IMG/VR virus record: IMGVR_UViG_3300029787_000063
Location: 1 to 54,208 of that record
DNA from: a virus
Lineage: Duplodnaviria > Caudoviricetes
DNA: 54,208 nt
Strand: one strand, 5' to 3'
Shown: in pieces, positions 1-54,208 of the stretch
Position numbering within the stretch: the stretch's first letter is position 1
Layout of the letters: every line of letters starts with the position of its first letter
The notes under the pieces: model-generated
Told to the model about the DNA's origin: nothing
What the model saw: the letters and a program-made list of their open reading frames with translations, nothing else
Database searches by the model: none
Translations under genes and position numbers: made by a program

Positions 1-885
1 ATACACAATGCGCGACCTGTACCATTAGAAAATGTATCAACCTTAAAAGATGTAGAAGATGAACTCAGAGACTTTGTTAAAAATGGTTTTAAGCCCGGTT
101 ATCAAATTGGACTTAAAAACTTCGATAAAATATTTTCAACTTACACTGGTCAGTTCATTACTGTTACTGGTATTCCTTCTAGCGGTAAGTCTGACTTCGT
201 TGATCAAATGGTTGTTGGTTACAATAATCTATACGGTTGGAAAACTGCGTATGCTAGCCCTGAAAATCAACCGGTCTACTTACACGCGCACAAATTAATG
301 CGTAAACATTGGCAAGATATGCCAAGAACTGATGATATTGGCAATGATAAATGGCAAAACGTAACTAACCATGTAAACGACAATTATTTCTTTATTGATA
401 TGGACAAATATAGTTTAGAGTCTGTACTGCGTAAAGGCGCAGAGCTTGTTAAACGTAAAGGTATTAAATGTTTAGTTCTTGACCCATTTAATAAGATCAG
501 AGACGTCGATGCTAAGTCAGATGATGTAAACCGTTACACAATGGATTATCTAGCTAAGATCGAAGCTTTTTGTAAAAAGTATGATGTATTAACTTTTATT
601 GTAGCTCACCCTACTAAAATGTATAAAACACAAGATGGTAAAATTGAAGAGCCTACAATGTACAATATAAAAGGTGGTGGTGAATGGTATGATGCTAGTT
701 ACCATGGGTTATTGGTACACAGAGATTACGAAGCAAAAACAACTAAAGTTAAAGTACTTAAAGTTAAGTTTCAAAATCTAGGTGAAAACGGTGCTGAATC
801 ACATTTTACATGGGAGCCACGTTCTGGTAGTTTTATACCACACGAATCTGCAGTTGACGAAGCAGAGCCAATGCCTTGGGAATAA
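1..885 (+). CDS. DNA primase-helicase, SF4 (T7 gp4/Twinkle-like) helicase domain, 5'-truncated by the window edge
   Basis: Frame 1 is open from base 1 (IHNARPVPLENV...). Walker A GIPSSGKS lies just before the listed ATG at 208. Walker B LVLDPFN and the IVAHP and IKGGGEW motifs are typical of SF4 helicases. Confidence 0.9.
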   Translation: MHNARPVPLENVSTLKDVEDELRDFVKNGFKPGYQIGLKNFDKIFSTYTGQFITVTGIPSSGKSDFVDQMVVGYNNLYGWKTAYASPENQPVYLHAHKLMRKHWQDMPRTDDIGNDKWQNVTNHVNDNYFFIDMDKYSLESVLRKGAELVKRKGIKCLVLDPFNKIRDVDAKSDDVNRYTMDYLAKIEAFCKKYDVLTFIVAHPTKMYKTQDGKIEEPTMYNIKGGGEWYDASYHGLLVHRDYEAKTTKVKVLKVKFQNLGENGAESHFTWEPRSGSFIPHESAVDEAEPMPWE

Positions 886-1149
886 ATGGTTTGGCAGAAG
901 AAACGTACAGGTAAACAACCTACAGCTAGAACATGGACACCAGAAGAAATGAAAGCTGTTGGTTGGTGTTTATCAAATAATATATTTATAAGCTGTATAC
1001 CAAACTGGAAAGAAAAAGGTATTAATTGGTTTATAGATATTAAGATAAATAAAAACGTGCATAGAGATCCTACCAAGTACGAAGATGAAGAAGTGTTTAA
1101 AAAAATATATGAATATTACAAATACTATTATGACAAACATAAAAAATGA
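886..1149 (+). CDS. hypothetical protein
   Basis: 87-aa ORF abutting the helicase stop and overlapping the next gene; no motif recognised. Confidence 0.7.
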   Translation: MVWQKKRTGKQPTARTWTPEEMKAVGWCLSNNIFISCIPNWKEKGINWFIDIKINKNVHRDPTKYEDEEVFKKIYEYYKYYYDKHKK

Positions 1150-1789
1150 TTTTTATACCGCTAATGAAGCTTTTGAGTATTTTTATAAATACATAAGTAA
1201 ATATGGTACAGACTTCAGAGATACTAAAACTTTATTTAATGTAGGATTTTCAATACATAAACCAATGAAAAATGATATAGTAATTAAAGAACGTAAATGG
1301 AGTAAAGAGTATGCTGAGGCTGAATGGCAATGGTATTTATCTGGTGATCGTAATATAAAAAAACTAGGTAAAATATATGGTAAAATACCTGAAATATGGA
1401 AACGTATGGCTGATAAAAATGGTAACGTAAACTCTAATTATGGTTGGCAATGGCAACGTAATGATCAATTAGATAAAGTTATTAACTTACTAAAGCATGA
1501 TAAATATACTAGGCAAGCTGCTATATCAATATATGATGCTAAAGAGTTTGATAGCTACTCATATGATACGCCTTGTACATATGCTGTGCAGTTTACAATT
1601 GTAGATAATAGATTACATATGAGTGTTGTTATGCGTAGTAATGATTTATGGTACGGCTTTTGCAACGATCAATATTGTTTTTCTAAGTTACAAGAACTTG
1701 TAGCTAAAGAAATAAATATGGATGTTGGTATGTATTATCATTTTGCACATAACTTACATATATATAACGATAAACTAAATTTACTATGA
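1130..1789 (+). CDS. thymidylate synthase-fold enzyme, probably dCMP hydroxymethylase/methylase-like (T4 gp42 type)
   Basis: Catalytic DTPC, MRSNDLWYGFCND, HNLHIY and NSNYGW motifs. Asp rather than Asn at the specificity position. ATG 1130 is preferred over the ORF-track start at 1085. Confidence 0.85.
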   Translation: MTNIKNDFYTANEAFEYFYKYISKYGTDFRDTKTLFNVGFSIHKPMKNDIVIKERKWSKEYAEAEWQWYLSGDRNIKKLGKIYGKIPEIWKRMADKNGNVNSNYGWQWQRNDQLDKVINLLKHDKYTRQAAISIYDAKEFDSYSYDTPCTYAVQFTIVDNRLHMSVVMRSNDLWYGFCNDQYCFSKLQELVAKEINMDVGMYYHFAHNLHIYNDKLNLL

Positions 1790-2592
1790 CATACTACTTA
1801 TATCACATACCAGGCAAAAAGGTTGGTGTAACAACTAATCTTGAAGAACGTGTTCACAAACAACAAGGTTATTATCCTGGTGAATACGAAATAATAGAAA
1901 CATCTGATGATATAGACTTTATATCTTTAGGTGAGCAGATAATGCAAAGAAACTACGGCTATAAGGTAGATGAAGTACCTTATAATAAACTTAAATTTAA
2001 TAATATGAAAATGAATATAAATGTTACAGAGCAAACAACAACCTTCCCTTGCCCTGTTAACAAGTTAAAAGGAAGGTTAATGGACTGTACAGGTATGACT
2101 TGGAATACTGAGTTTGGTTCTTGTATAATAACAAAAGAGTCTATAAAATGGATTATAGATAATGTTAAAGAGTCTATGTATAATCCAAAAAGATGTTATA
2201 TATATAACAAAGCATTTGCTAGATACTTTGATAATAACGATCCATACAACAATAAAACAATAACTGGTGGTTTATCACCTGAAAATCAAAACGGTAGAGT
2301 TGTGTCTAGATTTGATAAAATAAGATTATGGGCTCTTGAAAGAGGCTTATATGATAAAGGCGATCCTAAAACACAAACATTAAAGTTAATGGAAGAAGCT
2401 GGTGAAATATGTAGAGCTGTGTTAAAAGATGATAGAGAACAAATTATTGATGGTATTGGTGATTGTGTTGTTGTATTAACTAATCTAGCTCGTCTTTCAG
2501 GTACTAATATTGAAGAGTGTATTGATGCTGCGTACGACGAGATAAAAAACAGAACAGGTAAAATGAGTAACGGAACATTTAAAAAAGATTAA
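1786..2592 (+). CDS. fusion of an N-terminal GIY-YIG-like domain and a C-terminal MazG-like NTP pyrophosphohydrolase
   Basis: The C-terminal KLMEEAGEI...IIDGIGDCVVVL is a MazG EExxE/D motif. The N-terminal YYLYHIPGKKVGVTTNLEERV resembles the GIY-YIG core. ATGA overlap with the upstream gene. Confidence 0.8.
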   Translation: MTYYLYHIPGKKVGVTTNLEERVHKQQGYYPGEYEIIETSDDIDFISLGEQIMQRNYGYKVDEVPYNKLKFNNMKMNINVTEQTTTFPCPVNKLKGRLMDCTGMTWNTEFGSCIITKESIKWIIDNVKESMYNPKRCYIYNKAFARYFDNNDPYNNKTITGGLSPENQNGRVVSRFDKIRLWALERGLYDKGDPKTQTLKLMEEAGEICRAVLKDDREQIIDGIGDCVVVLTNLARLSGTNIEECIDAAYDEIKNRTGKMSNGTFKKD

Positions 2593-2593
2593 T

Positions 2594-2872
2594 ATGTCAA
2601 GTAGAGAAATATATGATGCACAAGATGGTATCGCTGTAAGAGAGTCATACGGCTTTCGCGATCCAGTAGTTAAAAACGTAGTTGATAAGTTTGTTAATAG
2701 GTCTAACGTAGGTTATGATAAATATGGCAGAACATTAGATGACGAACGTAGAAATAAACATAAAGATTTATTAGGTTATCTAAACGATATACAAGAAGAG
2801 CTTATGGATGCTATATTATATATACAAGCTGCACGTGAAGAATTAACTGAGTACAATGGCGCGCAGTTATAA
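2594..2872 (+). CDS. small all-alpha NTP-pyrophosphatase-like phage protein
   Basis: GYDKYGRTL...DIQEELMDAILY acidic helix motif resembling MazG/dUTPase all-alpha superfamily members. Confidence 0.55.
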   Translation: MSSREIYDAQDGIAVRESYGFRDPVVKNVVDKFVNRSNVGYDKYGRTLDDERRNKHKDLLGYLNDIQEELMDAILYIQAAREELTEYNGAQL

Positions 2873-3311
2873 GAAAAAGCGTGGTCCCGTTAGAGCAAAA
2901 AAAGTCACATACGACGGGATCAAATTTGCTTCTGGTTTAGAGAAGTATATGTATGTAGCTTTAAAAAAAGCTAAAATAAAAGCTAAATACGAAGGTCAAA
3001 CATATACAATACAAGAAGGTTTTACGTTTAACAACGAGAGTTATGAAAGACAAAGCAACGGTAAAGGTGAGTTAGTTAATAGAGGTTGTAAAAAAATACT
3101 ACCAATTAGATATACTCCTGATTTTATAAGTAGTTCATTTATAATTGAATGTAAAGGTAGAGCTAACGAATCTTTTCCAATGCGTTGGAAATTATTTAAA
3201 AAATATGTAAATATCAACATGAAACATGTAACTTTATATAAACCACAAAACCAGAAGGAATGTGACGAGGTAATTAAATTAATAATCAAAAAATCTAAAA
3301 ATGAAAAATGA
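2856..3311 (+). CDS. PD-(D/E)XK endonuclease, T7 endonuclease I/Holliday-junction resolvase-like
   Basis: FASGLE, YTPDF and IIECKG motifs. Confidence 0.8.
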   Translation: MARSYKKKRGPVRAKKVTYDGIKFASGLEKYMYVALKKAKIKAKYEGQTYTIQEGFTFNNESYERQSNGKGELVNRGCKKILPIRYTPDFISSSFIIECKGRANESFPMRWKLFKKYVNINMKHVTLYKPQNQKECDEVIKLIIKKSKNEK

Positions 3312-3441
3312 TTGGAATTTAAGCCTTGGATTCTTTCCTGGCTTACTATTAGGCGTAAGATCTTATGCCGAAGAATATAGAACAAATCACGTTTTATATT
3401 TAATATTCATAGACATTTGCTTAACAATATATAAAAATTAA
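3301..3441 (+). CDS. small hypothetical protein (46 aa; below ORF-track cutoff)
   Basis: Manual translation MKNDWNLSLGFFPGLLLGVRSYAEEYRTNHVLYLIFIDICLTIYKN*. It fills the gap between the endonuclease and RNR on the coding strand. Confidence 0.65.
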   Translation: MKNDWNLSLGFFPGLLLGVRSYAEEYRTNHVLYLIFIDICLTIYKN

Positions 3442-3445
3442 ATTA

Positions 3446-5317
3446 ATGATAGATTTAAACAATAAAATACTGTCTGATATTACAGTTCATATGAAATATG
3501 CTAAATATATACCTGAGCTTAATAGAAGAGAAACATGGGAAGAGTTGGTCACTCGGAATAAAGAAATGCACCAAAAAAGATACCCAGAATTATACAACCA
3601 AATTGAAGAAACCTACAGATATGTCTATAAGAAAAAAGTTTTACCAAGTATGCGATCGCTACAGTTCAGCGGAAAGCCAATTGAAATTAGTCCAAACCGT
3701 TTATACAACTGTAGCTACTTACCTATCGACCACACTGATAGTTTTAGTGAGTGTATGTTCCTTTTGTTATCTGGCTGCGGTGTTGGTTATAGTGTTCAAA
3801 AACATCATACTACCTCTCTTCCACATATAACAAAACCATTTCAAGGTAGAACTAGACGATTTGTTATTGGTGATTCAATTGAAGGTTGGTCTGATTCAAT
3901 AAAAGTTTTAATTAAGTCTTATTTGGGCTCTAAGAGATCGTCTAAGGTCAAGTTTGATTATTCTGATATTAGACCAAAGGGAGCTAGACTCGTAACCTCT
4001 GGTGGAAAAGCTCCAGGACCACAACCACTAAAAGAGTGTTTACTAAAAATTAAAGGAATATTAGATGCAAAAGAAGATGGAACACAATTGTCCACGTTGG
4101 AAGTTCACGACATCGTCTGTCATATTGCAGATGCTGTATTGGCTGGCGGAATACGACGTGCCGCCCTCATATCATTATTTTCAGCGTACGATGAAGAAAT
4201 GATTTCCTGTAAATCAGGAAGTTGGTGGGAGAAAAACCCACAAAGAGGTAGAGCTAATAACTCTGCTGTTTTAATGAGACATAAAATAACAAAGGAATTT
4301 TTCTTAGATCTGTGGAAACGTATTGAATTATCCGGAGCTGGTGAACCTGGTATCTACTTTAACCATGACAAAGATTGGGGAACTAATCCGTGTTGTGAGA
4401 TTGCCTTGCGACCTTATCAGTTCTGTAACTTGTGCGAAGTTAATGTAAGTGACGTCACAAGCCAAGAGGATTTGAATAGTCGGGTGAAAGCTGCGGCCTT
4501 TATTGGCACGCTTCAAGCAGGTTATACGGAATTCCACTATCTAAGAGAAATATGGCAAGAAACAACAGAACGCGACGCGCTTATAGGTGTGTCCATGACA
4601 GGGATCGGGAGTGCCGTTGTGCTCCAGCTGGATATGAAGGCCGCTGCAAGTATCGTAAAACGAGAAAACACCCGGGTTTCAAAATTAATAGGTATAAACA
4701 AAGCGGCGCGTACAACCTGCATCAAGCCAGCAGGGACTACGTCGCTAGTGCTGGGTACGTCATCAGGTATACATGCTTGGCACAACAATTATTATATAAG
4801 AAGATTAAGAGTAGGTAAAAATGAATCTATATATAATTATTTAAAACAAAATCATCCTGAGCTTGTACAAGATGAATATTTTAGACCACACGACACTGCT
4901 GTTATTGAAATACCACAGTCAGCACCAAAAGGTTCTATATTAAGAACTGAGTCTGCTTTTGACTTACTCAAACGAGTTAAAAAAGTTGCTACCGAATGGG
5001 TTAAACCTGGTCACCGTAAAGGATCAAACACCCACAATGTGTCTGCAACAATTAGTCTAAAAGAAGGTGATTGGAAAAAAGCTGGTGAATGGATGTGGGA
5101 TAACAGAGAGTGTTATAATGGTTTATCTGTACTACCTTACGACGGTGGTACGTATACTCAAGCTCCTTTTGAAGATATAACTAAAAAAGAGTTTGATAAG
5201 TTAGTTAAGCATTTACAAGATATAAATTTAGAAAATGTAATTGAAGAAACTGACGAAACTGATCTATCTGGTGAATTAGCTTGTGCCGGTGGATCTTGCG
5301 AAATAACAAGCTTATAA
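3446..5317 (+). CDS. nrdJ: class II (adenosylcobalamin-dependent) ribonucleotide reductase, monomeric type
   Basis: LPSMRSLQF, YNCSY, GGIRRAALI, TNPCCEI (thiyl-radical Cys), TCIKPAGT and the C-terminal CAGGSC pair; no adjacent beta subunit. Confidence 0.93.
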   Translation: MIDLNNKILSDITVHMKYAKYIPELNRRETWEELVTRNKEMHQKRYPELYNQIEETYRYVYKKKVLPSMRSLQFSGKPIEISPNRLYNCSYLPIDHTDSFSECMFLLLSGCGVGYSVQKHHTTSLPHITKPFQGRTRRFVIGDSIEGWSDSIKVLIKSYLGSKRSSKVKFDYSDIRPKGARLVTSGGKAPGPQPLKECLLKIKGILDAKEDGTQLSTLEVHDIVCHIADAVLAGGIRRAALISLFSAYDEEMISCKSGSWWEKNPQRGRANNSAVLMRHKITKEFFLDLWKRIELSGAGEPGIYFNHDKDWGTNPCCEIALRPYQFCNLCEVNVSDVTSQEDLNSRVKAAAFIGTLQAGYTEFHYLREIWQETTERDALIGVSMTGIGSAVVLQLDMKAAASIVKRENTRVSKLIGINKAARTTCIKPAGTTSLVLGTSSGIHAWHNNYYIRRLRVGKNESIYNYLKQNHPELVQDEYFRPHDTAVIEIPQSAPKGSILRTESAFDLLKRVKKVATEWVKPGHRKGSNTHNVSATISLKEGDWKKAGEWMWDNRECYNGLSVLPYDGGTYTQAPFEDITKKEFDKLVKHLQDINLENVIEETDETDLSGELACAGGSCEITSL

Positions 5318-5331
5318 CTAAAACAATTATT

Positions 5332-5751
5332 ATGAACAAATTATTTTTAACAATGGCTTTAGCTTTGATTACTACTATTGCTTCAGCTCAGTTTTCTGTA
5401 TTAACTACCTTTAACGAAGGAGTTGATTCAACATGGAATGTTACAGATAAAATAGGTATCGGTTACCAAGTAAACGATAAACTATTAATAGCTGCAACTA
5501 AAGATGGTGACGATGCTTATGAGTTATTAGGACGTTATGATGTATACGAAGGTGTTTGGGCTACGTGTATATATAATAGTTATGAAGACTCAGTAGCTGA
5601 AACAAAAGATAGGTTAGATGTAGGTCTAGGTTATTCTTATTGTTTGTGGAAAGCTCTTTATGTTGAGCCTTACTTTACTATGCCACTCAGCAAAGACGCT
5701 GATGGTAAAAGAGAAGGTGAACTTAAATTAGGAGTATCTTACAAATTTTAA
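5332..5751 (+). CDS. small outer-membrane beta-barrel protein with signal peptide
   Basis: Signal peptide MNKLFLTMALALITTIASA|QF, amphipathic beta strands (IGIGYQVN, VGLGYSY, LYVEPYFT) and a C-terminal LKLGVSYKF BAM-type signal. Start reassigned from 5281. Confidence 0.8.
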   Translation: MNKLFLTMALALITTIASAQFSVLTTFNEGVDSTWNVTDKIGIGYQVNDKLLIAATKDGDDAYELLGRYDVYEGVWATCIYNSYEDSVAETKDRLDVGLGYSYCLWKALYVEPYFTMPLSKDADGKREGELKLGVSYKF

Positions 5752-5778
5752 ACTAGTATTAATTAAAACAAAAACAAA

Positions 5779-6021
5779 ATGGAAAAAGTAATGAATTATT
5801 TTACAGGATTTTTTGGTGGATTAGTAACAATTATGATACACATAATACCTGTAACAATTTTATGGAGTCTATTAACAGGAGATGTAATATTCGGTATGGA
5901 TGTTATAGGTAATTTTATGGCGATGATAAACGCTTTAGGTAATGCAGGTTTTGTAGGCCTAGTAGCTTTAGTATTTGCTATGTACTTCTTTATGGACTGT
6001 AAAAAAGACTGCAAAAAATAA
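5779..6021 (+). CDS. small integral membrane protein (2-3 hydrophobic helices)
   Basis: 80 aa, almost entirely hydrophobic and Gly-rich; A-rich leader. Confidence 0.75.
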   Translation: MEKVMNYFTGFFGGLVTIMIHIIPVTILWSLLTGDVIFGMDVIGNFMAMINALGNAGFVGLVALVFAMYFFMDCKKDCKK

Positions 6022-6053
6022 ATTAAATATAAACAATTAAATAAAATTAAATT

Positions 6054-6248
6054 ATGAGTTTTAATAAATTAGATTCTTTATTCGACGATTTGCAAGACAC
6101 TATTAACGATTGTCAAAGTGATGTTAGTAAATTTGTTGAAGGAAATAATTCCGCAGGAACGCGGGTAAGAAAAGCTATGCAAGCTGTTAAACAGTTAGCA
6201 CAAGCTGTTAGAGTTGAAGTTCAAGATCAAAAGAACGCACAATTCTAG
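6054..6248 (+). CDS. histone H1-like protein, Hc1 family
   Basis: KFVEGNNSAGTRVRKAM matches the GNxxAGTRxRK signature of Bacteroidota/Chlamydia Hc1-like proteins. Confidence 0.8.
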   Translation: MSFNKLDSLFDDLQDTINDCQSDVSKFVEGNNSAGTRVRKAMQAVKQLAQAVRVEVQDQKNAQF

Positions 6249-6265
6249 TTTTATATTATTAAATG

Positions 6266-6294
6266 AAAAAGGGAGCTTATTGCTCCCTTTTTTT
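6266..6294. terminator. bidirectional rho-independent terminator between the convergent arms
   Basis: AAAAA-GGGAGC-TTATT-GCTCCC-TTTTTTT: perfect stem with an A-tract and a T-tract on either side. Confidence 0.9.
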
Positions 6295-6310
6295 ATATAA
6301 TCGTTTTATT

Positions 6311-6871
6311 TTAAACGCCTATTACTTTTTCTATATTAGCTGTTTGTACGCCGTCAATCTTTGCTATATTAGCAGGTGCTACACCATTTACATTGTTTCC
6401 ATAGCCACTAGGCGCGGCTGTATAGTCTACTGTTACAAATAATTCATATGCAGTTATACCCTGATTGTTAGGTTCTATTTTTACACTACAATCATTTATA
6501 TACCCCCACGTTAAAGCGCTCTCACCATCTTGTTGTTTTGTTGTAGCACTAGTTGTTTGTGTAGATGATGTACCTGTAAAACTTTCATTTTCTTCTGCAA
6601 AAGCATCATCTTCAGCGTGCACTAAAGACATTTGTACTGTTGATGCCCCAGCTCTACCTGCCTGACCAGTTAAAGATATAGTAAAACTATTAATTGTTGC
6701 GCTTTCAAGTGATGAATCTAAATCTGCTAATACACCTGTAAAATTACAAGTTGTGCTATTTTGTGTTACACCAGTACCTTCATCATTATCACCTATAATA
6801 GTATGTATGTTTGAGCTTGGCCAACCTGTTTGACTTGTTGTACTTGTTGGTCTTATTATTGCTGTTGGCAT
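6311..6871 (-). CDS. tail fibre-associated structural protein
   Basis: Thr/Ser-rich beta-type composition; TAATG coupling with the tail fibre gene. Confidence 0.6.
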   Translation of the reverse strand: MPTAIIRPTSTTSQTGWPSSNIHTIIGDNDEGTGVTQNSTTCNFTGVLADLDSSLESATINSFTISLTGQAGRAGASTVQMSLVHAEDDAFAEENESFTGTSSTQTTSATTKQQDGESALTWGYINDCSVKIEPNNQGITAYELFVTVDYTAAPSGYGNNVNGVAPANIAKIDGVQTANIEKVIGV

Positions 6872-9300
6872 TATGCTACTTCAACAAATGTATTATCTGG
6901 ATTAAACCAAACATTACCGTTAGACGCATGTGATACTTGATAACCTATAATACGAACGCAATCACCACTTGCAGATGGTGCTGTAGCTGTAGCATTTCCA
7001 GGTGTTCCAGCATTATCAGACTGAACATATAAAACATCTCCAATAGCACCTGGATCGTGATCTAAAGTAACCATACCTCTTAATAACATACCGTTTGTAT
7101 CTGATGCCGCTCCTAAAGCTACGGCTAGTAAGCCATCTGCTGTTGATACTGCATCTGCATTTGCTATTTCCCAAGTACCATCAGATTTATAATGATATAT
7201 TTTACCTACAGTCATAGACGTTGTACCACCAAAATAAACAACATCTCCATTGGCATCTCCATCTGTAGAGCTTGTTACAGCTAAAGTTCTAGTTGTACAA
7301 GCAATAGGGCCTGTAAAAGTTGCTAGCTTATCACTATCAAGTGTTAATACAGTCGATGTGCTTGCATTTCCATCAGTAGTACTAAATACTAATCTAGCTC
7401 CATTTTCACTAGCCGACCAAGCAGCTTCACAAAACGCTTCAATTTGAGCTCCAGTAGTTATCGTGTTACTTGCGTTCTCTGCTCCAGTAAACTTTATTAT
7501 TCCTAATCTATGGTCATTAGCCATAGCAGCGCCGTCGTCAGTACGTAGCTCAAGTTCAGCACCGTTAGTAGCGCTACTAGTATCAGTATCTTTACAAACT
7601 ACCCTTGCACCGTCGCCAGTAGTTTGTACTAAACCTTGAAATAAAGCACCGGTATCAAGAAGTCTTGCTATTTCTACTTCGTCAACTTTAAATAAATATC
7701 TACCGTCATGACTTGTGCTTGAAGTTGTATATGTATTAAATTCAGCATAGTCAATAGTTTGACCTCCACTATTGTAAACTGGTTGTATCACAAGCCTGTT
7801 TGTAGCAGAAGAACCTATGCTAAATGTAGGATTACCATTATTTACAGCATTATACATTGTTAGATCTCCAGCCGCTATATCTGTGGTAGCTCCAGCCGCG
7901 CCAAGCGAGGTTAAACCAGCTAGTGTTGTTATGTTTGGTTGAGTAGCTTGTGTTGTCGCTGTGTTTGGAGCTAAGCCAGCTATTGTTGCTACAGTTCCAG
8001 CCTCTCCAGTTGTATCTTGATTTAACGTAGGTATATTAGCGGCGTTTATAGTAGCTGTACCACTTATATCTGTGTCCCAACGATAATGCTCAGCCGCTAC
8101 AAAGTTATTTAAAGAATCATGGTCTATCTCTCCTGGAACAGCAACAGCTGTTATTGTAGTACCACTATTTGTTACACCAACACCACTCGAACCTAGTATA
8201 CTAAAATCAGCACTACCTCCTGTGTCTTCAGCTTTACTACCACCACCACTATCAGTTGTAATACTAACTCCAGTTATATCACCTGTATTTGTTGTATAAC
8301 CAGCACCATTAGTTATAGCATTATTATTTAAAGATATATCAGCTGATCCATCAAAAGCAACTCCTGCAATATTTCTTGCTGTTGTAAGTGTAGCTGCGCT
8401 TCCTGTTGTATCTTGATTAAGAGTTCCAACAGTAAAATCTAAAGTACCATCTGCATCTTGATAAGCTACTGTAATACCACTTTCAGTATTACTACTTACC
8501 ATAGCGCCTACTATATCTTGTACCTGTTCGTCGCTTAACTGTGTGTTAGTATCAGAAACAGTATTTGTAATTGTTACTGTTCCATCTGCTGTAGTTTCAC
8601 AAGTAATACCTGTTCCAGCAGCAAAAAATAAATCATCACCTTGTGTTATAGTAGTTGCATTAGTATCAGTAGTTGCAGATACTGTAAATCCACTTCCCAT
8701 TGTGTTAGTGTCAGTTACAGTTTCCGTTGCCGATGTTAAACCTGTAACATGGCCGTAAGTATCTAGCGTTATATCTTGTATATATGTTCTACCAGAATTA
8801 TTAACACTAGCTTGAGACGATGTGTCATCATGATTAATAGTAACTGTATCTGTTGCTCCAACCGCAGTAGTTATAGCGTTACCACCAGCTATGTCTAAGG
8901 TATTACCATGAGCTATAGTTTGGTTGCTACCACCATCACCAGTTAACGTAAAAGTTGTTAATTGATTTGTATTAGTATCAGAGACTGTATTAGTAAATGT
9001 TATTTTATCACTTGATCTAGCTATACTTAGTCCTGTTCCTGCTTCTAAAACTACATCATCTGTAGATGAATCACTACCTGTTAATCTAATTTTTTCTTCA
9101 TCACTATTATCTCCGTCTACACAAGAAACGCTATACGTAGTGTTTGCATCTGCTGCAATACTAGCTTTTACAATTTTATTATTTGAATCTAATCCTAAAT
9201 TACTACCACTAGCTATAGTACCAGAGTCAACATCTTCTAAGTATACGTCGTTACGAAATCTAGCTATAAAGTCTTGTATAAATTGACCTAGAAACTTCAT
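6871..9300 (-). CDS. tail fibre protein
   Basis: 809 aa, T/G/S/D/A-rich, with fibre-type motifs (LDTYGHVTG, AATLTTARNIAGVAFDGSADI) and internal repeats (TNTVSDTNT x2, TLNQDTTG x2). Confidence 0.8.
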   Translation of the reverse strand: MKFLGQFIQDFIARFRNDVYLEDVDSGTIASGSNLGLDSNNKIVKASIAADANTTYSVSCVDGDNSDEEKIRLTGSDSSTDDVVLEAGTGLSIARSSDKITFTNTVSDTNTNQLTTFTLTGDGGSNQTIAHGNTLDIAGGNAITTAVGATDTVTINHDDTSSQASVNNSGRTYIQDITLDTYGHVTGLTSATETVTDTNTMGSGFTVSATTDTNATTITQGDDLFFAAGTGITCETTADGTVTITNTVSDTNTQLSDEQVQDIVGAMVSSNTESGITVAYQDADGTLDFTVGTLNQDTTGSAATLTTARNIAGVAFDGSADISLNNNAITNGAGYTTNTGDITGVSITTDSGGGSKAEDTGGSADFSILGSSGVGVTNSGTTITAVAVPGEIDHDSLNNFVAAEHYRWDTDISGTATINAANIPTLNQDTTGEAGTVATIAGLAPNTATTQATQPNITTLAGLTSLGAAGATTDIAAGDLTMYNAVNNGNPTFSIGSSATNRLVIQPVYNSGGQTIDYAEFNTYTTSSTSHDGRYLFKVDEVEIARLLDTGALFQGLVQTTGDGARVVCKDTDTSSATNGAELELRTDDGAAMANDHRLGIIKFTGAENASNTITTGAQIEAFCEAAWSASENGARLVFSTTDGNASTSTVLTLDSDKLATFTGPIACTTRTLAVTSSTDGDANGDVVYFGGTTSMTVGKIYHYKSDGTWEIANADAVSTADGLLAVALGAASDTNGMLLRGMVTLDHDPGAIGDVLYVQSDNAGTPGNATATAPSASGDCVRIIGYQVSHASNGNVWFNPDNTFVEVA

Positions 9301-9908
9301 TATAAAATAAATGTAAATGTTAATTTACCACTAGCGTTTCCAGACGTGGCATGTAAAGTGTATGTGTTTAAATCAAATGCTATTTCGTCTCTATCTAGTA
9401 TTAAAGAAACATTAGCAGGAATACTAATAGCATTAAAAAGATGTGTATACGCTGACCCATTATGTAGCTCAAGAGTACATGTAACATCACTTGTATGAGT
9501 ATTTGCTATAAAAAGCTTACTATAATTTCTAGCTAATGGATCTATTTGAGTTCTTGAGTTACCAGTTAAAGACTGTACTAAAGTTTCGTTTGCTACTAAA
9601 CTAACAGAAGTTATGTTACTATCAATCTTTTCACTATTATCTATATCAGCTATAGTTATTATTGATTGTGTAGATTTAACTATAGCGTTGCTTATAGCTC
9701 TTAAAATACTATTGTGCTTACCGCTTGTTATACCTAAATCAATTATTTCTCTACCATTAGATGTTTCAAAAAAAACAGATATAGTTGTAGCATTTTTAGC
9801 TTTTGCGCCTCTAAAGTCTTTTACATTATACATAGCAATTTCACTGCTGTTCACGTTTGATGCGTCAGCAGTAGCACCACCTGTAGTAAATAAAAGAAGC
9901 TTTTCCAT
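9300..9908 (-). CDS. putative structural protein; N-terminal half paralogous to 53007..53336
   Basis: 202-aa ORF coupled to the fibre gene; aligned by eye with 53007..53336. Confidence 0.65.
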   Translation of the reverse strand: MEKLLLFTTGGATADASNVNSSEIAMYNVKDFRGAKAKNATTISVFFETSNGREIIDLGITSGKHNSILRAISNAIVKSTQSIITIADIDNSEKIDSNITSVSLVANETLVQSLTGNSRTQIDPLARNYSKLFIANTHTSDVTCTLELHNGSAYTHLFNAISIPANVSLILDRDEIAFDLNTYTLHATSGNASGKLTFTFIL

Positions 9909-9929
9909 TATAGTATTAATTTGTTTTTT

Positions 9930-10172
9930 TTATACTTTCTTTTTAGTAGAATCATAAATACCCTTAACAAGTTTAATTGTTTTCTTTGCTTTACCAAAAG
10001 GTAATATTTCGCTAACAGCTCCTTTAATAGTTTTAAACTTATCTACATATTTTTTAGTTACACCTTCCATAAAAGTACCTTTACCAGTATAAGGTTTGTA
10101 ATTTGAAAAATTATATTGTTTTTTCATTGGTGAATTTCCAAATCCCGAAAATCCTTTCATTTTATAACTCAT
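9930..10172 (-). CDS. small basic protein with N-terminal YKMKGFSGFGNSPMKK motif
   Basis: Lys-rich 80 aa; motif shared with 17063..17302. Confidence 0.7.
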   Translation of the reverse strand: MSYKMKGFSGFGNSPMKKQYNFSNYKPYTGKGTFMEGVTKKYVDKFKTIKGAVSEILPFGKAKKTIKLVKGIYDSTKKKV

Positions 10173-10624
10173 ATTACTTTGTATTTAGTTTTATTATTTT
10201 CTTTATATGCTTTTAAGCATCTATTTCTATTTTTATCAGGTGATACATAACTAACGTGTACCCAGTCAGGATTATCATTATTACCAAATTCCCATATCAT
10301 TTGATCAAAGTCTAAGTTTTCTTTTACCCACCAATACATTTCAGCGTTTGTAGCTTTACCATATGTATCGTCTATATCAATAGCTTGACCTTTACAATGT
10401 TGTGATTTAGTAGACCCGCCAATAGCTTTATTTAAATCAGGTGATCTAAAAAAGCTATTAACTTTTATTGGTCCATTTATAAATACTCTAAGCGGTTCGA
10501 ACACGTTGTTGGCAACAAGCTTCATATTCGCTAACTGCTCTTCGTTGGGTTCGTTATCTATACCTTTACGTATAGCTGTTATACTGTGTACACCTTCTTT
10601 ATAAGAAATATGTTTGCTTATCAT
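10169..10624 (-). CDS. endolysin, peptidase M15 family (Zn-dependent)
   Basis: NSFFRSPDLNKAIGG, SQHCKGQAIDI and WVHVSY Zn-binding motifs. Confidence 0.9.
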   Translation of the reverse strand: MISKHISYKEGVHSITAIRKGIDNEPNEEQLANMKLVANNVFEPLRVFINGPIKVNSFFRSPDLNKAIGGSTKSQHCKGQAIDIDDTYGKATNAEMYWWVKENLDFDQMIWEFGNNDNPDWVHVSYVSPDKNRNRCLKAYKENNKTKYKVI

Positions 10625-10625
10625 T

Positions 10626-11060
10626 TTATCCCTTAGCTGCTACTATACCGTCAGCAAATACTATGTACTCTAAAGTTTGAGTTTCTGTTGTACTAGAAGC
10701 TACAGTAATGTTAACATTTCCATCGTAAGGAAATAACATCCAATCACCTCCGTATAATTTACCTATAACTTCTGCTGTTCCAGCTGCAGCTGCACTAGCA
10801 TTATAAGCTACATAAAAGAAATATTCTTTATTAGAACTAGTATTTCTAATATATACTTTGTGTGCTTTATCATCTGTAAGTTCATCGTGTTCAACTATTA
10901 CAGCGTCTGTTGTACTAGTAAATTTTTTAGTTCTTAAACCTGTAGTTTCATCTAGTCCAGTACATAAACCAGCTTTCATCATGGTCATTGAACTATTAAT
11001 ATTAACAGGATAACTTGATATATCACTATTTATACTAACCGTTGCGTTTATTGTTGCCAT
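10626..11060 (-). CDS. putative virion protein, paralog 1 of a tandem trio
   Basis: MATINATVSINSD...VYIRN...GKLYGGDWMLFPY...LEY. Confidence 0.7.
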   Translation of the reverse strand: MATINATVSINSDISSYPVNINSSMTMMKAGLCTGLDETTGLRTKKFTSTTDAVIVEHDELTDDKAHKVYIRNTSSNKEYFFYVAYNASAAAAGTAEVIGKLYGGDWMLFPYDGNVNITVASSTTETQTLEYIVFADGIVAAKG

Positions 11061-11088
11061 ATTTATTTATTTATTTATTTGTTAATTA

Positions 11089-11526
11089 TTAAGAAGCAGC
11101 TGTTGGTAAAACAAGATCACTAGCAAAAAAAGCGTACTCAATAGTTTGAGTTCCATTTTGTGCTTCTATTTCTATTTCCGCATCATCATCAGATGCGTTC
11201 CAAGGAATAAACATCCAGTCTCCCGCATATAATCTACCTATCATTGTTTCGTGTATACCCCAGTCTATGTAATAAGTATCATCAGTAGCCTTATTACATA
11301 TATATACCCAACTAGCTACATCATGAACACTGCCTGATGTTTCTGTTGCTAGTGGTCCTAATCTAAATTCAGTTCCTGTTGCTATTGACTCATAACCTGT
11401 TCTAAGCTGAGTTAAACCTGTAGTTAAACCTGCTTTCATAAGTGTTGAGCTTGCATTTACAGATAAGTTACTTCCAGGTATTAGGTCTCCACTAGAAATA
11501 CTTATTGTTGCTGTTGTTGTTGCCAT
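11089..11526 (-). CDS. putative virion protein, paralog 2 of a tandem trio
   Basis: MATTTATISISSGD...VYICN...GRLYAGDWMFIPW...IEY. Confidence 0.7.
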   Translation of the reverse strand: MATTTATISISSGDLIPGSNLSVNASSTLMKAGLTTGLTQLRTGYESIATGTEFRLGPLATETSGSVHDVASWVYICNKATDDTYYIDWGIHETMIGRLYAGDWMFIPWNASDDDAEIEIEAQNGTQTIEYAFFASDLVLPTAAS

Positions 11527-11557
11527 GTTAATTTATTTATTTATTATTGTTATTAAT

Positions 11558-11920
11558 TTATCCTTTTTTGAAAAAAGCGTACTCTAACTCTATGCTAGCA
11601 GTATCAGCTCTAGCTTCTAATCCATTACCATCATTAACAGGAAAGAAACAAAACTCACCAGGACTTAGCCTAGCATATTGTTCACTAGCTGTAGTTTGAA
11701 GTATAACGAAGTTGCTTGAGTCATTATTTTTTGCATAAAAATAAAACACACCACTAACACCATCGTCTACTAATTCTTGATTATCAGCTGTTGTTATTGT
11801 TTGTTTAGTTAATCCTTGTGACGGAGTACCTGTTGTTAAAGCTTTTGATGCTGAAAAATTTAATACATCACTAAATGTATTTACATCATTTAAAGTTAAA
11901 GTTACTGTTAATGTTCCCAT
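11558..11920 (-). CDS. putative virion protein, paralog 3 of a tandem trio
   Basis: MGTLTVTLTLND...FYAKN...ARLSPGEFCFFPV...LEY. Confidence 0.7.
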   Translation of the reverse strand: MGTLTVTLTLNDVNTFSDVLNFSASKALTTGTPSQGLTKQTITTADNQELVDDGVSGVFYFYAKNNDSSNFVILQTTASEQYARLSPGEFCFFPVNDGNGLEARADTASIELEYAFFKKG

Positions 11921-11921
11921 A

Positions 11922-14513
11922 TTATTTATTTATTAATTTTTCTACAGTACCATCATCGTATATGTAGAATAAAAGTTTATTTTTATTTATTATTGCAGGT
12001 CTACCTAATAGATCTGTTATCATTAGTAGTTTTTTATTACCTCTTTTTAATAGTGGTCCTGTCCAACCATCTGCACAATGATTATACGTAGCTTGACATA
12101 TTGTGTCCCACTCGTTTTCACAACAGTAATCATCTACACTTAGCACCCAAGAGTAACACTCATCGTTTAACCAATAAGGATTACCAGGTCCTGTTATACA
12201 ACTCGCTGCATATAAGCAGGAAGCTGAATCATTAACGTTTGCGGTAATATCATAATTGTACGCGCCGTTATCCATACACCCATAAACAACTTCAATACAC
12301 GAACCATTGTCAGTATTAGCCAACGAATCATAGTTAAGAGCAGTGCTATCCATGCAACCATAAATATAATCAATACAGCTAAAATCTTCTGTGTTTGCTT
12401 CCGGGTTATAGTTAAGCATACTAGGGTCAGTACACCCGTAAATATAAGGCACGCAAGAATTATTGTCTGCATTTGCTAGTGGATTAAAGTTAAACATCGT
12501 TGAGTCTGTACAGCCGAATACGTAAGGTATACAACTACCATCATCAGCATTAGCTAACGGGTTATAGTTAAACATTGTCGGGTCAGTACATCCATACAAA
12601 AATGCTATACACGTATCTACTGTATTAGCATTAGGGTTGTAATTATAAGCAAGTGGCTGCATACACCCGTATATAACCGGTATACATCCACCGTTATCAA
12701 CATTAGCCGTGGTATCATAATTAAACGCAGTAGAATCCATGCAACCAAATATAGCTATATCAACACAACTTCCATCATCAATACCAGCGACATATCCTTG
12801 GGTATAATATTGTAGATAACCTGGATTGGTACAACCAGGACTGTAATAACAAGTATCATTAGTATTTGCTAAAGCATTATAATTATAAGCTAGAGTGTCC
12901 ATGCAGCCTAAAACTACAGGTATACATTCAACACCACAATAAGGTTGAGCTTCGTAAATATCTAATGCGCTTCTATAATTTCTTAATTTATTTTCATTAG
13001 GACCAGGCCAAGGATTATTACCCTCATATATTATAGTTCCATAACTATTTTCTACTTTAAAAGAATTTTGTATTGTTTGTATATCTAGTTGTTGTGTATT
13101 CTGTTGAGGTGTAGGTATTTCAAAGTAGTAAAAATAAACCTCATCATTAGAATTAAGAGTTAATTCAAATGTATCAGAATAAATACCATTATCTAGTATT
13201 TTAAATTGCCATAAAGAATCTCCTTGCTCAACGCCTAACCAGCAAGCACCCCATGAATCACCACCATCATCAAATAATATTAAATCATAAGTACAAGGTG
13301 AAGTTCTTAACATACGATCTGCATTAGGATCATAATTAAAAGCAGCAGGATCAGTACAGCCATAAGTAGCAAATGTCATACAACTTCCATCATCAACCGT
13401 AGCTAAAGAATCATATTCTATATAAGCTGGAGTTGTACATCCATATATTATAGTATCATTATTACATTGATCAGATATATAAGGATTAGACGATGCTGTA
13501 TAACCAAAGTTAGGTGGACTTAATAAAAATACAGTATCTTCACAATCTACATTTGTAACTAAACATCCACCAACAACTGATCCACCACCAATACCATCAC
13601 CGTATGTATCGTCAATAGTAAATACTAATGTGTCTCCAATTGGAGCACAAACTTGAGTATGTATTGTTTGTCCTGTTTGTGTGTAGTTATAAGTACCACT
13701 AGGCACAGAATATATAACATTACCGTTAGCTGTTATTTGCCAAGATGTTTCACTTGGCCAGTTGTCTAGTTTTATAGCTACATCAAGTAATGTTTCTATA
13801 GAATCATTACAAGCAACATCCATTATACAAGAACCATCATCAACATTTGCCCAAGGATTATAGTTTGTAGCACTAGGATCAATACAGCCAAAATAATATA
13901 TACAAGTCCCATTATTATGCGTAGCTGCTGGATCATAATTAGAAGATACCGAGTCAGTACATCCGTATATAACTGTATATGGATCACTAATCATTATATC
14001 ATCTATAGATATATCACTAGTATAACTAGGACCTGTAATAGCTTTAAACTTTATTTTAAAAGAAGTCGTAGACATTATTGGATAATAAGCTAGCTTCCAA
14101 TGATTACCTTGATCTCCGGATATAGTATCTAATGCTGTATACCCATTGTTATCTAACACGCCTATTTCTAAATTACCCATTGCAGCACCATACATGTGGT
14201 ACCAAAATGATAATACTTTACCAGGTGTTTGTGACACATCAAATGTAGGCGTATATATTGTAAAAACTTTACCACCATAGTTTTGTCCAGATGACTCTAC
14301 ATAAAAATAAATACCATTACCCGTAGTATGATCTCCATTAGGACCAGTTGCTATTGAACTAGTTGGTCCTTGCGCTAACCACCAATCTCCAAAGTCATTT
14401 GTATCTTGCTCTAGCTCTACAAAATTTTCAAAGTCGTGAATCCAAGGAAAAGTATTAACTTGTCCTAAGCTTAATAATGGTAGTAAAAATAATATTAATA
14501 TAAATTTTTTCAT
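11922..14513 (-). CDS. secreted MAM-domain protein with 13 Cys-containing GCxD repeats and a T9SS-like C-terminal sorting domain
   Basis: Signal peptide MKKFILILFLLPLLSLG|Q. MAM motifs TGPNGDHT, YFYVESS, LSFWYHMYG and DISIDDI. GC(T/M)D-x-A-x-NY-x-P-x-AN-x-DDGSC repeats. Tail KKLLMITDLLGR...FYIYDDGTVEKLINK. Start 14513 gives an ATGA overlap. Confidence 0.85.
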   Translation of the reverse strand: MKKFILILFLLPLLSLGQVNTFPWIHDFENFVELEQDTNDFGDWWLAQGPTSSIATGPNGDHTTGNGIYFYVESSGQNYGGKVFTIYTPTFDVSQTPGKVLSFWYHMYGAAMGNLEIGVLDNNGYTALDTISGDQGNHWKLAYYPIMSTTSFKIKFKAITGPSYTSDISIDDIMISDPYTVIYGCTDSVSSNYDPAATHNNGTCIYYFGCIDPSATNYNPWANVDDGSCIMDVACNDSIETLLDVAIKLDNWPSETSWQITANGNVIYSVPSGTYNYTQTGQTIHTQVCAPIGDTLVFTIDDTYGDGIGGGSVVGGCLVTNVDCEDTVFLLSPPNFGYTASSNPYISDQCNNDTIIYGCTTPAYIEYDSLATVDDGSCMTFATYGCTDPAAFNYDPNADRMLRTSPCTYDLILFDDGGDSWGACWLGVEQGDSLWQFKILDNGIYSDTFELTLNSNDEVYFYYFEIPTPQQNTQQLDIQTIQNSFKVENSYGTIIYEGNNPWPGPNENKLRNYRSALDIYEAQPYCGVECIPVVLGCMDTLAYNYNALANTNDTCYYSPGCTNPGYLQYYTQGYVAGIDDGSCVDIAIFGCMDSTAFNYDTTANVDNGGCIPVIYGCMQPLAYNYNPNANTVDTCIAFLYGCTDPTMFNYNPLANADDGSCIPYVFGCTDSTMFNFNPLANADNNSCVPYIYGCTDPSMLNYNPEANTEDFSCIDYIYGCMDSTALNYDSLANTDNGSCIEVVYGCMDNGAYNYDITANVNDSASCLYAASCITGPGNPYWLNDECYSWVLSVDDYCCENEWDTICQATYNHCADGWTGPLLKRGNKKLLMITDLLGRPAIINKNKLLFYIYDDGTVEKLINK
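12208..12913 (-). repeat. tandem array of nine ~26-aa GCxDxxAxNYxxxANxDDGSC coding repeats
   Basis: Read from the translation; four more copies lie further toward the N-terminus. Confidence 0.9.
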
Positions 14514-14884
14514 GCTTCTCCACATTTTTTTGAAGGATTACCTACTTGTCTCCAGTCTTGTTTAACCCAAGTTTTTAAGCTACCACCACTACTAGTACCT
14601 GTAACATTACTTTTACTAGATCTTTTATATTTACCAGCTTTACCAGCAGCACGCTTAGCTCTTATAACTTTTTGTCTTTCAGCTTGACTCATACTAGCTA
14701 TTTTAGCTTTAGGCAGACATACTTTTTTAGTGCCTCCGCCTTTAGCTTTTGTTGGTTTAACTTTTGTTGGAGAAGATTTACGGCAACTACCTTTAGCTCC
14801 TTTAGCTGTACCAGGAACTCGCTCGTAACCTTTCCAACAAGGTAATGGGCTATTTTTAGCAAACTTAGACTTAATATCGTACAC
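14510..14884 (-). CDS. small basic protein (CWKGY motif)
   Basis: K/R/G/S-rich 124 aa; PCWKGYERVPG and LKTWVKQDW motifs. Confidence 0.75.
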   Translation of the reverse strand: MYDIKSKFAKNSPLPCWKGYERVPGTAKGAKGSCRKSSPTKVKPTKAKGGGTKKVCLPKAKIASMSQAERQKVIRAKRAAGKAGKYKRSSKSNVTGTSSGGSLKTWVKQDWRQVGNPSKKCGEA

Positions 14885-14887
14885 TAC

Positions 14888-15277
14888 TTATTTCTTTTTA
14901 GTTTTTGCTTTATACTTTTTCAACATTTCTGCTTTCTGTTTAGCGGTTAATGTCTTAGCAGCAAACTTTTTATTAGCTGTTTTTGGGTTTTCTAATTTTA
15001 GTTTCATAGATGAAGCTTTTTTCATAGTAGCCATAGACTTTTTAAGCATAGCCATAGACTTTTTAAGTTTCATAGCAGACTCTTTTTTAAGCTTCATAGC
15101 AGCTTTTTTCATAGTTGCAGCTGAGTCTTTCATTTTTTTCATTTTCATAGCTGAAGCTTTTTTCATAGCGGCAGGTGATTTATCAACAGCTGCTTTAAAC
15201 TTAGGGTTATTATCTAATTTTCCAGCTGCAGAAGCTGCTTTTAAACCTTTGTTAAATTTAGTTGGTGCTTTTTTCAT
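14888..15277 (-). CDS. Lys/Ala/Met-rich histone H1-like repeat protein
   Basis: Heptad-like repeats SAMKMKK / AAMKLKK / SMAMLKK / SMATMKK. Confidence 0.75.
   Translation of the reverse strand: MKKAPTKFNKGLKAASAAGKLDNNPKFKAAVDKSPAAMKKASAMKMKKMKDSAATMKKAAMKLKKESAMKLKKSMAMLKKSMATMKKASSMKLKLENPKTANKKFAAKTLTAKQKAEMLKKYKAKTKKK
15000..15172 (-). repeat. degenerate 21-24 bp tandem coding repeats
   Basis: The exact 19-mer TAGCCATAGACTTTTTAAG occurs at 15028-15046 and 15049-15067, with degenerate flanking copies. Confidence 0.85.
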
Positions 15278-15278
15278 T

Positions 15279-15821
15279 TTAAATTTTGTTTTTTATATGT
15301 TTATACATTGAGTTACCTAGTTTCTCGCCCATTTTACTATCAGACTTATAGTGAGCTCGGGCAACTCTACGACTATAAGATATGTTTTCACCTGTTTTAG
15401 TAAAAGCTGATTTAGCTTTAGGATGTTTATCACCTAAAACTTTAGCTATTAATATACCTTGAACAGAGTGTCCTGATGGATATGATGGTGTCTTCATTGA
15501 AGACATTTCATAATCCTTCATTTTTATATTCATTTTTTTAGCTAATACTTTTGGTCTTGGCCTATTAAAATGTTTTTTTAATTCTAATATTATTGGTGCA
15601 GACTCTTTTATAAGTTTAGCAGGTATTGTTTTATCGTAATCTTTTATATTGTTATCTTTAGCTGTCTTAGCAAAAGCAGATTCAATATTATCAAATTTTT
15701 TTACAAACTCTTTTTTTAAAGGTATTTTAGATAAAGCTTTAACTTCTTGCGAGGTGTCAAATGTATTATCACCTGGTGGCTTCATTTTTTTAAAACTTGA
15801 TATGTTAAAATCTTTTAACAC
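15279..15821 (-). CDS. PAP2 superfamily (acid phosphatase/vanadium haloperoxidase-like) soluble protein
   Basis: All three motifs present: KKHFNRPRP, SYPSGH and SRRVARAHYKSD. Confidence 0.9.
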   Translation of the reverse strand: MLKDFNISSFKKMKPPGDNTFDTSQEVKALSKIPLKKEFVKKFDNIESAFAKTAKDNNIKDYDKTIPAKLIKESAPIILELKKHFNRPRPKVLAKKMNIKMKDYEMSSMKTPSYPSGHSVQGILIAKVLGDKHPKAKSAFTKTGENISYSRRVARAHYKSDSKMGEKLGNSMYKHIKNKI

Positions 15822-16030
15822 TTTCCTGCTTTTTGTGTTTTAGAAGCCCACATATTTGCGTATGCAGACGGATAAACCTTAAACTTTCTTTTTGCAGCAG
15901 CTTTACAGCTAGCACTAAGCTTAGCTAAAGCAGGGCTTGTTTTTTTTAACATTTTATTTGGATTACCCTTACCGCCGTCAGCTTTACTAGCATGTACAGC
16001 TTTTCTTTGTGCGTCACTTTTATATCCCAT
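15815..16030 (-). CDS. small basic protein (KFKVYPSAYAN motif)
   Basis: 71 aa, Lys/Ala-rich, tightly packed with its neighbours. Confidence 0.7.
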   Translation of the reverse strand: MGYKSDAQRKAVHASKADGGKGNPNKMLKKTSPALAKLSASCKAAAKRKFKVYPSAYANMWASKTQKAGKC

Positions 16031-16041
16031 AATTATTTATT

Positions 16042-16416
16042 TTAACATTTCCACCTACGTCTAGCGGCTTTACCTCTTTCACCGGTCCAACCTTTTGATC
16101 TAGCGCAAAATGATTTTCTACGTTTAGCAGCTTTACTTCCTGGTTTTACTTTACCAGTTACTGCTGTTTGTAATTTACTACCTGGATTTTTTCTTTTATA
16201 CTCAGCAACTCCTTTAGATGTCATACCAGCACCTTCTTCTACTGTTCTAAAATTACGACCTTTACCTTTAGTAGTTTTTCTAGGTTCATTGCTTTTTTGT
16301 AATGGTGAGCCACTGTTTCTACGCCTACCACAGCTAGTAACAGGAAAAGGATTATTTTTCTGCACATAACCAGCGGTTTTCTTAAACATACTATTTTGTC
16401 TTTCACTTCCAGGCAT
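16042..16416 (-). CDS. small basic protein (RRKSFCARS motif)
   Basis: 124 aa, K/R-rich; GMTSKGVAEYKRKNPGSKL...RRKSFCARS...ARRRWKC. Confidence 0.75.
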   Translation of the reverse strand: MPGSERQNSMFKKTAGYVQKNNPFPVTSCGRRRNSGSPLQKSNEPRKTTKGKGRNFRTVEEGAGMTSKGVAEYKRKNPGSKLQTAVTGKVKPGSKAAKRRKSFCARSKGWTGERGKAARRRWKC

Positions 16417-16418
16417 AA

Positions 16419-16781
16419 TTAAAAATCACTCATTAATTGATTACTTATTTCTTCTTGTACTTCTTCTCTAGTTGCTATCATTTTAAATGATAAGTCTGCT
16501 TGAAACCTTGCGACTTCTTCTCCGTCTTTAAATATAATAATAGTAGGTACTACAGCTATTTTATGTTCTTTAGCTATATCTGGATTTTTAGCTATATCTG
16601 TTGTGCCTATAGTTTTACAGTCTTCTAAATCCATAATCCATGAAACATCGTTAGCACTATTCCAACCAGCATTAAAATGTTTTACTTCTATTTGACCGTA
16701 AGCTGTGCTAGCAAAAAACACAAATAGCATTACAAATACATAAATAACATATTGTGGCCAAGCTATTTCTTGTTCTTCCAT
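16419..16781 (-). CDS. exported thioredoxin-fold protein lacking CxxC
   Basis: N-terminal hydrophobic segment. HFNAGWNSAN sits at the usual F-x-A-x-W-CxxC position, and IAVVPTIIIFKDGEEVARF is the cis-Pro thioredoxin motif. Confidence 0.8.
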   Translation of the reverse strand: MEEQEIAWPQYVIYVFVMLFVFFASTAYGQIEVKHFNAGWNSANDVSWIMDLEDCKTIGTTDIAKNPDIAKEHKIAVVPTIIIFKDGEEVARFQADLSFKMIATREEVQEEISNQLMSDF

Positions 16782-17062
16782 TATCTATTATATAATTTAT
16801 CTTCTATTTTTTCTAACGTAACTTTTATTTCTTCTACATCTTTTTGTGTAGTCATAATAGTATTACGTATCATTTGGTCTTTCATATCAAACTCCATGCG
16901 GGTTACTTCTGGATCAGGTGGCGCGGGTAATTCTTTTGCCTCAGCAATATCTGCTTGCAAAACGAACCACATACTTATAATAGTTGCCATTGCAGCACCT
17001 ATTCCTACTAAAGTTTTTATACTGATAGTAAAACCAGTGTCTTCATTTAACTCTTTAGCCAT
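16781..17062 (-). CDS. single-TM protein with C-terminal coiled coil
   Basis: TM segment TLVGIGAAMATIISMWFVL, Pro linker and heptad VEEIKVTLEKIEDKL. Confidence 0.75.
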   Translation of the reverse strand: MAKELNEDTGFTISIKTLVGIGAAMATIISMWFVLQADIAEAKELPAPPDPEVTRMEFDMKDQMIRNTIMTTQKDVEEIKVTLEKIEDKLYNR

Positions 17063-17302
17063 TTATTTTCTTTTTACTTCTGTTTTATTATATATTTTAT
17101 CTCTATCTTTTGGATTTTCAAAGTCTAAATATTTTTTCATATTATATTCAACAATAGGCTCGTCTCCTTGTGTTTTAGGATCAGAAAAGTGTTTAAATTC
17201 AGAAACACCTTTACGCATACGAGCTTGTTTAGATCTTAGCTTTGACATGTCTACATCTTTAAACCCGCTAAAACCTTTCATTTTAAATGGTCCTTTTTTC
17301 AT
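17063..17302 (-). CDS. small basic protein with FKMKGFSGF motif
   Basis: MKKGPFKMKGFSGFK; motif shared with 9930..10172. Confidence 0.7.
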   Translation of the reverse strand: MKKGPFKMKGFSGFKDVDMSKLRSKQARMRKGVSEFKHFSDPKTQGDEPIVEYNMKKYLDFENPKDRDKIYNKTEVKRK

Positions 17303-17313
17303 AATTTTTTATT

Positions 17314-18405
17314 TTAAAATATTACGTAGTTAACTCCAAGCTTAAAGTCATACCACTCTCTGTTCCAGTATTTATTGTATTTACCTTCAATAAAATACCC
17401 TAAATTTTTATTTTGTTTTATTCCATATATCAGCCCGCCTGAATAATCGTACCACTGATCATCTTCTATATAATTGTGATAGCTAAATTCACTACCATCA
17501 TTGTAATGCCAAGGCATTAAGTTACCCCAAACATGTAGCCAATTTTTCTTTGTATATTTATAATAATCAAAACCAACAACTATAGAGTGTTGTATTAATT
17601 TTTCTAATTCACTTCTTTTCTTTTGTGTATAATCAGATAACATTTCTGGTATTACAACAGCTTCCCATACCTCAGGACTCGTAGCAACTAAAGTGCCGTT
17701 AGGATCAAAGTATTGATCGTTAGCTACGTCTATAGTATAACCTTCTTGTATTGCTAGATAAGTATAATGTAAATTACCATTTGATAACATTAATTCAGCT
17801 AAAGGATCGTAACCATATGGCTCTGCTAGCCTATGAACCATACCTATATTCCAAGATAAATTTTTATGTTTTCTATATCTATATCTTTCTGATGCTTCAA
17901 AATATTCTACGTCTGCAAAACCATCTTGTAAATACTCAAACTTTAAAGCAAAAAAGTTTATACAAACTTCACTATCACAACCATCATCAGAACTCCAACG
18001 TACAAAATGATGTTGATCCATATAATCAATACCTTCTTGTCTTTTATAATCTACTTCAAATAAATATTCTAAACCTCTAACTTTACCAACTGTAGCGGCA
18101 TCACTATAATTAGTTTCAGTACCATCATAAAATGTATTAGCTTTATTTTCATAACCAAACCTAGCTATTTTACGAAGTCCAATTGTAAAATTATAATCGT
18201 AAGGTGTAGATATAGTTGTAGTTGATAACTTATTATCAACTGAAAATACTTTTACATCAGACAATGATGTACCACCGTTAATAGCAGCATAAAATGTAGA
18301 AAACTTTAATAGTTTTTTAACGTCTAGCTCTTGTGCGCAGCAACCTTTTGGAGCTGAACAAGCTGCTAAAACAACCATTAATAATATTATTATTTTTTTC
18401 ACCAC
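17314..18405 (-). CDS. putative outer-membrane beta-barrel protein (signal peptide, possible lipobox)
   Basis: MVKKIIILLMVVLAAC...AQE signal, aromatic-rich alternating strands and C-terminal YDFKLGVNYVIF; GTG start. Confidence 0.75.
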   Translation of the reverse strand: MVKKIIILLMVVLAACSAPKGCCAQELDVKKLLKFSTFYAAINGGTSLSDVKVFSVDNKLSTTTISTPYDYNFTIGLRKIARFGYENKANTFYDGTETNYSDAATVGKVRGLEYLFEVDYKRQEGIDYMDQHHFVRWSSDDGCDSEVCINFFALKFEYLQDGFADVEYFEASERYRYRKHKNLSWNIGMVHRLAEPYGYDPLAELMLSNGNLHYTYLAIQEGYTIDVANDQYFDPNGTLVATSPEVWEAVVIPEMLSDYTQKKRSELEKLIQHSIVVGFDYYKYTKKNWLHVWGNLMPWHYNDGSEFSYHNYIEDDQWYDYSGGLIYGIKQNKNLGYFIEGKYNKYWNREWYDFKLGVNYVIF

Positions 18406-18416
18406 GATACTTTTTG

Positions 18417-18429
18417 TTTATAATCACTT
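18417..18429 (-). promoter_or_regulatory. candidate phage promoter motif GTRAYTATAAA (copy 1)
   Basis: Minus strand AAGTGATTATAAA in the intergenic gap; similar to the 27576-27590 motif. Confidence 0.35.
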
Positions 18430-18433
18430 GCTT

Positions 18434-21400
18434 TTACAACGATTTACCATCTAAGGTAACTCCAAAGCTTTTCTTTTTATTTTTCTTTTTTTGTTTTTTA
18501 ATTTTTTCTTTAACAGCTTCAACTTCTTTGTTTTCAATACCAACATCCCATTTGCTCCAACCTAAACCTACAGCTAGTCTTTGCCACCACTCATTTTCAC
18601 TATTTAAAGCAGCTCTAATATTTTCAACTTTTCTATGTAATCTAGCTACAGGTATATTAGTTGCGCCTTCTATTAACTGCGCATACGCGCCCCATATAGG
18701 ATTATCTAAATCAAAAGTGTCCATTTCAGGTATTACTTTTTTATTAAACTCTAAACTTTTTTCAAAACCATCAAGTTTTCTTTTCTTAATACCTATAGGT
18801 GGTGATAATTGTATTAACTCTTCACTTATAGTATCTAATTGTTTGTTCCACTTTTTATCTTGATTTTCATGGTACTTTACTAAACCATTTTTAATAGTAG
18901 CAACTATAGCACCAGCAACACCGCTACCTCTTAATATAGTATCTATAGTACCGTTAATAACTCTATCTCTTTTACTTTTGAAAAACTTTTGTGTTTTTTC
19001 GTCTTCTTCATCGTCTTCGCTAAATAACATTGCAAACAATGCTGTTTGTAAAGCACCAAATATTATATTTTGCACGGCGCCATAATATATTATTCTTGAT
19101 ATATTAGACATATCGCTTTTAACTTGACTAGTATATGGCTTTGATTTTCTTCTATTAATTAAATCTAAGCCAGCTTTTTTAATTAATCTAACATACTGTG
19201 ATGGTGTATTTTGAAAAGCTAGTATTAATCTACCCAGTACAGATGCTTGTTGCTGTGAAATCATATCAGGTCTAGCTGACTGCTGTGTAGCTTCTGATAC
19301 TTCTTGAAAATCAGTAAATGCTTTTGCTTCTGCTTCTTTTTGTGATAAGCCGTGTGACTTATATGTGTTAACTCTATTACGATACATACCAGCACCACCT
19401 AATGATATTGCAAAACTATCAGCCATTTGTGTAGGTAAAAAACCTATTTGTAATAAATATTTTACAGCGGCCCTAACTTTACCAGCTGCTGTTTTTGATC
19501 TACCTACAGCTGAAGCTATTTCGTTAGCATTAATATCAAAAGCAACACCAGCTCTTCTTTGTTTTAATACATCAGAATTAAATATCATGCTAAAGTCTTT
19601 CCAAAACTGTGGTTGATTAGCAAACGCTGCCGACGCTTTAAATATATTGTTATCACCAAAGTTTATAAAGTTAACAGTAGATAACGTCTGTAATACAGCT
19701 GATCTAGCATTAAAAAACATTGTAGCACCAATAGATCCATTTAAATAATCTAAAAAGCCATTTACTATTTTGTTTGGCCCAACAGTTCTATTAGTACCAT
19801 TTTTAGTTCTATATAATATATCTTTTAACGCTTCTTTAAAATCAGCACCATATGCAGCTTCTATTTTATTTAAATTTTCTTTATTAAATATTATATCAGC
19901 GTTTTCTTGAAACTCGTTAAAAAACTTAGCCCTACCAACTCTCCCTGTAGCATCTGCTAAATCTGTTCTTATATCACCAGCTTCCCAATGTTCACCTGGC
20001 TCTATATAACCCTCATCCATTCTAGATATTTTACCAATAGTATCTGCAAAAGCTTGTAACTCAGGATCGTTTTTAACTAAATCAGATAATTCTTTTACAT
20101 CGGTTTTTGAAGTACCAGGTATTTCAAAACCAGCTTTATCCCACAAATAAACTCTAACAGCATCTGAATAATAGTAATCACCATCAGGTGTTTTATTTGT
20201 AAGTTTTTTACGTAAATCAGGAAACTGTTTTATTAAGTTTTTATAATCAGTAGCTATAGCTTGCTTAGCAGCTGTTAATTCTTGATACGCTCTGTTTAAT
20301 GGTTTAAGTAAAGCTTGTTCAAAAAACGCTCTATGTTTATTACCTTTTTCACCTTTACCCATAAAGTTGTAAAGTAAACCAGAAAAGTCTTCGTGTGATG
20401 GTGGTACAAAAAATCTAAACTTACCTTTGCCTTCACCACGTTTTCTAGCTTTTGTTTGTGAGTATCTTTTCTTTGATTCAATACCAGTAACGTCTTGTAA
20501 TATTTTATTAAACTCACTATCCATATCTTTACTAAACTGTACTTTAGCTTGTTGTATTTTTGATTTAACATCAAATTGATCAAGCATGTTTTTAACAGCT
20601 TGTACGTTTTGTAATGCGTCGTCTGCAAAATAAAAGTCATTATAACCTTCAGATACTTTATCAGCCATCCAAAGCGCTTTAGCTTCACTAGTACTATTAC
20701 CTAAACCAGTTATATTTTTTAAAGGTATGTTTAAGCCGTTAGCTTTTAAAAAGTCAAATATAGCTTGTTGAGCAGCAGGTGGTCTAGCAGTTAATACAAA
20801 CATGTTTTCTGGACCAAACTTCTTTTGTAGCTTTAATGCTTTATTAAATAATGGCGCTAATTTACCTTTTACAACTCTATTAAAATCTGAAAAGTCAAAC
20901 GTATAACCTTGATCTTGTAAGTCTTGATACGTGCTAGCAAACTGTTCAGCGTTTAAAGTACCTGTCTCACCATCTGGCGATGTGTATTTAACTAAAGACT
21001 CTGTTGTTGCTAATGTATCATCAAAGTCTAATACTGTAATGCCTTTAGCTTCTTTTGAATAACTTGTAGTTCTAGCTTTCAAAGCGGCATTACTAAGTTT
21101 ATTGTTTTTGTTTATATCTTTACTAAAACTTAATTTAGAAATAAATTCACCATATCTAGGTGCAACTTCACCAGCTAATTGTTTTATGATAATTTCGTTT
21201 TGTAAATCTATATTAGCAGAACCATCTTTGTACTTAATATTGTTTACGCCAAAAAATTCAGCTATAGTTACTCCTTCTTTTGCAAAAACATACATGTTTA
21301 AATCTATACCAGAAGCAGCTAATCTAACAACGGATGCATAACCATTAGGAAGTTTAAGTTCTCCACTTAAAAGTCTAGGAACAATTTTTTCATAATAAAT

Positions 21401-24400
21401 ATCTGGCATAGAACTAGCATAACCAGCTTCTTCAATCATTTTATCATGAGGGTTTAAATCACTATCAAGCAATGCGCCTTGCATATAAGACTTGCCTATC
21501 ACTTTCCAAGAATCATCAACTTTACCAAAAAAAGCAGAAGATAATAAAGACTTTCCAATTAAATTTTGAGGATCAGTGTGTTCTTCTTTTATTTTTTGAT
21601 TAAATATAGGTTTGCCGTTTTTTACAGGGAAAAAAGTAAATGGAGCTAAAATTCTAGTAAATACATTTTGTTGTTTACCAGTGTCTAAAATTATTTCTTC
21701 AAACATCCAAATATCATCTGGAAAATTTTGTAAATGAGCTTCTATTGCTTTAAAAAAATCTAACAACAAAGGTAATCTACCTTCGTTAGACTCGTTAAGT
21801 TTTCCTTTTTTCAAATTATTATAATGAGCGCCAGTACCACTATATTTAGTTCTAGCAATATAAGCTTGTTTTACATCTGTTTTATTAATTAAATTATTAA
21901 AATTTGAAACAGACTGAAAAAATCCACCTTCTAAACCACCAGTAGTAGTTATTTTTATTAAATCTCTAAACTGCGGATGTGAATCAAGAAAAGTATTTAA
22001 AACTCTAATACCAGCGTCTCTATAAGTTTCTGTTTTGTTAAATTTAGCATCTAAATCTCTAGATCTATAAGGAACTCTTTTTCCTTTAGAGTTTATTCTA
22101 TAAAATGTTTTTTTACTACTTAATTTTAAACCAAGAGACTCAGATAATATACCTAGTTTATGCTCATATGTTTGTTGCCAGTTTTCTAAAGGATTTGCTA
22201 AAGCTTCTGATTCTTTACTAAACATAATAGAAGATTTACCATCTTTTATACGAGAAATATTTTCTTTTGCTTTAATATTAAGATCTGCTAGTTCTTGTCT
22301 AACAGCTTGGTTTGTTATCATCTTACCTAAAGTATTAGCTAAAGCTAAAACTCTAGCTGATGTGTTTCTATCAGTACGATTAGGCTTGCCATCAACAATA
22401 CCAAACACTTCTAAAAATTGCTTTCTATTTATATTATTTTTTTGTTGTACAGCTAAACCAGCTTTACTACCAGTTTTAGCCATTTTAGCTCTATCTGTTT
22501 TAGTGTAAAAAGCTTTTAACAAACTATTAGGCACACCTGTAGCTGTTCCACTAGCAGTAGCACCTTCAGGTAACATGTTAATTAATAGATCAGCATTTTT
22601 ACTAATAAACATTTGTGATGACTGTAATTCACCTTTAGTTATATTAGCGTTTGTAATTAATTTTTTTGGAGCTATACCAAATAAATCACCAACTATTTCT
22701 GGTACTTTATTTTTTAATGTTTTAAACGTTAGTTTATCTATGTCTAAACTAGGTATTATTTTTTGTATAGCTTTTGAAACTTTATCGGTAATACCTAACC
22801 TATCAGCTAAAACTATTTTTTTAGGTCTAGGTTTTGCTTTAACTTCTGTAGTGGTTTCTTCAGCAGCTATATCAACTTTTTCTGTAACGTCTTGTGTAAA
22901 CTCTTCACCTAGTACTCTTTTCGATGCTTCTATAGCTCTTGCTGGTAAAAACTTATTTATATACGCAGCTAATGGTACGCCAGACTCAGGGTTATATTCT
23001 CTAATTAAATCAAATATACCACGCTTACCAGTTTCTATTTCATCTGTTAATAGTTGTCTATCAAAATTTGGCGCGTCTTTACGTTTATCTACTATTTTAT
23101 TTACTATAGGTTTAAATTGATCTATAATATCCATAGCGCCAGCTTCTCCTACATCATCGTATATACGTTGAACATTGTCAGAAGCTTCTTTAGACATTTG
23201 TATAGTTGCTTTAGGATCAGCTTTTTTAGGTATTAATTTACCTTTAGCACCTTTTCTAGCTACTTTTAATATAGCTTTATTTATTTTTCCATCTTTAACA
23301 CTTTTAGTATAATCTTTTACAAAATTATAAACATCTCTACCAGTGTCAAACTTAATCTTTTTTAAACCTACAGCTTGAAGACTTCTTCTTATTACATCAC
23401 CTATCTTAGTAAAAAAGTTTTCTTCAAATTTTAAACTACCATCTAAAATAGATTCAGACATAATAGTAATAGTTTCTTCACCAAAGTTAGAATCTCTTAC
23501 AAAAGTTCCATCTTCTAACTCTTTACCGTAAGCTCTTAATCTATTTACTAAAGCTGTTTTATCACCTTTAATATTAGACACATGTTCTACTAAAGCATCA
23601 CCTAAAGAGTCTTGTATTTTTTGCTGACCACGCAATGTCTTAAATAAAACAGCATGCATAAACTCGTGAGCAGCTGTACCAAGAGCAGGCTTATCTTTAT
23701 TTAAAATTATTTCAAAAGTACCATCGTCAGCTTGATCTATAAAACCAAATTGTTTAGCAGCTTCAGTTGCATTAAAATTTTCACGCTCAATACTAGATAT
23801 TTCATCAGAAGTCATTTCAGTAACTTTACCAGGTAAGTTACCTTGTTTTATAAACTTTTCAATATTCTCTCTTGAATCGTCAACAGCCATTTGTTTTTGT
23901 GCTTCAACTACTTCTTCAGCTGATTTTTTTCTAGCTTTAACCTCTGATGTTCTACCATCTATAGCAGTGTATTTACCTACTATTTCGTTAATTTGTTTTT
24001 CAATATTTTCTAATCTTGTTGTAGCTCCTGGAACAGTAAATATACCAGTTTTTTTAGTATTTGCTACGGCATCTATTCTTTGTTTTTCTAAATCAACTAG
24101 TTTTTTTCTATCATTTACATCTTCTACTTTAGCATCAATTTGAGTTTCTAAATAAATATCTTTTAATCTACTATCTATTAAGTTAGCAAACTTAGCGTCA
24201 TTTTTTACGTTAAATTTTATTTTACTTTTTTCTTCATTAGTTAACTTATTGCTTTCTATTAAATCTAATATTTCTTTTTTAGATCTTTTTTCACCGTTTA
24301 TATTATATTGACTTTTTTGAAGTGTTCCTCTAACTATTTCACCTATATTTATAATTTGACCAGGACCAGTTACTTCACCTATTGCTTCTAAAGTAGCCTC

Positions 24401-25336
24401 ACCTAAGTCTATCTCTTGCTCAGCACCTATTTGACCGCTAACTTCACCAACAAATCCACCAGTAGTTTCTACACCTGTTGTAGCCACTGTTGCTCTACGG
24501 AATTTACCGGCTTTTACAAGTTGACTACCAACACCTCTTGATATACCAAGAGTTAAAGCTTCAACAGCGCCTATATTTCTACCTCTTGCAACAGCTCTTT
24601 GTTTTAATTTTTCAAGCTTTTCTGCGTCTTCTAAAACAGCTCTTATGTTTTCATTAGTTAACTCAACACCAACTCCTATTTCTTCTTGTAATAACTGCAT
24701 CAATGTTAAACCGGTCTCCATAGAACCAACAAGACCTCCAATAGCACCAGAAATAGCACCCGTAACAGCACCTGCTCCTACAGTAGCTGCTCCAAGAGGA
24801 CCAAGAGTAAAACCTGTTGAACCAATAGCCGCACCACCAGCAGCTCCAATTCCTGCACTAGCAGCTGTAGCACCACGAACTTCACCTGATTGTAAAGATC
24901 CAGCCATAATAACAGAACTACTAACTAAAAATTGAGGCACAAAACCTGGATTATCATATAAAGCTTTTAAAGTACCAAGAATACCTCCTCCATATTTTTT
25001 TTGATCATTTGCAAAACTAACTTGCTCGTTAGTTGGACCGTATTGATTCATTTTATTAGCAGCCTCTACTATACTTGTTAGCTGTTTATCGCTTAAATCA
25101 TCACCTATTTTATATATATCAAAAGCCTCGTCAATAGTACCAGCCGTAGAAGTTGCTTGATTATAAACTTGTACTATATCTTCTATAAAACCTTTGTCTT
25201 CTGGTAATGGAGTAGTAGCTTCTTTCATACCAGCACCAAGCATGTTAGTCATGTATTGATCAAAGTCTATATTATTTTCACTAGCAAAATCTTGTAGTTG
25301 TTGTAAGCTATATTGTTGTCCTTTATATTCAAACAT
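18434..25336 (-). CDS. large multidomain putative ejection/internal virion protein (zincin HExxH, sigma-70 region 2-like and HAD-like domains)
   Basis: 2300 aa, last of three genes following the tail genes. Contains a G/A-rich hydrophobic N-region, AAHEFMHA, IIDQFKPIV...EYNPESGVPLAAYI, and VLDFDDTL...VLTAR...FADD. Confidence 0.8.
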   Translation of the reverse strand: MFEYKGQQYSLQQLQDFASENNIDFDQYMTNMLGAGMKEATTPLPEDKGFIEDIVQVYNQATSTAGTIDEAFDIYKIGDDLSDKQLTSIVEAANKMNQYGPTNEQVSFANDQKKYGGGILGTLKALYDNPGFVPQFLVSSSVIMAGSLQSGEVRGATAASAGIGAAGGAAIGSTGFTLGPLGAATVGAGAVTGAISGAIGGLVGSMETGLTLMQLLQEEIGVGVELTNENIRAVLEDAEKLEKLKQRAVARGRNIGAVEALTLGISRGVGSQLVKAGKFRRATVATTGVETTGGFVGEVSGQIGAEQEIDLGEATLEAIGEVTGPGQIINIGEIVRGTLQKSQYNINGEKRSKKEILDLIESNKLTNEEKSKIKFNVKNDAKFANLIDSRLKDIYLETQIDAKVEDVNDRKKLVDLEKQRIDAVANTKKTGIFTVPGATTRLENIEKQINEIVGKYTAIDGRTSEVKARKKSAEEVVEAQKQMAVDDSRENIEKFIKQGNLPGKVTEMTSDEISSIERENFNATEAAKQFGFIDQADDGTFEIILNKDKPALGTAAHEFMHAVLFKTLRGQQKIQDSLGDALVEHVSNIKGDKTALVNRLRAYGKELEDGTFVRDSNFGEETITIMSESILDGSLKFEENFFTKIGDVIRRSLQAVGLKKIKFDTGRDVYNFVKDYTKSVKDGKINKAILKVARKGAKGKLIPKKADPKATIQMSKEASDNVQRIYDDVGEAGAMDIIDQFKPIVNKIVDKRKDAPNFDRQLLTDEIETGKRGIFDLIREYNPESGVPLAAYINKFLPARAIEASKRVLGEEFTQDVTEKVDIAAEETTTEVKAKPRPKKIVLADRLGITDKVSKAIQKIIPSLDIDKLTFKTLKNKVPEIVGDLFGIAPKKLITNANITKGELQSSQMFISKNADLLINMLPEGATASGTATGVPNSLLKAFYTKTDRAKMAKTGSKAGLAVQQKNNINRKQFLEVFGIVDGKPNRTDRNTSARVLALANTLGKMITNQAVRQELADLNIKAKENISRIKDGKSSIMFSKESEALANPLENWQQTYEHKLGILSESLGLKLSSKKTFYRINSKGKRVPYRSRDLDAKFNKTETYRDAGIRVLNTFLDSHPQFRDLIKITTTGGLEGGFFQSVSNFNNLINKTDVKQAYIARTKYSGTGAHYNNLKKGKLNESNEGRLPLLLDFFKAIEAHLQNFPDDIWMFEEIILDTGKQQNVFTRILAPFTFFPVKNGKPIFNQKIKEEHTDPQNLIGKSLLSSAFFGKVDDSWKVIGKSYMQGALLDSDLNPHDKMIEEAGYASSMPDIYYEKIVPRLLSGELKLPNGYASVVRLAASGIDLNMYVFAKEGVTIAEFFGVNNIKYKDGSANIDLQNEIIIKQLAGEVAPRYGEFISKLSFSKDINKNNKLSNAALKARTTSYSKEAKGITVLDFDDTLATTESLVKYTSPDGETGTLNAEQFASTYQDLQDQGYTFDFSDFNRVVKGKLAPLFNKALKLQKKFGPENMFVLTARPPAAQQAIFDFLKANGLNIPLKNITGLGNSTSEAKALWMADKVSEGYNDFYFADDALQNVQAVKNMLDQFDVKSKIQQAKVQFSKDMDSEFNKILQDVTGIESKKRYSQTKARKRGEGKGKFRFFVPPSHEDFSGLLYNFMGKGEKGNKHRAFFEQALLKPLNRAYQELTAAKQAIATDYKNLIKQFPDLRKKLTNKTPDGDYYYSDAVRVYLWDKAGFEIPGTSKTDVKELSDLVKNDPELQAFADTIGKISRMDEGYIEPGEHWEAGDIRTDLADATGRVGRAKFFNEFQENADIIFNKENLNKIEAAYGADFKEALKDILYRTKNGTNRTVGPNKIVNGFLDYLNGSIGATMFFNARSAVLQTLSTVNFINFGDNNIFKASAAFANQPQFWKDFSMIFNSDVLKQRRAGVAFDINANEIASAVGRSKTAAGKVRAAVKYLLQIGFLPTQMADSFAISLGGAGMYRNRVNTYKSHGLSQKEAEAKAFTDFQEVSEATQQSARPDMISQQQASVLGRLILAFQNTPSQYVRLIKKAGLDLINRRKSKPYTSQVKSDMSNISRIIYYGAVQNIIFGALQTALFAMLFSEDDEEDEKTQKFFKSKRDRVINGTIDTILRGSGVAGAIVATIKNGLVKYHENQDKKWNKQLDTISEELIQLSPPIGIKKRKLDGFEKSLEFNKKVIPEMDTFDLDNPIWGAYAQLIEGATNIPVARLHRKVENIRAALNSENEWWQRLAVGLGWSKWDVGIENKEVEAVKEKIKKQKKKNKKKSFGVTLDGKSL

Positions 25337-25346
25337 TGCTAACTTT

Positions 25347-26720
25347 TTATTTTTTATTTACCATTAAATAATCAGGCACGCCATCATTATCTTGATCTGG
25401 TAAAATCTTTTTTATTGTTTCATCTCCTAAATTTAATCCATCTTGTAATGGATTTGATTCTTCAAACTTATCACCTATGTTTACAGGTATTTCAAGTAAT
25501 TGTCTTAAGTATTCTTTTGTGTATTGTTTTCCATCCTTTGGATTTACATATATATCATTTTCTTTGTGTTCAAACCTTACTAAGTTTTTTCCAGAACCGT
25601 ATGTTATAAGTTCGTTATTTTTTAATTTATTATAAGTTTCTTTAAGCTGCGTAAAAGTTCTATAACCGTAATTAGTGTTTATACCATCTTTTTTATTAAC
25701 ATCTATTTTTGGCTCAACGTATAATAAACCATCTTTACTAGCTTTATTTCTAGCATCAGCAGTTAAAAGATCAGCAATAATTTTTCTACTATTATCTAAA
25801 TTAAAAGCACCGTTTTCAGGATTAAGTATTGCTTCTTTTATCATTAAAGGTTTATCTTCATCATTTGCTTTACCATCATTGTTCATATCAACAAGCTCAA
25901 CATCTTCTAAAAATTGGTTTTCAAGTCCTGTTAATATATCACCACTAGCGTTAAGTATAACGTTTTCTATAGATTGTCCACCAATTGTAGTATCTTTCAT
26001 TTGGTTTGAAAATCCTCTTTCGTCTGTTGAAATACTATTTAACATCATATCATTAAAAGCTCGATCATTAAATGTTTTAGTATTTGTTTCGCTATTATAT
26101 TTAATATATGCAGGTAAATTATTTATTTGTTTAAAATTAACATCGGTAAGCGCTGGATTTTTTATATCTTTTTCAAACTTTTTTATATCTTCGTAAGTAT
26201 AATCCTCATTATCTATTTTATATATTTTTTTACCATCTTCATATCTTAAAACGTAATCGTTGTTTAAATAAGCTTCAAAAGTAGCTATATCTAAATTATC
26301 TGTTAATAAATTATCTTCTTTTAGCTTTGCAAGATTTTTTCTTAATTCTACTTCTTCGTTAGAACTATTAGATAATTTTTGTAAATTATTTAGTGCTTTT
26401 GTTTTTAATACATTACCATCAGAGTTATTCATAGCTACACCTCTCATGTATTCTTCTTTATATTGCTGTGCTTCTTTAGTTGCAAATGAAAAATGCTGAT
26501 CACTTAAAGTTCCACCATCAGCTAAAACTTGAGCAATAGTATTATCTATAGCGTCTTCAGCTTTTTGTCTTCTTTCGCCTTCTTGTTTTAATATACCTGT
26601 TCCTAACTCAGCTATTTTACCTAACGCTGTTTGATCAGCAGGTAATTTACTCAACCCTATAGCTGCAGCGCCTTCTATTAACGCTGTATTAGGACTATAA
26701 CTTAAACTTTTTTTTGCCAT
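25347..26720 (-). CDS. putative ejection/internal virion protein
   Basis: 457 aa, helical and charged; lies between the Q-rich ejection protein and the giant protein. Confidence 0.6.
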   Translation of the reverse strand: MAKKSLSYSPNTALIEGAAAIGLSKLPADQTALGKIAELGTGILKQEGERRQKAEDAIDNTIAQVLADGGTLSDQHFSFATKEAQQYKEEYMRGVAMNNSDGNVLKTKALNNLQKLSNSSNEEVELRKNLAKLKEDNLLTDNLDIATFEAYLNNDYVLRYEDGKKIYKIDNEDYTYEDIKKFEKDIKNPALTDVNFKQINNLPAYIKYNSETNTKTFNDRAFNDMMLNSISTDERGFSNQMKDTTIGGQSIENVILNASGDILTGLENQFLEDVELVDMNNDGKANDEDKPLMIKEAILNPENGAFNLDNSRKIIADLLTADARNKASKDGLLYVEPKIDVNKKDGINTNYGYRTFTQLKETYNKLKNNELITYGSGKNLVRFEHKENDIYVNPKDGKQYTKEYLRQLLEIPVNIGDKFEESNPLQDGLNLGDETIKKILPDQDNDGVPDYLMVNKK

Positions 26721-26731
26721 ATTTTTATTTT

Positions 26732-27559
26732 TTATTGTTCTTGTGGACCAAATAATGGATTTTTATCTACTACATCATCATGCCCATATGGTAATGGTGG
26801 TGGAGGCGTAGATGGTGGTGAGTCTAATTGTGGAGGCGTAGATGAGCTTTTAATCTTCATAGCTTCAACACCAACACCAGCTAAACTACCAAACGCTGCC
26901 ATTTGATTTTCACGCGCTTGTTGTCTAGCTAAATTAGCCGCTGCTAATCTTTGTTGTGACATACCTAGCATTGTACCTGTTTTTTGATAATCTAACGCTC
27001 TTGAAGCTTCTTCACCTTGTAGCCTCATTTGTTGAGCTTGAGCAGCGCCTGCCATTTGTGTTTGTAGCGCTTGCTGTTCCATAGCTCTAGTTTGTTGTGC
27101 GCCTTGAGCGGCTAATCTTTGATTTTGTGACTCTTGCATACCAATAGAAGCACTAGCTCTTTGCGCTTGTATTTGACCTTGATTAGCCATAGCTTGTGCT
27201 AAACCAGCAATACCACTACCACCTGCAGCACCTTGTAGGTTTTGCATTACATTAGCTTGTTGTTGTTGAGCCATTTGCTTTTCAAACTGCGCTTGTTGTT
27301 GATTAACAGTTAAATCTTCATAAACATTTTGAAACTCAGTTTCTATATTTTCGTATGGATTTCTAACATTAGCATATATATTACTAGTATCAAGATCTCT
27401 ATACTGATTCATCATTCTTCTATTTTCTGCTTCAGCTGCTTTTTGCTCTCTTATTCTATCGCCTCTACCCATAAAGCTTGATACAGTTTGACCTATAGCC
27501 CCAGCCGCACCTATAGCTAAGCCAACCGCTGGTAATATTTTAAATGGTGATTTACTCAT
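26732..27559 (-). CDS. putative ejection (pilot) protein, Gln/Ala/Gly-rich
   Basis: Hydrophobic G/A N-terminus (AVGLAIGAAGAIG) and Q/A-rich helices typical of podovirus core proteins. Confidence 0.7.
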   Translation of the reverse strand: MSKSPFKILPAVGLAIGAAGAIGQTVSSFMGRGDRIREQKAAEAENRRMMNQYRDLDTSNIYANVRNPYENIETEFQNVYEDLTVNQQQAQFEKQMAQQQQANVMQNLQGAAGGSGIAGLAQAMANQGQIQAQRASASIGMQESQNQRLAAQGAQQTRAMEQQALQTQMAGAAQAQQMRLQGEEASRALDYQKTGTMLGMSQQRLAAANLARQQARENQMAAFGSLAGVGVEAMKIKSSSTPPQLDSPPSTPPPPLPYGHDDVVDKNPLFGPQEQ

Positions 27560-27575
27560 ATTCTTTTATTTTATA

Positions 27576-27590
27576 TTTATAGTTACACTT
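27576..27590 (-). promoter_or_regulatory. candidate phage promoter motif GTRAYTATAAA (copy 2)
   Basis: Minus strand AAGTGTAACTATAAA upstream of the ejection gene block. Confidence 0.35.
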
Positions 27591-27598
27591 TTTACCAC

Positions 27599-28060
27599 TT
27601 ATTTACTACTTTCATGTACTTCGATGCCTGTAGCAAACAGTTCTGCTTTATCAGTTGAATTATTTCTATACTCTACAGAAGCATAGTAACCCAGCATATT
27701 AGCCATGTTTGCCTTGTTATCTTTGCTAAACATTATAAAACTATCAGTGTTTAGTTGCGCAAAATATTGATTAAATAAATTTTGCTCCATATTAACAAAT
27801 AATTGTGTCCAAACTCGCTGTTCTCCTGTTGGTACTCCACCTTGAATAACCTGTATAACATCAAAATCTATATCTACAATAGGGCCTATTAAAATTATAT
27901 CTTCTTGATCATTTGTTAAGTGAGGTGTTCTTGTGCCACCACCTTCGTCTGGCCAGTTTCTAGCTGCTCCAACAGATGTTGGATTAGAAAAATAAACTAA
28001 ATCCCCTAGTTGTACAGAAACGTTTAATAGTCTTTCAAATCTTAATCTTATTGTTACCAT
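27599..28060 (-). CDS. putative tail protein
   Basis: 153 aa in the tail block; LNVSVQLGDLVYF and FIMFSKDNKAN...LGYYASV. Confidence 0.6.
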   Translation of the reverse strand: MVTIRLRFERLLNVSVQLGDLVYFSNPTSVGAARNWPDEGGGTRTPHLTNDQEDIILIGPIVDIDFDVIQVIQGGVPTGEQRVWTQLFVNMEQNLFNQYFAQLNTDSFIMFSKDNKANMANMLGYYASVEYRNNSTDKAELFATGIEVHESSK

Positions 28061-28078
28061 ATTTATTATTTTATATTA

Positions 28079-29755
28079 TTATCCAAGACTTATTGTATCT
28101 AAAGTGCCAGAACTACCCTCTAAAACTTCTATTAAAACTGTTTTTTCATCACTAGTGTTTGTACCATCACTCATTGTAAACGTAAATGAATCACTACCAA
28201 CAAAATTATTATTAGGTGTATATAAAAAAGCGTCTTGACTAGTGCTATAAATTGACATTGCACCATGACTAGGTGGTCTAACAACAGTACCTGTTTTGCT
28301 AGTTCTGTTAGTATCAGTGTCAAACTTTATCATATCTATACGTATAGCTGTGTTTTTAGCAGTAACAACACTTTGATTATAAGCATTTGGTTTTACAGAA
28401 ATAATTTTACTCATGTCTAGGTTGTAAGTTGTACTATTTTTACTAAACTTTTTAACAGAAATAGTACATGTTAAGTCTACATCATTAGCATCGCCATTAC
28501 CTGTATTACCACTTCCAACTTGTGTTATAATACCTTTAACTATAGAAGCATCACTATCAAAAGTTACTTCTGTTTGTTCTGGTATATCAACAGCTGTATC
28601 AAAAACAACTGTAGTTTTACCAGGCTTATCTTTTTCAAAATCTGCTGTTGAAATTGAATTAACATTTTCCTGCGTAAAAGTTAAAACAGTATTTGGTTTT
28701 ATAATTATTTTATCTTCTAATATAACGTCTTGACCGCACTTACTAATTCTATTAACAAAAGTATTTACATTTTGACCAGTTACCTCCATACCAGACTTTA
28801 TATCGTTTGTGTTATTTAATCTAAACCTATTTGTAGATTTAAATTTGCACGCATCAAAATCAATAATATTTTTATCATCGTCTAAACTAAAAATTACAAA
28901 CTTATCATGCGTTATTGTCCAACTAGCCGTAGATCCTGGAACTATATTTGTTTTTATTAAAGTACCATCTTCAGCTGTTATTTCTGTTCTTGTACTACTT
29001 GTAACAAAATAATATTTACTAGCAACGCCTGTTTGTCCGTCTCTATAGTTTATAGCTTTTATAGTATTAGATTTTATAATATTATTATTATAATCAGTGT
29101 TTTTAACGTATATATTACCAGCAGAATAACTAGTGTATTTTACAGCTATAGATAAAGTTAAATCTGAATAATTTTGTAGTTTTGTTGTTTTGTAAAAAGC
29201 AGCATCTGTTTTGTTAACGTCTGTACTAGTAAACGTTAATGCAGAAACACTAGAGTCTGAAGTATCTTTTCCAAAAGTTAACGTAACATCTGCTTGTTGT
29301 ATTAAAGTAAAAACTAAAGGCACAACGCCATCATAATTAGAAATAAAAGTGTCAGCACTAGGATTTATAGTTACTGTATAAGTTTCGTTTGTTATTTTAC
29401 CAATAGATCCTTTAACAGACTTTATTGAAGGAAACTTTTGAACTAAAGTGTAAATACCACTATTACCTATAGTTGCATTTTTAATTTCTTTTCTTAGTAT
29501 ACTACAACCTGAACTATCAGTTATAGTTATAGAAAACATGGCGTTTGAACTACCAGATATTTTTATAGGTAAGTTTTGTCCACTAGCATTTATACCTTGG
29601 TAAAACCTAGCGTCAACATTATTTATAGAAACACCTCTAATAATTTTTTGGCTACTAGAATATGACGTATTAGCAACTAAACCTTTGTTAATAGCTCTTT
29701 GCCTAATGTTATCAGGACTTCTTGATATACGATCTTCAAAACTATATTCTGTCAT
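28079..29755 (-). CDS. tail-associated protein with C-terminal Ig/cadherin-like (Big_9-type) domain
   Basis: C-terminal PSHG...YTPNNNFVGSDSFTFTMSDG motif. Confidence 0.75.
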   Translation of the reverse strand: MTEYSFEDRISRSPDNIRQRAINKGLVANTSYSSSQKIIRGVSINNVDARFYQGINASGQNLPIKISGSSNAMFSITITDSSGCSILRKEIKNATIGNSGIYTLVQKFPSIKSVKGSIGKITNETYTVTINPSADTFISNYDGVVPLVFTLIQQADVTLTFGKDTSDSSVSALTFTSTDVNKTDAAFYKTTKLQNYSDLTLSIAVKYTSYSAGNIYVKNTDYNNNIIKSNTIKAINYRDGQTGVASKYYFVTSSTRTEITAEDGTLIKTNIVPGSTASWTITHDKFVIFSLDDDKNIIDFDACKFKSTNRFRLNNTNDIKSGMEVTGQNVNTFVNRISKCGQDVILEDKIIIKPNTVLTFTQENVNSISTADFEKDKPGKTTVVFDTAVDIPEQTEVTFDSDASIVKGIITQVGSGNTGNGDANDVDLTCTISVKKFSKNSTTYNLDMSKIISVKPNAYNQSVVTAKNTAIRIDMIKFDTDTNRTSKTGTVVRPPSHGAMSIYSTSQDAFLYTPNNNFVGSDSFTFTMSDGTNTSDEKTVLIEVLEGSSGTLDTISLG

Positions 29756-29765
29756 AATTTATTTT

Positions 29766-32700
29766 TTAAGCTAATATATGTGAACAACCAACTGATATTG
29801 GACCATAAGTATACTCACATTCATCAGGATATGTTGTTATTTTTACTTCGTAATAAGTTGGATTACCATGTCCAAAACCGTCTACAGGGTTACCATAATT
29901 ACCGTCTATACCAGCTGTTACGCCACCAGGTAAAGTTTGTTGATTCCAAGTAACACCACCAGGAATATTAAATGTTTGTCCATCGTTAGGAGTACTTAAT
30001 AAAATTTTTCCACTACTAATAAAAGGAGGTGTTATTTGATATATTTCAGCTGTAAAGCTAGTAGCACCAACAGATGAAGATATTACATTAAAATTAACAC
30101 TTCCATTACAACAATTGTTTCCAAGTGTTATATTACAAACAGAAGGTATTGTAGTAACACCGTTAGCGTTTGTACCTTGAGAATCAACTACTAAGTTTGA
30201 CGTATTACAAGGTCCTGGTGGTGGAGGTGGAGCGCCAACGCAAGGAATAGTTACAATTTCTGTTACACCACAACCATCTACAGGATTAGTCATTTCTATT
30301 TCATAATCACCAGCAACTAAATTAGGCGCAGCATAGTTAGTAGAACCGTTATGAGATGATGTTAGTATATTAATACCTGATTGTGTTAAGTTTAAAGGAG
30401 TAGGTGTTAATCTTTTAACTTTAAGTAAAATATCTGATGTTATGTTAGTCCAAAAAATTTGTATCATACCACCATCAAGCGGATTATTTACGCCACAATC
30501 TGGTTGTATAGCTGGAGTTATAACAATATTATGTGAAAATAAGTTTGCAGGATTACAAGGTATTTGTGTACAATCAGATTGGCAATGCGTAAGTGCATCG
30601 CTAAACCCAGCAGATATAGCAGAAGAATTAGTATATTGTCCTAAACCAGTACCAGGATCATAACAAGTATATGGAGGTATATTACCAACGCCTGGTATGT
30701 TTATTCCACTAGCACCTGAACAATCGTAAGTAATAGACGTAGGTGGAACATTATATTCACAACTACAATCAGGTGTATTAGCAGCTGGATAATAATTATT
30801 AGCAGGACCAATCCAAGTTGGAGGTCTAAGTTGTGTTATGTACGGATCTGTTGTATTACCATCATCCATACAACCTGGAATAACAGGTGTAGGTGATGTT
30901 AAGTTTTGACAACCGTAAAGATAAGCTTCACCTTCATCGCAGCATAAGCTAGTAATTACACATTCACAGTACGTTGAGAAGCTACCGCTACCATCACCTG
31001 GATCTAAGCATTGACCATTTATACACTCGTATGTTTCTTCGTTTAATCCGCAAACAGCTTCGCAAGCTGATAAAGTAGGAAACTCACCATCTTGATCTTG
31101 CCTTTCAACACATGAAAAACCAGCACTACTACAAGGAGTTCTATGCATGTGACCAATTGAGAGATAATTACCTAAACCTTCTTGAGTTCCTATAGTTGGC
31201 ATTTCGCCTATAGAATTTACTTCAGATTTAAAATTAGCCCAAGACATACCGTTGTAAAAATTACCATTATACGGTGCAGCACTATAGTGAGTTGAGAAAT
31301 AATCTATTGCTTCTTGTGCTGTTAAAAAATATGTAACATTTCCAGCTGTAAGTGTGCTAGGAGCAGGTGAATAAGGAGTGTGTTTAAGAGGGGCAGGCGT
31401 TGCGTACCAGCCACCTGTAAAATCAACTCCATTTATCTGATAAAAATGGTCTGAGATCGTATCGGTCAAAGATGTAAAACCTTGTATTGCAACACCTTGG
31501 ATTTCATGATAGTCATCCCAAAATTTTAACGTTGGGTTTTGCCAAAAATATTCCCAAATTTGATCTATTACATCATTAAGACCATCTCTGTTTCCAGTAG
31601 GACCTGGGCCTATTGTTCCAGTAAATACTTGTCCACTAGCCTGTTGATAATGTGTCGTTGGATTAGGAGGTGTACCTAAACCAAGACTACTATAAATTTC
31701 TCCCCAAAATATAGAATCATAACCTTGTTCTTTATTATTAAGATCTAATCCATAATAACCATTCCAACCAATGCACTCCGTGCAATCATAAGAAGTATAA
31801 CCACCACTAATTATAGTTACCGCTTCAGTTCTATCTATACCTTGGTATGAAAACTCTCTTGTATCTATATTACCAGCTTTACCATCATCTAACCACTCAG
31901 TAGTTACACCTTTTATTTGTGAAAACCATTTACCTTCTTTTTCTTTAAACTCTTGCATACCACCTTCTTGCAAGTTAGTTAACATATTACTTACGTACCA
32001 GCCAGCATGTAAATAGTTATCCCAATATTCACCAGAGTTTAGCGTGTCAGGTGTTACTCTTGATTGTGTACCTTCATAATTTAAAGTATTAAAACTTTTA
32101 ACTGACTCAGGCGCTTCGTTAAATAACACTTCAATACTAGAATCATACTGATCGCCGTAAAAATTATTTCTTGGTTGAGATTCTACGTGATGTTCGTGTA
32201 AATGTCCTTCTTTAAACGTGTAGTAAGTATTGTTTAAACTAACACCACTTTCTTGTGCCCACGATTTAAAACTTGTCCAACCTTTTGCTCTTTCAGAAAA
32301 GCTTACAGTTGTATCGTAGTTACCACTAATATTAGTGTATGTTGAAACAGGATCAGGTTGAGTACCAAGAGCAACATGAGTTTGCCAAGCGCTAGGACTA
32401 GGACCAAACAAAGATACTACGTCTGTAAAAGCAGGCTCTGGATTAACAGTTAGTATTAGCTGACTAAAGTTAACAGTAACGCTAGTTACTACTGTATTAG
32501 GTGCTAAACCAGGACCGTTTAAAACCATACCTGCAGTAATAGCTTGTTGAGAAGAAGTTATTATACGACCAGTTGGTATATCATAGTTTCCACCACAACC
32601 ACAATTTTGACCTTCTATTTCAACTATAAAGTTATCAATAATATGTACAGGTTGTGCTACAGGATATTCGTTGTAATCTAATGTTAAATTATATTCATCT

Positions 32701-35700
32701 TTCTTTTCATCAAAGCTACCAATTAATCTATTAGCTAGTTTTAAATTATCAGCAAAATAATCACCCATACCAAAGTCTGATATTGGTGTAATACCATCTT
32801 GTGATAATCTTAACACTTGACCTCTAACTTTGTCTGCAAAATAAGATCTATAAGATTCGTTAACAAAAGACTCTGGATTTTTAGATATACCAAAATCACC
32901 AGCATAAGGTATTGTTTGGCCTAATACTCTGTCAGTAGCTGTAACATTAGTATTACCATCAGCATTAAATAAAGCGTCTTTATTAGCTAATATTTTAAAT
33001 ACTTTGTCTTCACAAAGCGTAACTAAATTTGTATTTCTAGCGTATAACTTTTGTATTGTACCATAAGAAGGATTTAAATCTTTTGTAATTTTTTCTGCTT
33101 GTATAAACTGGTTTAAATTATTTATACCAGACATTGAATTATATATACCTGAGTAAATTAAACCACTACCTCTTCTTTCTTCTTCATATGGTTCTTCTAA
33201 TGTGGTAGATGCTTTTGGTCCGTTATCTATAGTAACTTGATTAAAGTCATCACGCACTCTATCAGACTCAACTCCATTACCAAACGAGTAACAGTTATGC
33301 CAAGGTAGTGTAACTTTGTAATTATGTAAATTTCTATCTAACTCTATTTCACCAGTAAAAGCATTTACGTTTAATACGCTAGTTTCTGTTTTACCACCAT
33401 CAGCTCTTACAAAAGTTAGTATATCACCAATTAAAGGTAATAAAGCATTTGGATTATTACCTATGCTTAAAGGTTCGCCGTCAATATTGCACAATGTTAA
33501 TACGTTGTCTACTATACTTTGAACTCTAATATCTATAACAGGTCCTCCAGTAACACTAGCGTCTGTAGATAAAACTCTTAAAGCTCCACTAGGATTAGTA
33601 TTTGGATTAGGGTCATAACAATTAACTTTACTATTATAACGAGCTAAATCAAAAGATCTATGTACAGGCCCTACAAACTGCTCACCTGTTTTTTCGTTTA
33701 ATTCTATTGGATATATTTGTCCAACTTCATAATATATGTTTAAATCTACGTTTTCTTTTGGTTCAGTTTCAAATATAGCTGGATTTGTACTAGAATACTT
33801 TTCAGTATCATCAGTAACATAAGGAGATACAATTTGCCAAGTACAACTACCTGGAAATTTAGCCGCACCAGAAGTACCTTCTTTAGTTGGACCAGCAGGA
33901 ACAACTACACCACCTATAGAATATCCAGAATAAACACCATCAGAACGTATACCAGGAGCAGGTGTTGGTGGTAAGGCTGTGCCAGTTTTTAATACACTAC
34001 TACTATCAAAATGTGGTGTTAAATGCGGATTGTTAGTAGGTAAATACATAGATCCTTTTTCGCCTAAGCCTGACCCATCTTCATAAGCCTCGGCAACAAT
34101 CATGTATCTTCTTCTTCTGTTTATACCTTTCCACCAGTCTTTTACATACATTGGCCAAAAACCATGAGCTCGATTAGTGTCAGTTGGTCGTGTAATAGTG
34201 CTAGGCGCTTGTTCCCAACCACCACAACTATTAGCTTGATTGTTTATCGGATTCATTATTCTTGTAACCCAAGATCCAATAGCACTATTATTTGTTCTAA
34301 AAGACATACCAACATTTGTTATGCTTTTACCTATTTCTTGACTGTATCTCCAGTTTACTTGATCTTGACCTGTACCAGTTGCGTCTGAATAAAAATTATA
34401 TTCTGTAAAATAAACAGGAGCTGTAGAAGCACTATGACTTTTAATACCACCTGAAACCCACCAACCCGTGTCTACGATATTACTAGAAGTAGAATCAAAG
34501 AACAAATAAAGATCATCACACCAATCACCAAGTCTACAATAATTATAAAGACCAATACCTGGTTTAGAATCAATTGTATCAATAGTTCTAAAATTAATAT
34601 CTATTTCTCTTTGTGTTATACCCCAAGCCGTTAAATTTGCAGGATCAGGTGTTATTGTTTTATATAATCTTTGATCAGGATCTTCTGACCATCTCCAAAC
34701 AGTATTAGGCGTAGTTAAAAGATTTATAAATACAATGTCTTCAACGTGTTTAGCTAAAGTAGGATCTACATAATCAAAATGTAAAACTAAATCAGCCATA
34801 GTATCACCTTCGCCTGGCGCATCTTTTCCATTTACATCTGTACCATCAAGATCTTCACCAACTCCAGAATGAGATATTGTTATTATACCAGTGCCTTGAT
34901 AACTATTAACACCACCAACTAAACCACTATGATCTGGATTTACTCCACCAGCATTAGCATGGCCATCAATACCTAAAGACTGTATTATCTCACCACCATT
35001 ACTAGCTAAATTACCAAAATTAGCTTGGTCTTGTAAATAACCATTTAAACCTGTTCTAAGAACCGTTTGGTTTATATAATCTGCAGCTCCATTTATATTA
35101 TTAGCTGCTGCAAAAGCATTAAAATCATCACGATTAGGCGTATCTCTTACGCCAGTTGGAGATATTAAATAGTCTGGCTCTCCATTAGGACCTGTACCTT
35201 TATAAGAAGGGCCATTTATACCCCCAGCGTTTCCTCCTGTATACAAGTAATTACGAGTGTGAGATGTTTGTGAAGTAGCGGTACCCATAACCACAGGCAT
35301 ATCGTATCTGTTCATAGCATTAGTTTGCCCGTTTTGACTAGAAAACCAATTGTGTTTTGGAAACCATCTTAAACTTGCTGATTGATGAAAATGATCATCG
35401 AGTGTACTATTAGCAAAATCTCTTGTTACCCAAGGATCTTGATTTCTTAATTTAAAATAATGCTCTGTAGTTTTAAACCTTCTAAATCCTTCAACTCTAT
35501 CAATAAACCAACCTGAAGAATTAGCATCTCCATCGGCTAAATTATGACTAGCTTTACTCCAAAACTCTTGTCCATTTTCTCTACGCATATCAGCGTCATA
35601 ATTAGATTCACCTTGATTTTCAGAAATACTAATACCTCTTCTGTCTTGACCAAAAAAATGAGCTTCACTACCTTTTGAAAAATTAGAATCAGGATTTATA

Positions 35701-38471
35701 TATTGTACTCGTCTAGATGCTATGACTTGCCAATCAAGCGCGCTTGATATATTTTTTATTAAACTTTGTTCTAGTTGACTATCTCTTTTTATTTTAACAA
35801 AAAATCTACCATCAAACTCTGGTTTGTTTTCAACTATTCTTCTTCTTAGCTCAGCACTACCACCACCAGTATAAGTATTTATAGTACCATCTGCAGAAAG
35901 CACTTGAACGTCTGATTCAAACTTTTTAAATATATCAAACCTATAATCTGCTGTTTGATCTTTAATGCCTTTTATTCTATACCAATTACTAGCAAAATTA
36001 TTACCAGTAGAAGCTGTGCCAATAAATCTAATATCAAAATCTTTTAACGGCGCTGGATCTGATGCTGGAAAAGAAGGGTCAAGATTTAATATTTGAGTCC
36101 AACCAGAAGTTTCTACTAAAGTTTTGTCTATAGTCACAAACTTACCATCTAACTCTGGAAAACCAGTACCACCAGCCCCACCTAAATCAAAAGGCGAAGC
36201 TGTTTTTGTGTCAATTAAAACAGGTTGTTGAAGGTTAGTTGTTTTAATAAATAGTGGAGCTTCATTTTCTATTGCTATAACTTTATATCTAGCTGGAGAA
36301 TCAACAAAAACATCTGTATCGTGTTCTTTTTTAAGTATTAAAAATGTTTCTTCATTTATTTTATTTCTTTCAGACGAAGGAAAACTAATCCATATATTAC
36401 CATCTTCAGCGTTATACCAACGATCCATTGCTAAGTTATAATACTCACTTGATGTTTCTTTAACAAAAAATTTATATGATTTAGCCCACTCAGGATGTGT
36501 GTTGTATAATTGTGCTTCTAATTTATTTTTTTTATCAGCAATTATTTTTTCTAAATATAAAGAAGCCTTGTCTATTGTGCTATTAGAAAATACAGGTGTT
36601 TCTCTACCATACTCATCTATATAAGCAACACCTAGTTGATATGTTCTTAATGTTTTTACAGATCTAGTAGGAGAATAATAATTTTCATTATTATAAAAAG
36701 CATCTATTTGTTCAGGTAATAAATTAGGCGTCATAATATTATTTGAACTAACAGAAACTTTTACATCAACAGATATTTTTGATTCTGGATCTAATTCACC
36801 AAAATTAAACTCACTATAGTGTTGTAATGCTTTTGAGTTAACAGCAAACCTATTAAACATGTTATAGTTTTGCAAATAATTACCATATACTAATCTGTTA
36901 CCTACAACTTCTTGAGCTAAAGCTACTCTTGGTACGTTATCATACGGTCTTAATAATTGATTAGCAGGCAAAATAGCATGTATCATTTCTGATGTTATTC
37001 TAGTCCAGCCTCTAGTAAATTGACTAGATACTAAACCATTAGCAGTACCTGTTGTTCTTGGGCCAACAGCATTCCACTCACTATAATTAGTTGTAGCATC
37101 ATCTAAACTTGTTATATTATTAGACCAAGGTTCAAAACCTGGTACCCAGTCGTTTTCTAAACGCTTTATAGTTTTTACAGTATATATGTTTGGTGAGTTA
37201 GACTCTTTATAAAGTATATCTACAGATATAACGTCGTCTGGTATAGACTGTCCGTGTACAAAATCTTTTATAGCTAAAAATCTTAGATTATTAACCATAC
37301 CTAGATTATAACCTTCTTTTGGTAAATAATCAAACTCTTGAGGTAAAAATGCTACTTGTGAAAAAGGTGAAAAAGAAGAGTACTCACCATCTTCATATTT
37401 ATATCTTATACCAAACCTAGGAAATTTAAATTGAAATAAAGGTTCTGCTTGTTCTAGCTCTACATACCACTCATTATTTGCAGATATTAAATTTTTATCT
37501 CCAGACAATATTTTTAATATAGCCGCACCAGTAACTATATCATAAGTTGTTATTTCTGCTCTAACATATTTTGTTTTTTCTGACTGTAGCAAATATGAAG
37601 TAGAAGCTGAAGATTCATCGCTGTATATATTTATTATATCGCCAATTATAAAGTCTGGAAAACCAACTAAAGCACCAGCTGATATAAAGTTTAAACTATA
37701 GTTTTGTATTGGATCACTATTAGTGTCAAAAAAAGCATCTGTAGAATTAAAACTACCAGTTATATTTAAAGCGTAGCTAGCTCCAAATTGAGTTGGTAAT
37801 TGCCCTTGTTCTTCTCTAAGTTTATTACGCATTTCTAAAACAGGTGGAGCTGGTGGGCTTTTCTTTATAACAGTTACATGCTCATGAGTTAAATCACCTT
37901 TAGGATAATATTCTATATTAGCGTTGTTAGTTGATATATCTCTTACATATAATTGCGTTTGGCTTGTAAAATTAGGTGTACCTAATTTACATCTATCAAT
38001 ATGTATTCTTTTTGGTTCTGAATAGTTATCAGTCCAAAACAACATATTTTCTATTATGTTAATACCTGTAATTGTAAATGCTCTATCGAAATTTAATACT
38101 CTACCGCTTTCATTTCCCGGTATAGTTCCTGCAGGAAACAGGTCTACAACAACGGGTGTTGTTGTTTGTGTTTTGTAATCATATTCAGCTATTATATCAG
38201 AAGTACTACCAGCTAGCATCCAATATATTTTATCATGCTGTTCATTAACTATGCTACCAACACAATAAAAATCACCATTATTATTAGGATCAATTGTTAT
38301 TAGCGACATATTTAAATTACCCATAACTGTTTGCACAGTACCCATATCAGAAGTATCTGACGTAGCAACTTCTATGTTTAACGCATCTCTATATTCACCG
38401 TTAGGTACTAGTCTCTCATCAAGGTCTTTGTTCATACGACCTGATGAAAATCTATGATTCAGATTTGGCAT
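29766..38471 (-). CDS. tail nozzle/muzzle ('stabilization', P22 gp10-like) protein with large insertions and a Cys-rich C-terminal extension
   Basis: 2901 aa; N-terminal GRMNKDLDERLVPNGEYRDALN, LFWTDN, FGNGVESDRVRDDFN, FGISKNPESF and FKEKEGKWF blocks; follows the ring proteins. Confidence 0.8.
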   Translation of the reverse strand: MPNLNHRFSSGRMNKDLDERLVPNGEYRDALNIEVATSDTSDMGTVQTVMGNLNMSLITIDPNNNGDFYCVGSIVNEQHDKIYWMLAGSTSDIIAEYDYKTQTTTPVVVDLFPAGTIPGNESGRVLNFDRAFTITGINIIENMLFWTDNYSEPKRIHIDRCKLGTPNFTSQTQLYVRDISTNNANIEYYPKGDLTHEHVTVIKKSPPAPPVLEMRNKLREEQGQLPTQFGASYALNITGSFNSTDAFFDTNSDPIQNYSLNFISAGALVGFPDFIIGDIINIYSDESSASTSYLLQSEKTKYVRAEITTYDIVTGAAILKILSGDKNLISANNEWYVELEQAEPLFQFKFPRFGIRYKYEDGEYSSFSPFSQVAFLPQEFDYLPKEGYNLGMVNNLRFLAIKDFVHGQSIPDDVISVDILYKESNSPNIYTVKTIKRLENDWVPGFEPWSNNITSLDDATTNYSEWNAVGPRTTGTANGLVSSQFTRGWTRITSEMIHAILPANQLLRPYDNVPRVALAQEVVGNRLVYGNYLQNYNMFNRFAVNSKALQHYSEFNFGELDPESKISVDVKVSVSSNNIMTPNLLPEQIDAFYNNENYYSPTRSVKTLRTYQLGVAYIDEYGRETPVFSNSTIDKASLYLEKIIADKKNKLEAQLYNTHPEWAKSYKFFVKETSSEYYNLAMDRWYNAEDGNIWISFPSSERNKINEETFLILKKEHDTDVFVDSPARYKVIAIENEAPLFIKTTNLQQPVLIDTKTASPFDLGGAGGTGFPELDGKFVTIDKTLVETSGWTQILNLDPSFPASDPAPLKDFDIRFIGTASTGNNFASNWYRIKGIKDQTADYRFDIFKKFESDVQVLSADGTINTYTGGGSAELRRRIVENKPEFDGRFFVKIKRDSQLEQSLIKNISSALDWQVIASRRVQYINPDSNFSKGSEAHFFGQDRRGISISENQGESNYDADMRRENGQEFWSKASHNLADGDANSSGWFIDRVEGFRRFKTTEHYFKLRNQDPWVTRDFANSTLDDHFHQSASLRWFPKHNWFSSQNGQTNAMNRYDMPVVMGTATSQTSHTRNYLYTGGNAGGINGPSYKGTGPNGEPDYLISPTGVRDTPNRDDFNAFAAANNINGAADYINQTVLRTGLNGYLQDQANFGNLASNGGEIIQSLGIDGHANAGGVNPDHSGLVGGVNSYQGTGIITISHSGVGEDLDGTDVNGKDAPGEGDTMADLVLHFDYVDPTLAKHVEDIVFINLLTTPNTVWRWSEDPDQRLYKTITPDPANLTAWGITQREIDINFRTIDTIDSKPGIGLYNYCRLGDWCDDLYLFFDSTSSNIVDTGWWVSGGIKSHSASTAPVYFTEYNFYSDATGTGQDQVNWRYSQEIGKSITNVGMSFRTNNSAIGSWVTRIMNPINNQANSCGGWEQAPSTITRPTDTNRAHGFWPMYVKDWWKGINRRRRYMIVAEAYEDGSGLGEKGSMYLPTNNPHLTPHFDSSSVLKTGTALPPTPAPGIRSDGVYSGYSIGGVVVPAGPTKEGTSGAAKFPGSCTWQIVSPYVTDDTEKYSSTNPAIFETEPKENVDLNIYYEVGQIYPIELNEKTGEQFVGPVHRSFDLARYNSKVNCYDPNPNTNPSGALRVLSTDASVTGGPVIDIRVQSIVDNVLTLCNIDGEPLSIGNNPNALLPLIGDILTFVRADGGKTETSVLNVNAFTGEIELDRNLHNYKVTLPWHNCYSFGNGVESDRVRDDFNQVTIDNGPKASTTLEEPYEEERRGSGLIYSGIYNSMSGINNLNQFIQAEKITKDLNPSYGTIQKLYARNTNLVTLCEDKVFKILANKDALFNADGNTNVTATDRVLGQTIPYAGDFGISKNPESFVNESYRSYFADKVRGQVLRLSQDGITPISDFGMGDYFADNLKLANRLIGSFDEKKDEYNLTLDYNEYPVAQPVHIIDNFIVEIEGQNCGCGGNYDIPTGRIITSSQQAITAGMVLNGPGLAPNTVVTSVTVNFSQLILTVNPEPAFTDVVSLFGPSPSAWQTHVALGTQPDPVSTYTNISGNYDTTVSFSERAKGWTSFKSWAQESGVSLNNTYYTFKEGHLHEHHVESQPRNNFYGDQYDSSIEVLFNEAPESVKSFNTLNYEGTQSRVTPDTLNSGEYWDNYLHAGWYVSNMLTNLQEGGMQEFKEKEGKWFSQIKGVTTEWLDDGKAGNIDTREFSYQGIDRTEAVTIISGGYTSYDCTECIGWNGYYGLDLNNKEQGYDSIFWGEIYSSLGLGTPPNPTTHYQQASGQVFTGTIGPGPTGNRDGLNDVIDQIWEYFWQNPTLKFWDDYHEIQGVAIQGFTSLTDTISDHFYQINGVDFTGGWYATPAPLKHTPYSPAPSTLTAGNVTYFLTAQEAIDYFSTHYSAAPYNGNFYNGMSWANFKSEVNSIGEMPTIGTQEGLGNYLSIGHMHRTPCSSAGFSCVERQDQDGEFPTLSACEAVCGLNEETYECINGQCLDPGDGSGSFSTYCECVITSLCCDEGEAYLYGCQNLTSPTPVIPGCMDDGNTTDPYITQLRPPTWIGPANNYYPAANTPDCSCEYNVPPTSITYDCSGASGINIPGVGNIPPYTCYDPGTGLGQYTNSSAISAGFSDALTHCQSDCTQIPCNPANLFSHNIVITPAIQPDCGVNNPLDGGMIQIFWTNITSDILLKVKRLTPTPLNLTQSGINILTSSHNGSTNYAAPNLVAGDYEIEMTNPVDGCGVTEIVTIPCVGAPPPPPGPCNTSNLVVDSQGTNANGVTTIPSVCNITLGNNCCNGSVNFNVISSSVGATSFTAEIYQITPPFISSGKILLSTPNDGQTFNIPGGVTWNQQTLPGGVTAGIDGNYGNPVDGFGHGNPTYYEVKITTYPDECEYTYGPISVGCSHILA

Positions 38472-38477
38472 ATTATA

Positions 38478-39716
38478 TTAATGTTTAATTTGTTTCGACT
38501 TACCTCTAAATATTTGAGTAATCTCTTCTAATTTAATATTAGATAATCTTAATTTTGCTTTTCTTGTTTCAGCAAATCTTTCTTTTTTATATCTTTGTAT
38601 TACATACTCTGGTATATTTCTTCTAGTAGACAATAAACCGTACATAATCCATTTGTACAAAGCTTCTTCAGCTAACTTATGTACTTGCATTTCATGATCT
38701 GTTCCTAAGCTGTCACTTATATATTTTAATATCACAGTTTTTCCTGAAATATTAGAACTAAAATGAATTTTTCCTGCATGACAGTCTATATAATAAGAAC
38801 CATTTACTTGTGCATGCTTCGGATCTAAACCAAATCTTCTACCTTCGTTTGGCCAATATATATCGTTTTGATAATCTTGATAATCATTAGAGTTATTTTC
38901 TGAAGGCTCGTGATTTTTGTAATTATTCCAAGCAGTTGAATTTTCATTATAAATTAAATCTTCAGAGTCTGGTATTCCATCTCCGTTTGTATCACTACTA
39001 TAAGTACCGTCAGCATCTTGTTTTATAGATCTTGGATTACTAGTTTTAGTGGCAGGATATAATACATGCTCTATACCAGCGTCATCAACACTTGTAAGCT
39101 TTACGTAGTTAACATAATCATGAGGTAAAGGCATTGTTAAATATGGTGGCACAATTATTTCTTGTGATTTGCAAGACTTAAAAGTATCAAAGCTTAATTC
39201 TGCTAAAGCTCTTTGTGCGTGAAAAGCAATATCTGTTCTTTGCGCTTTTGGTATAAGCTTATCTTCACCAATGTGAGTAAACATAAAGTTATTTATTATT
39301 TCACTTAATGGCATGAACTGATAACTACCTAATTTAGTATTTGGATCATCTTGATTAAAAGTTAATGTTACGGTTGCTCCAATAACTGAAGGTCCACTAT
39401 AAAAAGTATTATCAAACTCAACATACCAAACAGGTATTTGTGCACCAGCATTCCATTTTATAACATAATTATTATAAAAAACATTACCTACGTCTTGGTA
39501 TGTAGGTGAAACAAAAGTTCCATCAATATATAGTTTGTAAGATCCAGGTAAAGCTAGGTTTGGATCACTTGGATCAGGCGCTACATCATTATAAACCGCT
39601 GAAAAAGCGTGATTAGCAACCTGTATTGCAGTGCTAGCTCCTGAACTTACACCAGTAAAAGTGTACTTACCTCCATAATATCTTGCTTGTGAATATTGAT
39701 GTTCTAATAATGCCAT
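38478..39716 (-). CDS. tail ring/adaptor structural protein
   Basis: LPHDYVNYVKL, IHFSS...VILKYISD and EEALYKWI; located between capsid and nozzle genes. Confidence 0.7.
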   Translation of the reverse strand: MALLEHQYSQARYYGGKYTFTGVSSGASTAIQVANHAFSAVYNDVAPDPSDPNLALPGSYKLYIDGTFVSPTYQDVGNVFYNNYVIKWNAGAQIPVWYVEFDNTFYSGPSVIGATVTLTFNQDDPNTKLGSYQFMPLSEIINNFMFTHIGEDKLIPKAQRTDIAFHAQRALAELSFDTFKSCKSQEIIVPPYLTMPLPHDYVNYVKLTSVDDAGIEHVLYPATKTSNPRSIKQDADGTYSSDTNGDGIPDSEDLIYNENSTAWNNYKNHEPSENNSNDYQDYQNDIYWPNEGRRFGLDPKHAQVNGSYYIDCHAGKIHFSSNISGKTVILKYISDSLGTDHEMQVHKLAEEALYKWIMYGLLSTRRNIPEYVIQRYKKERFAETRKAKLRLSNIKLEEITQIFRGKSKQIKH

Positions 39717-39719
39717 TTA

Positions 39720-40472
39720 TTACATTTTTTGTTGTTGTATTCTTTTTATATCTTCTTGATCTGCTATTTGTACTAAACCTGGTTTATTTAATATTATACC
39801 TGCTAGCTCTAATATTTTATTAACAAGGTTTGTTTCTTCGCTAATGTGAAGTTCAAAATCATTAGCTCTACCAGCGTTGTATAAAGCTTTTTCGTTTACT
39901 ACTACATAACCCCACTCTGCTTTACTAGGCACTCTAATAAGATTAGCAGATACTACACCTTCTTCTGGAGGTGTGTTAACATCTAAAAGAGTAGGTGTAA
40001 ATACATTTATTTCAAACTGTCTACCAAAAGAAGATAATGTATAAACAGGTCTATCTATAGTAGGATGTAATATTCTTGAACTCATTATTACTTGTAAATC
40101 TTTTTGTGATACTTTTTCACAATTAATAGATTTTTCACCTATAGTTAAGTATACGTTTTGTACCCTATATACATCTCTTGGGTTAAAAGTATTTGGTGGA
40201 ATAAGCAATGGAGTTATTTGATTATTAAGTAATTCTTCTGTACTACTAAATACATTAATTTTTTCATCTAATATATCATCTGGATCAGAGTGACCAAGAT
40301 CATTACCAGCAGCTCTTTCAGTTTGGCCTCTGTCATAAAAATATTGTTCGAATATAGCCATTTGAGCTTGATTAGCCATTAAGTTAAACTCTATAGGTGT
40401 TATATAACCTCTTTGTTCTTTATTAGCCGCGGCTAAAACTCTTTGATATACCGTATCTACACTTACTGCCAT
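39720..40472 (-). CDS. tail tubular/ring (head-tail adaptor) protein
   Basis: MAVSVDTVYQRVLAAANKEQRGYITPIEFN...FELHISEE; position in the structural block. Confidence 0.7.
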   Translation of the reverse strand: MAVSVDTVYQRVLAAANKEQRGYITPIEFNLMANQAQMAIFEQYFYDRGQTERAAGNDLGHSDPDDILDEKINVFSSTEELLNNQITPLLIPPNTFNPRDVYRVQNVYLTIGEKSINCEKVSQKDLQVIMSSRILHPTIDRPVYTLSSFGRQFEINVFTPTLLDVNTPPEEGVVSANLIRVPSKAEWGYVVVNEKALYNAGRANDFELHISEETNLVNKILELAGIILNKPGLVQIADQEDIKRIQQQKM

Positions 40473-40474
40473 AA

Positions 40475-40663
40475 TTATTTTGTTTTATAAGGAAACGCTT
40501 TATTTAAAGCTTGTTGTCTTTTATTACATCCACAATCTTTTTTACCCATAGCTTTTGCACCTATTTGTGCTAAATTATGAATACCAGTAGCATGAGTAAA
40601 CTTTGCTATGGTATCTCCTAAACCTCTTGATGGTTGTCCGTAGTTTCTTAATGTTCTACTCAT
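40475..40663 (-). CDS. small hypothetical protein (GLGDT...CGC motif)
   Basis: RGLGDTIAKFTHATGI...KDCGCNKRQQALN. Confidence 0.7.
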   Translation of the reverse strand: MSRTLRNYGQPSRGLGDTIAKFTHATGIHNLAQIGAKAMGKKDCGCNKRQQALNKAFPYKTK

Positions 40664-40675
40664 ATTATGTTTTTT

Positions 40676-40700
40676 AAAAAGGTTACCCCGAAGGGTAACC
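40676..40700 (-). terminator. rho-independent terminator with cUUCGg tetraloop
   Basis: Minus strand GGTTACCC-TTCG-GGGTAACC-TTTTT, 8 bp after the 40708 stop. Confidence 0.88.
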
Positions 40701-40707
40701 GTTTTGA

Positions 40708-41559
40708 TTAGCTTAATTGTTTTTCTATATTTGTATATATTTCCATACCTTCATCAGTCTTAAACCAAGCGGCTAAAGCAGAATAAGGATGTTCATCAAA
40801 AGGAACGTTCATTAACTTTCTACCATTAGAACCCCATAAAAAAGTTCTTTGATCAGAAGATAATTTTAATATACCCATTTCAGTTGCTCTAATACCAAAG
40901 TTTCTAAGCATTACGTTTTCATCATTCACTAGCTCTAAGAACAATTCTGGATTTCTTTTAGCATATAGTAATAAATCTCTTTTAAGCTCCTTAGAACTCA
41001 TATCTGATACTTTAGAACCAATCTCAACTCTCATGATAGCTTCTGCCATATCAATATCAATATTCTTAGCAGCATTTAAAGCTTCTATTTCCATTTCTAA
41101 CCACGCTATTTCATTTGTAGCAACAGCAACTGGTTTTTCTTCATAAAATATTTTTTCTCTATCAGGATGATATAAAGAAAGTAATTTTTGTAAAACTGTT
41201 TTTTCTTTTTCAACAATTAACATACCGTTTCTAAAAATAATATGTTCTAGTCTTTGATCACCTTTCATCTCATCAACAAAAACTGTTTTTTGATTTTGAC
41301 AATACTTAAGTTCTCTTTCATAACCTAATTCTTCGTCAAACCAATGTATATTAGCAGATCTAACAGATCTTGATATAGGTTTTTTATTACCTTTTAATCT
41401 GTATATCCTATCTTTTAATTCCCAACCGTCTTTTAGTATTGTATTTTTCTTTTCAACTCTTTTTGGTTTTGGAGTTTCCATTACCGGTGTTTCAACTTTT
41501 GGTTGTTCTACAACCTGTGGAGTTGGTTCCACTTCTGTGTTTTTTGTTTTTTTTGCCAT
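40708..41559 (-). CDS. hypothetical protein downstream of the major capsid gene
   Basis: 283-aa ORF flanked by terminators. Confidence 0.75.
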   Translation of the reverse strand: MAKKTKNTEVEPTPQVVEQPKVETPVMETPKPKRVEKKNTILKDGWELKDRIYRLKGNKKPISRSVRSANIHWFDEELGYERELKYCQNQKTVFVDEMKGDQRLEHIIFRNGMLIVEKEKTVLQKLLSLYHPDREKIFYEEKPVAVATNEIAWLEMEIEALNAAKNIDIDMAEAIMRVEIGSKVSDMSSKELKRDLLLYAKRNPELFLELVNDENVMLRNFGIRATEMGILKLSSDQRTFLWGSNGRKLMNVPFDEHPYSALAAWFKTDEGMEIYTNIEKQLS

Positions 41560-41583
41560 AATATAATATATAATAAAATTAAT

Positions 41584-41620
41584 AAAAAGAAAAGGCCGAG
41601 GCCAAAGCCCCGGTCTTTTA
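41584..41620 (-). terminator. rho-independent terminator after the major capsid gene
   Basis: Minus strand GACCGGGGC-TTTG-GCCTCGGCC-TTTTCTTTTT (one G-U pair, one mismatch). Confidence 0.8.
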
Positions 41621-41631
41621 AAATAATGTGC

Positions 41632-43131
41632 TTAGTTCATTAACATAAAGTTATTAGCACCTTGTACAATTAAACATCTTTCAGATAAATAGTGTACTTG
41701 CATCGCATCTAACGCAGATGTAGCAGCACCAACAGAACCAGTAACCCAAGTTTTCATTCTTCGGTCATCAGTTTGTGAAGCTCTATATCTAACATGTAAA
41801 AATGGACGCTTTAGGTTTTTACCTAAGTTTTGATCATAAACAGAAGATACACCTGCTGGAATAATAACACCACGGATAGCTGCGCTACCTGCTGCATCAT
41901 TAATACCACCTCTTGTAGCTTTGTCATTTAAGTATCTGAAGTCAGACTTGTAGAAGTCATAAGAACCTCTTCTGAAACCAGAAAAACCTAAATTTAATGC
42001 CATATCTTCAGAGTTGTTAAATACTCCATAAGAAGTACCACCAGCTCCGTAAGAATTCATTGAAGCTAACATGTCATCAATAGCTAAACTAGTAGATCTA
42101 TTTACAAACATCATGTTTTCTTCAATAGCACCATTTTTATCAAACTCAGCTAAAATAGCATCAAACTCAGCTAAATCAGTAGCAGGGTTAACACCAGTAA
42201 CACCAGAAGTTAAATTACCTCTAGCTTCAATAGCAGCAAATAAACCTTCAGTACCAGCACCGTTAGCACCAGCATCAGCACTACCTCTAATTTGCTTGTT
42301 AGCAAAACCAATAACAGATGCAGCAGCTGTTTTTTCAGCTTCAATCATACTCATTTCTAAGTAATCAGTGAAACGTGCTCTTGTATCACCCGCAGCTTTT
42401 AAATACCACATATAACCAGATTGACCTTCTTCACCAGAAACTTCAACCCAACCTACTTGAGAAGCGTCAGATCCTGAAACCTCGTAGTAGTCTTTCATTA
42501 TAATTGGTTTGTTATCAAAATGCTTGAAAGTTGGCTCAATAGCTTCTCTTCTATCAGAGTTGTGAGTACCAGTAACATCAGAATAAGACTGACCTTTACC
42601 ATACTCAGAACCAATAACTAATACAGTAGCAGTACCATCAGATAAAGTTGATAAAGCAGCTGTTGCATAAGGCTCAACTGATACAACATTTGAGTCTGGA
42701 GTTTCAACAACTAATGCTTTAACTACAACACCAGCTTGTGCTATTAATACTGTATCATTAACTCTAATAGCATGAGTTCTACTTGTTGTAGTACCTACTG
42801 TAGTATCACCATCTATATCAGCAGTAATTGCTAACGTACCATTTGTATCACCATCTGCATCTACTGTAGCAGTATATGATAAATGTAACCTTCCTTGTTC
42901 AGACCATACAACTTGATCAGCTGTCATAGCCTCTTCAGCTCCTACTTGCGAAAGAAATCCTGAGATAGTTCTGTTTCCAAAAATCTCAGATTCTTTTTCC
43001 ATAAGATCTGGTAAATATTGTTGTGCCCAACCCGCTGTTGCTTCCGCTGTAAAATCGATATAATTCGATGCTAACGTCTGCTGCGCTGGAGCTGGAGCAA
43101 TAGTTCCCGAAGGAACGCTTGTAATTGCCAT
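41632..43131 (-). CDS. major capsid protein
   Basis: 499 aa after the scaffold gene and followed by a terminator; WAQQYLPDL, VVWSEQGRLH, GTEGLFAAI, LNLGFSGFRRG and HYLSERCL. Confidence 0.85.
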   Translation of the reverse strand: MAITSVPSGTIAPAPAQQTLASNYIDFTAEATAGWAQQYLPDLMEKESEIFGNRTISGFLSQVGAEEAMTADQVVWSEQGRLHLSYTATVDADGDTNGTLAITADIDGDTTVGTTTSRTHAIRVNDTVLIAQAGVVVKALVVETPDSNVVSVEPYATAALSTLSDGTATVLVIGSEYGKGQSYSDVTGTHNSDRREAIEPTFKHFDNKPIIMKDYYEVSGSDASQVGWVEVSGEEGQSGYMWYLKAAGDTRARFTDYLEMSMIEAEKTAAASVIGFANKQIRGSADAGANGAGTEGLFAAIEARGNLTSGVTGVNPATDLAEFDAILAEFDKNGAIEENMMFVNRSTSLAIDDMLASMNSYGAGGTSYGVFNNSEDMALNLGFSGFRRGSYDFYKSDFRYLNDKATRGGINDAAGSAAIRGVIIPAGVSSVYDQNLGKNLKRPFLHVRYRASQTDDRRMKTWVTGSVGAATSALDAMQVHYLSERCLIVQGANNFMLMN

Positions 43132-43151
43132 AATTTTAAATTTTTAAATTG

Positions 43152-44339
43152 TTATTTGTTTTTATTTTTAATTTTAAACTTAAAATCAGAAGAATTATCA
43201 CCTAAAACTTTAAACTTAGTACCACCTACTTCAATATTTCCATGGCTTTGCCTTGGAGTCATATCTACGTTTTTAGCCTTAGCAACACTAGTTTTCATAG
43301 CATCAGCCTTGCCTTGCTCGTAAAAATGTTTAGCAATGGTATCAGCGTTCATAGCCGTATACAATGCTTTGTGATATCCAGCTGCGTCTGACATTTGATT
43401 GTTTTCATCAAGAAACTTTCCTATGAATTTACCAATATCGTCTTGACTGCTCTTTACCTTGTTTGCATCTTTAATATTAAACCTATATTTTTTATCTCCA
43501 ACACTATAATCAAAGCCTTTAAACTTATCGTTAAAAACTTGATTTGTTTTCTTTAAAAAATTAGATTTAGTTGCTTCTAAAGTTTTTTGTTGTTCTTCAG
43601 ATTCTTTGTTGTATCTATTAAAAAAATTAACAGCTTTTTGTTGTTCCGGAGTCAACTTTGACCCAGCTTTAATTTCTTCATAGTATCTGGACTTTTGCCC
43701 GTCCAAGTGGCTTCTAGCGCTGGCAACTTGCTCTTTAAACGCTAGTTTTTTTCTTCGTATATCTCGATCAGTATCTTCTTCTTCGTCTACTTTAAAAGTA
43801 TCTTCCATTAAGAAGTTTATTTCATCGTTAGTTAGATGAGGTTTTGTTTGCTTGTAATATTCAAACACAATATCGTTATCATCTAATTTACTGTAATCTT
43901 GATTAAGTTTTACGTAATCATTTATATCACCACCAGTTTCTTCCATAAAGTCAACTAACTTTTGAATATTTTCTGGTAGTGGTTTACCAGTAGCTTCTGC
44001 TTCAGCTATAGCTTCTTCAACTTTTTCTTCTACTTCAGCAACTTCTTCTTCAGTTGAATCTTCAGTTACTTCTTCTAATACTGCTGTTTCTTCTTGTGCT
44101 TCAGCTTCCGGTTGTATTTCTTTTTGTTCTTGTATGGGCTCGGCATTTTCAGGCTCTGCAACCACTCCGCTGTCGTCAGCGTTATCTTCTTTAGTTTCAT
44201 TTTCTTCTTGGTTTATTGGTTTGTCTAAATCTATTTTTATAACTTCTGGGTCGTCAGCTGACATAAATTTATTTTCATCAACCTGTTCAGTCGTTTCTTG
44301 TGTAGTTTCTTCAACTACGTTGTCTTTGTTTTCTTCCAT
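43152..44339 (-). CDS. putative capsid scaffolding protein
   Basis: Highly acidic (E-rich) N-terminus with a helical C-half; lies between portal and capsid genes. Confidence 0.7.
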   Translation of the reverse strand: MEENKDNVVEETTQETTEQVDENKFMSADDPEVIKIDLDKPINQEENETKEDNADDSGVVAEPENAEPIQEQKEIQPEAEAQEETAVLEEVTEDSTEEEVAEVEEKVEEAIAEAEATGKPLPENIQKLVDFMEETGGDINDYVKLNQDYSKLDDNDIVFEYYKQTKPHLTNDEINFLMEDTFKVDEEEDTDRDIRRKKLAFKEQVASARSHLDGQKSRYYEEIKAGSKLTPEQQKAVNFFNRYNKESEEQQKTLEATKSNFLKKTNQVFNDKFKGFDYSVGDKKYRFNIKDANKVKSSQDDIGKFIGKFLDENNQMSDAAGYHKALYTAMNADTIAKHFYEQGKADAMKTSVAKAKNVDMTPRQSHGNIEVGGTKFKVLGDNSSDFKFKIKNKNK

Positions 44340-44366
44340 AATATAATATAATAATAATTAATAATT

Positions 44367-46784
44367 TTATCTAGGGTCAAATGCACCTAAATCAAAACCA
44401 CCTCCTAGTATATCATTACCTGCAGACTCAAAGTTTTTAGGTGGTTTATCTGTTTTTCTTTGATCAATCATCTCGCTTTGCTGAGTTGCTTGAATTTTTG
44501 TTCTTTCATCTTTACGGTCTTCTTTTTCTTTGTCTCTTGTTTTTTGACCTTCAACTTCTAAGTTTTTTAATTGCATGTTCATTTCAAACTCTAATTGCAT
44601 TAACTCTTTTTTATGCTCAACTTCTTGCATCATTTTTTGCGAATCTAGCTGTGCTTTCATTTGCTCTAGCTGCGCTTGGTTTTGTGTTATAGCTTGATTT
44701 TTTTGAACTTCTGCTTGAGCAGCTACTTGTTGTGACTGTGCATTAGCTTGTGCTTGTGCTTGAATATTTTGTTGTTGTAATACTTGATCTCTTACAATTT
44801 TCTTTTTTCTACGTATTTTAAGCATTTCATTTGCTAGCTTAACGTTCTTTATATTTCTAAGATCAATAGCATCTTCAAGCTCTATATTTTGTTGTTGTAG
44901 TGCCATTTGAATATTATTCTCAAGCATAGCTTTTTCTTCTTCATCAGGTGATAATTCTAAAAATATACCAAAGTCATACAAGTGTAAGCTTGACATTTCT
45001 TCAAGTGTAGCAACATTATGTACACCTATAGCTTGAATAAAAGCTTCTTTAGTTGGTGAATATTCTATAATATCAGATATTCTAAGCGATAAACACTCTG
45101 CTATTTCAGAAGTTATAAATAAGCCAGCTTGCAATATATGTCTTGTAGCTGTATTACTATTTGCAGCTGCTAATTTTTGTACACCTACTAAAGCATTTTT
45201 ATCTGGCATACTACCGTCTCTTGCTTCATTAAGACCAGTTACATCTCTTATCATTTGTAAGTAATAGTTGTAATTACCTATAAGTGCTTGCATTTTTTGT
45301 CCACCAGCCGCGGATGTTATTTCTTGTATTGGTACTTTACCAGGATTCATATCACCATCTTGTGTAAACGATCTACCAATAACACTACCTGTTTGGAAGA
45401 ACATGTTTAAAGCTTCTTGTGGATTATAGTTTGTACCATTACCTAAATCTATTTCAGCTAAACCATCAGCATCTAAATAAACACCATCAGGCACCATACG
45501 TGACATTACTTGTTGTAGTTTTAAATGAGTAAGTTGTATCATGTCTGCAAAACCAGTTATACGTTTTACTAACGAATCTATTTTGCCTTCGTACATACGT
45601 GGAGCTACAATACTGTAATTCATTTTAACTTTAGTAAAATCACTTTTAGGTCTCATCATGTTTTTAGACATTTCCCACTTAAGTAATTTATTTGTACCTA
45701 ATATTAAAGCACCTTCATAAAGAGTTTCTATAGATCTTAATAGCTTACTAAAACCACCTTCCATATTTTCTGGTGGATCAAACTGATCATCTTTAGGTAT
45801 TATTTTATCTGCACCAGTACCTGTTTCTTTTATTTTATAAACTTCATTCATATAAGTTTTATAATTAAAATATAAAACTTGAATTGTGTTATTATCTTCT
45901 TTTTTCTTATCGTAACGGGTGTTATAATTACCTCTATTATAATTTTTATTATTCATTATATCCTCAAGATCTTCATGTTCTAAATGAGGAAATTGTTTTG
46001 CAAGCTCGTTAACAGGTATTGACTTAACTTCACCAACATAATATATATCATCAAAATACGGTGAGTCTGTGTATGAATAAACTAAATCAGCTGGATCAAC
46101 GTAATCTATAGTAACACCTTCAGAAGTTGTAAAATTAGTTTTAGCTGCACCTATACCTAATACAGTTAAATCATAATAGAAACGTTTTTTAGTTAATTCG
46201 TATTTATTACCTTCCATTAAAACATTCAAAGCTTGCTCTTCTGCTATTTCAACAGCTTGTTTATAATTAAGCTGCATGTGTAAATCTAGTTCTTGCTGTG
46301 TTACAGGCAGAGTGTTTGGATCATTTTCATAAAGATCAATACCCATTGTTTCCTGTGCAGTGTCATTAAACTCTCTACTTTGCATGTCTCTCATTATAGA
46401 TTCCATGTATTCTGTTCTTTTAGCAATACCGTGTGGATCTTGAGAATAAGCTTTTATATCATAAGTTCTTTCAGCAATACCATTAACTACTATATCTACA
46501 AACTTTGCTATTATAGGTACTGGCGTCCAGTCTAAATTTAAATAAGACAAATCACCATTAATAGATAATTCATCTTTGTATTTTTGTATTGATTGTTCAC
46601 CTCTAGCGTAAAGCCTTAGTTTATGAAAATCATTGCGAGTGTTCATGTATCTATTTAGACTAGTATCGTCGTTAAACCACTCATGCTCTATAGCTTTAGC
46701 AACTTTTAAACCATAGTCATAACTTAACTTTTCAGCATCACTTACAACTTGACTAGGAAAATAACTTTTGTTAGAATATGCCAT
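44367..46784 (-). CDS. portal protein
   Basis: 805 aa directly after TerL; PIIAKFVDIVVNG, IRDVTGLNEARDG and a C-terminal Q-rich coiled-coil barrel. Confidence 0.88.
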   Translation of the reverse strand: MAYSNKSYFPSQVVSDAEKLSYDYGLKVAKAIEHEWFNDDTSLNRYMNTRNDFHKLRLYARGEQSIQKYKDELSINGDLSYLNLDWTPVPIIAKFVDIVVNGIAERTYDIKAYSQDPHGIAKRTEYMESIMRDMQSREFNDTAQETMGIDLYENDPNTLPVTQQELDLHMQLNYKQAVEIAEEQALNVLMEGNKYELTKKRFYYDLTVLGIGAAKTNFTTSEGVTIDYVDPADLVYSYTDSPYFDDIYYVGEVKSIPVNELAKQFPHLEHEDLEDIMNNKNYNRGNYNTRYDKKKEDNNTIQVLYFNYKTYMNEVYKIKETGTGADKIIPKDDQFDPPENMEGGFSKLLRSIETLYEGALILGTNKLLKWEMSKNMMRPKSDFTKVKMNYSIVAPRMYEGKIDSLVKRITGFADMIQLTHLKLQQVMSRMVPDGVYLDADGLAEIDLGNGTNYNPQEALNMFFQTGSVIGRSFTQDGDMNPGKVPIQEITSAAGGQKMQALIGNYNYYLQMIRDVTGLNEARDGSMPDKNALVGVQKLAAANSNTATRHILQAGLFITSEIAECLSLRISDIIEYSPTKEAFIQAIGVHNVATLEEMSSLHLYDFGIFLELSPDEEEKAMLENNIQMALQQQNIELEDAIDLRNIKNVKLANEMLKIRRKKKIVRDQVLQQQNIQAQAQANAQSQQVAAQAEVQKNQAITQNQAQLEQMKAQLDSQKMMQEVEHKKELMQLEFEMNMQLKNLEVEGQKTRDKEKEDRKDERTKIQATQQSEMIDQRKTDKPPKNFESAGNDILGGGFDLGAFDPR

Positions 46785-46786
46785 AT

Positions 46787-49003
46787 TTATTCTTTGATTA
46801 TTTTAGACATATTTCCATTGTTTAAAAACTTAGAAATATGTATATTTAATTTTGGTTTTTCAATTTTAGCGTTTGGTGCATACAAGTGCCTATTACAAGC
46901 CATTATAGCTAATCCACTACTTATTGTAGCATCAAACTTTGTTCTTTTGTTTATATCAAACTTAGCCCAGTCATTTAATAACATATTAAAATAAATATTA
47001 CCAAATGTACCATCTTGCTTCATGCCTACATGCTCTTGTATGTACATTTCAATTGCCGCAGCGTGAGCTTGTTTTATATCTTCACTAGAGTTTGGTATAC
47101 CACCTATTTCTTTTTCAGCAACAGATAATTTGTTCCAAACTTTATCTGGTCGGTTCATACTAAAGCCTCTGTAACCTCTACGTCTTAAATAGTATAACAA
47201 TCTAGGTTTATTGTTTTCTGCTAGTATTGGCATGCCATAAAAAACTAACGCCATCAATACATCTTCAAAAAATATTTCAGCCGTAGGTGGTCTTGATAAG
47301 TATTCTAAAAAGAAGCTGTTAGCTGGAGCGTCCTCCATACTGAACTTAGTAAGTCCGTGAAGTGCTCCTTTCGAACCTTCACCATCTACGGTCCCGGATA
47401 TATCATATGAGTCACATCCAAAAGCACCCATATGTTCATTACCAGGATATTTAATACCATTTTTAATTACCACTCTATTTTGTAATTGCTGAGGTGGAAC
47501 CCAGCTAAGTTTAAACCTACCTTTTGGATCTGGATAAAATATAACACTACTATCTTTAATACCACCAACCCAAGCAAAATTTCCTTGTGTTACACCTAAG
47601 CTACTACTTAGCTCTTCGTTGTAATCTATTTGTTCGTATATTTTTACTAAATTAAATATACTATTTTTTGTTTCATCTCTAAATGCATGTTCAGTTGTTC
47701 TAGGGAACTGGCGATAAAATTCATTTAAAGCATCTTGATCGTCTTTTAAACCATCAGCTTCGTTTTGCCAGTTATCTATTACGCCTACATCTATTAGTTC
47801 ACCGTCTGGGGCAAAGACATCTGCGTCAGGTGTAGTAAATACTGGAACTCCGTACTCATCAATAAATCCTTCGTAGTTCCATTCCATTGGGATAAACAAA
47901 GAGTATAAACCAGACTTTGTCTGGCCATTTCTATTTCTCTTAGTGACATCTGATGCATTATATAGTTTTTTAAAATTGTCTCCACCTTTATCTAGCGCGT
48001 TTGAAGTCGAGCCCATCATACATTTACCAACTATTCTACTACCTAATCGCAAACATGTTTTTGTTACTCGCCAGTTATTTAATATATTATCAGGTCTTTC
48101 CCATTTACCACTCTCATCGTGTACTAACAAGTTTAGCTTTTCACCGTCATAACTATTATCACCTGTATTCTTCCAGTCAATAGTTGTATCTAAACCTTCT
48201 AAGTGTTCAACTTGTTCGTTAGCTGTTATCTTTTTTCTTGTAAACTTACTAGCTGGTACTCTATACGCAAGCTCTGACTTTGGCCTGTCCATACCATCTT
48301 GTATTGGTTTAAAGAAAAACGGGTAGTTAATACTAATCGGTACTACTTTATCTGTAAACATTTTTTTAGCATCACTACCTGTTTTAGATAATATCCCAAA
48401 TCTACTATCACTTGCTAATGTAGCTAAATTAACTGCTTCAGCAGATGACATAAACGAAAAACCGCTACGACGATTTTTAAGGTAACACATACCATAACAT
48501 CTTTTATCTGCTTTACAAGCTTCCCAGAATATATAAAATAATCTATTAGCTTCTCTAAAGTCTGGTGCACCTACATCTATTTTACTCCATTGTAAATACA
48601 TATAATGTGTACCCGTTATATATGTTGGTTTATTATTATTCATAAACCAAAAGCCTTCGTCTCTACGTTTAAACTCTTCGTCTATATAATCAAACCATTT
48701 ATCTTTTTGTTCTTCTGGATACGCTCTCCAGTCAAAAATATTTTTAAGCCTTGATAATTCTTTTGGCTGTTCTTGTTTTACCCACTTTTTTAATCCGTGT
48801 ATGTGCAGTCGCACTGGTCGTCTTGGCAATGCGATTTGCAAATTTTGTATTTCAAGTATTTCACCAATTTGCCCAGTTTTTGAGATAACAACGAGATCAT
48901 GTTCTTTATTATATCCATATTTCCATTTTTTAGATTTATTAAGTCTATTAATTGTAGTTTTTTTTACAGGCTCTATAACCTTAACTAAATTTTGCTCGTA
49001 CAT
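46787..49003 (-). CDS. terL: terminase large subunit
   Basis: Walker A KNRRSGFS, Walker B LLVHDESGK, coupling motif GSTS, nuclease FGCDSYD and LAENN. Confidence 0.92.
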   Translation of the reverse strand: MYEQNLVKVIEPVKKTTINRLNKSKKWKYGYNKEHDLVVISKTGQIGEILEIQNLQIALPRRPVRLHIHGLKKWVKQEQPKELSRLKNIFDWRAYPEEQKDKWFDYIDEEFKRRDEGFWFMNNNKPTYITGTHYMYLQWSKIDVGAPDFREANRLFYIFWEACKADKRCYGMCYLKNRRSGFSFMSSAEAVNLATLASDSRFGILSKTGSDAKKMFTDKVVPISINYPFFFKPIQDGMDRPKSELAYRVPASKFTRKKITANEQVEHLEGLDTTIDWKNTGDNSYDGEKLNLLVHDESGKWERPDNILNNWRVTKTCLRLGSRIVGKCMMGSTSNALDKGGDNFKKLYNASDVTKRNRNGQTKSGLYSLFIPMEWNYEGFIDEYGVPVFTTPDADVFAPDGELIDVGVIDNWQNEADGLKDDQDALNEFYRQFPRTTEHAFRDETKNSIFNLVKIYEQIDYNEELSSSLGVTQGNFAWVGGIKDSSVIFYPDPKGRFKLSWVPPQQLQNRVVIKNGIKYPGNEHMGAFGCDSYDISGTVDGEGSKGALHGLTKFSMEDAPANSFFLEYLSRPPTAEIFFEDVLMALVFYGMPILAENNKPRLLYYLRRRGYRGFSMNRPDKVWNKLSVAEKEIGGIPNSSEDIKQAHAAAIEMYIQEHVGMKQDGTFGNIYFNMLLNDWAKFDINKRTKFDATISSGLAIMACNRHLYAPNAKIEKPKLNIHISKFLNNGNMSKIIKE

Positions 49004-49281
49004 TACTTAGATCTACCTTCTGCGAATCCTTTAAAGACTTTTTCCTCTCTCTTTTCAGGTGCTTTGCCCTCAAGCAAGTTTTCTTCTTCTTGGATTCTGT
49101 TAAGTATTTCAAACGCGTCAAATATAGCTAGTTTTTTAGTAGCTGCAGCATTTTTTAATCTATCAGCAGAGACATCATCTTCTGTATTAGTAATAATCTT
49201 TTCTCTAGCTACATTGATAAGTTCTTCAACCGCTCTGTGCCCAGCTTGGATTATAAGTTTCTTCGTGTCCTTGATATTCAT
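49003..49281 (-). CDS. putative terminase small subunit
   Basis: 92-aa helical protein translationally coupled (TAATG) to terL; the function is inferred from position only. Confidence 0.5.
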   Translation of the reverse strand: MNIKDTKKLIIQAGHRAVEELINVAREKIITNTEDDVSADRLKNAAATKKLAIFDAFEILNRIQEEENLLEGKAPEKREEKVFKGFAEGRSK

Positions 49282-49813
49282 ATTTAATTGTAATAAATTT
49301 AGATAAAACTCTATATAATTTTTGTCCGTCTATTACGAACTCATATTCGCTGTTAGGCGTAAAGCCAACTAAGTCACCTTTATTAAAACCTTTGTCAGCA
49401 TATTCTATAACACCTATCAATGGTTGCTCTTGATTAATATTAAAGTTATCTGTGTTTTTAATTGGTTTTACAAAACAATAACCAGGCATTGGCTTCCATC
49501 GTTCGTTATAGTGTGCAAATATTTGATCTTGTGATATAATGTATATATCTTCGTTAAAATAACTTTTACTATTTCTTTCAATACCTTTTACATCGTGCCA
49601 TCTGCGAAACACGTTATGATGTACTATAACCGTATTACCAGGCTTTATATTATTATAACCAATTATAGGTGTAGATATAACTTCTGCTTGTCTATTAGTG
49701 TATTGATGATTATAAACTTCAGTATTAAGTATTAAATCTTTATCACTAACTTTTTTACTATTATTATATCTACTACCTTTTGGTTTTACAACGTAGTTGT
49801 AAACACTTTTCAT
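49226..49813 (-). CDS. protein with two GroES-like domains
   Basis: YVVKP...AEVISTP...IKPGNTVIVHH and CFVKPI...GVIEY...KGDLVGF, each resembling a cpn10 barrel. Confidence 0.6.
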   Translation of the reverse strand: MKSVYNYVVKPKGSRYNNSKKVSDKDLILNTEVYNHQYTNRQAEVISTPIIGYNNIKPGNTVIVHHNVFRRWHDVKGIERNSKSYFNEDIYIISQDQIFAHYNERWKPMPGYCFVKPIKNTDNFNINQEQPLIGVIEYADKGFNKGDLVGFTPNSEYEFVIDGQKLYRVLSKFITIKYEYQGHEETYNPSWAQSG

Positions 49814-50034
49814 TAGTACTCTAGGTTATATTCTACAGATACAGCCATGTTTTTATTAAAGTCTTTCCAAGGTAATACATCTTTTTTCTTTTTAATATAA
49901 ATAGAAAATTTATCTTCTTCTTCTAATATATCACAAATAGTATGACCTCCATATACTTCTTGACCAACAGCATAGTGCATAGCATCGTTCTTATAGTCTT
50001 TACCTATACTAATCTTTCTTATCAGCTTTGCCAT
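49813..50034 (-). CDS. hypothetical protein
   Basis: 73 aa, tightly coupled with its neighbours. Confidence 0.7.
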   Translation of the reverse strand: MAKLIRKISIGKDYKNDAMHYAVGQEVYGGHTICDILEEEDKFSIYIKKKKDVLPWKDFNKNMAVSVEYNLEY

Positions 50035-50320
50035 TTTCTTCTGCTTTTGTTTCAGGATAATTTATCGTACCATCTTGTATACTAATGTTATCAGTGCCGT
50101 AATCGTTTCTTAATTGAACTCTTAACTGTTCTATTCTTTGTTGAACTGATTCCATAGCTTTCATTAAAGCGTGTTTTCTAACTTCTATAGTACCAACTTC
50201 TGCTGTTAACTGATCTACAGTTCTAACAGAAGCTTGTAACGTAGCTAGCTCTTGTTCTTTAATTTTCTCAGGTTTAATACCTTTTAATTCTTTAATTTTT
50301 TTACTTGTGTTTTTTGCCAT
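50009..50320 (-). CDS. hypothetical coiled-coil protein
   Basis: 103 aa with a heptad pattern. Confidence 0.7.
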   Translation of the reverse strand: MAKNTSKKIKELKGIKPEKIKEQELATLQASVRTVDQLTAEVGTIEVRKHALMKAMESVQQRIEQLRVQLRNDYGTDNISIQDGTINYPETKAEENGKADKKD

Positions 50321-50340
50321 TTTATTTAATTTAATTGTTA

Positions 50341-51045
50341 TTATATGTTGTTTAAATACGAGTTTATATTTGATCTCTCTGACGAGCTTAATCCGTCATT
50401 ACATATTATAAGCTCGTATATATTCATTGTTTGTGCTGGAGCACCTACTCTATCTAAATCAAGAGTATTTGATATAGCAGTATTAGCACTAGTTGTAGAG
50501 CTTGATCCGTTGGCTGAAGCGAAAAAGTCACCATCACCATCTCTTTCAAATCCAGCTGTAAACTTAGTAGCATTAGCTAAACCAGCACCTCCTGGTATAG
50601 CCATATCATGTCTAGTACCACTTACTGGTTGTATTCTAAATTCTGTAGTTGTTTGAAATTTTATAAATTCTGAATCATTTGATTTTTCTAGTAATACATC
50701 GTTAAAATTACTACTTTTAACTCTACAGTATACTGCAAATTTACCTAAAGTCAACCCTGTTCCAAACTCTAAAGTATCTCCTGATTGTTGAAAAAATACA
50801 GATCCATCCGCGTGATGATGAGGCATTACATCTGTATCATCAGTAGCAGAAGGTGTTAAATTATTACTATTACCAGATTGATCAGCCCACACTGTTATTG
50901 CAGTAGTTACATCACCTACAGTAGTAGTAGTAATACCTGTATTATATTTATACCAAGCTATTAACTTGTCACCAAGCTCTGTTGGTTCCCATGCAATATA
51001 TTCATTACCACCTATCTTATAAAATCCTACGCCTAGTCCTAACAT
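50341..51045 (-). CDS. LamG/concanavalin A-like lectin-fold virion protein
   Basis: LIAWY, WADQSGNSNNL and IYELIICNDGLSSSERSNINSYL patterns. Confidence 0.7.
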   Translation of the reverse strand: MLGLGVGFYKIGGNEYIAWEPTELGDKLIAWYKYNTGITTTTVGDVTTAITVWADQSGNSNNLTPSATDDTDVMPHHHADGSVFFQQSGDTLEFGTGLTLGKFAVYCRVKSSNFNDVLLEKSNDSEFIKFQTTTEFRIQPVSGTRHDMAIPGGAGLANATKFTAGFERDGDGDFFASANGSSSTTSANTAISNTLDLDRVGAPAQTMNIYELIICNDGLSSSERSNINSYLNNI

Positions 51046-51434
51046 TATATACCTATGTAAGCTATAAAAGTACCTGAAGCCGGATTAATACTTGTCCACC
51101 TACCGTAAATAGTAAGTCCTTTTGGAAAAGTATTGCTAACATCAACTACAACACCTCCAGAACCAAGTGTAGCTGTTGACGAAGATTCGTCATGAGCTGC
51201 GTCATCAGCAGTTCCATCTGTATCTCTAGCAAATACAGTACCTATATATTCTAAACCATTACCACTATCATTATCCGCTACTAAACCAGCTGATGTGTCA
51301 AAAGTTACATCTGTTAACATTGTTATAGCTACAAATACTTTTCCAGTTGGAGGAGCCATAGCAGCTGTACCGTCGTTAAATGCAGAGCCTAATTGACCAA
51401 AGCCATATGCTACTTCTGTTGAATTTTGTCCCAT
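51045..51434 (-). CDS. putative virion structural protein
   Basis: G/T/A-rich; C-terminal FPKGLTIYGRWTSI...IAYIG. Confidence 0.65.
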   Translation of the reverse strand: MGQNSTEVAYGFGQLGSAFNDGTAAMAPPTGKVFVAITMLTDVTFDTSAGLVADNDSGNGLEYIGTVFARDTDGTADDAAHDESSSTATLGSGGVVVDVSNTFPKGLTIYGRWTSINPASGTFIAYIGI

Positions 51435-51820
51435 TATTTTTTTACTTTTTCTAGTGATCTACCGCCAAAATAAGCACCAATCACTGTTATTAATACTAAT
51501 TGTAATAAGTCTGTCCATTTGTCTTGTACTTGAAATGTAATAACGCCAGCATCAATAAATATCAATAATACTGTTGCTACTACTAAAAATACTAAGACTA
51601 ACGGCCTTATATTTTTACTTAACCATGAATCACTGTTCATGTCTAACTTCCATCTCTCTGTTACTTGCTTTTGCATCTCAGCCTCGTAACCCATAATCAT
51701 ATCTTTAATTTTTCTTTCAGCATCTAGCTTTTCTTCTGCAGATGTATGTAGATTATCTATAACTCCACCTACGTTTTTAACTAGTTCTGCTGTACCTTTT
51801 GATAATAAATTTCCTAACAT
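51434..51820 (-). CDS. holin (GTA/3TM-holin-like)
   Basis: RWKLDMNSDSWLSKNIRP followed by two TM helices and AYFGGRSLEK. Confidence 0.8.
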   Translation of the reverse strand: MLGNLLSKGTAELVKNVGGVIDNLHTSAEEKLDAERKIKDMIMGYEAEMQKQVTERWKLDMNSDSWLSKNIRPLVLVFLVVATVLLIFIDAGVITFQVQDKWTDLLQLVLITVIGAYFGGRSLEKVKK

Positions 51821-51830
51821 ATTTTAATTT

Positions 51831-52133
51831 TTAATATCCACCGCCTCCAGTAGAAGGTGGTGTATAAGTTGGTTGTTGCTGTATTGGTTGTTGTACAGGT
51901 TGTGAAACTTGTATTGGTTGAGCAACTGATTGAACTTGTTGTGTAGGTTGAGCAGCTATTAAACTACCAGAGCTTTGTCTTGATTTTTCATGAGTAACAC
52001 CACCCATATAACCTACTATGTTTTTATATCTATGCGTATGGTAACCTTGCAGTCCTTCTGCCTCTGCATAAGCTAAAGCTTCGTTAACTGTGGAGTATAA
52101 TGGTATACCGTTTATTCTTGTTAATAATGCCAT
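51831..52133 (-). CDS. hypothetical protein with Q/P-rich tail
   Basis: Likely start ATG 52133 (MALLTRINGIPLY...GYHTH), immediately after the upstream stop. Confidence 0.65.
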   Translation of the reverse strand: MALLTRINGIPLYSTVNEALAYAEAEGLQGYHTHRYKNIVGYMGGVTHEKSRQSSGSLIAAQPTQQVQSVAQPIQVSQPVQQPIQQQPTYTPPSTGGGGY

Positions 52134-52134
52134 A

Positions 52135-52563
52135 CTATATATTTCCGTTACCTGTGTTAGCTTCTTGTTCCCAAGGAAAATCATGCGCCCCAGCTTCTTT
52201 TGCTACGCCATCTACTATAATCATATCTTTACCATTAATAGTTCTTCTTGGATATGTGTTACCGTTCCATTTAACAAAATTATCACCATATGCTAGCTTA
52301 CCTATTTTCATATCTGTAGCATGACGCATCTCATGATTTATAACTTGTTTTTCTTCTTTACTACCTGGTACTATTTGATCACTAATAAATATACTACCAT
52401 CCATATTAGCTTCACCCATAATACCTTCACCTAACGGTTTTCTTATAACAGGTGTACCAGGTACAGATGCATCGCCACCAGCTTCTTTACCGAAGCGTAG
52501 TTTTGTTTTTATTACACCGTTAACAGCGTAATTACCTATACTTTTACCTAGTTTAAATCCCAT
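52135..52563 (-). CDS. small zincin-like metallopeptidase
   Basis: GEANMDGSIFI, INHEMRH (HExxH) and a downstream PWEQEA third-ligand motif. Confidence 0.8.
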   Translation of the reverse strand: MGFKLGKSIGNYAVNGVIKTKLRFGKEAGGDASVPGTPVIRKPLGEGIMGEANMDGSIFISDQIVPGSKEEKQVINHEMRHATDMKIGKLAYGDNFVKWNGNTYPRRTINGKDMIIVDGVAKEAGAHDFPWEQEANTGNGNI

Positions 52564-53003
52564 TATCTATCTTTATCTTTTATCATATCATCTATAGATT
52601 TATTATAAACCTTGTCTGTATATGATTTGTTATTGTAAAAAATACTTCGCTCAGACGTAGGCATATCTTCTTCGCCTAAAAGTATTCTGTATATTCTACT
52701 TATCATTTGACTACATTTAAAAGATGTTTTAAATACAGAGTATTTTATAGTTGTTCTGTTTCTATGTCTCCATACTTCTATCCAACCATCTCTTCGCAAT
52801 CTCTCCCAACGGTTTTTGTCCCATGAATATGTGTAAGTACCGTCTAAAAACTCGTTTCGTGTAAATCTTTTTTTACAATCTAAATAAATTAATAATTCTA
52901 AATCTGCATCTTTTAACCCGTAAGTTTTACAGACCCACTTTCTAGTGAGCCTGTAATACTTAAGGATATTCATATCACGCAGATCCTGCGCGGTTAATCT
53001 CAT
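52563..53003 (-). CDS. putative winged-helix DNA-binding protein
   Basis: YGLKDADLELLIYL...WERLRRDGWIEVW...FKTSFKC resembles a MarR-type wHTH pattern. Confidence 0.5.
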   Translation of the reverse strand: MRLTAQDLRDMNILKYYRLTRKWVCKTYGLKDADLELLIYLDCKKRFTRNEFLDGTYTYSWDKNRWERLRRDGWIEVWRHRNRTTIKYSVFKTSFKCSQMISRIYRILLGEEDMPTSERSIFYNNKSYTDKVYNKSIDDMIKDKDR

Positions 53004-53006
53004 CTA

Positions 53007-53336
53007 TTACGCATCAAGCGTTATAGTACAAGATAAAATGTTTGGATGTAAGAACACAGAGTTTACATCATCACAAACAACTAAAAGTCCGTCGTCAGTG
53101 TTTCTTTGACCATTAATTGCTCTTGCAATTTCTGACATAACAGCTTTTTCAGTGTCAGCAGTAATAGTTAGCGTAATTAAATCGATGTTGTCTTCTTCAA
53201 CCGTAGTGTCCATTGCAGAACCTTCAAATTTCAAAAGTAACGCACCATCACCAGCACAAGTCATACCTAATAATCTTGAAGCTGGATACGTAGCCGCATC
53301 ATCACCGTCGTCGATAAACATTAAAAATTTTTCCAT
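53007..53336 (-). CDS. putative structural protein, paralog of the 9300..9908 N-terminal domain
   Basis: 109 aa, acidic; aligned by eye. Confidence 0.65.
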   Translation of the reverse strand: MEKFLMFIDDGDDAATYPASRLLGMTCAGDGALLLKFEGSAMDTTVEEDNIDLITLTITADTEKAVMSEIARAINGQRNTDDGLLVVCDDVNSVFLHPNILSCTITLDA

Positions 53337-53424
53337 TTTGTTTTGTTTTGTTTGATTAATAATTCGTTTTAATTTTTAAGTTTTAGGTTTAAGGTTTTTA
53401 GTTTAGGTTTAATCTGTTAATTTA

Positions 53425-53832
53425 CTATGATACTGTAATATGTGCTACATCAGCAGCGTAACCAGTTACACAGAAATTTGTACCGTTAAATAAAACAGTA
53501 CACGTGTCTCCTAGTACTGCTCCAGAGATAAATACTATTTCATCAACTGCAGTTTCTGCATGAGTAGCAGCACCACCATCAGCACCAGCTATACCACCAA
53601 CTATTAAGTCTTCAGCAGTGTTGTTTGCGATTGTTACCGCGTTTGCAGCTACAGTTCCTATAACAAACGTTGCGTTCCATCCATCTGAAATTGTACTTGC
53701 TAAAGGCAATGTAATTTCATATGCAGATGCTTGATTAATGTTAAACACAGTGCCAGAATCACTAGCTTTTAAAACCTTAGCAGCAGCAACGTCTACTACG
53801 TTTTTTCTTGTATTAAAAAATACTCTTCCCAT
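53425..53832 (-). CDS. putative virion decoration/fibre-like protein
   Basis: LKASDSGTVF...ITLPLA...GWNATF motif typical of phage fibre/decoration beta domains. Confidence 0.6.
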   Translation of the reverse strand: MGRVFFNTRKNVVDVAAAKVLKASDSGTVFNINQASAYEITLPLASTISDGWNATFVIGTVAANAVTIANNTAEDLIVGGIAGADGGAATHAETAVDEIVFISGAVLGDTCTVLFNGTNFCVTGYAADVAHITVS

Positions 53833-53867
53833 TTTTAATTGTTTTTAGTTAATAATTTGTTTTAATC

Positions 53868-53892
53868 GCTATCACCGGGTTGTAGTGATAAC
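53868..53892 (-). other. intergenic stem-loop after groES
   Basis: Minus strand GTTATCACT-ACAACCC-GGTGATAGC (two G-U pairs); no U-tract follows. Confidence 0.45.
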
Positions 53893-54149
53893 TAGCACAC
53901 TAAAACAACATCACCATCACGAATAACTCTATAAAGAGCGTCTTTCCATGATATGTCGTGTCCAGCATGTTTATCGTAATATATCACATCTTCATCTTTT
54001 AAACCTTCTACAAGATTTCCACACGATATTATTTTTGCTTTTATATAACGGTTGTCTTTATCAGTTTCATCTGTCATGATCAATCCAGCAACCTTTTTAG
54101 GCTCTGTCTTTATTTTATCTACTATTATATACCTATTGATTGCTTTCAT
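53892..54149 (-). CDS. groES: co-chaperonin GroES (cpn10)
   Basis: MKAINRYIIV, AGLIM mobile loop, AKIISCG, LKDEDVIYYDKHAG and VIRDGDVV. Confidence 0.85.
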   Translation of the reverse strand: MKAINRYIIVDKIKTEPKKVAGLIMTDETDKDNRYIKAKIISCGNLVEGLKDEDVIYYDKHAGHDISWKDALYRVIRDGDVVLVC

Positions 54150-54208
54150 TTGTTCTCATGTTTGAAATTACACAATCAGCGGATATTATAGTAGTCACAA
54201 CAGAAACC
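54133..54208 (-). CDS. groEL: chaperonin GroEL, C-terminal end only (5'-truncated)
   Basis: Manual translation ...VSVVTTIISADCVISNMRTNESNQ* resembles the GroEL terminal (A)SVAxxxLTTExxI segment and overlaps the groES start. Only 24 residues are visible. Confidence 0.6.
   Translation of the reverse strand, partial: VSVVTTIISADCVISNMRTNESNQ

Follow-up and report, generated by a model that had tools for sequence, protein, structure and literature searches.

A predicted dCMP 5-hydroxymethylase with a T4-type active site in a marine phage related to phages of Flavobacteriaceae

Introduction

Cytosine modification is a known strategy against restriction. In phage T4 it involves gp42 (EC 2.1.2.8; PDB 1b49, 1b5d, 6a9a), a dCMP hydroxymethylase of 246 aa with the fold of thymidylate synthase (ThyA), and gene 56 (dCTPase/dUTPase), a gp1-type kinase, a glucosyltransferase and a DNA polymerase are encoded by the same phage. 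The signature of the hydroxymethylases is an Asp or Glu three positions before the catalytic Cys together with a Ser-x-Tyr motif (PMC6400193). The gp42 variants D145N, Y96F and S94N give no product, and the failure of D145N to make 5-hydroxymethyl-dCMP identifies the Asp three before the Cys as the hydroxymethylation residue; Arg220 is listed among the pterin-water contacts of gp42 in the same work (PMC6400193).

Related enzymes differ from gp42 in substrate or product. Position 177 (E. coli ThyA numbering, used here for all signature positions) sets the choice between dUMP and dCMP, and position 143 correlates with methyl versus hydroxymethyl transfer (PMC13326640). N177D changes are reported to redirect ThyA towards dCMP as its substrate (references in PMC8670742 and in PMC13326640). 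The 5-methyl-dCMP synthase of phage Xp12 (MT664984) has the ThyA fold and lets the genome acquire C5-modified cytosine by a pre-replicative route, while RB69 gp48 is a flavin-dependent 5-hydroxy-dCMP synthase, a class marked by Asn at position 169 in every member tested (PMC13326640). MilA, the CMP 5-hydroxymethylase of mildiomycin synthesis (325 aa; PDB 5jnh, 5b6d), serves the production of an antibiotic and not of DNA; its Ala176 and Lys133 favour ribose, the double exchange A176S/K133R turns the enzyme to dCMP, and a preference for deoxy substrates is indicated by Ser167 with Arg126 (PMC5175136).

ThyA homologues of the Asp type have been published before from non-T4 phages, and the kind of system is well known. 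In the MetaGPA study, with its 433 homologues, viral contigs with and without cytosine modification are told apart best by positions 177 and 147, Asp177 and a residue other than His at 147 being associated with modification (PMC8670742). The passages of that study covered here do not name the flavobacterial phage lineage described below, although its supplements may list members of it (PMC8670742), and in the literature covered (including PMC8776804 and PMC13432879) no paper links flavobacterial phages or Bacteroides phages of the BF503P2 group to hydroxymethylcytosine. Here, we describe a shortened ThyA relative of 219 aa from an uncultured marine phage and compare it with these systems.

The Gene and Its Product

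The DNA analysed, here called the window, comprises 54,208 nucleotides (IMG/VR record IMGVR_UViG_3300029787_000063), and all features named below lie on its plus strand. It opens within a primase/helicase gene (1–885), of which the C-terminal part is present (phrog_239, E 1.7e-37, profile positions 310–605); the record is therefore a fragment. A syntenic 67-kb relative, G004, encodes a complete primase/helicase homologue of 568 aa with a Toprim domain. An ORF of 87 aa without a family match follows (886–1149), a homologue of which occurs in 45 of 80 IMG/VR loci. Unlike T4, the phage itself, of about 65 kb, is a podovirus-like relative of Flavobacteriaceae phages, and since the cultured relatives of its terminase all infect Flavobacteriaceae, its earlier description as a Bacteroidota phage is plausible.

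The ThyA-fold gene, predicted to encode a dCMP 5-hydroxymethylase, extends from 1130 to 1789. Translation from the ATG at 1130 yields 219 aa with the N-terminus MTNIKNDFYTANEAFEYF, consistent with homologue sizes of 218–226 aa; a second in-frame ATG is located upstream, at 1085. The protein, which contains MRSNDLWYGFCND, matches PF00303 (E 3.8e-28), its AlphaFold2 model reaches a pLDDT of 97.1, and Foldseek searches of the PDB place this model closest to MilA (TMq 0.90, rmsd 1.9), followed by ThyA (TMq about 0.81) and the T4 enzyme (0.77–0.78), all of which identify a ThyA fold. A megablast search with positions 1–8000 of the window against phage records gave no match, and the closest characterised enzymes share just 23–26% identity with the protein (about 23% for gp42). 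Relatives are numerous, with 528 of them in IMG/VR and at least 8000 matches in a protein search.

A T4-Type Active Site

The active sites were compared in pairwise HMMER alignments and in a MAFFT alignment that included the E. coli ThyA sequence of NC_000913. In the pairwise alignments, the counterpart of Asp180 is an Asp in T4 gp42 (Asp179; mrsndvvfgfrnd) and in MilA (mrandafrgavsd) but an Asn in a ThyA (qrsadvflgvpfn); the MAFFT alignment agrees and sets Asp180 at Asn177 of E. coli ThyA. Its GAT codon at 1667–1669 is codon 180 in frame (1667-1130 = 537 = 179 x 3). The Asp at the base-specifying position of ThyA, noted in the sequence-only reading, is confirmed. That reading had also held that other blocks resemble gp42 more than ThyA. 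Indeed, PEIWKRMADKNGNVNSNYGW is identical to gp42 at 11 of 20 positions and to a bacterial ThyA at 8 of 20 (counted by eye in the HMMER alignments), and the DTPCT block aligns with SDFMCT of gp42, though the HMMER totals are near-equal (59.1 bits for gp42, 58.9 bits for E. coli ThyA). What likens the protein to gp42 is hence its active-site residues rather than its sequence as a whole.

At 16 signature positions (58, 80, 94, 143, 146, 147, 165, 166, 167, 168, 169, 173, 176, 177, 207, and 209) the protein reads EWYDCTMRSNDGNDHY, identical to T4 gp42 and including Glu58. The codons of Asp146-Thr-Pro-Cys149 (1565–1576) supply both the catalytic Cys (gp42 Cys148) and the Asp three before it, at position 143, as in gp42, and those of Ser102-Asn-Tyr104 (1433–1441) supply the Ser-x-Tyr motif (gp42 Ser94/Tyr96), so that both parts of the hydroxymethylase signature are present. 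The Ser-x-Tyr motif is shared with the Xp12 enzyme and therefore does not discriminate by itself. Cys149, the general acid Glu65 (gp42 Glu60) and Asp180 are invariant in a 50-sequence alignment (A2), and Ser170 (position 167) with Arg128 (position 126) form a pocket of the deoxyribose type. The protein departs from gp42 at positions 126/127, where it has R-Q instead of R-R, and at its C-terminus: it stops 7 residues past Tyr212 of the His-x-Tyr motif, hence the gp42-type C-terminal stretch, Arg220 included, is absent.

The active-site residues are strictly conserved, and the Asp is no chance occurrence. Asp occupies position 177 in all 120 close homologues and in all 137 representatives ungapped there (of 150); D143, C146, T147, M165, and D177 are kept together in 120/120 close homologues, and MRSND....G..ND with DTPCT recurs in 80/80 IMG/VR loci. 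In a phylogenetic tree, from which the Xp12 enzyme was left out, a split with 100% SH-aLRT separates ThyA from the hydroxymethylase side, on which the protein falls; a clade of 24 rows (99%) joins it with the protein of Bacteroides phage BF503P2 (OP172671). This nearest named relative of the protein is similarly short (226 aa), shares 46% identity over 99% of the length and the same 16-position signature, and carries the automatic annotation deoxycytidylate 5-hydroxymethyltransferase; close homologues from Bacteroides phages are thus already annotated with this activity. BF503P2 differs in being a gut phage, and near the gene it encodes a dUTPase and a second ThyA-like protein, an aberrant paralogue. 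With the environmental homologues of the MetaGPA study, the protein shares Asp177, a residue other than His at 147 and an origin from uncultured phages (PMC8670742).

Taken together, the signature, the low scores against ThyA models (see below) and the tree support a cytosine-specific enzyme distinct from ThyA, as had been proposed from the sequence. We consider it likely that the gene encodes a dCMP 5-hydroxymethylase feeding 5-hydroxymethylcytosine (5hmC) into the phage DNA. As the active site matches that of the T4 enzyme making 5-hydroxymethyl-dCMP, the DNA of this phage probably holds modified cytosine, a reading that is backed by the published association of such homologues with modified contigs (PMC8670742) and by the palindrome comparison described below.

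Neighbouring Genes and the MazG Fusion

At its start, the next gene (1786–2592) overlaps the hydroxymethylase stop codon. It encodes a protein of 268 aa in three parts, namely a putative GIY-YIG/T5orf172-like part at the N-terminus, an unassigned middle domain and, at the C-terminus, a nucleotide pyrophosphohydrolase domain of the MazG family (PF03819, residues 195–256, E 1.2e-7; phrog_1992, E 7.8e-35), and is a candidate dCTPase that may fill the role of T4 gene 56. The AlphaFold2 model (pLDDT 84.8) has a disordered linker at residues 156–171. Foldseek matches of the whole model concern the MazG domain alone (MazG, DCTPP1, HisE), none at E <= 0.001; DCTPP1 is the mammalian dCTPase. For residues 1–160, the Atlas search leads to T5orf172 (0.97), a family of the GIY-YIG clan that only 11–12% of cluster members carry. 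A MazG-domain gene directly follows the hydroxymethylase gene in 76 of 80 loci, and the remaining four end too early to tell. However, the related elemo phage has a MazG-like gene and no ThyA homologue; MazG is thus no specific companion of the hydroxymethylase. When T4 gp56 was compared by BLASTP with the fusion protein and with the 92-aa ORF described next, short pieces alone aligned, with insignificant values (E 0.008 and 0.029, single comparison).

Downstream, an ORF of 92 aa with an invariant QEE.MD motif (2594–2872) is present in 68/80 loci; it has no Pfam match and matches only PHROGs without an assigned function. The idea that it is a second MazG-like pyrophosphatase is unsupported, as hhalign to the profile of the MazG fusion gives a probability of 1.35%, Pfam yields nothing and the Atlas search returns unnamed viral clusters only. 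It is followed by a DUF1064 gene (2856–3311; PF06356, E 4e-10; phrog_190, labelled Holliday junction resolvase), found in 65/80 loci and also in the elemo phage lacking a ThyA homologue. A class II (B12-type) ribonucleotide reductase (3446–5317; phrog_367, E 4.3e-132; PF02867, PF21995) is the putative supplier of deoxynucleotides.

Unrecognised Pathway Genes and Palindrome Depletion

The further genes of the T4 pathway are not recognised. Pfam and PHROG searches of the 51 ORFs of the window, itself a fragment, revealed neither a dNMP kinase nor a DNA polymerase, and no dCMP deaminase or glycosyltransferase either, in keeping with the sequence-only reading, which had seen neither glycosyltransferase nor dNMP kinase there. 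None of these four kinds of gene was recognised in the additional 16 kb of G004, in a scan that covered all but two of the G004 ORFs. No N-terminal P-loop was found in the window or in G004; many small ORFs carry no assignment. A T4 gp1-type kinase was therefore not found in either sequence, nor did any Pfam or PHROG match there indicate a glucosyltransferase or other post-replicative transferase. Plain 5hmC would need no post-replicative transferase. The idea that the first 170 residues of the fusion protein conceal a kinase is likewise unsupported, as the region has no P-loop and leads to T5orf172 instead.

The lack of a recognisable kinase weakens the case for a modified-cytosine genome. 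In published E. coli assays a phage dNMP kinase was co-expressed, and RB69 gp48 alone gave only trace incorporation, detectable by ion extraction (PMC13326640; bioRxiv 10.1101/2024.12.05.627091). An alternative is that 5-hydroxymethyl-dCMP is made without wholesale replacement of cytosine, so that, for want of a phage kinase and polymerase, little 5hmC enters the DNA, or that the reaction serves another end, for instance draining or poisoning the host dCMP pool or yielding the precursor of some other compound. The missing kinase, polymerase and transferase and the trace incorporation by a related enzyme speak for this alternative. Against it stand the active site, intact in 80/80 loci, the constant MazG neighbour, the statistical tie of Asp177-type homologues to cytosine-modified contigs (PMC8670742) and the much weaker palindrome depletion in genomes with the gene than in related genomes without it.

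If most cytosines were protected, far less depletion of palindromes would be expected, and this is what is seen. Depleted palindromes were counted as 4-mers with an observed/expected ratio (O/E) below 0.35 (at least 15 expected) plus 6-mers with an O/E below 0.35 (at least 6 expected). The two whole genomes with the gene, the only ones compared, have two such palindromes (window) and one (G004), whereas the counts are 7, 7, 9, 9, 3, and 9 in six related genomes that carry no ThyA homologue, the hosts differing between the compared genomes. Examples from genomes without the gene are GATC (0 observed, 193 expected), CCGG (0/78), and CATG (3/121). A separate set of 80 IMG/VR terminase loci, mostly short fragments of close relatives, was left out of this presence/absence comparison. 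In 16 further 20-kb loci with the gene, no 4-mer palindrome falls below an O/E of 0.47. However, BF503P2 is depleted despite the same signature (CTAG 0 versus 42 expected, GATC 4 versus 51 expected, in 24.6 kb), so the palindrome argument is not general. The weak depletion in genomes with the gene fits protected cytosines but is no proof of them. On balance, synthesis of 5-hydroxymethyl-dCMP without extensive replacement appears unlikely, and the delivery of 5hmC into the phage DNA is the reading we prefer.

The Product of the Enzyme

The sequence-only reading had left the product as hydroxymethyl, methyl or otherwise C5-modified dCMP. Residues 143, 169, and 167/126 favour the first of these and disfavour methyl and other products, and their comparison supports narrowing the predicted product to 5-hydroxymethyl-dCMP. 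One competing reading takes the enzyme for an Xp12-type dCMP methyltransferase, with 5-methyl-dCMP as its product and a 5-methylcytosine genome as the outcome. The Xp12 enzyme does share Asp177, and Asp177 enzymes can make the methyl product: five of seven tested metagenomic homologues, encoded beside deaminases, made 5-methyl-dC (bioRxiv 10.1101/2024.12.05.627091). However, the Xp12 enzyme has Asn three before the Cys (N143), P147, and L165, three positions at which the protein described here agrees with gp42 (D, T, and M); the corresponding D145N exchange costs gp42 its product (PMC6400193), and the gene has no dCMP-deaminase-family gene nearby, unlike the published 5-methylcytosine cassettes. 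A methyl product is accordingly rather improbable.

An ordinary, if divergent, thymidylate synthase that boosts nucleotide supply by converting dUMP to dTMP is what the annotations suggest: the source databases and all four PHROG matches label the protein thymidylate synthase. MW202828, the nearest named relative of the phage, moreover has a ThyX gene in the corresponding block after the primase/helicase, so this slot can hold a dTMP synthase. Yet the protein has D143, T147, M165, and D177 where ThyA has L143, H147, Q165, and N177, and the exchange of this last Asn for Asp is reported to give ThyA a preference for dCMP (see the references in PMC8670742 and in PMC13326640). It also scores far below the cut-offs of all seven NCBIfam ThyA equivalog models (best 78.6 versus 327 bits), and in the tree, which the earlier reading had called for, the 100% SH-aLRT split sets it apart from canonical ThyA (EC 2.1.1.45). 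This explanation is thus very improbable, and annotations that name genes of this type thymidylate synthase are probably wrong. The dUMP hydroxymethylases used for comparison, those of SPO1, M6 and phiW-14 and a ViI-like enzyme, have N147 together with N177. A 5-hydroxy-dCMP synthase resembling RB69 gp48, or a MilA-like hydroxymethylase specific for the ribonucleotide CMP, is equally improbable: MilA heads the PDB matches both in sequence (E 5.8e-17) and in fold and has Asp at 143 and 177, and gp48 shares T147, M165, and D177, but the protein retains Asp172 at position 169, where gp48 (E143, N169) and all tested 5-hydroxy-dCMP synthases have Asn (PMC13326640), and it has Ser170 and Arg128 in place of MilA Ala176 and Lys133, the two residues whose exchange redirects MilA to dCMP (PMC5175136).

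A Putative Pathway and Its Significance

By analogy with T4 gp42, Cys149 would attack C6 of dCMP, Asp180 would read and protonate N3 of the cytosine, and Glu65 would open methylene-tetrahydrofolate. The exocyclic methylene intermediate would then capture water instead of being reduced, the water being placed by Asp146 with Ser102 and Tyr104, to give 5-hydroxymethyl-dCMP. The ribonucleotide reductase and the adjoining MazG-domain protein might supply dCMP and keep dCTP low. Finally, 5-hydroxymethyl-dCMP would be converted to the triphosphate and enter the phage DNA, where 5hmC or a derivative could block restriction enzymes.

Since the phage appears to lack a kinase and polymerase of its own, the CMP kinase, NDP kinase and replicase of the Flavobacteriaceae host would have to handle the 5-hydroxymethyl-dC nucleotides. 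This leads to the tentative proposal, on which we place somewhat less than even odds, that a widespread marine lineage replaces cytosine by a minimal module of two genes, one for a short hydroxymethylase and one for a GIY-YIG-like/MazG fusion, with the host enzymes doing the rest. On this view, the scarcity of depleted palindromes suggests a replacement so extensive that restriction sites need no longer be avoided, and the sites still avoided, GATATC and GGTACC, would mark host enzymes that the modification fails to stop.

If these predictions hold, a very common ocean phage group of Flavobacteriaceae has 5-hydroxymethylcytosine DNA. The action of restriction, CRISPR and type IV defences on such phages would be altered, as would the behaviour of their DNA during library preparation, in bisulfite-type and nanopore analyses and in virome quantification. 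Moreover, nature would here offer an example of cytosine being replaced by a phage that brings neither a kinase nor a polymerase, which is relevant to the minimum number of genes required for this strategy.

Active-Site Signature and Predicted Structure

The open reading frame at 1130-1789 (plus strand), outwardly a thymidylate synthase, had been proposed in the sequence-only reading to encode a dCMP hydroxymethylase, on account of an Asp at the position of ThyA Asn177. This Asp is indeed in frame: translation from the ATG at 1130 yields 219 residues containing MRSNDLWYGFCND, codon 180 is GAT (1667-1669), and in HMMER alignments to PDB chains Asp180 lines up with the corresponding Asp in both T4 gp42 and MilA, whereas ThyA has its Asn there. 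Overall HMMER scores (MilA 65.4 bits, gp42 59.1, E. coli ThyA 58.9) are non-discriminating, and it is specific residues that carry the case. The protein was therefore compared with reference enzymes from named records, i.e., E. coli ThyA, T4 gp42, RB69 td, RB69 gp48, SPO1 gp29, Xp12, the M6, phiW-14 and ViI-like dUMP hydroxymethylase homologues, and several annotated phage homologues. It equals gp42 at all 16 positions compared (E. coli numbering: E58, W80, Y94, D143, C146, T147, M165, R166, S167, N168, D169, G173, N176, D177, H207, Y209), which supports the proposed reassignment, whereas ThyA differs by L143, H147, Q165 and N177, and the dUMP hydroxymethylases, SPO1-type enzymes included, by N147, N or Q165, and N177. 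The other cytosine-modifying enzymes differ as well: the RB69 5-hydroxy-dCMP synthase carries E143 and N169, and the Xp12 5-methyl-dCMP enzyme N143, P147 and L165.

Published work assigns functions to several of these positions. Position 177 is described as governing the choice between dUMP and dCMP, position 143 as tracking methyl versus hydroxymethyl products, and Asn169 as the mark of 5-hydroxy-dCMP synthases, confirmed with nine chosen homologues (PMC13326640). In gp42, Ser94 and Tyr96 act with the Asp that lies three residues ahead of the Cys in holding the added water, and the D145N, Y96F and S94N variants give no product (PMC6400193). The ribose preference of MilA is attributed to Ala176 and Lys133, with A176S/K133R shifting the enzyme to dCMP (PMC5175136); the window protein differs from MilA in having Ser170 and Arg128 there. 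Since five of seven Asp-type homologues adjoining deaminases are reported to make 5-methyl-dC (bioRxiv 10.1101/2024.12.05.627091), Asp177 by itself cannot separate methyl from hydroxymethyl products.

The AlphaFold2 model (50-sequence alignment, pLDDT 97.1) finds MilA as its best Foldseek match (TMq 0.90, rmsd 1.9), followed by ThyA (about 0.81) and T4 dCH (0.77-0.78). The protein is the catalytic core alone, its C-terminus lying seven residues past Tyr212.

Conservation and Phylogeny

The signature is shared widely: D143, C146, T147, M165 and D177 are kept in 120/120 close homologues (72-97% identity) and D169 in 119 of them, the motifs DTPCT and MRSND....G..ND occur in all 80 related IMG/VR loci, and Asp occupies position 177 in each of the 137 representatives ungapped there, among 150 at 50% identity. 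A 78-row tree (quick IQ-TREE search, SH-aLRT support only) was built without Xp12 from the window protein, 13 references, four of the 120 close homologues and 60 representatives, the latter being the first of the 150 with 195-400 aa and no gap at signature positions. It places the window protein outside ThyA, which is separated at 100%, and groups it at 99% with short proteins, one of them from Bacteroides phage BF503P2, in a clade of 24 rows. The dUMP hydroxymethylases branch within the Asp-type radiation. The tree does not resolve the link to gp42 itself, and several of its branches are long.

In one sub-clade of the 24-row clade (P0127, P0136, P0137, P0138, P0141, P0147), D143, C146 and D177 are retained, whereas position 147 is Asn, position 165 Ala or Cys, and position 168 Ile or Gln, a mixture of cytosine-type and uracil-type residues. 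BF503P2 and other Bacteroides phages encode a second, very divergent ThyA-like paralogue (268 aa, 34973-35779 of the BF503P2 record), which adjoins a dUTPase, and has Leu in place of both the general acid Glu58 and Gly173. No branch of the tree is longer than that of this paralogue (4.66), which may have lost activity or have another role. In Enterococcus phage VPE25 (record positions 31028-34941), a gene annotated as thymidylate synthase has the gp42-type D143, T147, M165 and D177, and its neighbors carry the annotations dUTPase, beta-glucosyltransferase and nucleotide-sugar synthetase-like protein. Together, these residues and neighbors suggest that the DNA of this enterococcal phage group has glucosylated hydroxymethylcytosine.

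Genomic Context and the MazG Fusion

On the plus strand, the window opens with the C-terminus of a primase/helicase (1-885), followed by an 87-aa ORF, the predicted hydroxymethylase gene and a 268-aa MazG-domain protein (1786-2592) whose start overlaps the hydroxymethylase stop codon. A 92-aa ORF comes next, then a DUF1064 protein and, at 3446-5317, a class II ribonucleotide reductase. Structural and lysis genes fill the rest of the window on the minus strand: terminase, portal, M15 peptidase, holin, giant virion-protein genes at 18434-25336 (2300 aa) and 29766-38471 (2901 aa), and two GroES-like genes at 49226-49813 and 53892-54149; relatives carry a GroEL gene just past the position matching the window end. 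A crAss-phage muzzle C-terminal domain (PF25729, E 8.7e-12) is recognized on the 2901-aa protein of this phage of ~65 kb. A class II reductase is also present in G004, a syntenic relative of 67,289 bases, while other relatives (L031, L034, L040, ~12400-15700) have in this place a pair of ORFs, 319-328 aa and 573 aa long, which by eye resemble class I small and large subunits.

The window spans an entire IMG/VR virus record (54,208 bases, classed linear), which CheckV estimates to be 95% complete. However, it starts inside the primase/helicase gene and is therefore a fragment, and about 16 kb of G004, whose hydroxymethylase is 72% identical, are missing from it: the primase N-terminus, an exonuclease, a sigma-factor-like protein, endonuclease V, an ATP-dependent ligase, GroEL and many unknowns. 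We infer from this that completeness is nearer 80%. The earlier remark that no kinase or glycosyltransferase is visible in the window stands, and it extends to the additional G004 sequence: among the ORFs of both genomes other than two in G004 (one of 129 aa that spans a join between loci, one of 51 aa), Pfam and PHROGs revealed no DNA polymerase, dNMP kinase, deaminase or glycosyltransferase, and neither genome showed an N-terminal P-loop. Seven G004 ORFs (L101 939-4106 and 6906-7301, L103 8111-8401) share, at their N-termini or close to them, a near-identical M-[AT]-F-K-[MIL]-K-G/K, continued by [SF]-P in five, which looks like a putative common leader or processing signal; the motif does not occur in the window, but the matching region is missing there.

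A MazG-domain gene directly follows the hydroxymethylase in 76/80 loci, and the remaining four stop too early to tell; in eight of the 76, the BLAST match is limited to the MazG part (query residues 173-268; ORFs of 97-100 aa). Read from its N-terminus, the full fusion has a first domain showing a Y-x-Y...G...R...E pattern, then a middle domain and, beyond a disordered linker, the MazG domain. Its Foldseek matches are exclusively MazG-type pyrophosphatases, mammalian dCTPase included, none at E <= 0.001. Residues Y6, H7, G10, K12, G14, R22 and E50 are invariant in the N-terminal 160 residues (1786-2300), a part for which the Atlas points to T5orf172 (score 0.97, but family on only 11-12% of cluster members), a family of the GIY-YIG clan. 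This putative identity is a lead only. EndoII, the T4 nuclease for host DNA, is of the GIY-YIG kind, and a nuclease role for the putative domain is conceivable.

Relatives Without the Predicted Hydroxymethylase

Named relatives by terminase are the freshwater podovirus MW202828 (63.6% identity), the Flavobacterium elemo phages (46%), Maribacter phage Panino, Cellulophaga phi18:3 and phi38:1, and Tenacibaculum Gundel; PF00303 was found in none of the six related genomes searched. In MW202828, by terminase the nearest of the named relatives, the block after the primase/helicase contains an FAD-dependent ThyX gene (15959-16633). In the window, hydroxymethylase and MazG occupy that block, and this nucleotide-metabolism slot appears to be exchanged among relatives. 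Since DUF1064 and a MazG-like gene occur in an elemo phage without a ThyA homologue, MazG predates the hydroxymethylase in this lineage and is not specific to it.

Palindrome Avoidance

Because 186 of 227 type II enzymes are reported to fail on T4 DNA with 5hmC (PMC7653180), relaxed palindrome avoidance is a prediction of modification. Counts were compared with maximal-order Markov expectations, and palindromes were listed at O/E < 0.35 (expected >= 15 for 4-mers, >= 6 for 6-mers). The window has no such 4-mer (minimum TCGA, 0.69) and two 6-mers, GATATC (1 of 14.1 expected) and GGTACC (3 of 9.8), and G004 has only GATATC (7 of 23.0). The six genomes without the gene total 7 in MW202828 (GATC 0 of 193, CCGG 0 of 26, five 6-mers), 7 in elemoA (50 kb; GGCC 0 of 19, CATG 3 of 121, GATC 40 of 150, four 6-mers), 9 in Panino (CCGG 0 of 78, CGCG 0 of 21, GATC 0 of 261, six 6-mers), 9 in phi18:3 (all 6-mers), 3 in phi38:1 (CGCG 0 of 34.5, two 6-mers) and 9 in Gundel (CGCG 7 of 20.7, eight 6-mers). 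Both gene-bearing totals thus lie below all six, for which an exact rank test would give 1 in 28 (one-sided) if relatedness and host differences are ignored. In 16 more 20-kb loci with the gene, no 4-mer palindrome falls under O/E 0.47. However, BF503P2 is a counter-example with the same signature (CTAG 0 of 42, GATC 4 of 51 in 24.6 kb).

Continued GGTACC avoidance fits the reported cutting of fully 5-methylated Xp12 DNA by KpnI (GGTACC; PMC7653180). GATATC is also scarce in three hydroxymethylase-free relatives (elemoA 4 of 24.0, phi18:3 2 of 22.5, Gundel 1 of 18.7), and GGTACC in Panino (0 of 16.8). This shared depletion suggests that the hosts often have EcoRV-like and KpnI-like enzymes, against which the putative modification gives no protection.

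Implications

Taken together, the ORF at 1130-1789 very probably encodes a dCMP 5-hydroxymethylase, and the virion DNA likely contains 5hmC or a derivative; that both hold jointly is probable, if somewhat less firmly so than the enzymatic assignment. The kind of system is already known, represented by T4, the MetaGPA study and annotated homologues in Bacteroides phages.

Follow-up and report, generated by a model that had tools for sequence, protein, structure and literature searches.

The window analyzed here is the whole 54,208-nucleotide stretch of IMG/VR record IMGVR_UViG_3300029787_000063, a viral contig with a completeness of ~95%; the hosts of its terminase relatives are Flavobacteriia in every case. 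On the minus strand the window carries four tightly packed ORFs with successive gaps of 11, 0, and −1 nt (Table 1), the stop codon of p93 overlapping the start of p120. The first-pass annotation described a co-oriented gene set with an intervening ORF that carries a KMKGFSGF tag; this arrangement is present as described, and all four ORFs are genuine genes. In the following, ‘trio’ refers to the genes for the barrel (p363), the transmembrane (TM) protein (p93), and the thioredoxin-like (Trx-like) protein (p120).

Table 1. Positions of the trio and of the neighboring and lysis genes in the window.
Feature	Coordinates	Strand	Length	Matches
Barrel p363	18405..17314	-	363 aa	
KMKGFSGF ORF	17302..17063	-	79 aa	
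TM protein p93	17062..16781	-	93 aa	
Trx-like p120	16781..16419	-	120 aa	
Exported Cys-rich protein	11922..14525	-	867 aa	Pfam MAM E 2.4e-23, N-terminal
M15-family endolysin	10169..10624	-		phrog_894 endolysin E 4.3e-27; Peptidase_M15_3 E 7.4e-14
Holin-like membrane protein	51434..51820	-	128 aa	phrog_3427 holin E 6.5e-32

A candidate promoter ahead of these genes, also part of the first-pass annotation, was not borne out: only 28 nt separate the stop of a 2300-aa gene from the start of the barrel gene, and this gap contains none of the listed sigma-70-like sites (Bacteroidota promoters are not covered by the model behind the scan). The number of sigma-70-like sites in positions 15500–19500 shows no enrichment (26 observed vs 17.9 ± 5.2 expected), and no terminator-like sites were found within the same interval.

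Homologous loci fall into two clades, with clade 2 encoding a barrel that is about 34% identical. The basic KMKGFSGF ORF, with its tag at the N-terminus, has no homologue in any of 80 clade-1 loci. The distance from the barrel stop to the TM gene start is ≤19 nt in 47 of 72 clade-1 loci; in others, this slot contains small basic ORFs of a different kind whose N-termini bear a similar tag. The KMKGFSGF ORF is a lineage-specific insertion that lies outside the conserved module.

The hydrophobic N-terminus of p363 is a signal peptide that contains a lipobox-like LAAC, and a Q site comes next. When 150 barrel homologues were scanned with sequence patterns (not a trained predictor), 140 had a signal peptidase I (SPI)-type Q site and 42 a lipobox-like motif, which is not a family feature; the last residue is F or Y in 147 of 150 full-length homologues (Phe in p363). 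The AF2 model (pLDDT 73) contains about 13–14 long strands, each of 9–16 residues. Every strong PDB fold match is an outer-membrane barrel: in VIA-align, Tsx (Z 14.7, rmsd 3.8 over 197 residues), NanC (Z 13.9), KdgM (Z 13.7), autotransporter barrels (Z 10.7–13.2), and FapF (Z 10.8); in Foldseek, NanC and FapF (E down to 2.8e-6). These structural neighbors align over 170–215 residues at 8–11% sequence identity. We predict from the model and these matches that p363 is a Sec-exported outer-membrane β-barrel of 12–14 strands with a BAM-type aromatic C-terminus, in agreement with the barrel proposed from the sequence at first pass.

An insertion in the barrel had also been suggested, and a helix-containing segment is present at about residues 195–269 (~75 residues). 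The best structural neighbors (Tsx, NanC/KdgM, autotransporter β-domains, and FapF, Z 10.8–14.7) have no noted counterpart of this insertion or of a loop at about residues 80–110 that is highly conserved and modeled with low confidence. The C-x4-C pair (residues 143–148) pointed out earlier is present in p363 but is clade-specific, occurring in 51 of 74 clade-1 barrels and none of 76 clade-2 barrels. Near-invariant basic residues in the family include R78, K79, R122, R136, R174, and R192; S274, H291, and D320 are also conserved, but the strand register of these three appears unlike that of OMPLA/PagL/LpxR-type enzymes, and a catalytic outer-membrane enzyme of this kind seems improbable. Protein-atlas leads to DUF6850, Phage_OMP, or CymA were set aside (too few common features and no Pfam confirmation).

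No match to p363 was found in Pfam, PHROG, or NCBIfam, among PDB sequences searched with its profile (0 matches at E ≤ 10), or by tblastn against 50,697 phage records (nothing at E ≤ 1e-3). A metagenome protein database, by comparison, yielded 3776 barrel homologues at E ≤ 1e-3. The p363 family is new and virus-only.

The small membrane protein p93 has a single hydrophobic segment at about residues 17–36 and a charged, helical-looking C-terminal tail; a conserved N-terminal KELNEDT, a conserved EF-MKDQMIR, and invariant E7, K16, E57, K61, and R66 characterize the family. We predict that p93 crosses the inner membrane once and ends in a charged helical tail, the flanking charges leaving its topology unfixed. 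Judged from sequence, this architecture resembles that of an i-spanin. Searches of 15 family members against PHROG gave weak matches (phrog_20984 in seven members and phrog_7686 and phrog_739 in one each): two of the 15 weakly match Rz-like spanin PHROGs (phrog_7686 in one member, E 5.8e-4), and one weakly matches a holin/anti-holin PHROG (E 0.0047). The protein-atlas leads for p93, DUF2730 and DUF7365, were rejected because they share too few features and lack Pfam confirmation.

The third protein, p120, matches Pfam Thioredoxin over residues 57–98 (E 2.9e-5) and TIGR01068 (E 3.8e-6, with a score of 27 that is far under the cut-off of 96.8). Its AF2 model (pLDDT 83.8) retrieves thioredoxins as all of the best 50 Foldseek matches in the PDB (TM about 0.5–0.66). 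The W-N-S-A-N that was read from the sequence in place of W-C-x-x-C proved to be general: W-N-x-x-N is found in 72 of 72 clade-1 sequences, and W40, N41, N44, and the cis-Pro79-Thr80 pair are invariant in 18 of 18 sequences from both clades, as are Q30 and F120. Thus p120 has the fold of classical thioredoxins (PF00085/TIGR01068) and keeps both their cis-Pro-Thr loop and the Trp that precedes the active site; it differs in that all 72 + 18 sequences examined carry W-N-x-x-N where those have W-C-G-P-C, and in being exported with an SPI/Q-rule signal. The predicted signal peptide cleavage site precedes the invariant Gln (Q30), ahead of which signal peptidase I would cut in keeping with the Bacteroidetes Q-rule; the signal peptide contains no conserved Cys.

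Because both cysteine positions are invariantly Asn, p120 should be incapable of thiol chemistry; we predict that it is a redox-inactive periplasmic binding module with a thioredoxin fold. Most likely it grips peptide non-covalently, the Trp and cis-Pro-Thr of the substrate groove being kept. The metagenome protein database contains 5728 homologues of p120 at E ≤ 1e-3, whereas tblastn against the 50,697 phage records returned only weak matches to ordinary phage thioredoxins (best E 7e-3). In the literature that we covered, mostly outside subscription journals, we found no account of an NxxN thioredoxin fold. The available part of PMC10939261 describes TraF and TrbC of the F plasmid as CxxC-less thioredoxin folds in a trans-envelope type IV secretion machine; by analogy, p120 may be another periplasmic thioredoxin fold without catalytic cysteines that has a non-redox role in an envelope machine, although it is encoded by phages rather than a conjugation system and both of its Cys positions are invariantly Asn.

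The first-pass annotation proposed that the three proteins form one trans-envelope unit, and their genes do occur together elsewhere, in two clades and wherever enough DNA was available for the test. In clade 1, 73 of 80 loci encode p93 and 71 encode p120, and every locus that lacks one ends soon after the barrel or p93; in clade 2 the numbers are 68 and 65 of 80. Five long loci without p93 and p120 nearby all encode both elsewhere on the contig (5/5). With the Trx-like gene as the starting query, all three genes were present in 14 of 14 newly fetched loci. The genes for p93 and p120 are always adjacent or overlapping; in clade 2, 0.5–3.7 kb lie between the barrel and TM genes. Barrels are about 80% identical across many contigs, and the trio-bearing contigs include those with a TerL that is 62% or only 22% identical to that of the window.

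Profiles of the three proteins matched none of five cultured or complete relatives (MW202828, elemoA, phi18:3, phi38:1, and Gundel_1; 0/5 for each profile), while the same three profiles matched 5/5 viral contigs as a control; the trio is accessory. In bacterial genome contigs, a single-protein pattern scan gave 23 pattern matches with no true relative, and a degenerate DNA pattern gave 82 matches, of which 80 were fetched and one was a true relative; this sole trio match is a phage-like MAG contig. We regard the trio as an envelope module that is conserved in marine phages of Flavobacteriia and confined to viruses. Complex prediction for the barrel (28–363) and p93 (37–93) with the Trx-like protein (31–120) as partner scored 0.00 relative to a mark of 0.32, a value that speaks neither for nor against binding.

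The genome context of the trio in its relatives includes lysis genes. In 26 of 65 clade-2 loci, the Trx-like gene is directly followed by an abutting M15 endolysin gene (−3 to +3 nt); counted again from the Trx-like gene, 21 of the 65 have a holin-like gene ≤1.2 kb downstream. In one locus another endolysin type (phrog_33083) occupies the M15 slot and is followed by a holin. Two clade-1 variants have a lysis-gene context: L059 and L017, the latter with the order TM, Trx, SNase, MAM, barrel, endolysin, holin. The TM–Trx pair adjoins the endolysin and holin genes, and the barrel more often adjoins a gene for a Cys-rich exported protein. The suggestion that the trio substitutes for spanins gains independent support from this adjacency to endolysin and holin genes in relatives; in the window, however, the endolysin gene is 5.8 kb downstream in the same operon and the holin-like gene is ~35 kb away (its 128-aa product also matches GTA_holin_3TM, E 3.9e-4, under the model cut-off). 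The adjacency can also mirror conserved late-operon synteny rather than function.

No classical spanin pair was recognized in the window at first pass, and a crude lipobox pattern scan of all its ORFs ≥30 aa likewise gave no small lipoprotein on the coding strand; the sole credible lipobox there is that of the barrel itself. To our knowledge, no known spanin uses a β-barrel or a soluble adaptor. For Bacteroidetes phages, the available part of PMC12596118 reports only unimolecular spanins.

We tentatively propose, with somewhat less than even confidence, that the trio works like a spanin and breaches the outer membrane. The three proteins would be made late in infection with the virion and lysis genes and would act at the last step of lysis, after the holin and endolysin, standing in for spanins. 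In this mechanism the inner-membrane anchor would be p93 and the outer-membrane anchor the barrel. The Trx-like protein would connect the two or control them, perhaps by gripping the barrel loop at about residues 80–110 or the tail of p93, and the outer membrane would be breached once the peptidoglycan is gone. Lipoprotein sorting differs in Bacteroidota, and a barrel in place of a lipoprotein anchor would suit these hosts. The periplasmic part of p93 (~57 aa) plus the thioredoxin domain looks short for spanning the periplasm.

A close comparison is with two-component spanins (e.g., λ Rz/Rz1): these also are encoded beside holin and endolysin genes, like the trio in many relatives of the window; one of their partners is small, crosses the inner membrane once, and has a charged, helical, extracytoplasmic-looking tail, as is predicted for p93; and they disrupt the outer membrane, the role that by analogy we propose here. 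The trio, however, has no significant sequence homology to them and no small lipoprotein; instead, it has a 363-aa barrel and an extra soluble protein with a thioredoxin fold. It is possible, though doubtful, that an inner-membrane coiled-coil protein, a redox-dead NxxN thioredoxin adaptor, and a barrel constitute a new class of outer-membrane disruption in Bacteroidota.

The trio could alternatively be an export, folding, or surface-anchoring apparatus for the adjacent Cys-rich exported protein, with the barrel as outer-membrane partner or channel, the Cys-free thioredoxin as a non-covalent holdase similar to a PDI b′ domain, and a product that alters the surface of the infected cell; we consider this unlikely. 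The 867-aa protein of the window has many C-containing, NYNP-A-DDGSC-like repeats, and a homologue of this MAM-type gene is found in 58 of 80 clade-1 loci, overlapping the start of the barrel gene in L017 and L041. At least 57 of 80 clade-2 loci encode a different Cys-rich exported protein (type X), with a weak LDL-receptor-A-like Cys motif (Pfam E 0.0036, under the cut-off) and long acidic β-prone repeats, and the X gene is located 1–4 nt after the barrel gene in 45 of the 57 loci in which X was recognized; secretion barrels with 12 strands (the autotransporters and FapF) are also among the structural neighbors of p363. Yet a disulfide-rich protein of 867 aa would probably be too big for a barrel of 12–14 strands, and the ‘cargo’ is not one family, since an HMM of X C-terminal tails misses the MAM tails and the two proteins show no similarity to each other in BLASTP; a common C-terminal sorting tail was rejected on the same evidence. 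The link to type IX secretion (T9SS) raised in the first-pass annotation likewise found no match, although a Cys-rich exported protein does travel with the module. With T9SS C-terminal domain (CTD) models, the MAM protein gives only MAM in Pfam and nothing at E ≤ 0.1 in NCBIfam, and X gives no match; the last ~35 residues of the MAM protein are what we take, by eye, to be CTD-like. At the sequence level the barrel is not PorP/SprF (PF11751; 0 of 30 family members at E ≤ 0.5), a six-frame PorP/SprF search of the window gave no match at E ≤ 10, and PorV aligns with p363 at only Z 7.3.

Quite unlikely, in our estimate, is superinfection exclusion or receptor masking by the barrel with the TM and Trx-like proteins as helpers; a blocked receptor would protect the infected cell or prevent the adsorption of progeny to debris. 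Outer-membrane barrels are commonly encoded by phages (fold matches of p363 in BFVD include phage porins, autotransporter domains, and OMPs), and an accessory trio, missing from 5/5 cultured or complete relatives, fits such a role; the available part of a preprint (bioRxiv 10.64898/2026.10.24.761521) cites the blocking of LamB by λ Lom and reports 1,603 OMPs in huge phages. Lom, these OMPs, and cyanophage Phage_OMP/DUF680 are, like p363, phage-encoded, Sec-exported, BAM-type barrels; p363 differs in its larger size (12–14 strands), its helical insertion, and its constant association with TM and NxxN-Trx genes linked to lysis genes, and from Phage_OMP also in having no Pfam match (Phage_OMP is a protein-atlas lead only, 0.93). 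The literature that we covered, main texts mostly outside subscription journals, does not describe the trio. Masking would not explain why the barrel invariably occurs with a TM protein and an NxxN thioredoxin fold, nor why the Trx-like gene is translationally coupled to the endolysin gene, and a receptor arms race would more likely diversify a barrel than conserve it at ~80% identity. We see a slim chance that the lysis role belongs to p93 and p120 alone, as a pair that is holin/antiholin-like or regulates the endolysin, and that the barrel has a separate job: their genes are always together, they rather than the barrel abut the endolysin and holin genes, and one p93 member has the weak holin/anti-holin match. 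Their layout may be comparable to that of T4 T/RI, in which a single-pass membrane protein with a periplasmic domain is paired with a secreted periplasmic binder. However, every pair-bearing genome, as far as tested, also encodes the barrel, and the phage already has a separate holin-like gene. Least of all do we expect an auxiliary nutrient channel of the Tsx (nucleoside) or NanC/KdgM (acidic-sugar) type that boosts uptake for replication. The best structural neighbors of the barrel, the near-invariant Arg/Lys residues, and the RNR, ThyX, and MazG that the phage encodes are compatible with this function, but fold likeness among small barrels says nothing about substrate, the barrel gene is late in the operon beside lysis genes, and the barrel is co-conserved with two non-transport proteins.

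The spanin-like reading, if true, would mean that a three-part, barrel-anchored system completes lysis where lipoprotein spanins are absent, a fourth strategy beside spanins, disruptin peptides, and LysB-type esterases. For Bacteroidota phages, little is understood of how the outer membrane is crossed at lysis; with thousands of homologues in ocean metagenomes, the trio is abundant, virus-restricted, and in many lineages tied to endolysin and holin genes, and it is therefore a concrete, testable candidate for the missing step. Two protein families are newly defined by the analysis as well: an outer-membrane barrel of phages and a thioredoxin fold with an invariant Asn-x-x-Asn, the latter a natural case in which the substrate groove of thioredoxin has been turned to non-redox binding. 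Should the proposed role in lysis prove incorrect, the trio still points to a conserved, late rebuilding of the host envelope by marine flavobacterial phages.

The four tightly packed ORFs that the first-pass annotation placed at 16419..18405 (minus strand) are present as claimed, and the grouping that it drew from them (the trio: a barrel protein, the small membrane protein p93, and a thioredoxin-like (Trx-like) protein) recurs in two clades of relatives, with the misses being truncated loci. In clade 1 (80 viral contigs whose barrels are close homologues; tblastn), p93 is found in 73 and the Trx-like protein in 71; the nine loci without one or both partners all end soon after the barrel or p93. 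Among 80 contigs with a barrel that is ~34% identical (clade 2; profile HMMs), the counts are 68 and 65; five long loci seemingly without the partners encode both elsewhere on the same contig (5/5), and the remaining ones are truncated. When the search began from a clade-2 Trx-like protein, all three genes were found in 14/14 newly fetched loci. The p93 and Trx-like genes always neighbor or overlap each other; the barrel gene is 0–19 nt upstream of p93 in 47/72 clade-1 loci, 0.5–3.7 kb upstream in clade 2, and downstream in three clade-1 loci.

The window, an entire IMG/VR virus record, is linear (54,208 bp; CheckV completeness ~95%), and its large terminase (TerL) matched 87 phage records; every record with a stated host names Flavobacteriia (68 Flavobacterium ‘elemo’ podoviruses, 15 Cellulophaga, 2 Tenacibaculum, and 1 Maribacter), and the 87th is an uncultured freshwater genome (63.6% identity). 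Some trio-bearing contigs encode a TerL that is 62–63% identical to that of the window; the trio also occurs on ~89-kb contigs with TerL just 22–23% identical. Profile searches did not find the trio in five cultured or complete relatives, and of the 80 loci examined from a motif scan of 185,579 species-representative genomes, one proved to be a true instance. This instance, a 43-kb contig (L247) with all three genes adjacent, is assigned to a Flavobacteriales MAG; it is probably phage DNA sorted into the bin of its host, so the assignment provides a weak host hint.

By PHROG annotation, the late genes form a single long minus-strand operon: the holin-like gene at its head, terminase, portal, virion proteins, giants of 2901 and 2300 aa, the trio region, accessory genes, the M15 endolysin, and a fibre-like gene; a plus-strand replication/nucleotide block (helicase, ThyX, MazG, RNR) occupies the left end. 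A candidate promoter had been proposed ahead of the trio but is not supported: no sigma-70-like site is listed in the 28 nt between the stop of the 2300-aa gene and the start of the barrel gene; the trio region shows no excess of them (26 vs 17.9 ± 5.2 expected, with a model that does not include Bacteroidota promoters), and no terminator-like site was seen there.

Features of the window and of selected related loci (L-numbers)
Feature	Coordinates	Strand	Remarks
Tag-bearing basic protein	9930-10172	-	
Three small tandem proteins (144, 145, 120 aa)	10626-11920	-	N-termini alike, M-A-T-x-x-A-T-[IV]-S-I; no family match; in 8 clade-2 loci, homologues come after the Trx-like gene
Exported MAM protein (867 aa)	11922-14525	-	N-terminal MAM domain, E 2.4e-23
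PAP2-superfamily phosphatase-like protein (180 aa)	15279-15821	-	Pfam E 1.4e-6; NCBIfam PhoC E 5.2e-6, far below cut-off; three PAP2 motifs visible; no signal peptide or TM segment; homologues in 26/80 clade-1 loci
Trx-like protein (120 aa)	16419-16781	-	
p93 (93 aa)	16781-17062	-	
Tag-bearing basic protein (79 aa)	17063-17302	-	
Barrel (363 aa)	17314-18405	-	
Giant virion-region protein (2300 aa)	18434-25336	-	H-E-F-M-H zincin-like motif (read from the translation); sole family match phrog_32588, residues 50-482
Giant virion-region protein (2901 aa)	29766-38471	-	
X protein, L115	5322-6089		
X protein, L085	7017-7802		
SNase insert, L096	9741-10175		Pfam SNase E 3.4e-13 (SNase inserts)
SNase insert, L017	3130-3474		
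Lysis cassette, L162 (MW202828.1)	15013-16558		Holin-like (150 aa, phrog_199 E 9.3e-6), 207-aa protein, M15 endolysin

Metagenomic homologues are very numerous for each member of the trio (barrel, 3776; Trx-like protein, 5728; both at E<=1e-3), and the protein-atlas clusters nearest to the barrel and to p93 carry a 100% viral label. Among 1.84 billion cluster representatives searched, 304 are relatives of the barrel at E<=1e-3, some of them full-length at 29–40% identity; ten distant clusters that were checked are all metagenomic (longest contigs <=43 kb). Pfam, PHROG, and NCBIfam contain no model for the barrel or for 29 relatives, and the family profile has no match among PDB sequences. The AF2 model (30-sequence alignment; pLDDT 73, pTM 0.69) contains 13–14 long strands, a low-confidence segment (residues 81–104), and a helix-containing insertion (~195–269). 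All of its strong structural matches are outer-membrane barrels, as the first-pass annotation had proposed for this protein: Tsx (Z 14.7, rmsd 3.8, 197 aligned), NanC (Z 13.9), KdgM (13.7), autotransporter translocators (10.7–13.2), FapF (10.8), and LpxR (10.8); Foldseek concurs (NanC, 2.8e-6; also FapF). In a viral structure library the best match is a viral protein of 342 aa (E 7.7e-23); phage porins, autotransporter domains, and OMPs come next. Membership in the PorP/SprF family was rejected at sequence level (no match to the models), and PorV is a neighbor at a Z of only 7.3.

In full-length homologues the last residue is Phe or Tyr (147/150), and a pattern scan finds a small-x-small-Gln cleavage-type site in 140/150; a lipobox-like motif is present in just 42/150, so the LAAC lipobox of the window protein is not a family trait. 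The C-x4-C pair noted earlier is present in the window barrel, within a 10-residue insertion, but is clade-specific (51/74 clade-1 vs 0/76 clade-2 barrels). Conservation is highest at G76, R78, K79, F83, Y85, Y93, G95 … G111, E113, and Y114, that is, in the same segment that AF2 cannot place; this stretch is a candidate partner-binding loop. If the barrel has 14 strands, loop 80–110 and the C-x4-C turn would be periplasmic and the 195–269 insertion would face outward.

The Trx-like protein matches Pfam Thioredoxin (residues 57–98, E 2.9e-5), and its AF2 model (pLDDT 83.8) shows a canonical thioredoxin fold behind a signal helix; among the Foldseek PDB matches listed, all are thioredoxins. The absence of cysteines at the CxxC position, first noticed in the window, extends to 72/72 clade-1 sequences (W-N-x-x-N). 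In 18 sequences from both clades (29–71% identity to the window protein), Q30, F36, W40, N41, N44, P79, T80, I82, and F120 are invariant; therefore, elements of the thioredoxin substrate groove are kept with both cysteines fixed as Asn. N-x-x-N is a selected state rather than decay. The F-plasmid proteins TraF and TrbC, reported to be CxxC-less thioredoxin folds serving as non-redox envelope-machine parts (PMC10939261), provide a precedent. Cleavage at the predicted signal-peptidase-I site would leave Q30 as the N-terminal residue; a Gln at this position is described as the Bacteroidetes ‘Q-rule’ (PMC5837995, PMC10653852), and Q-rule-obeying phage proteins are noted for Porphyromonas phages (PMC10367356), so both export and a Bacteroidota host are supported. 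Since the signal-region cysteines are not conserved, the protein is not a lipoprotein.

p93 has an acidic conserved N-terminus, a single hydrophobic segment whose flanking charges do not fix its orientation, a conserved EF-MKDQMIR motif, and a charged, helical-looking tail. The family libraries contain no solid match; weak PHROG matches among 15 members are to phrog_20984 (function unknown; 7/15, best 4.2e-5) and, in one member each, to the Rz-like spanin family phrog_7686 (5.8e-4), phrog_739 (0.015), and a holin/anti-holin family (0.0047). The 79-aa ORF between the barrel and p93 has homologues in 0/80 clade-1 contigs (tblastn). Its N-terminal tag (~M-x-[FY]-K-M-K-G-x-S-G-F-G-N-S-P-x-K) is common to small, very basic, otherwise unrelated proteins, two of them in the window, and this slot holds different tag-bearing proteins in other clade-1 loci (e.g., L018, L024, L063, L064, L073, L074); a tag common to such differing proteins might serve as a signal for packaging or targeting.

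Genes for Cys-rich exported proteins are also associated with the barrel. In clade 2, at least 57/80 loci have, after the barrel gene (in 45 at a spacing of 1–4 nt), a gene for X, an exported protein with a Q-rule signal, a Cys-rich N-terminal region (a weak LDL-receptor-A match, E 0.0036, below cut-off), and long acidic beta-prone repeats, whose varying number accounts for its size range (148–310 aa). The repeats, acidic and alternating (D-T-[IV]-x-E-x-E-Y-[IV]), span 60–150 residues and look like a beta-solenoid or amyloid. In clade 1, 58/80 loci encode the exported Cys-rich MAM protein, which is no kin of X (no BLASTP similarity; an HMM built on X tails does not match MAM tails) and whose gene overlaps the start of the barrel gene in L017 and L041. 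MAM carries ~20 Cys-containing repeats (G-C-x-D-x-x-A-x-N-Y-[ND]-x-x-A-x-x-D-[DN]-G-S-C) that have no Pfam match. By eye, we take the C-termini of MAM and X to resemble the last strands of the T9SS sorting domain. The T9SS-like identity earlier suggested for MAM is not supported: no CTD model matches either protein.

Lysis genes recur beside the trio. In clade 2, an M15 endolysin homologue lies −3 to +3 nt after the Trx-like gene in 26/65 loci and a homologue of the window holin-like protein within 1.2 kb in 21/65 (PHROG, one example checked: endolysin 9e-31, holin 2.3e-22); in L131 the slot is occupied by another endolysin type (phrog_33083, 8.5e-13), and the holin comes next. Clade-1 orders include TM (p93), Trx, staphylococcal nuclease (SNase), MAM, barrel, endolysin, holin (L017) and barrel, TM, Trx, MAM, endolysin, one ORF, holin (L059). 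Other genes directly after the Trx-like gene encode small basic proteins (45/126 loci), SNase homologues (20/126; absent from the window), and MAM-type proteins (12/126); in the window lineage, accessory genes put 5.8 kb between the trio and the endolysin. A pattern scan of the window coding strand saw no small lipoprotein ORF; for Bacteroidetes phages, a recent survey reports unimolecular spanins only (PMC12596118). The closest complete relative (L162), which is without the trio, encodes between holin-like protein and endolysin a protein of 207 aa whose N-terminus is a hydrophobic anchor and whose C-terminal half is beta-rich; it has no family match and may solve this step in another way.

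The evidence for the anatomy is good: the trio, which is co-inherited and specific to viruses, comprises an outer-membrane barrel, a thioredoxin fold that is periplasmic and redox-dead, and a membrane protein with a single pass. As to function, we tentatively favor a part in breaching the outer membrane at lysis, in place of spanins, because the endolysin/holin coupling recurs across sub-lineages (including one non-orthologous endolysin replacement) and because p93 has an i-spanin-like build and no spanin is recognisable. The weak points are that the physical complex is putative, that late-operon synteny alone, without shared function, could give the same pattern, and that the barrel is tied more tightly to the Cys-rich exported gene than to the lysis genes. 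This last association would fit machinery that exports or anchors the Cys-rich protein, a reading that we consider unlikely; the proteins in question differ between the clades.

Less probable again is that the barrel masks a receptor, as reported for lambda Lom (bioRxiv 10.64898/2026.10.24.761521); that reading speaks to the barrel, and p93 and the Trx-like protein are co-inherited with it. By a small step less plausible is a lysis-timing pair of p93 and the Trx-like protein with the barrel unrelated, which would suit their constant adjacency and sits poorly with the retention of all three genes. A nutrient channel, the function that we regard as very improbable, would draw on the Tsx-like fold and leave the lysis-gene neighborhood aside.

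Outer-membrane barrels encoded by phages and thioredoxin folds that lack the cysteines are each known already. In the literature searched, we found no description of this barrel family, of the invariant NxxN thioredoxin fold, of the constant pairing of both with a small membrane protein, or of the lysis-cassette link in Bacteroidota phages. The trio could conceivably, if doubtfully at present, represent a new class of outer-membrane disruption system.

Follow-up and report, generated by a model that had tools for sequence, protein, structure and literature searches.

What is a stretch resembling region 2 of a sigma-70 factor doing inside a giant phage protein? Is it a sigma domain at all? And, if it is, could it read promoters, or would it only hold on to the host RNA polymerase? 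These questions come from a preliminary description of the window (the whole stretch of phage DNA analysed here, 54,208 nucleotides long), which placed a sigma-like peptide at 22911..23134, within a giant putative ejection protein. The reverse complement of these positions encodes exactly the quoted peptide plus SKRV, that is, residues 735-808 of the minus-strand open reading frame P0001; the plus-strand reading of 22911-23134 is a frame with a stop, not the quoted peptide, and was discarded. The sigma-like segment turned out to be wider than claimed: it runs from residue 713 to 815 and takes in a region-1.2-like helix. The objects of interest are thus as follows:

18434..25336, minus strand: P0001, a giant protein of 2300 aa, open reading frame with its translation
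22892..23200, minus strand: sigma-domain-2-like domain, residues 713-815 (regions 1.2-2.4), delimited by superposition of a model and including the queried peptide

The sequence evidence for sigma homology of residues 713-815 is faint. The Pfam search proposed as a check was negative: Sigma70_r2 (PF04542) matches neither P0001, nor the peptide, nor an excised segment of 201 aa, even at E<=10, and none of the 33 family members (0/33). A six-frame scan of the window with PF04542 gives no match; control genomes and the separate sigma factor of the relatives do match. Searches of PDB sequences with phmmer or family HMMs return nothing significant, the family HMMs giving no E below 0.24; two of the top three matches of the family HMM are sigmaK and SigE, in the same register (E 0.26 and 0.35). 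Other signals stay below threshold as well: NCBIfam SigI is matched by 11 of the 33 family members (best E 0.0034), and P0001 matches a PHROG sigma factor family at E 0.089. In a protein language-model atlas, Sigma70_r2 clusters account for 13 of the 30 nearest neighbours, with a score of 0.92.

Is this likeness, then, a matter of chance? When a family profile built from 52 sequences, all pairs of them <72% identical, was aligned by hhalign with the E. coli sigma2 profile, the score was 28.7 over 60 columns (P 1.8e-4, probability 48%), a value reached by none of 100 column-shuffled nulls, the highest of which scored 18.3. A narrower family profile gives P 0.0011, and the positive control, in which the phage sigma is compared with E. 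coli sigma2, reaches P 5e-11. Together with the superposition of a template-free model, described below, the comparison with nulls bears out the claimed likeness to sigma region 2 as beyond chance. Against the relatives' own canonical sigma the block reaches P 0.012 (0/60 nulls as high); it is no closer to this sigma than to those of E. coli, so that a recent duplication of the phage's own sigma was rejected.

The fold was modelled with AlphaFold2, template-free, from an alignment of 33 sequences (model me246e602f51a; block-mean pLDDT about 65-87). The predicted model contains a region 1.2 helix plus the 2.1-2.4 helical bundle, as a sigma2 fold should, with the proviso that the model may itself be pulled toward the sigma fold by the same faint sequence signal. 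Against the PDB, 49 of the 50 Foldseek matches listed are sigma-factor entries, every E being at least 0.017. When the 394 chains from Foldseek were compared by VIA-align, the best 50 of the 394 were all sigma, with sigma70 6ca0_F at the top (Z 9.2, rmsd 2.8 A, 90 aa). When 48,161 PDB chains were searched without a prefilter, sigma-factor entries filled ranks 1-26, with Z from 8.6 to 6.1; the search tool cautions that matches with Z 6-9 may come from a helical arrangement that many folds share. The highest-placed natural protein that is not a sigma factor stands at rank 31 (Z 5.5). Sigma-70 domain 2, as seen in sigma70 (6ca0_F), S. aureus sigmaB (8x6g_H), E. coli sigma32 (8hkc_E), sigma28 and ECF factors, thus has the same predicted fold over ~90 residues, at Z 9.2-6.1 and, in the better rows, rmsd 2.4-3.6 A.

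Conservation adds a further element. The sigma-like block is the best-conserved stretch of P0001 (identity 0.81-0.86 in 30 full-length relatives), is found in 292 protein clusters at 50% identity and, as judged from the alignment, is under strong purifying selection. It has 28 invariant columns in 33 sequences, and many of these are of a surface-type polar kind, which argues for a specific partner. Might the domain nonetheless be a helical look-alike, or a former sigma2 domain exapted to another end? It would then have no role at RNA polymerase, and might help to pack or scaffold the cargo protein inside the capsid, or bind some other host target. This would suit the lack of a Pfam or significant HMM match, the Z values, which are too low to escape the tool's warning about helical folds, and the changes of functional residues described below, but it accords poorly with a ranking so specific that sigma entries fill the first 26 places among 48,161 chains, with an independent sequence signal in the same register, and with the invariant polar columns just mentioned. 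We consider it unlikely, and residues 713-815 are predicted to have a genuine, if highly diverged, sigma-70 domain-2 fold.

What has become of the residues by which a sigma factor works? The comparison rests on the hhalign register, not on a solved structure, and the sigma70 numbering was computed from rpoD. The core is kept in register: D765, G770, G773, Y781, G786, L789, Y792 and F796 stand opposite D403, G408, G411, F419, G424, F427, Y430 and W434 of sigma70, so that P0001 and sigma-70 domain 2 have in common a G-hydrophobic...[FY]-x-P-x-x-G-x-x-[FL]-x-x-Y core. The picture differs at K414, K418, Y425, Y430, W433, W434, Q437, T440 and R441, which we take to be the residues of sigma70 that contact or melt the -10 element. 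Two aromatics are kept in kind, Y430 as Y792 and W434 as F796. The others are replaced: K414 by D (invariant), K418 by E, Y425 by V, W433 by K, Q437 by A, T440 by I and R441 by E, and most of these replacements are invariant across the family. The domain therefore lacks most of the conserved set by which regions 2.3-2.4 recognise and melt the -10 element. The positions that presumably touch beta-prime, Q406, E407 and N409 of sigma70, differ too: the first is E, the second T, and the third is variable.

Downstream of the sigma-like domain, after a linker, lies a second domain:

22832..22891, minus strand: acidic low-confidence linker, residues 816-835, with pLDDT <50 (model residues 122-149), variable in the alignment
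22211..22831, minus strand: basic alpha/beta family-specific domain, residues 836-1042, with 35 K+R and 17 D+E

The model of the basic domain (m40e93c58b882) is confident (pLDDT 82.8, pTM 0.82), and its net charge is about +18. It resembles little else: the best Foldseek E against the PDB is 0.41, the best Z among 48,161 chains is 3.4, and in BFVD it matches a family member alone. For a sigma3, sigma4 or HTH fold, there was no structural match and no named neighbour in the language-model atlas. Two HTH-like stretches appear in weak local alignments, at residues 843-864 and 875-895, with scores of 17.0 (null maximum 15.9) and 15.8 (2/100 nulls as high). A search of the window for sigma4 (PF04545) at E<=1 found no match, in keeping with the earlier remark that region 4 was not to be recognised: none is detectable in P0001.

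Could such a protein still act as a working minimal sigma factor, delivered by the virion? The sigma2-like domain would bind core RNA polymerase and read a -10-like element of early promoters, and the basic C-terminal domain would give a second contact with DNA or polymerase in place of sigma4. The model for such a factor would be gp55 of T4, a phage protein whose sigma2-like domain goes without a sigma4; we understand it to be a late sigma with a sigma2-like body, free and made during infection, that acts with gp33 and the gp45 clamp. Its entry, 7d7d_F (chain F being taken as gp55 from the entry title), is indeed among the fold matches in the 48,161-chain search, with a Z of 7.0 (a value within the tool's cautionary range), an rmsd of 3.4 A and 93 residues. 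The two retained aromatics Y792 and F796, the charge and HTH-like stretches of the downstream domain, and a sigma-factor-sized module bounded by conserved junctions all point the same way. Against it stand the replacement of five of seven presumed -10-contact positions, two of them by acidic residues, and the basic domain, which has no sigma3, sigma4 or HTH fold match. As to gp55, it is a free protein; the P0001 domain belongs to a protein that is probably carried in the virion. The same holds for sigma-70 factors at large, which are free proteins of 20-70 kDa, while this domain sits inside a 2300-aa protein of the structural gene block; unlike them, it has no Pfam match, no detected sigma3 or sigma4, and most of the presumed -10 and beta-prime contacts replaced.

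Two further points against the minimal sigma come from the genomes. No repeated, shared promoter-like motif was found in the window, where most "intergenic" stretches hold small ORFs; the direct repeats are all coding, and TAnnTTTG is not enriched between genes. In addition, the relatives have a canonical sigma: each of the five near-complete ones examined (5/5) encodes a separate 249-aa factor with Sigma70_r2 plus a weak r4, its gene located in the early/replication block. In the present phage, the truncated contig most likely stops, at its 5' end, just short of this gene. Taken as a whole, the minimal sigma seems to us improbable. A docking or competitor handle is favoured over an autonomous promoter-reading sigma because most of the -10-reading residues are replaced and no sigma4 was detected.

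The surroundings of the domain within P0001 are made up of the remaining features of the protein:

23237..23824, minus strand: HExxH (zincin-like?) module, residues about 505-700, with HEFMH at 557-561 (23654-23668)
23186..23197, minus strand: junction M-S-K-E, residues 714-717, a conserved motif that bounds the sigma-like module on its N-terminal side
22211..22222, minus strand: junction F-S-K-E, residues 1039-1042, bounding the sigma-like module on its C-terminal side, in 27/30
21116..21127, minus strand: F-S-K-D, residues 1404-1407, before the HAD-like module, present here and in <60% of 30 family sequences
20537..21079, minus strand: HAD-phosphatase-like module, residues about 1420-1600, with DFDDT, then T, then DD
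20525..20536, minus strand: junction F-S-K-D, residues 1601-1604, after the HAD-like module, in 29/30
18497..20524, minus strand: conserved C-terminal region, residues about 1605-2280, with a hydrophobic TM-like segment at 2087-2105

Homologs of residues 640-960 number 1119 and occur in giant proteins of 1265-4025 aa. A conservation map of 30 full-length relatives has conserved and variable modules alternating along P0001, and in 100 long family representatives the order of the modules is fixed, with some of them optional. SLT, Zeta_toxin/AAA and DUF5763 domains are present in different relatives, an SLT lytic transglycosylase being that of P0079. The family therefore combines several unrelated domains in one polypeptide with module swapping, as polyvalent proteins do; no Pfam LPD-type domain was found in P0001. 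The HExxH module, in a conserved region, has a weak NCBIfam HExxH metalloprotease match (E 0.036) and in 72 of the 100 long representatives is the immediate upstream neighbour of the sigma-like block; phmmer against the PDB returned no peptidase for it. The HAD-like module, so named from motifs that we take to be of HAD type, has a mean identity of 0.65-0.93 among relatives; it has no Pfam HAD match, its one Pfam match being DUF2608 (E 4.4e-4, below its cut-off), and phmmer against the PDB gave nothing useful.

The junctions deserve attention. The motif occurs at 4 places in P0001, where shuffled sequences average 0.11; three of these sites are conserved in 27-29 of 30 sequences. At the M-S-K-E site, a hydrophobic-S-[KRQ] pattern is kept in 28 of 30 aligned family members, at the passage from disordered to helical in the model, and right after F-S-K-E 1039-1042 conservation drops from 0.48 to 0.20. 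Hydrophobic-Ser-Lys junctions thus flank both ends of a ~330-residue unit that holds the sigma-like domain. Does this unit ever occur alone? A search for stand-alone modules of 183-585 aa gave 66 matches, mostly on contigs of 1-3 kb and none with a sigma Pfam domain; seven of the 66 were rescanned against Pfam, with no sigma match. One candidate, P0181 on a 63-kb contig, starts in mid-module and was set aside as a fragment or split gene.

Is P0001 carried in the virion? The gene belongs to a late structural minus-strand block with portal, terminase and muzzle genes, the last of these being the following:

29766..38471, minus strand: 2901-aa neighbour with a crAss muzzle-protein C-terminal domain (PF25729 crAss_MUZ_C)

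The PF25729 match is clear (E 8.7e-12, 45.8 bits against a cut-off of 27), the same protein matches phrog_14478, a virion structural protein, and the muzzle protein marks a crAss-like tail architecture; in the best explanation the source is an uncultured marine podophage of Flavobacteriia type with a crAss-like tail. In size, position and modular build, P0001 is of the injected cargo (polyvalent) type, as the idea of a giant ejection protein had anticipated. Judging from gene position, size and the domains of relatives, P0001 is probably a virion cargo or ejection protein. The module is absent from all 50,697 cultured phage records, where tblastn with the sigma-like region and the C-terminal 888 aa found no match.

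Known systems lend perspective here. Injected polyvalent proteins, processed by zincin-like peptidases, are proposed to jump-start transcription, according to the consulted text of PMC5512222 (Iyer, Burroughs, Anand, de Souza and Aravind, 2017), and P0001 resembles those described there in being giant and multidomain, in its swappable modules, in its HExxH module and in the effector-type domains of its relatives. In the main text of that paper, leaving its supplements aside, "sigma" occurs 0 times, so that a sigma2-like domain is not among the domains described there. In the crAss-like model phage, as presented in the relevant section of PMC10172136, cargo found in virions is encoded behind the tail and muzzle genes, and P0001, downstream of a crAss-type muzzle gene, occupies the same slot. 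As far as the accounts of the crAss-like cargo and RNA polymerase proteins gp47, gp49 and gp50 (PMC10172136) and of the N4 virion RNA polymerase (PMC13434306) go, these are large late-encoded proteins, stored in the particle and ejected for the start of transcription, the logic proposed for P0001 as well; in contrast to them, P0001 would recruit the host enzyme and not substitute for it. A different kind of likeness is offered by gp53 of mycobacteriophage D29, which, in the description available (bioRxiv 10.64898/2026.10.05.756390), occupies the sigma-binding surface of host RNA polymerase and displaces the host sigma by mimicry, the competitor mode favoured for the P0001 domain. This protein is likened by description alone; it is expressed during infection, not described there as virion cargo, and belongs to an unrelated host and phage group.

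Alternatively, P0001 could act before it is packaged: made late, it would engage RNA polymerase in the producing cell, for late transcription or host shut-off, and would be undelivered or inert thereafter. Its place in the late minus-strand block is compatible with this; the ejected-protein-type domains of the family (SLT in P0079, Zeta_toxin-type kinases), the fit to the polyvalent pattern as outlined in PMC5512222 and the virion cargo encoded after the muzzle in the crAss-like phages of PMC10172136 all weigh against it, and we judge it very unlikely.

The explanation that we prefer, with middling confidence, is that P0001 is a polyvalent-type giant cargo protein in which a real, very diverged sigma2 domain is a docking or competitor handle for RNA polymerase. 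Packaging, ejection, cleavage at the junctions, polymerase binding and its effect are all steps that we infer. P0001 would be part of the packaged virion and would leave it before the DNA or together with it. Its sigma2-like domain would most likely dock on the beta-prime clamp helices of the host core enzyme, to our knowledge the surface used by every sigma2, while the basic domain would hold nucleic acid. Core polymerase might in this way be captured for the incoming genome, or the host sigma kept off, or both; the later programme would be run by the separate canonical sigma seen in relatives. Against this reading count the negative Pfam result, the hhalign probability of 48%, the changed -10 and beta-prime positions, the absence of a shared promoter-like motif and of any cultured phage with the module, and the complete sigma of the relatives, beside which a second one is not obviously needed. 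The canonical sigma also tempers the suggestion that the domain is an alternative to a virion RNA polymerase, because all five of the near-complete relatives examined encode such a factor. For an RNA polymerase in the window, there is no PHROG match and no match to PF00940, the single-subunit enzyme, the control for the latter being uninformative.

A bolder version can be imagined. Cleavage at the junctions, perhaps by the protein's own HExxH module, would free a ~37-kDa factor made of the sigma2-like and basic domains; kept in the capsid and entering the cell before the DNA, it would programme the host core enzyme onto the phage genome and turn on early genes, that of the canonical sigma included. 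We hold this to be doubtful. If it were true, there would be a sigma cascade whose first member is carried in the virion, a third strategy, distinct both from virion RNA polymerases (N4, crAss) and from dependence on the host sigma. The conserved junction motif is, in any case, a candidate processing code for these giant proteins.

What would the preferred reading, the docking or competitor handle, mean for the way a phage starts? Phages begin transcription from early promoters that depend on the host sigma, or inject an RNA polymerase of their own, as N4, crAss-like and phiKZ-like phages do. A phage may also carry its own handle on the host transcription machine, and a virion-borne sigma2-like handle on the core enzyme would, if true, be an intermediate solution between the two. 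No description of a sigma2-like domain in polyvalent injected proteins was found in the literature searched, supplements excepted, so that a domain of transcription-factor type would be added to their repertoire. The solution would also be widespread: many of the 292 clusters with the sigma-like block carry source names of marine (TARA) samples.

Residues 713–815 of P0001, a giant modular protein of 2300 residues (ORF 18434–25336, minus strand), very probably form a sigma2-type domain that is authentic but highly diverged. The preliminary description had placed a sigma-70 region 2-like domain here, quoting a 74-residue peptide from 22911–23134. The peptide is real and corresponds to P0001 residues 735–808, but it belongs to the minus strand: the plus-strand frame of this interval is interrupted by a stop and does not encode it, and translation of the reverse complement yields precisely this peptide, with SKRV after it.

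The evidence that carries this assignment is the predicted fold. An AlphaFold2 model of residues 691–1010, computed without templates from an alignment of 33 sequences (mean pLDDT 75.6), contains a helical domain at model residues 23–123, with block-mean pLDDT of ∼65–87. Foldseek returned no PDB match to this model at E≤0.001, and 49 of its best 50 rows were sigma-factor entries (E 0.017–0.6); the SigE N-terminal domain was aligned with TM 0.68 and rmsd 2.7 Å over 76 columns. When Foldseek's 394 chains were realigned as rigid bodies, all of the best 50 rows were sigma domain 2, led by E. coli sigma70 (6ca0_F; Z 9.2, rmsd 2.8 Å, 90 residues), whose superposition covers region 1.2 to 2.4 with the sigma70 insertion skipped. 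The key control is a search without prefiltering, over 48,161 representative chains, in which ranks 1–26 were all sigma-factor entries by title: sigmaB (Z 8.6), sigma32 (8.2), sigma28 (7.7), an entry containing T4 gp55 (7d7d_F, 7.0) and ECF sigmas are found there, with the tool's caution that for helical proteins Z under 8–13 may reflect a common arrangement. Rank 27 was an engineered scaffold, ranks 28–30 were again sigma, and the first natural unrelated protein appeared at rank 31 (Z 5.5). Because the ranking is specific to sigma and is joined by a sequence register, the sigma2-like fold is well supported as a prediction.

As for the sequence, the Pfam check on this segment was negative: Sigma70_r2 did not match P0001, the peptide or a 201-residue excerpt, even at E≤10; it matched 0 of 33 P0001 family members; and a six-frame search of the window returned nothing, while ten control genomes do match. 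Other sigma models respond, all with scores far under their curated cut-offs: NCBIfam SigI (E 0.017 on the peptide; 11 of the 33 members, best E 0.0034), NCBIfam FliA/WhiG and SigK (two of the 33 each), and the PHROG family "RNA polymerase sigma factor" (E 0.089). Against PDB sequences, a 312-column family HMM found no sigma; for a 102-column HMM of the block, two of the top three were sigmaK (E 0.26) and the N-terminal domain of SigE (E 0.35). In profile–profile comparison with five E. coli sigma2 regions, a narrow family profile gave P 0.0011. A broader one, made of 52 sequences less than 72% identical and drawn from the block-profile search matches, scored 28.7 against E. coli sigma2 (P 1.8e-4, probability 48%), a value reached by 0 of 100 column-shuffled nulls (maximum 18.3). 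A protein language-model atlas adds a lead, with Sigma70_r2 clusters as 13 of the 30 nearest sets (score 0.92, only 123 of 256 features shared). We regard the sequence signal as real but faint, and together with the fold ranking it upholds the earlier assignment.

Which residues does the domain share with sigma70? In the hhalign register, with residue numbers derived from E. coli rpoD, the core is kept: D765, I767, G770, G773, I774, Y781, G786, L789, Y792, F796 and L797 of P0001 stand at D403, I405, G408, G411, L412, F419, G424, F427, Y430, W434 and I435 of sigma70, respectively. The positions that we take to contact or melt the -10 element are mostly replaced, K414 by D776 in 33 of 33 family members, K418 by E, Y425 by V, W433 by K, Q437 by A, T440 by I and R441 by E, and these replacements are near-invariant in the P0001 family. 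At Q406, E407 and N409, which presumably touch beta-prime, the first is exchanged for E, the second for T, and the third is variable. Since most of the presumed -10 contacts are replaced, the alignment argues against a classical -10 reading by this domain. Should it then be considered a look-alike, or an exapted domain with no role at RNA polymerase? We consider this unlikely.

Beyond the domain, an acidic, low-confidence linker (residues 816–835) leads to a strongly basic domain (residues 836–1042; K+R 35, D+E 17) that folds confidently on its own (pLDDT 82.8, pTM 0.82). Its best Foldseek match in the PDB has E 0.41 and probability 0.11, its best Z against the 48,161 chains is 3.4, the atlas gives it no named neighbour, and in a viral structure library only a P0001-family member matches it (TM 0.80). 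Residues 875–895 align weakly to sigma region 3.0/3.1 (score 17.0, null maximum 15.9), and residues 843–864 to region 4.2 (score 15.8; 2 of 100 nulls as high). The preliminary description had recognized no region 4 helix-turn-helix; in agreement, the region 4 profile PF04545 matches nothing in the window and residues 836–1042 have no fold match in the PDB. None of the tests run therefore identifies the sigma-like module (residues ∼713–1042) as a complete sigma factor. Might it be a virion-delivered minimal sigma, similar to gp55, with the basic domain as a second contact? The fold match to the T4 gp55 entry and the weak region 3 and 4 alignments stand beside the replaced -10 positions, and such a role seems improbable. 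Weak matches to the NCBIfam ClpS adaptor N-terminal model at 22750–22891 (minus strand; residues ∼824–869), seen in 7 of 33 members (best E 5.5e-5), cover the acidic linker plus helix 1 of the basic domain and are likely compositional.

Relatives of this phage also encode a separate, canonical sigma factor. In five near-complete genomes with the giant protein (61–64 kb, 97–100% complete), a PF04542 search found one separate sigma open frame of 251–254 aa per genome, four of them over the cut-off. At the two loci read, the ORF is of 249 aa, with a canonical region 2 and a region-4-type HTH, and lies in the early/replication block.

L087:1399–2148, plus strand: canonical sigma factor (PF04542)
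L088:1393–2142, plus strand: canonical sigma factor (PF04542)
L089–L091: canonical sigma factor (PF04542)

In Pfam, this 249-aa sigma scores 23.8–24.0 bits with Sigma70_r2 and weakly with Sigma70_r4; used as positive control, it aligns to the E. coli sigma2 profile with P 5e-11. Its gene is preceded in relatives by a 206–216-aa HTH-containing ORF. Neither this sigma nor any of its four neighbours has a homolog in the window (tblastn, best E 0.21). In G002, a 100% complete relative whose primase/helicase shares 92% identity with the fragment in the window, the sigma match lies ∼3 kb upstream of the primase/helicase part retained in the window, on the same strand. As the window begins within that gene, the canonical sigma of this phage most probably lies just beyond the contig end. 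Compared with the phage sigma, the sigma2-like block gives P 0.012 (0 of 60 nulls as high), which is no closer than to E. coli sigmas; a recent copy of the phage sigma is thereby ruled out, and the block is best read as an old, separately evolving domain.

The record is a truncated linear fragment, because its start falls within the primase/helicase gene: 1–885 (plus strand) encodes 294 aa, versus ∼576 aa in relatives. IMG/VR classes the 54,208 bp as linear and an estimated 95% complete, despite which they are 7–10 kb shorter than near-complete relatives. PHROG and Pfam scans outline its layout.

1–6021, plus strand: early/replication block, with the C-terminal half of primase/helicase, ThyX, MazG, resolvase and ribonucleotide reductase
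Minus strand: long structural block, with terminase, portal, virion proteins, endolysin and holin
29766–38471, minus strand: 2901-aa protein with a crAss muzzle-protein C-terminal domain (45.8 bits; Pfam cut-off 27)

The terminase is most similar to that of the vB_FspP_elemo group of Flavobacterium phages (46%), then to those of Cellulophaga, Tenacibaculum and Maribacter phages, and is 63.6% identical to one uncultured record. These relatives make a host among the Flavobacteriia very likely, and the muzzle-protein domain marks the tail as crAss-like. The P0001 gene lies downstream of the tail genes, a slot that in the crAss model phage is described as holding cargo proteins found in virions (PMC10172136).

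How widespread is the block? Of 6411 candidate proteins of 1265–4025 aa, 1119 are homologous to residues 640–960 at E≤0.001, with 63–91% identity over this segment among the 120 matches listed. A block-only profile run against 1.84 billion representatives matched 292 proteins at E≤0.001, 251 of which reach ≤1e-10; among the 150 matches listed, all are giant proteins or fragments, and the block starts at residue 2 to 1896, the lowest values being those of fragments. An alignment of 30 full-length relatives gave the following map of mean identity.

Residues 1–500: variable N-terminus (∼0.2)
Residues 505–700: HExxH module (0.4–0.67)
Residues 715–1040: sigma-like module (0.65–0.90; peak 0.81–0.86 over the sigma2 block)
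Residues 1040–1400: variable region (0.13–0.35)
Residues 1420–1600 (20537–21079, minus strand): HAD-like module (0.65–0.93)
Residues 1600–2280: conserved C-terminal region (0.5–0.8)

Module order is fixed in 100 long representatives: the HExxH module stands directly upstream of the sigma-like block in 72, 59 of them carry the HAD-like module, and the basic domain is detected by its narrow profile in 46 of the 100. The HAD-like module, the most conserved of P0001, has motifs resembling those of HAD phosphatases (DFDDT ... T ... DD) and matches no Pfam HAD family, only DUF2608 (E 4.4e-4); it could serve as a phosphatase effector that is injected. The best phmmer match of the HExxH module in the PDB is polyubiquitin (23468–23665, minus strand; residues ∼557–623; E 0.0024, 21 bits), which overlaps the HEFMH motif and is probably spurious. 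Some relatives bear Zeta_toxin/AAA, DUF5763 or SLT domains; the family member P0079 has an SLT lytic transglycosylase domain at its start (residues 18–72), and others have Zeta_toxin-type kinase domains at ∼1640–1920. The predicted SLT and Zeta_toxin-type domains are consistent with ejected effector cargo.

The motif [FM]-S-K-[ED] occurs four times in P0001 (residues 714, 1039, 1404 and 1601; mean 0.11 and maximum 2 in 200 shuffles). Its form hydrophobic-S-[KRQ] is kept in relatives at S715 (28/30), S1040 (27/30) and S1602 (29/30), positions that delimit the two best-conserved modules, as well as at S1771 (29/30) and, less well, at three others; residue 1404 shows no such conservation among the 30. 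The junction motifs are placed where the models go from disorder to fold, and we infer that P0001 may be cleaved there. Polyvalent injected phage proteins are described as likely processed by zincin-like metallopeptidases and as jump-starting transcription (Iyer et al. 2017, PMC5512222).

What could such a domain do? In the functional chain that we infer, P0001 would be packaged in the virion and ejected, the sigma-like part would possibly be cleaved out, and the sigma2-like domain would then bind the beta-prime clamp helices of host core RNA polymerase. That the domain docks on the polymerase, or competes there, has in our estimate an even chance. Action only in the producing cell, set against the place of the gene after the tail genes and the cargo-like domains of relatives, is quite unlikely. 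The closest functional precedent found is mycobacteriophage D29 gp53, described in a preprint as displacing host sigma by mimicry (bioRxiv 10.64898/2026.10.05.756390). Full-text literature searches, which covered main texts, turned up no virion or polyvalent phage protein described as having a sigma-like domain, and the main text of Iyer et al. contains "sigma" 0 times. What would be new is the protein context of this sigma-family domain and, plausibly, its route of delivery.

Elsewhere in the window, ORF 11922–14525 (minus strand) contains twelve copies, mostly tandem, of a ∼78-nt (26-aa) repeat at 12247–13967; its 867-aa product has an N-terminal MAM domain (PF00629, 83 bits) and is probably a receptor-binding or fibre protein. 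Stretches that appear intergenic under an 80-aa ORF cut-off (6022–6310, 15822–16041, 17063–17313 and 40473–40707) hold small ATG-started ORFs, and terminator-like GC-rich hairpins followed by T runs are found near 6040–6070, 40680–40700 and 41590–41615.
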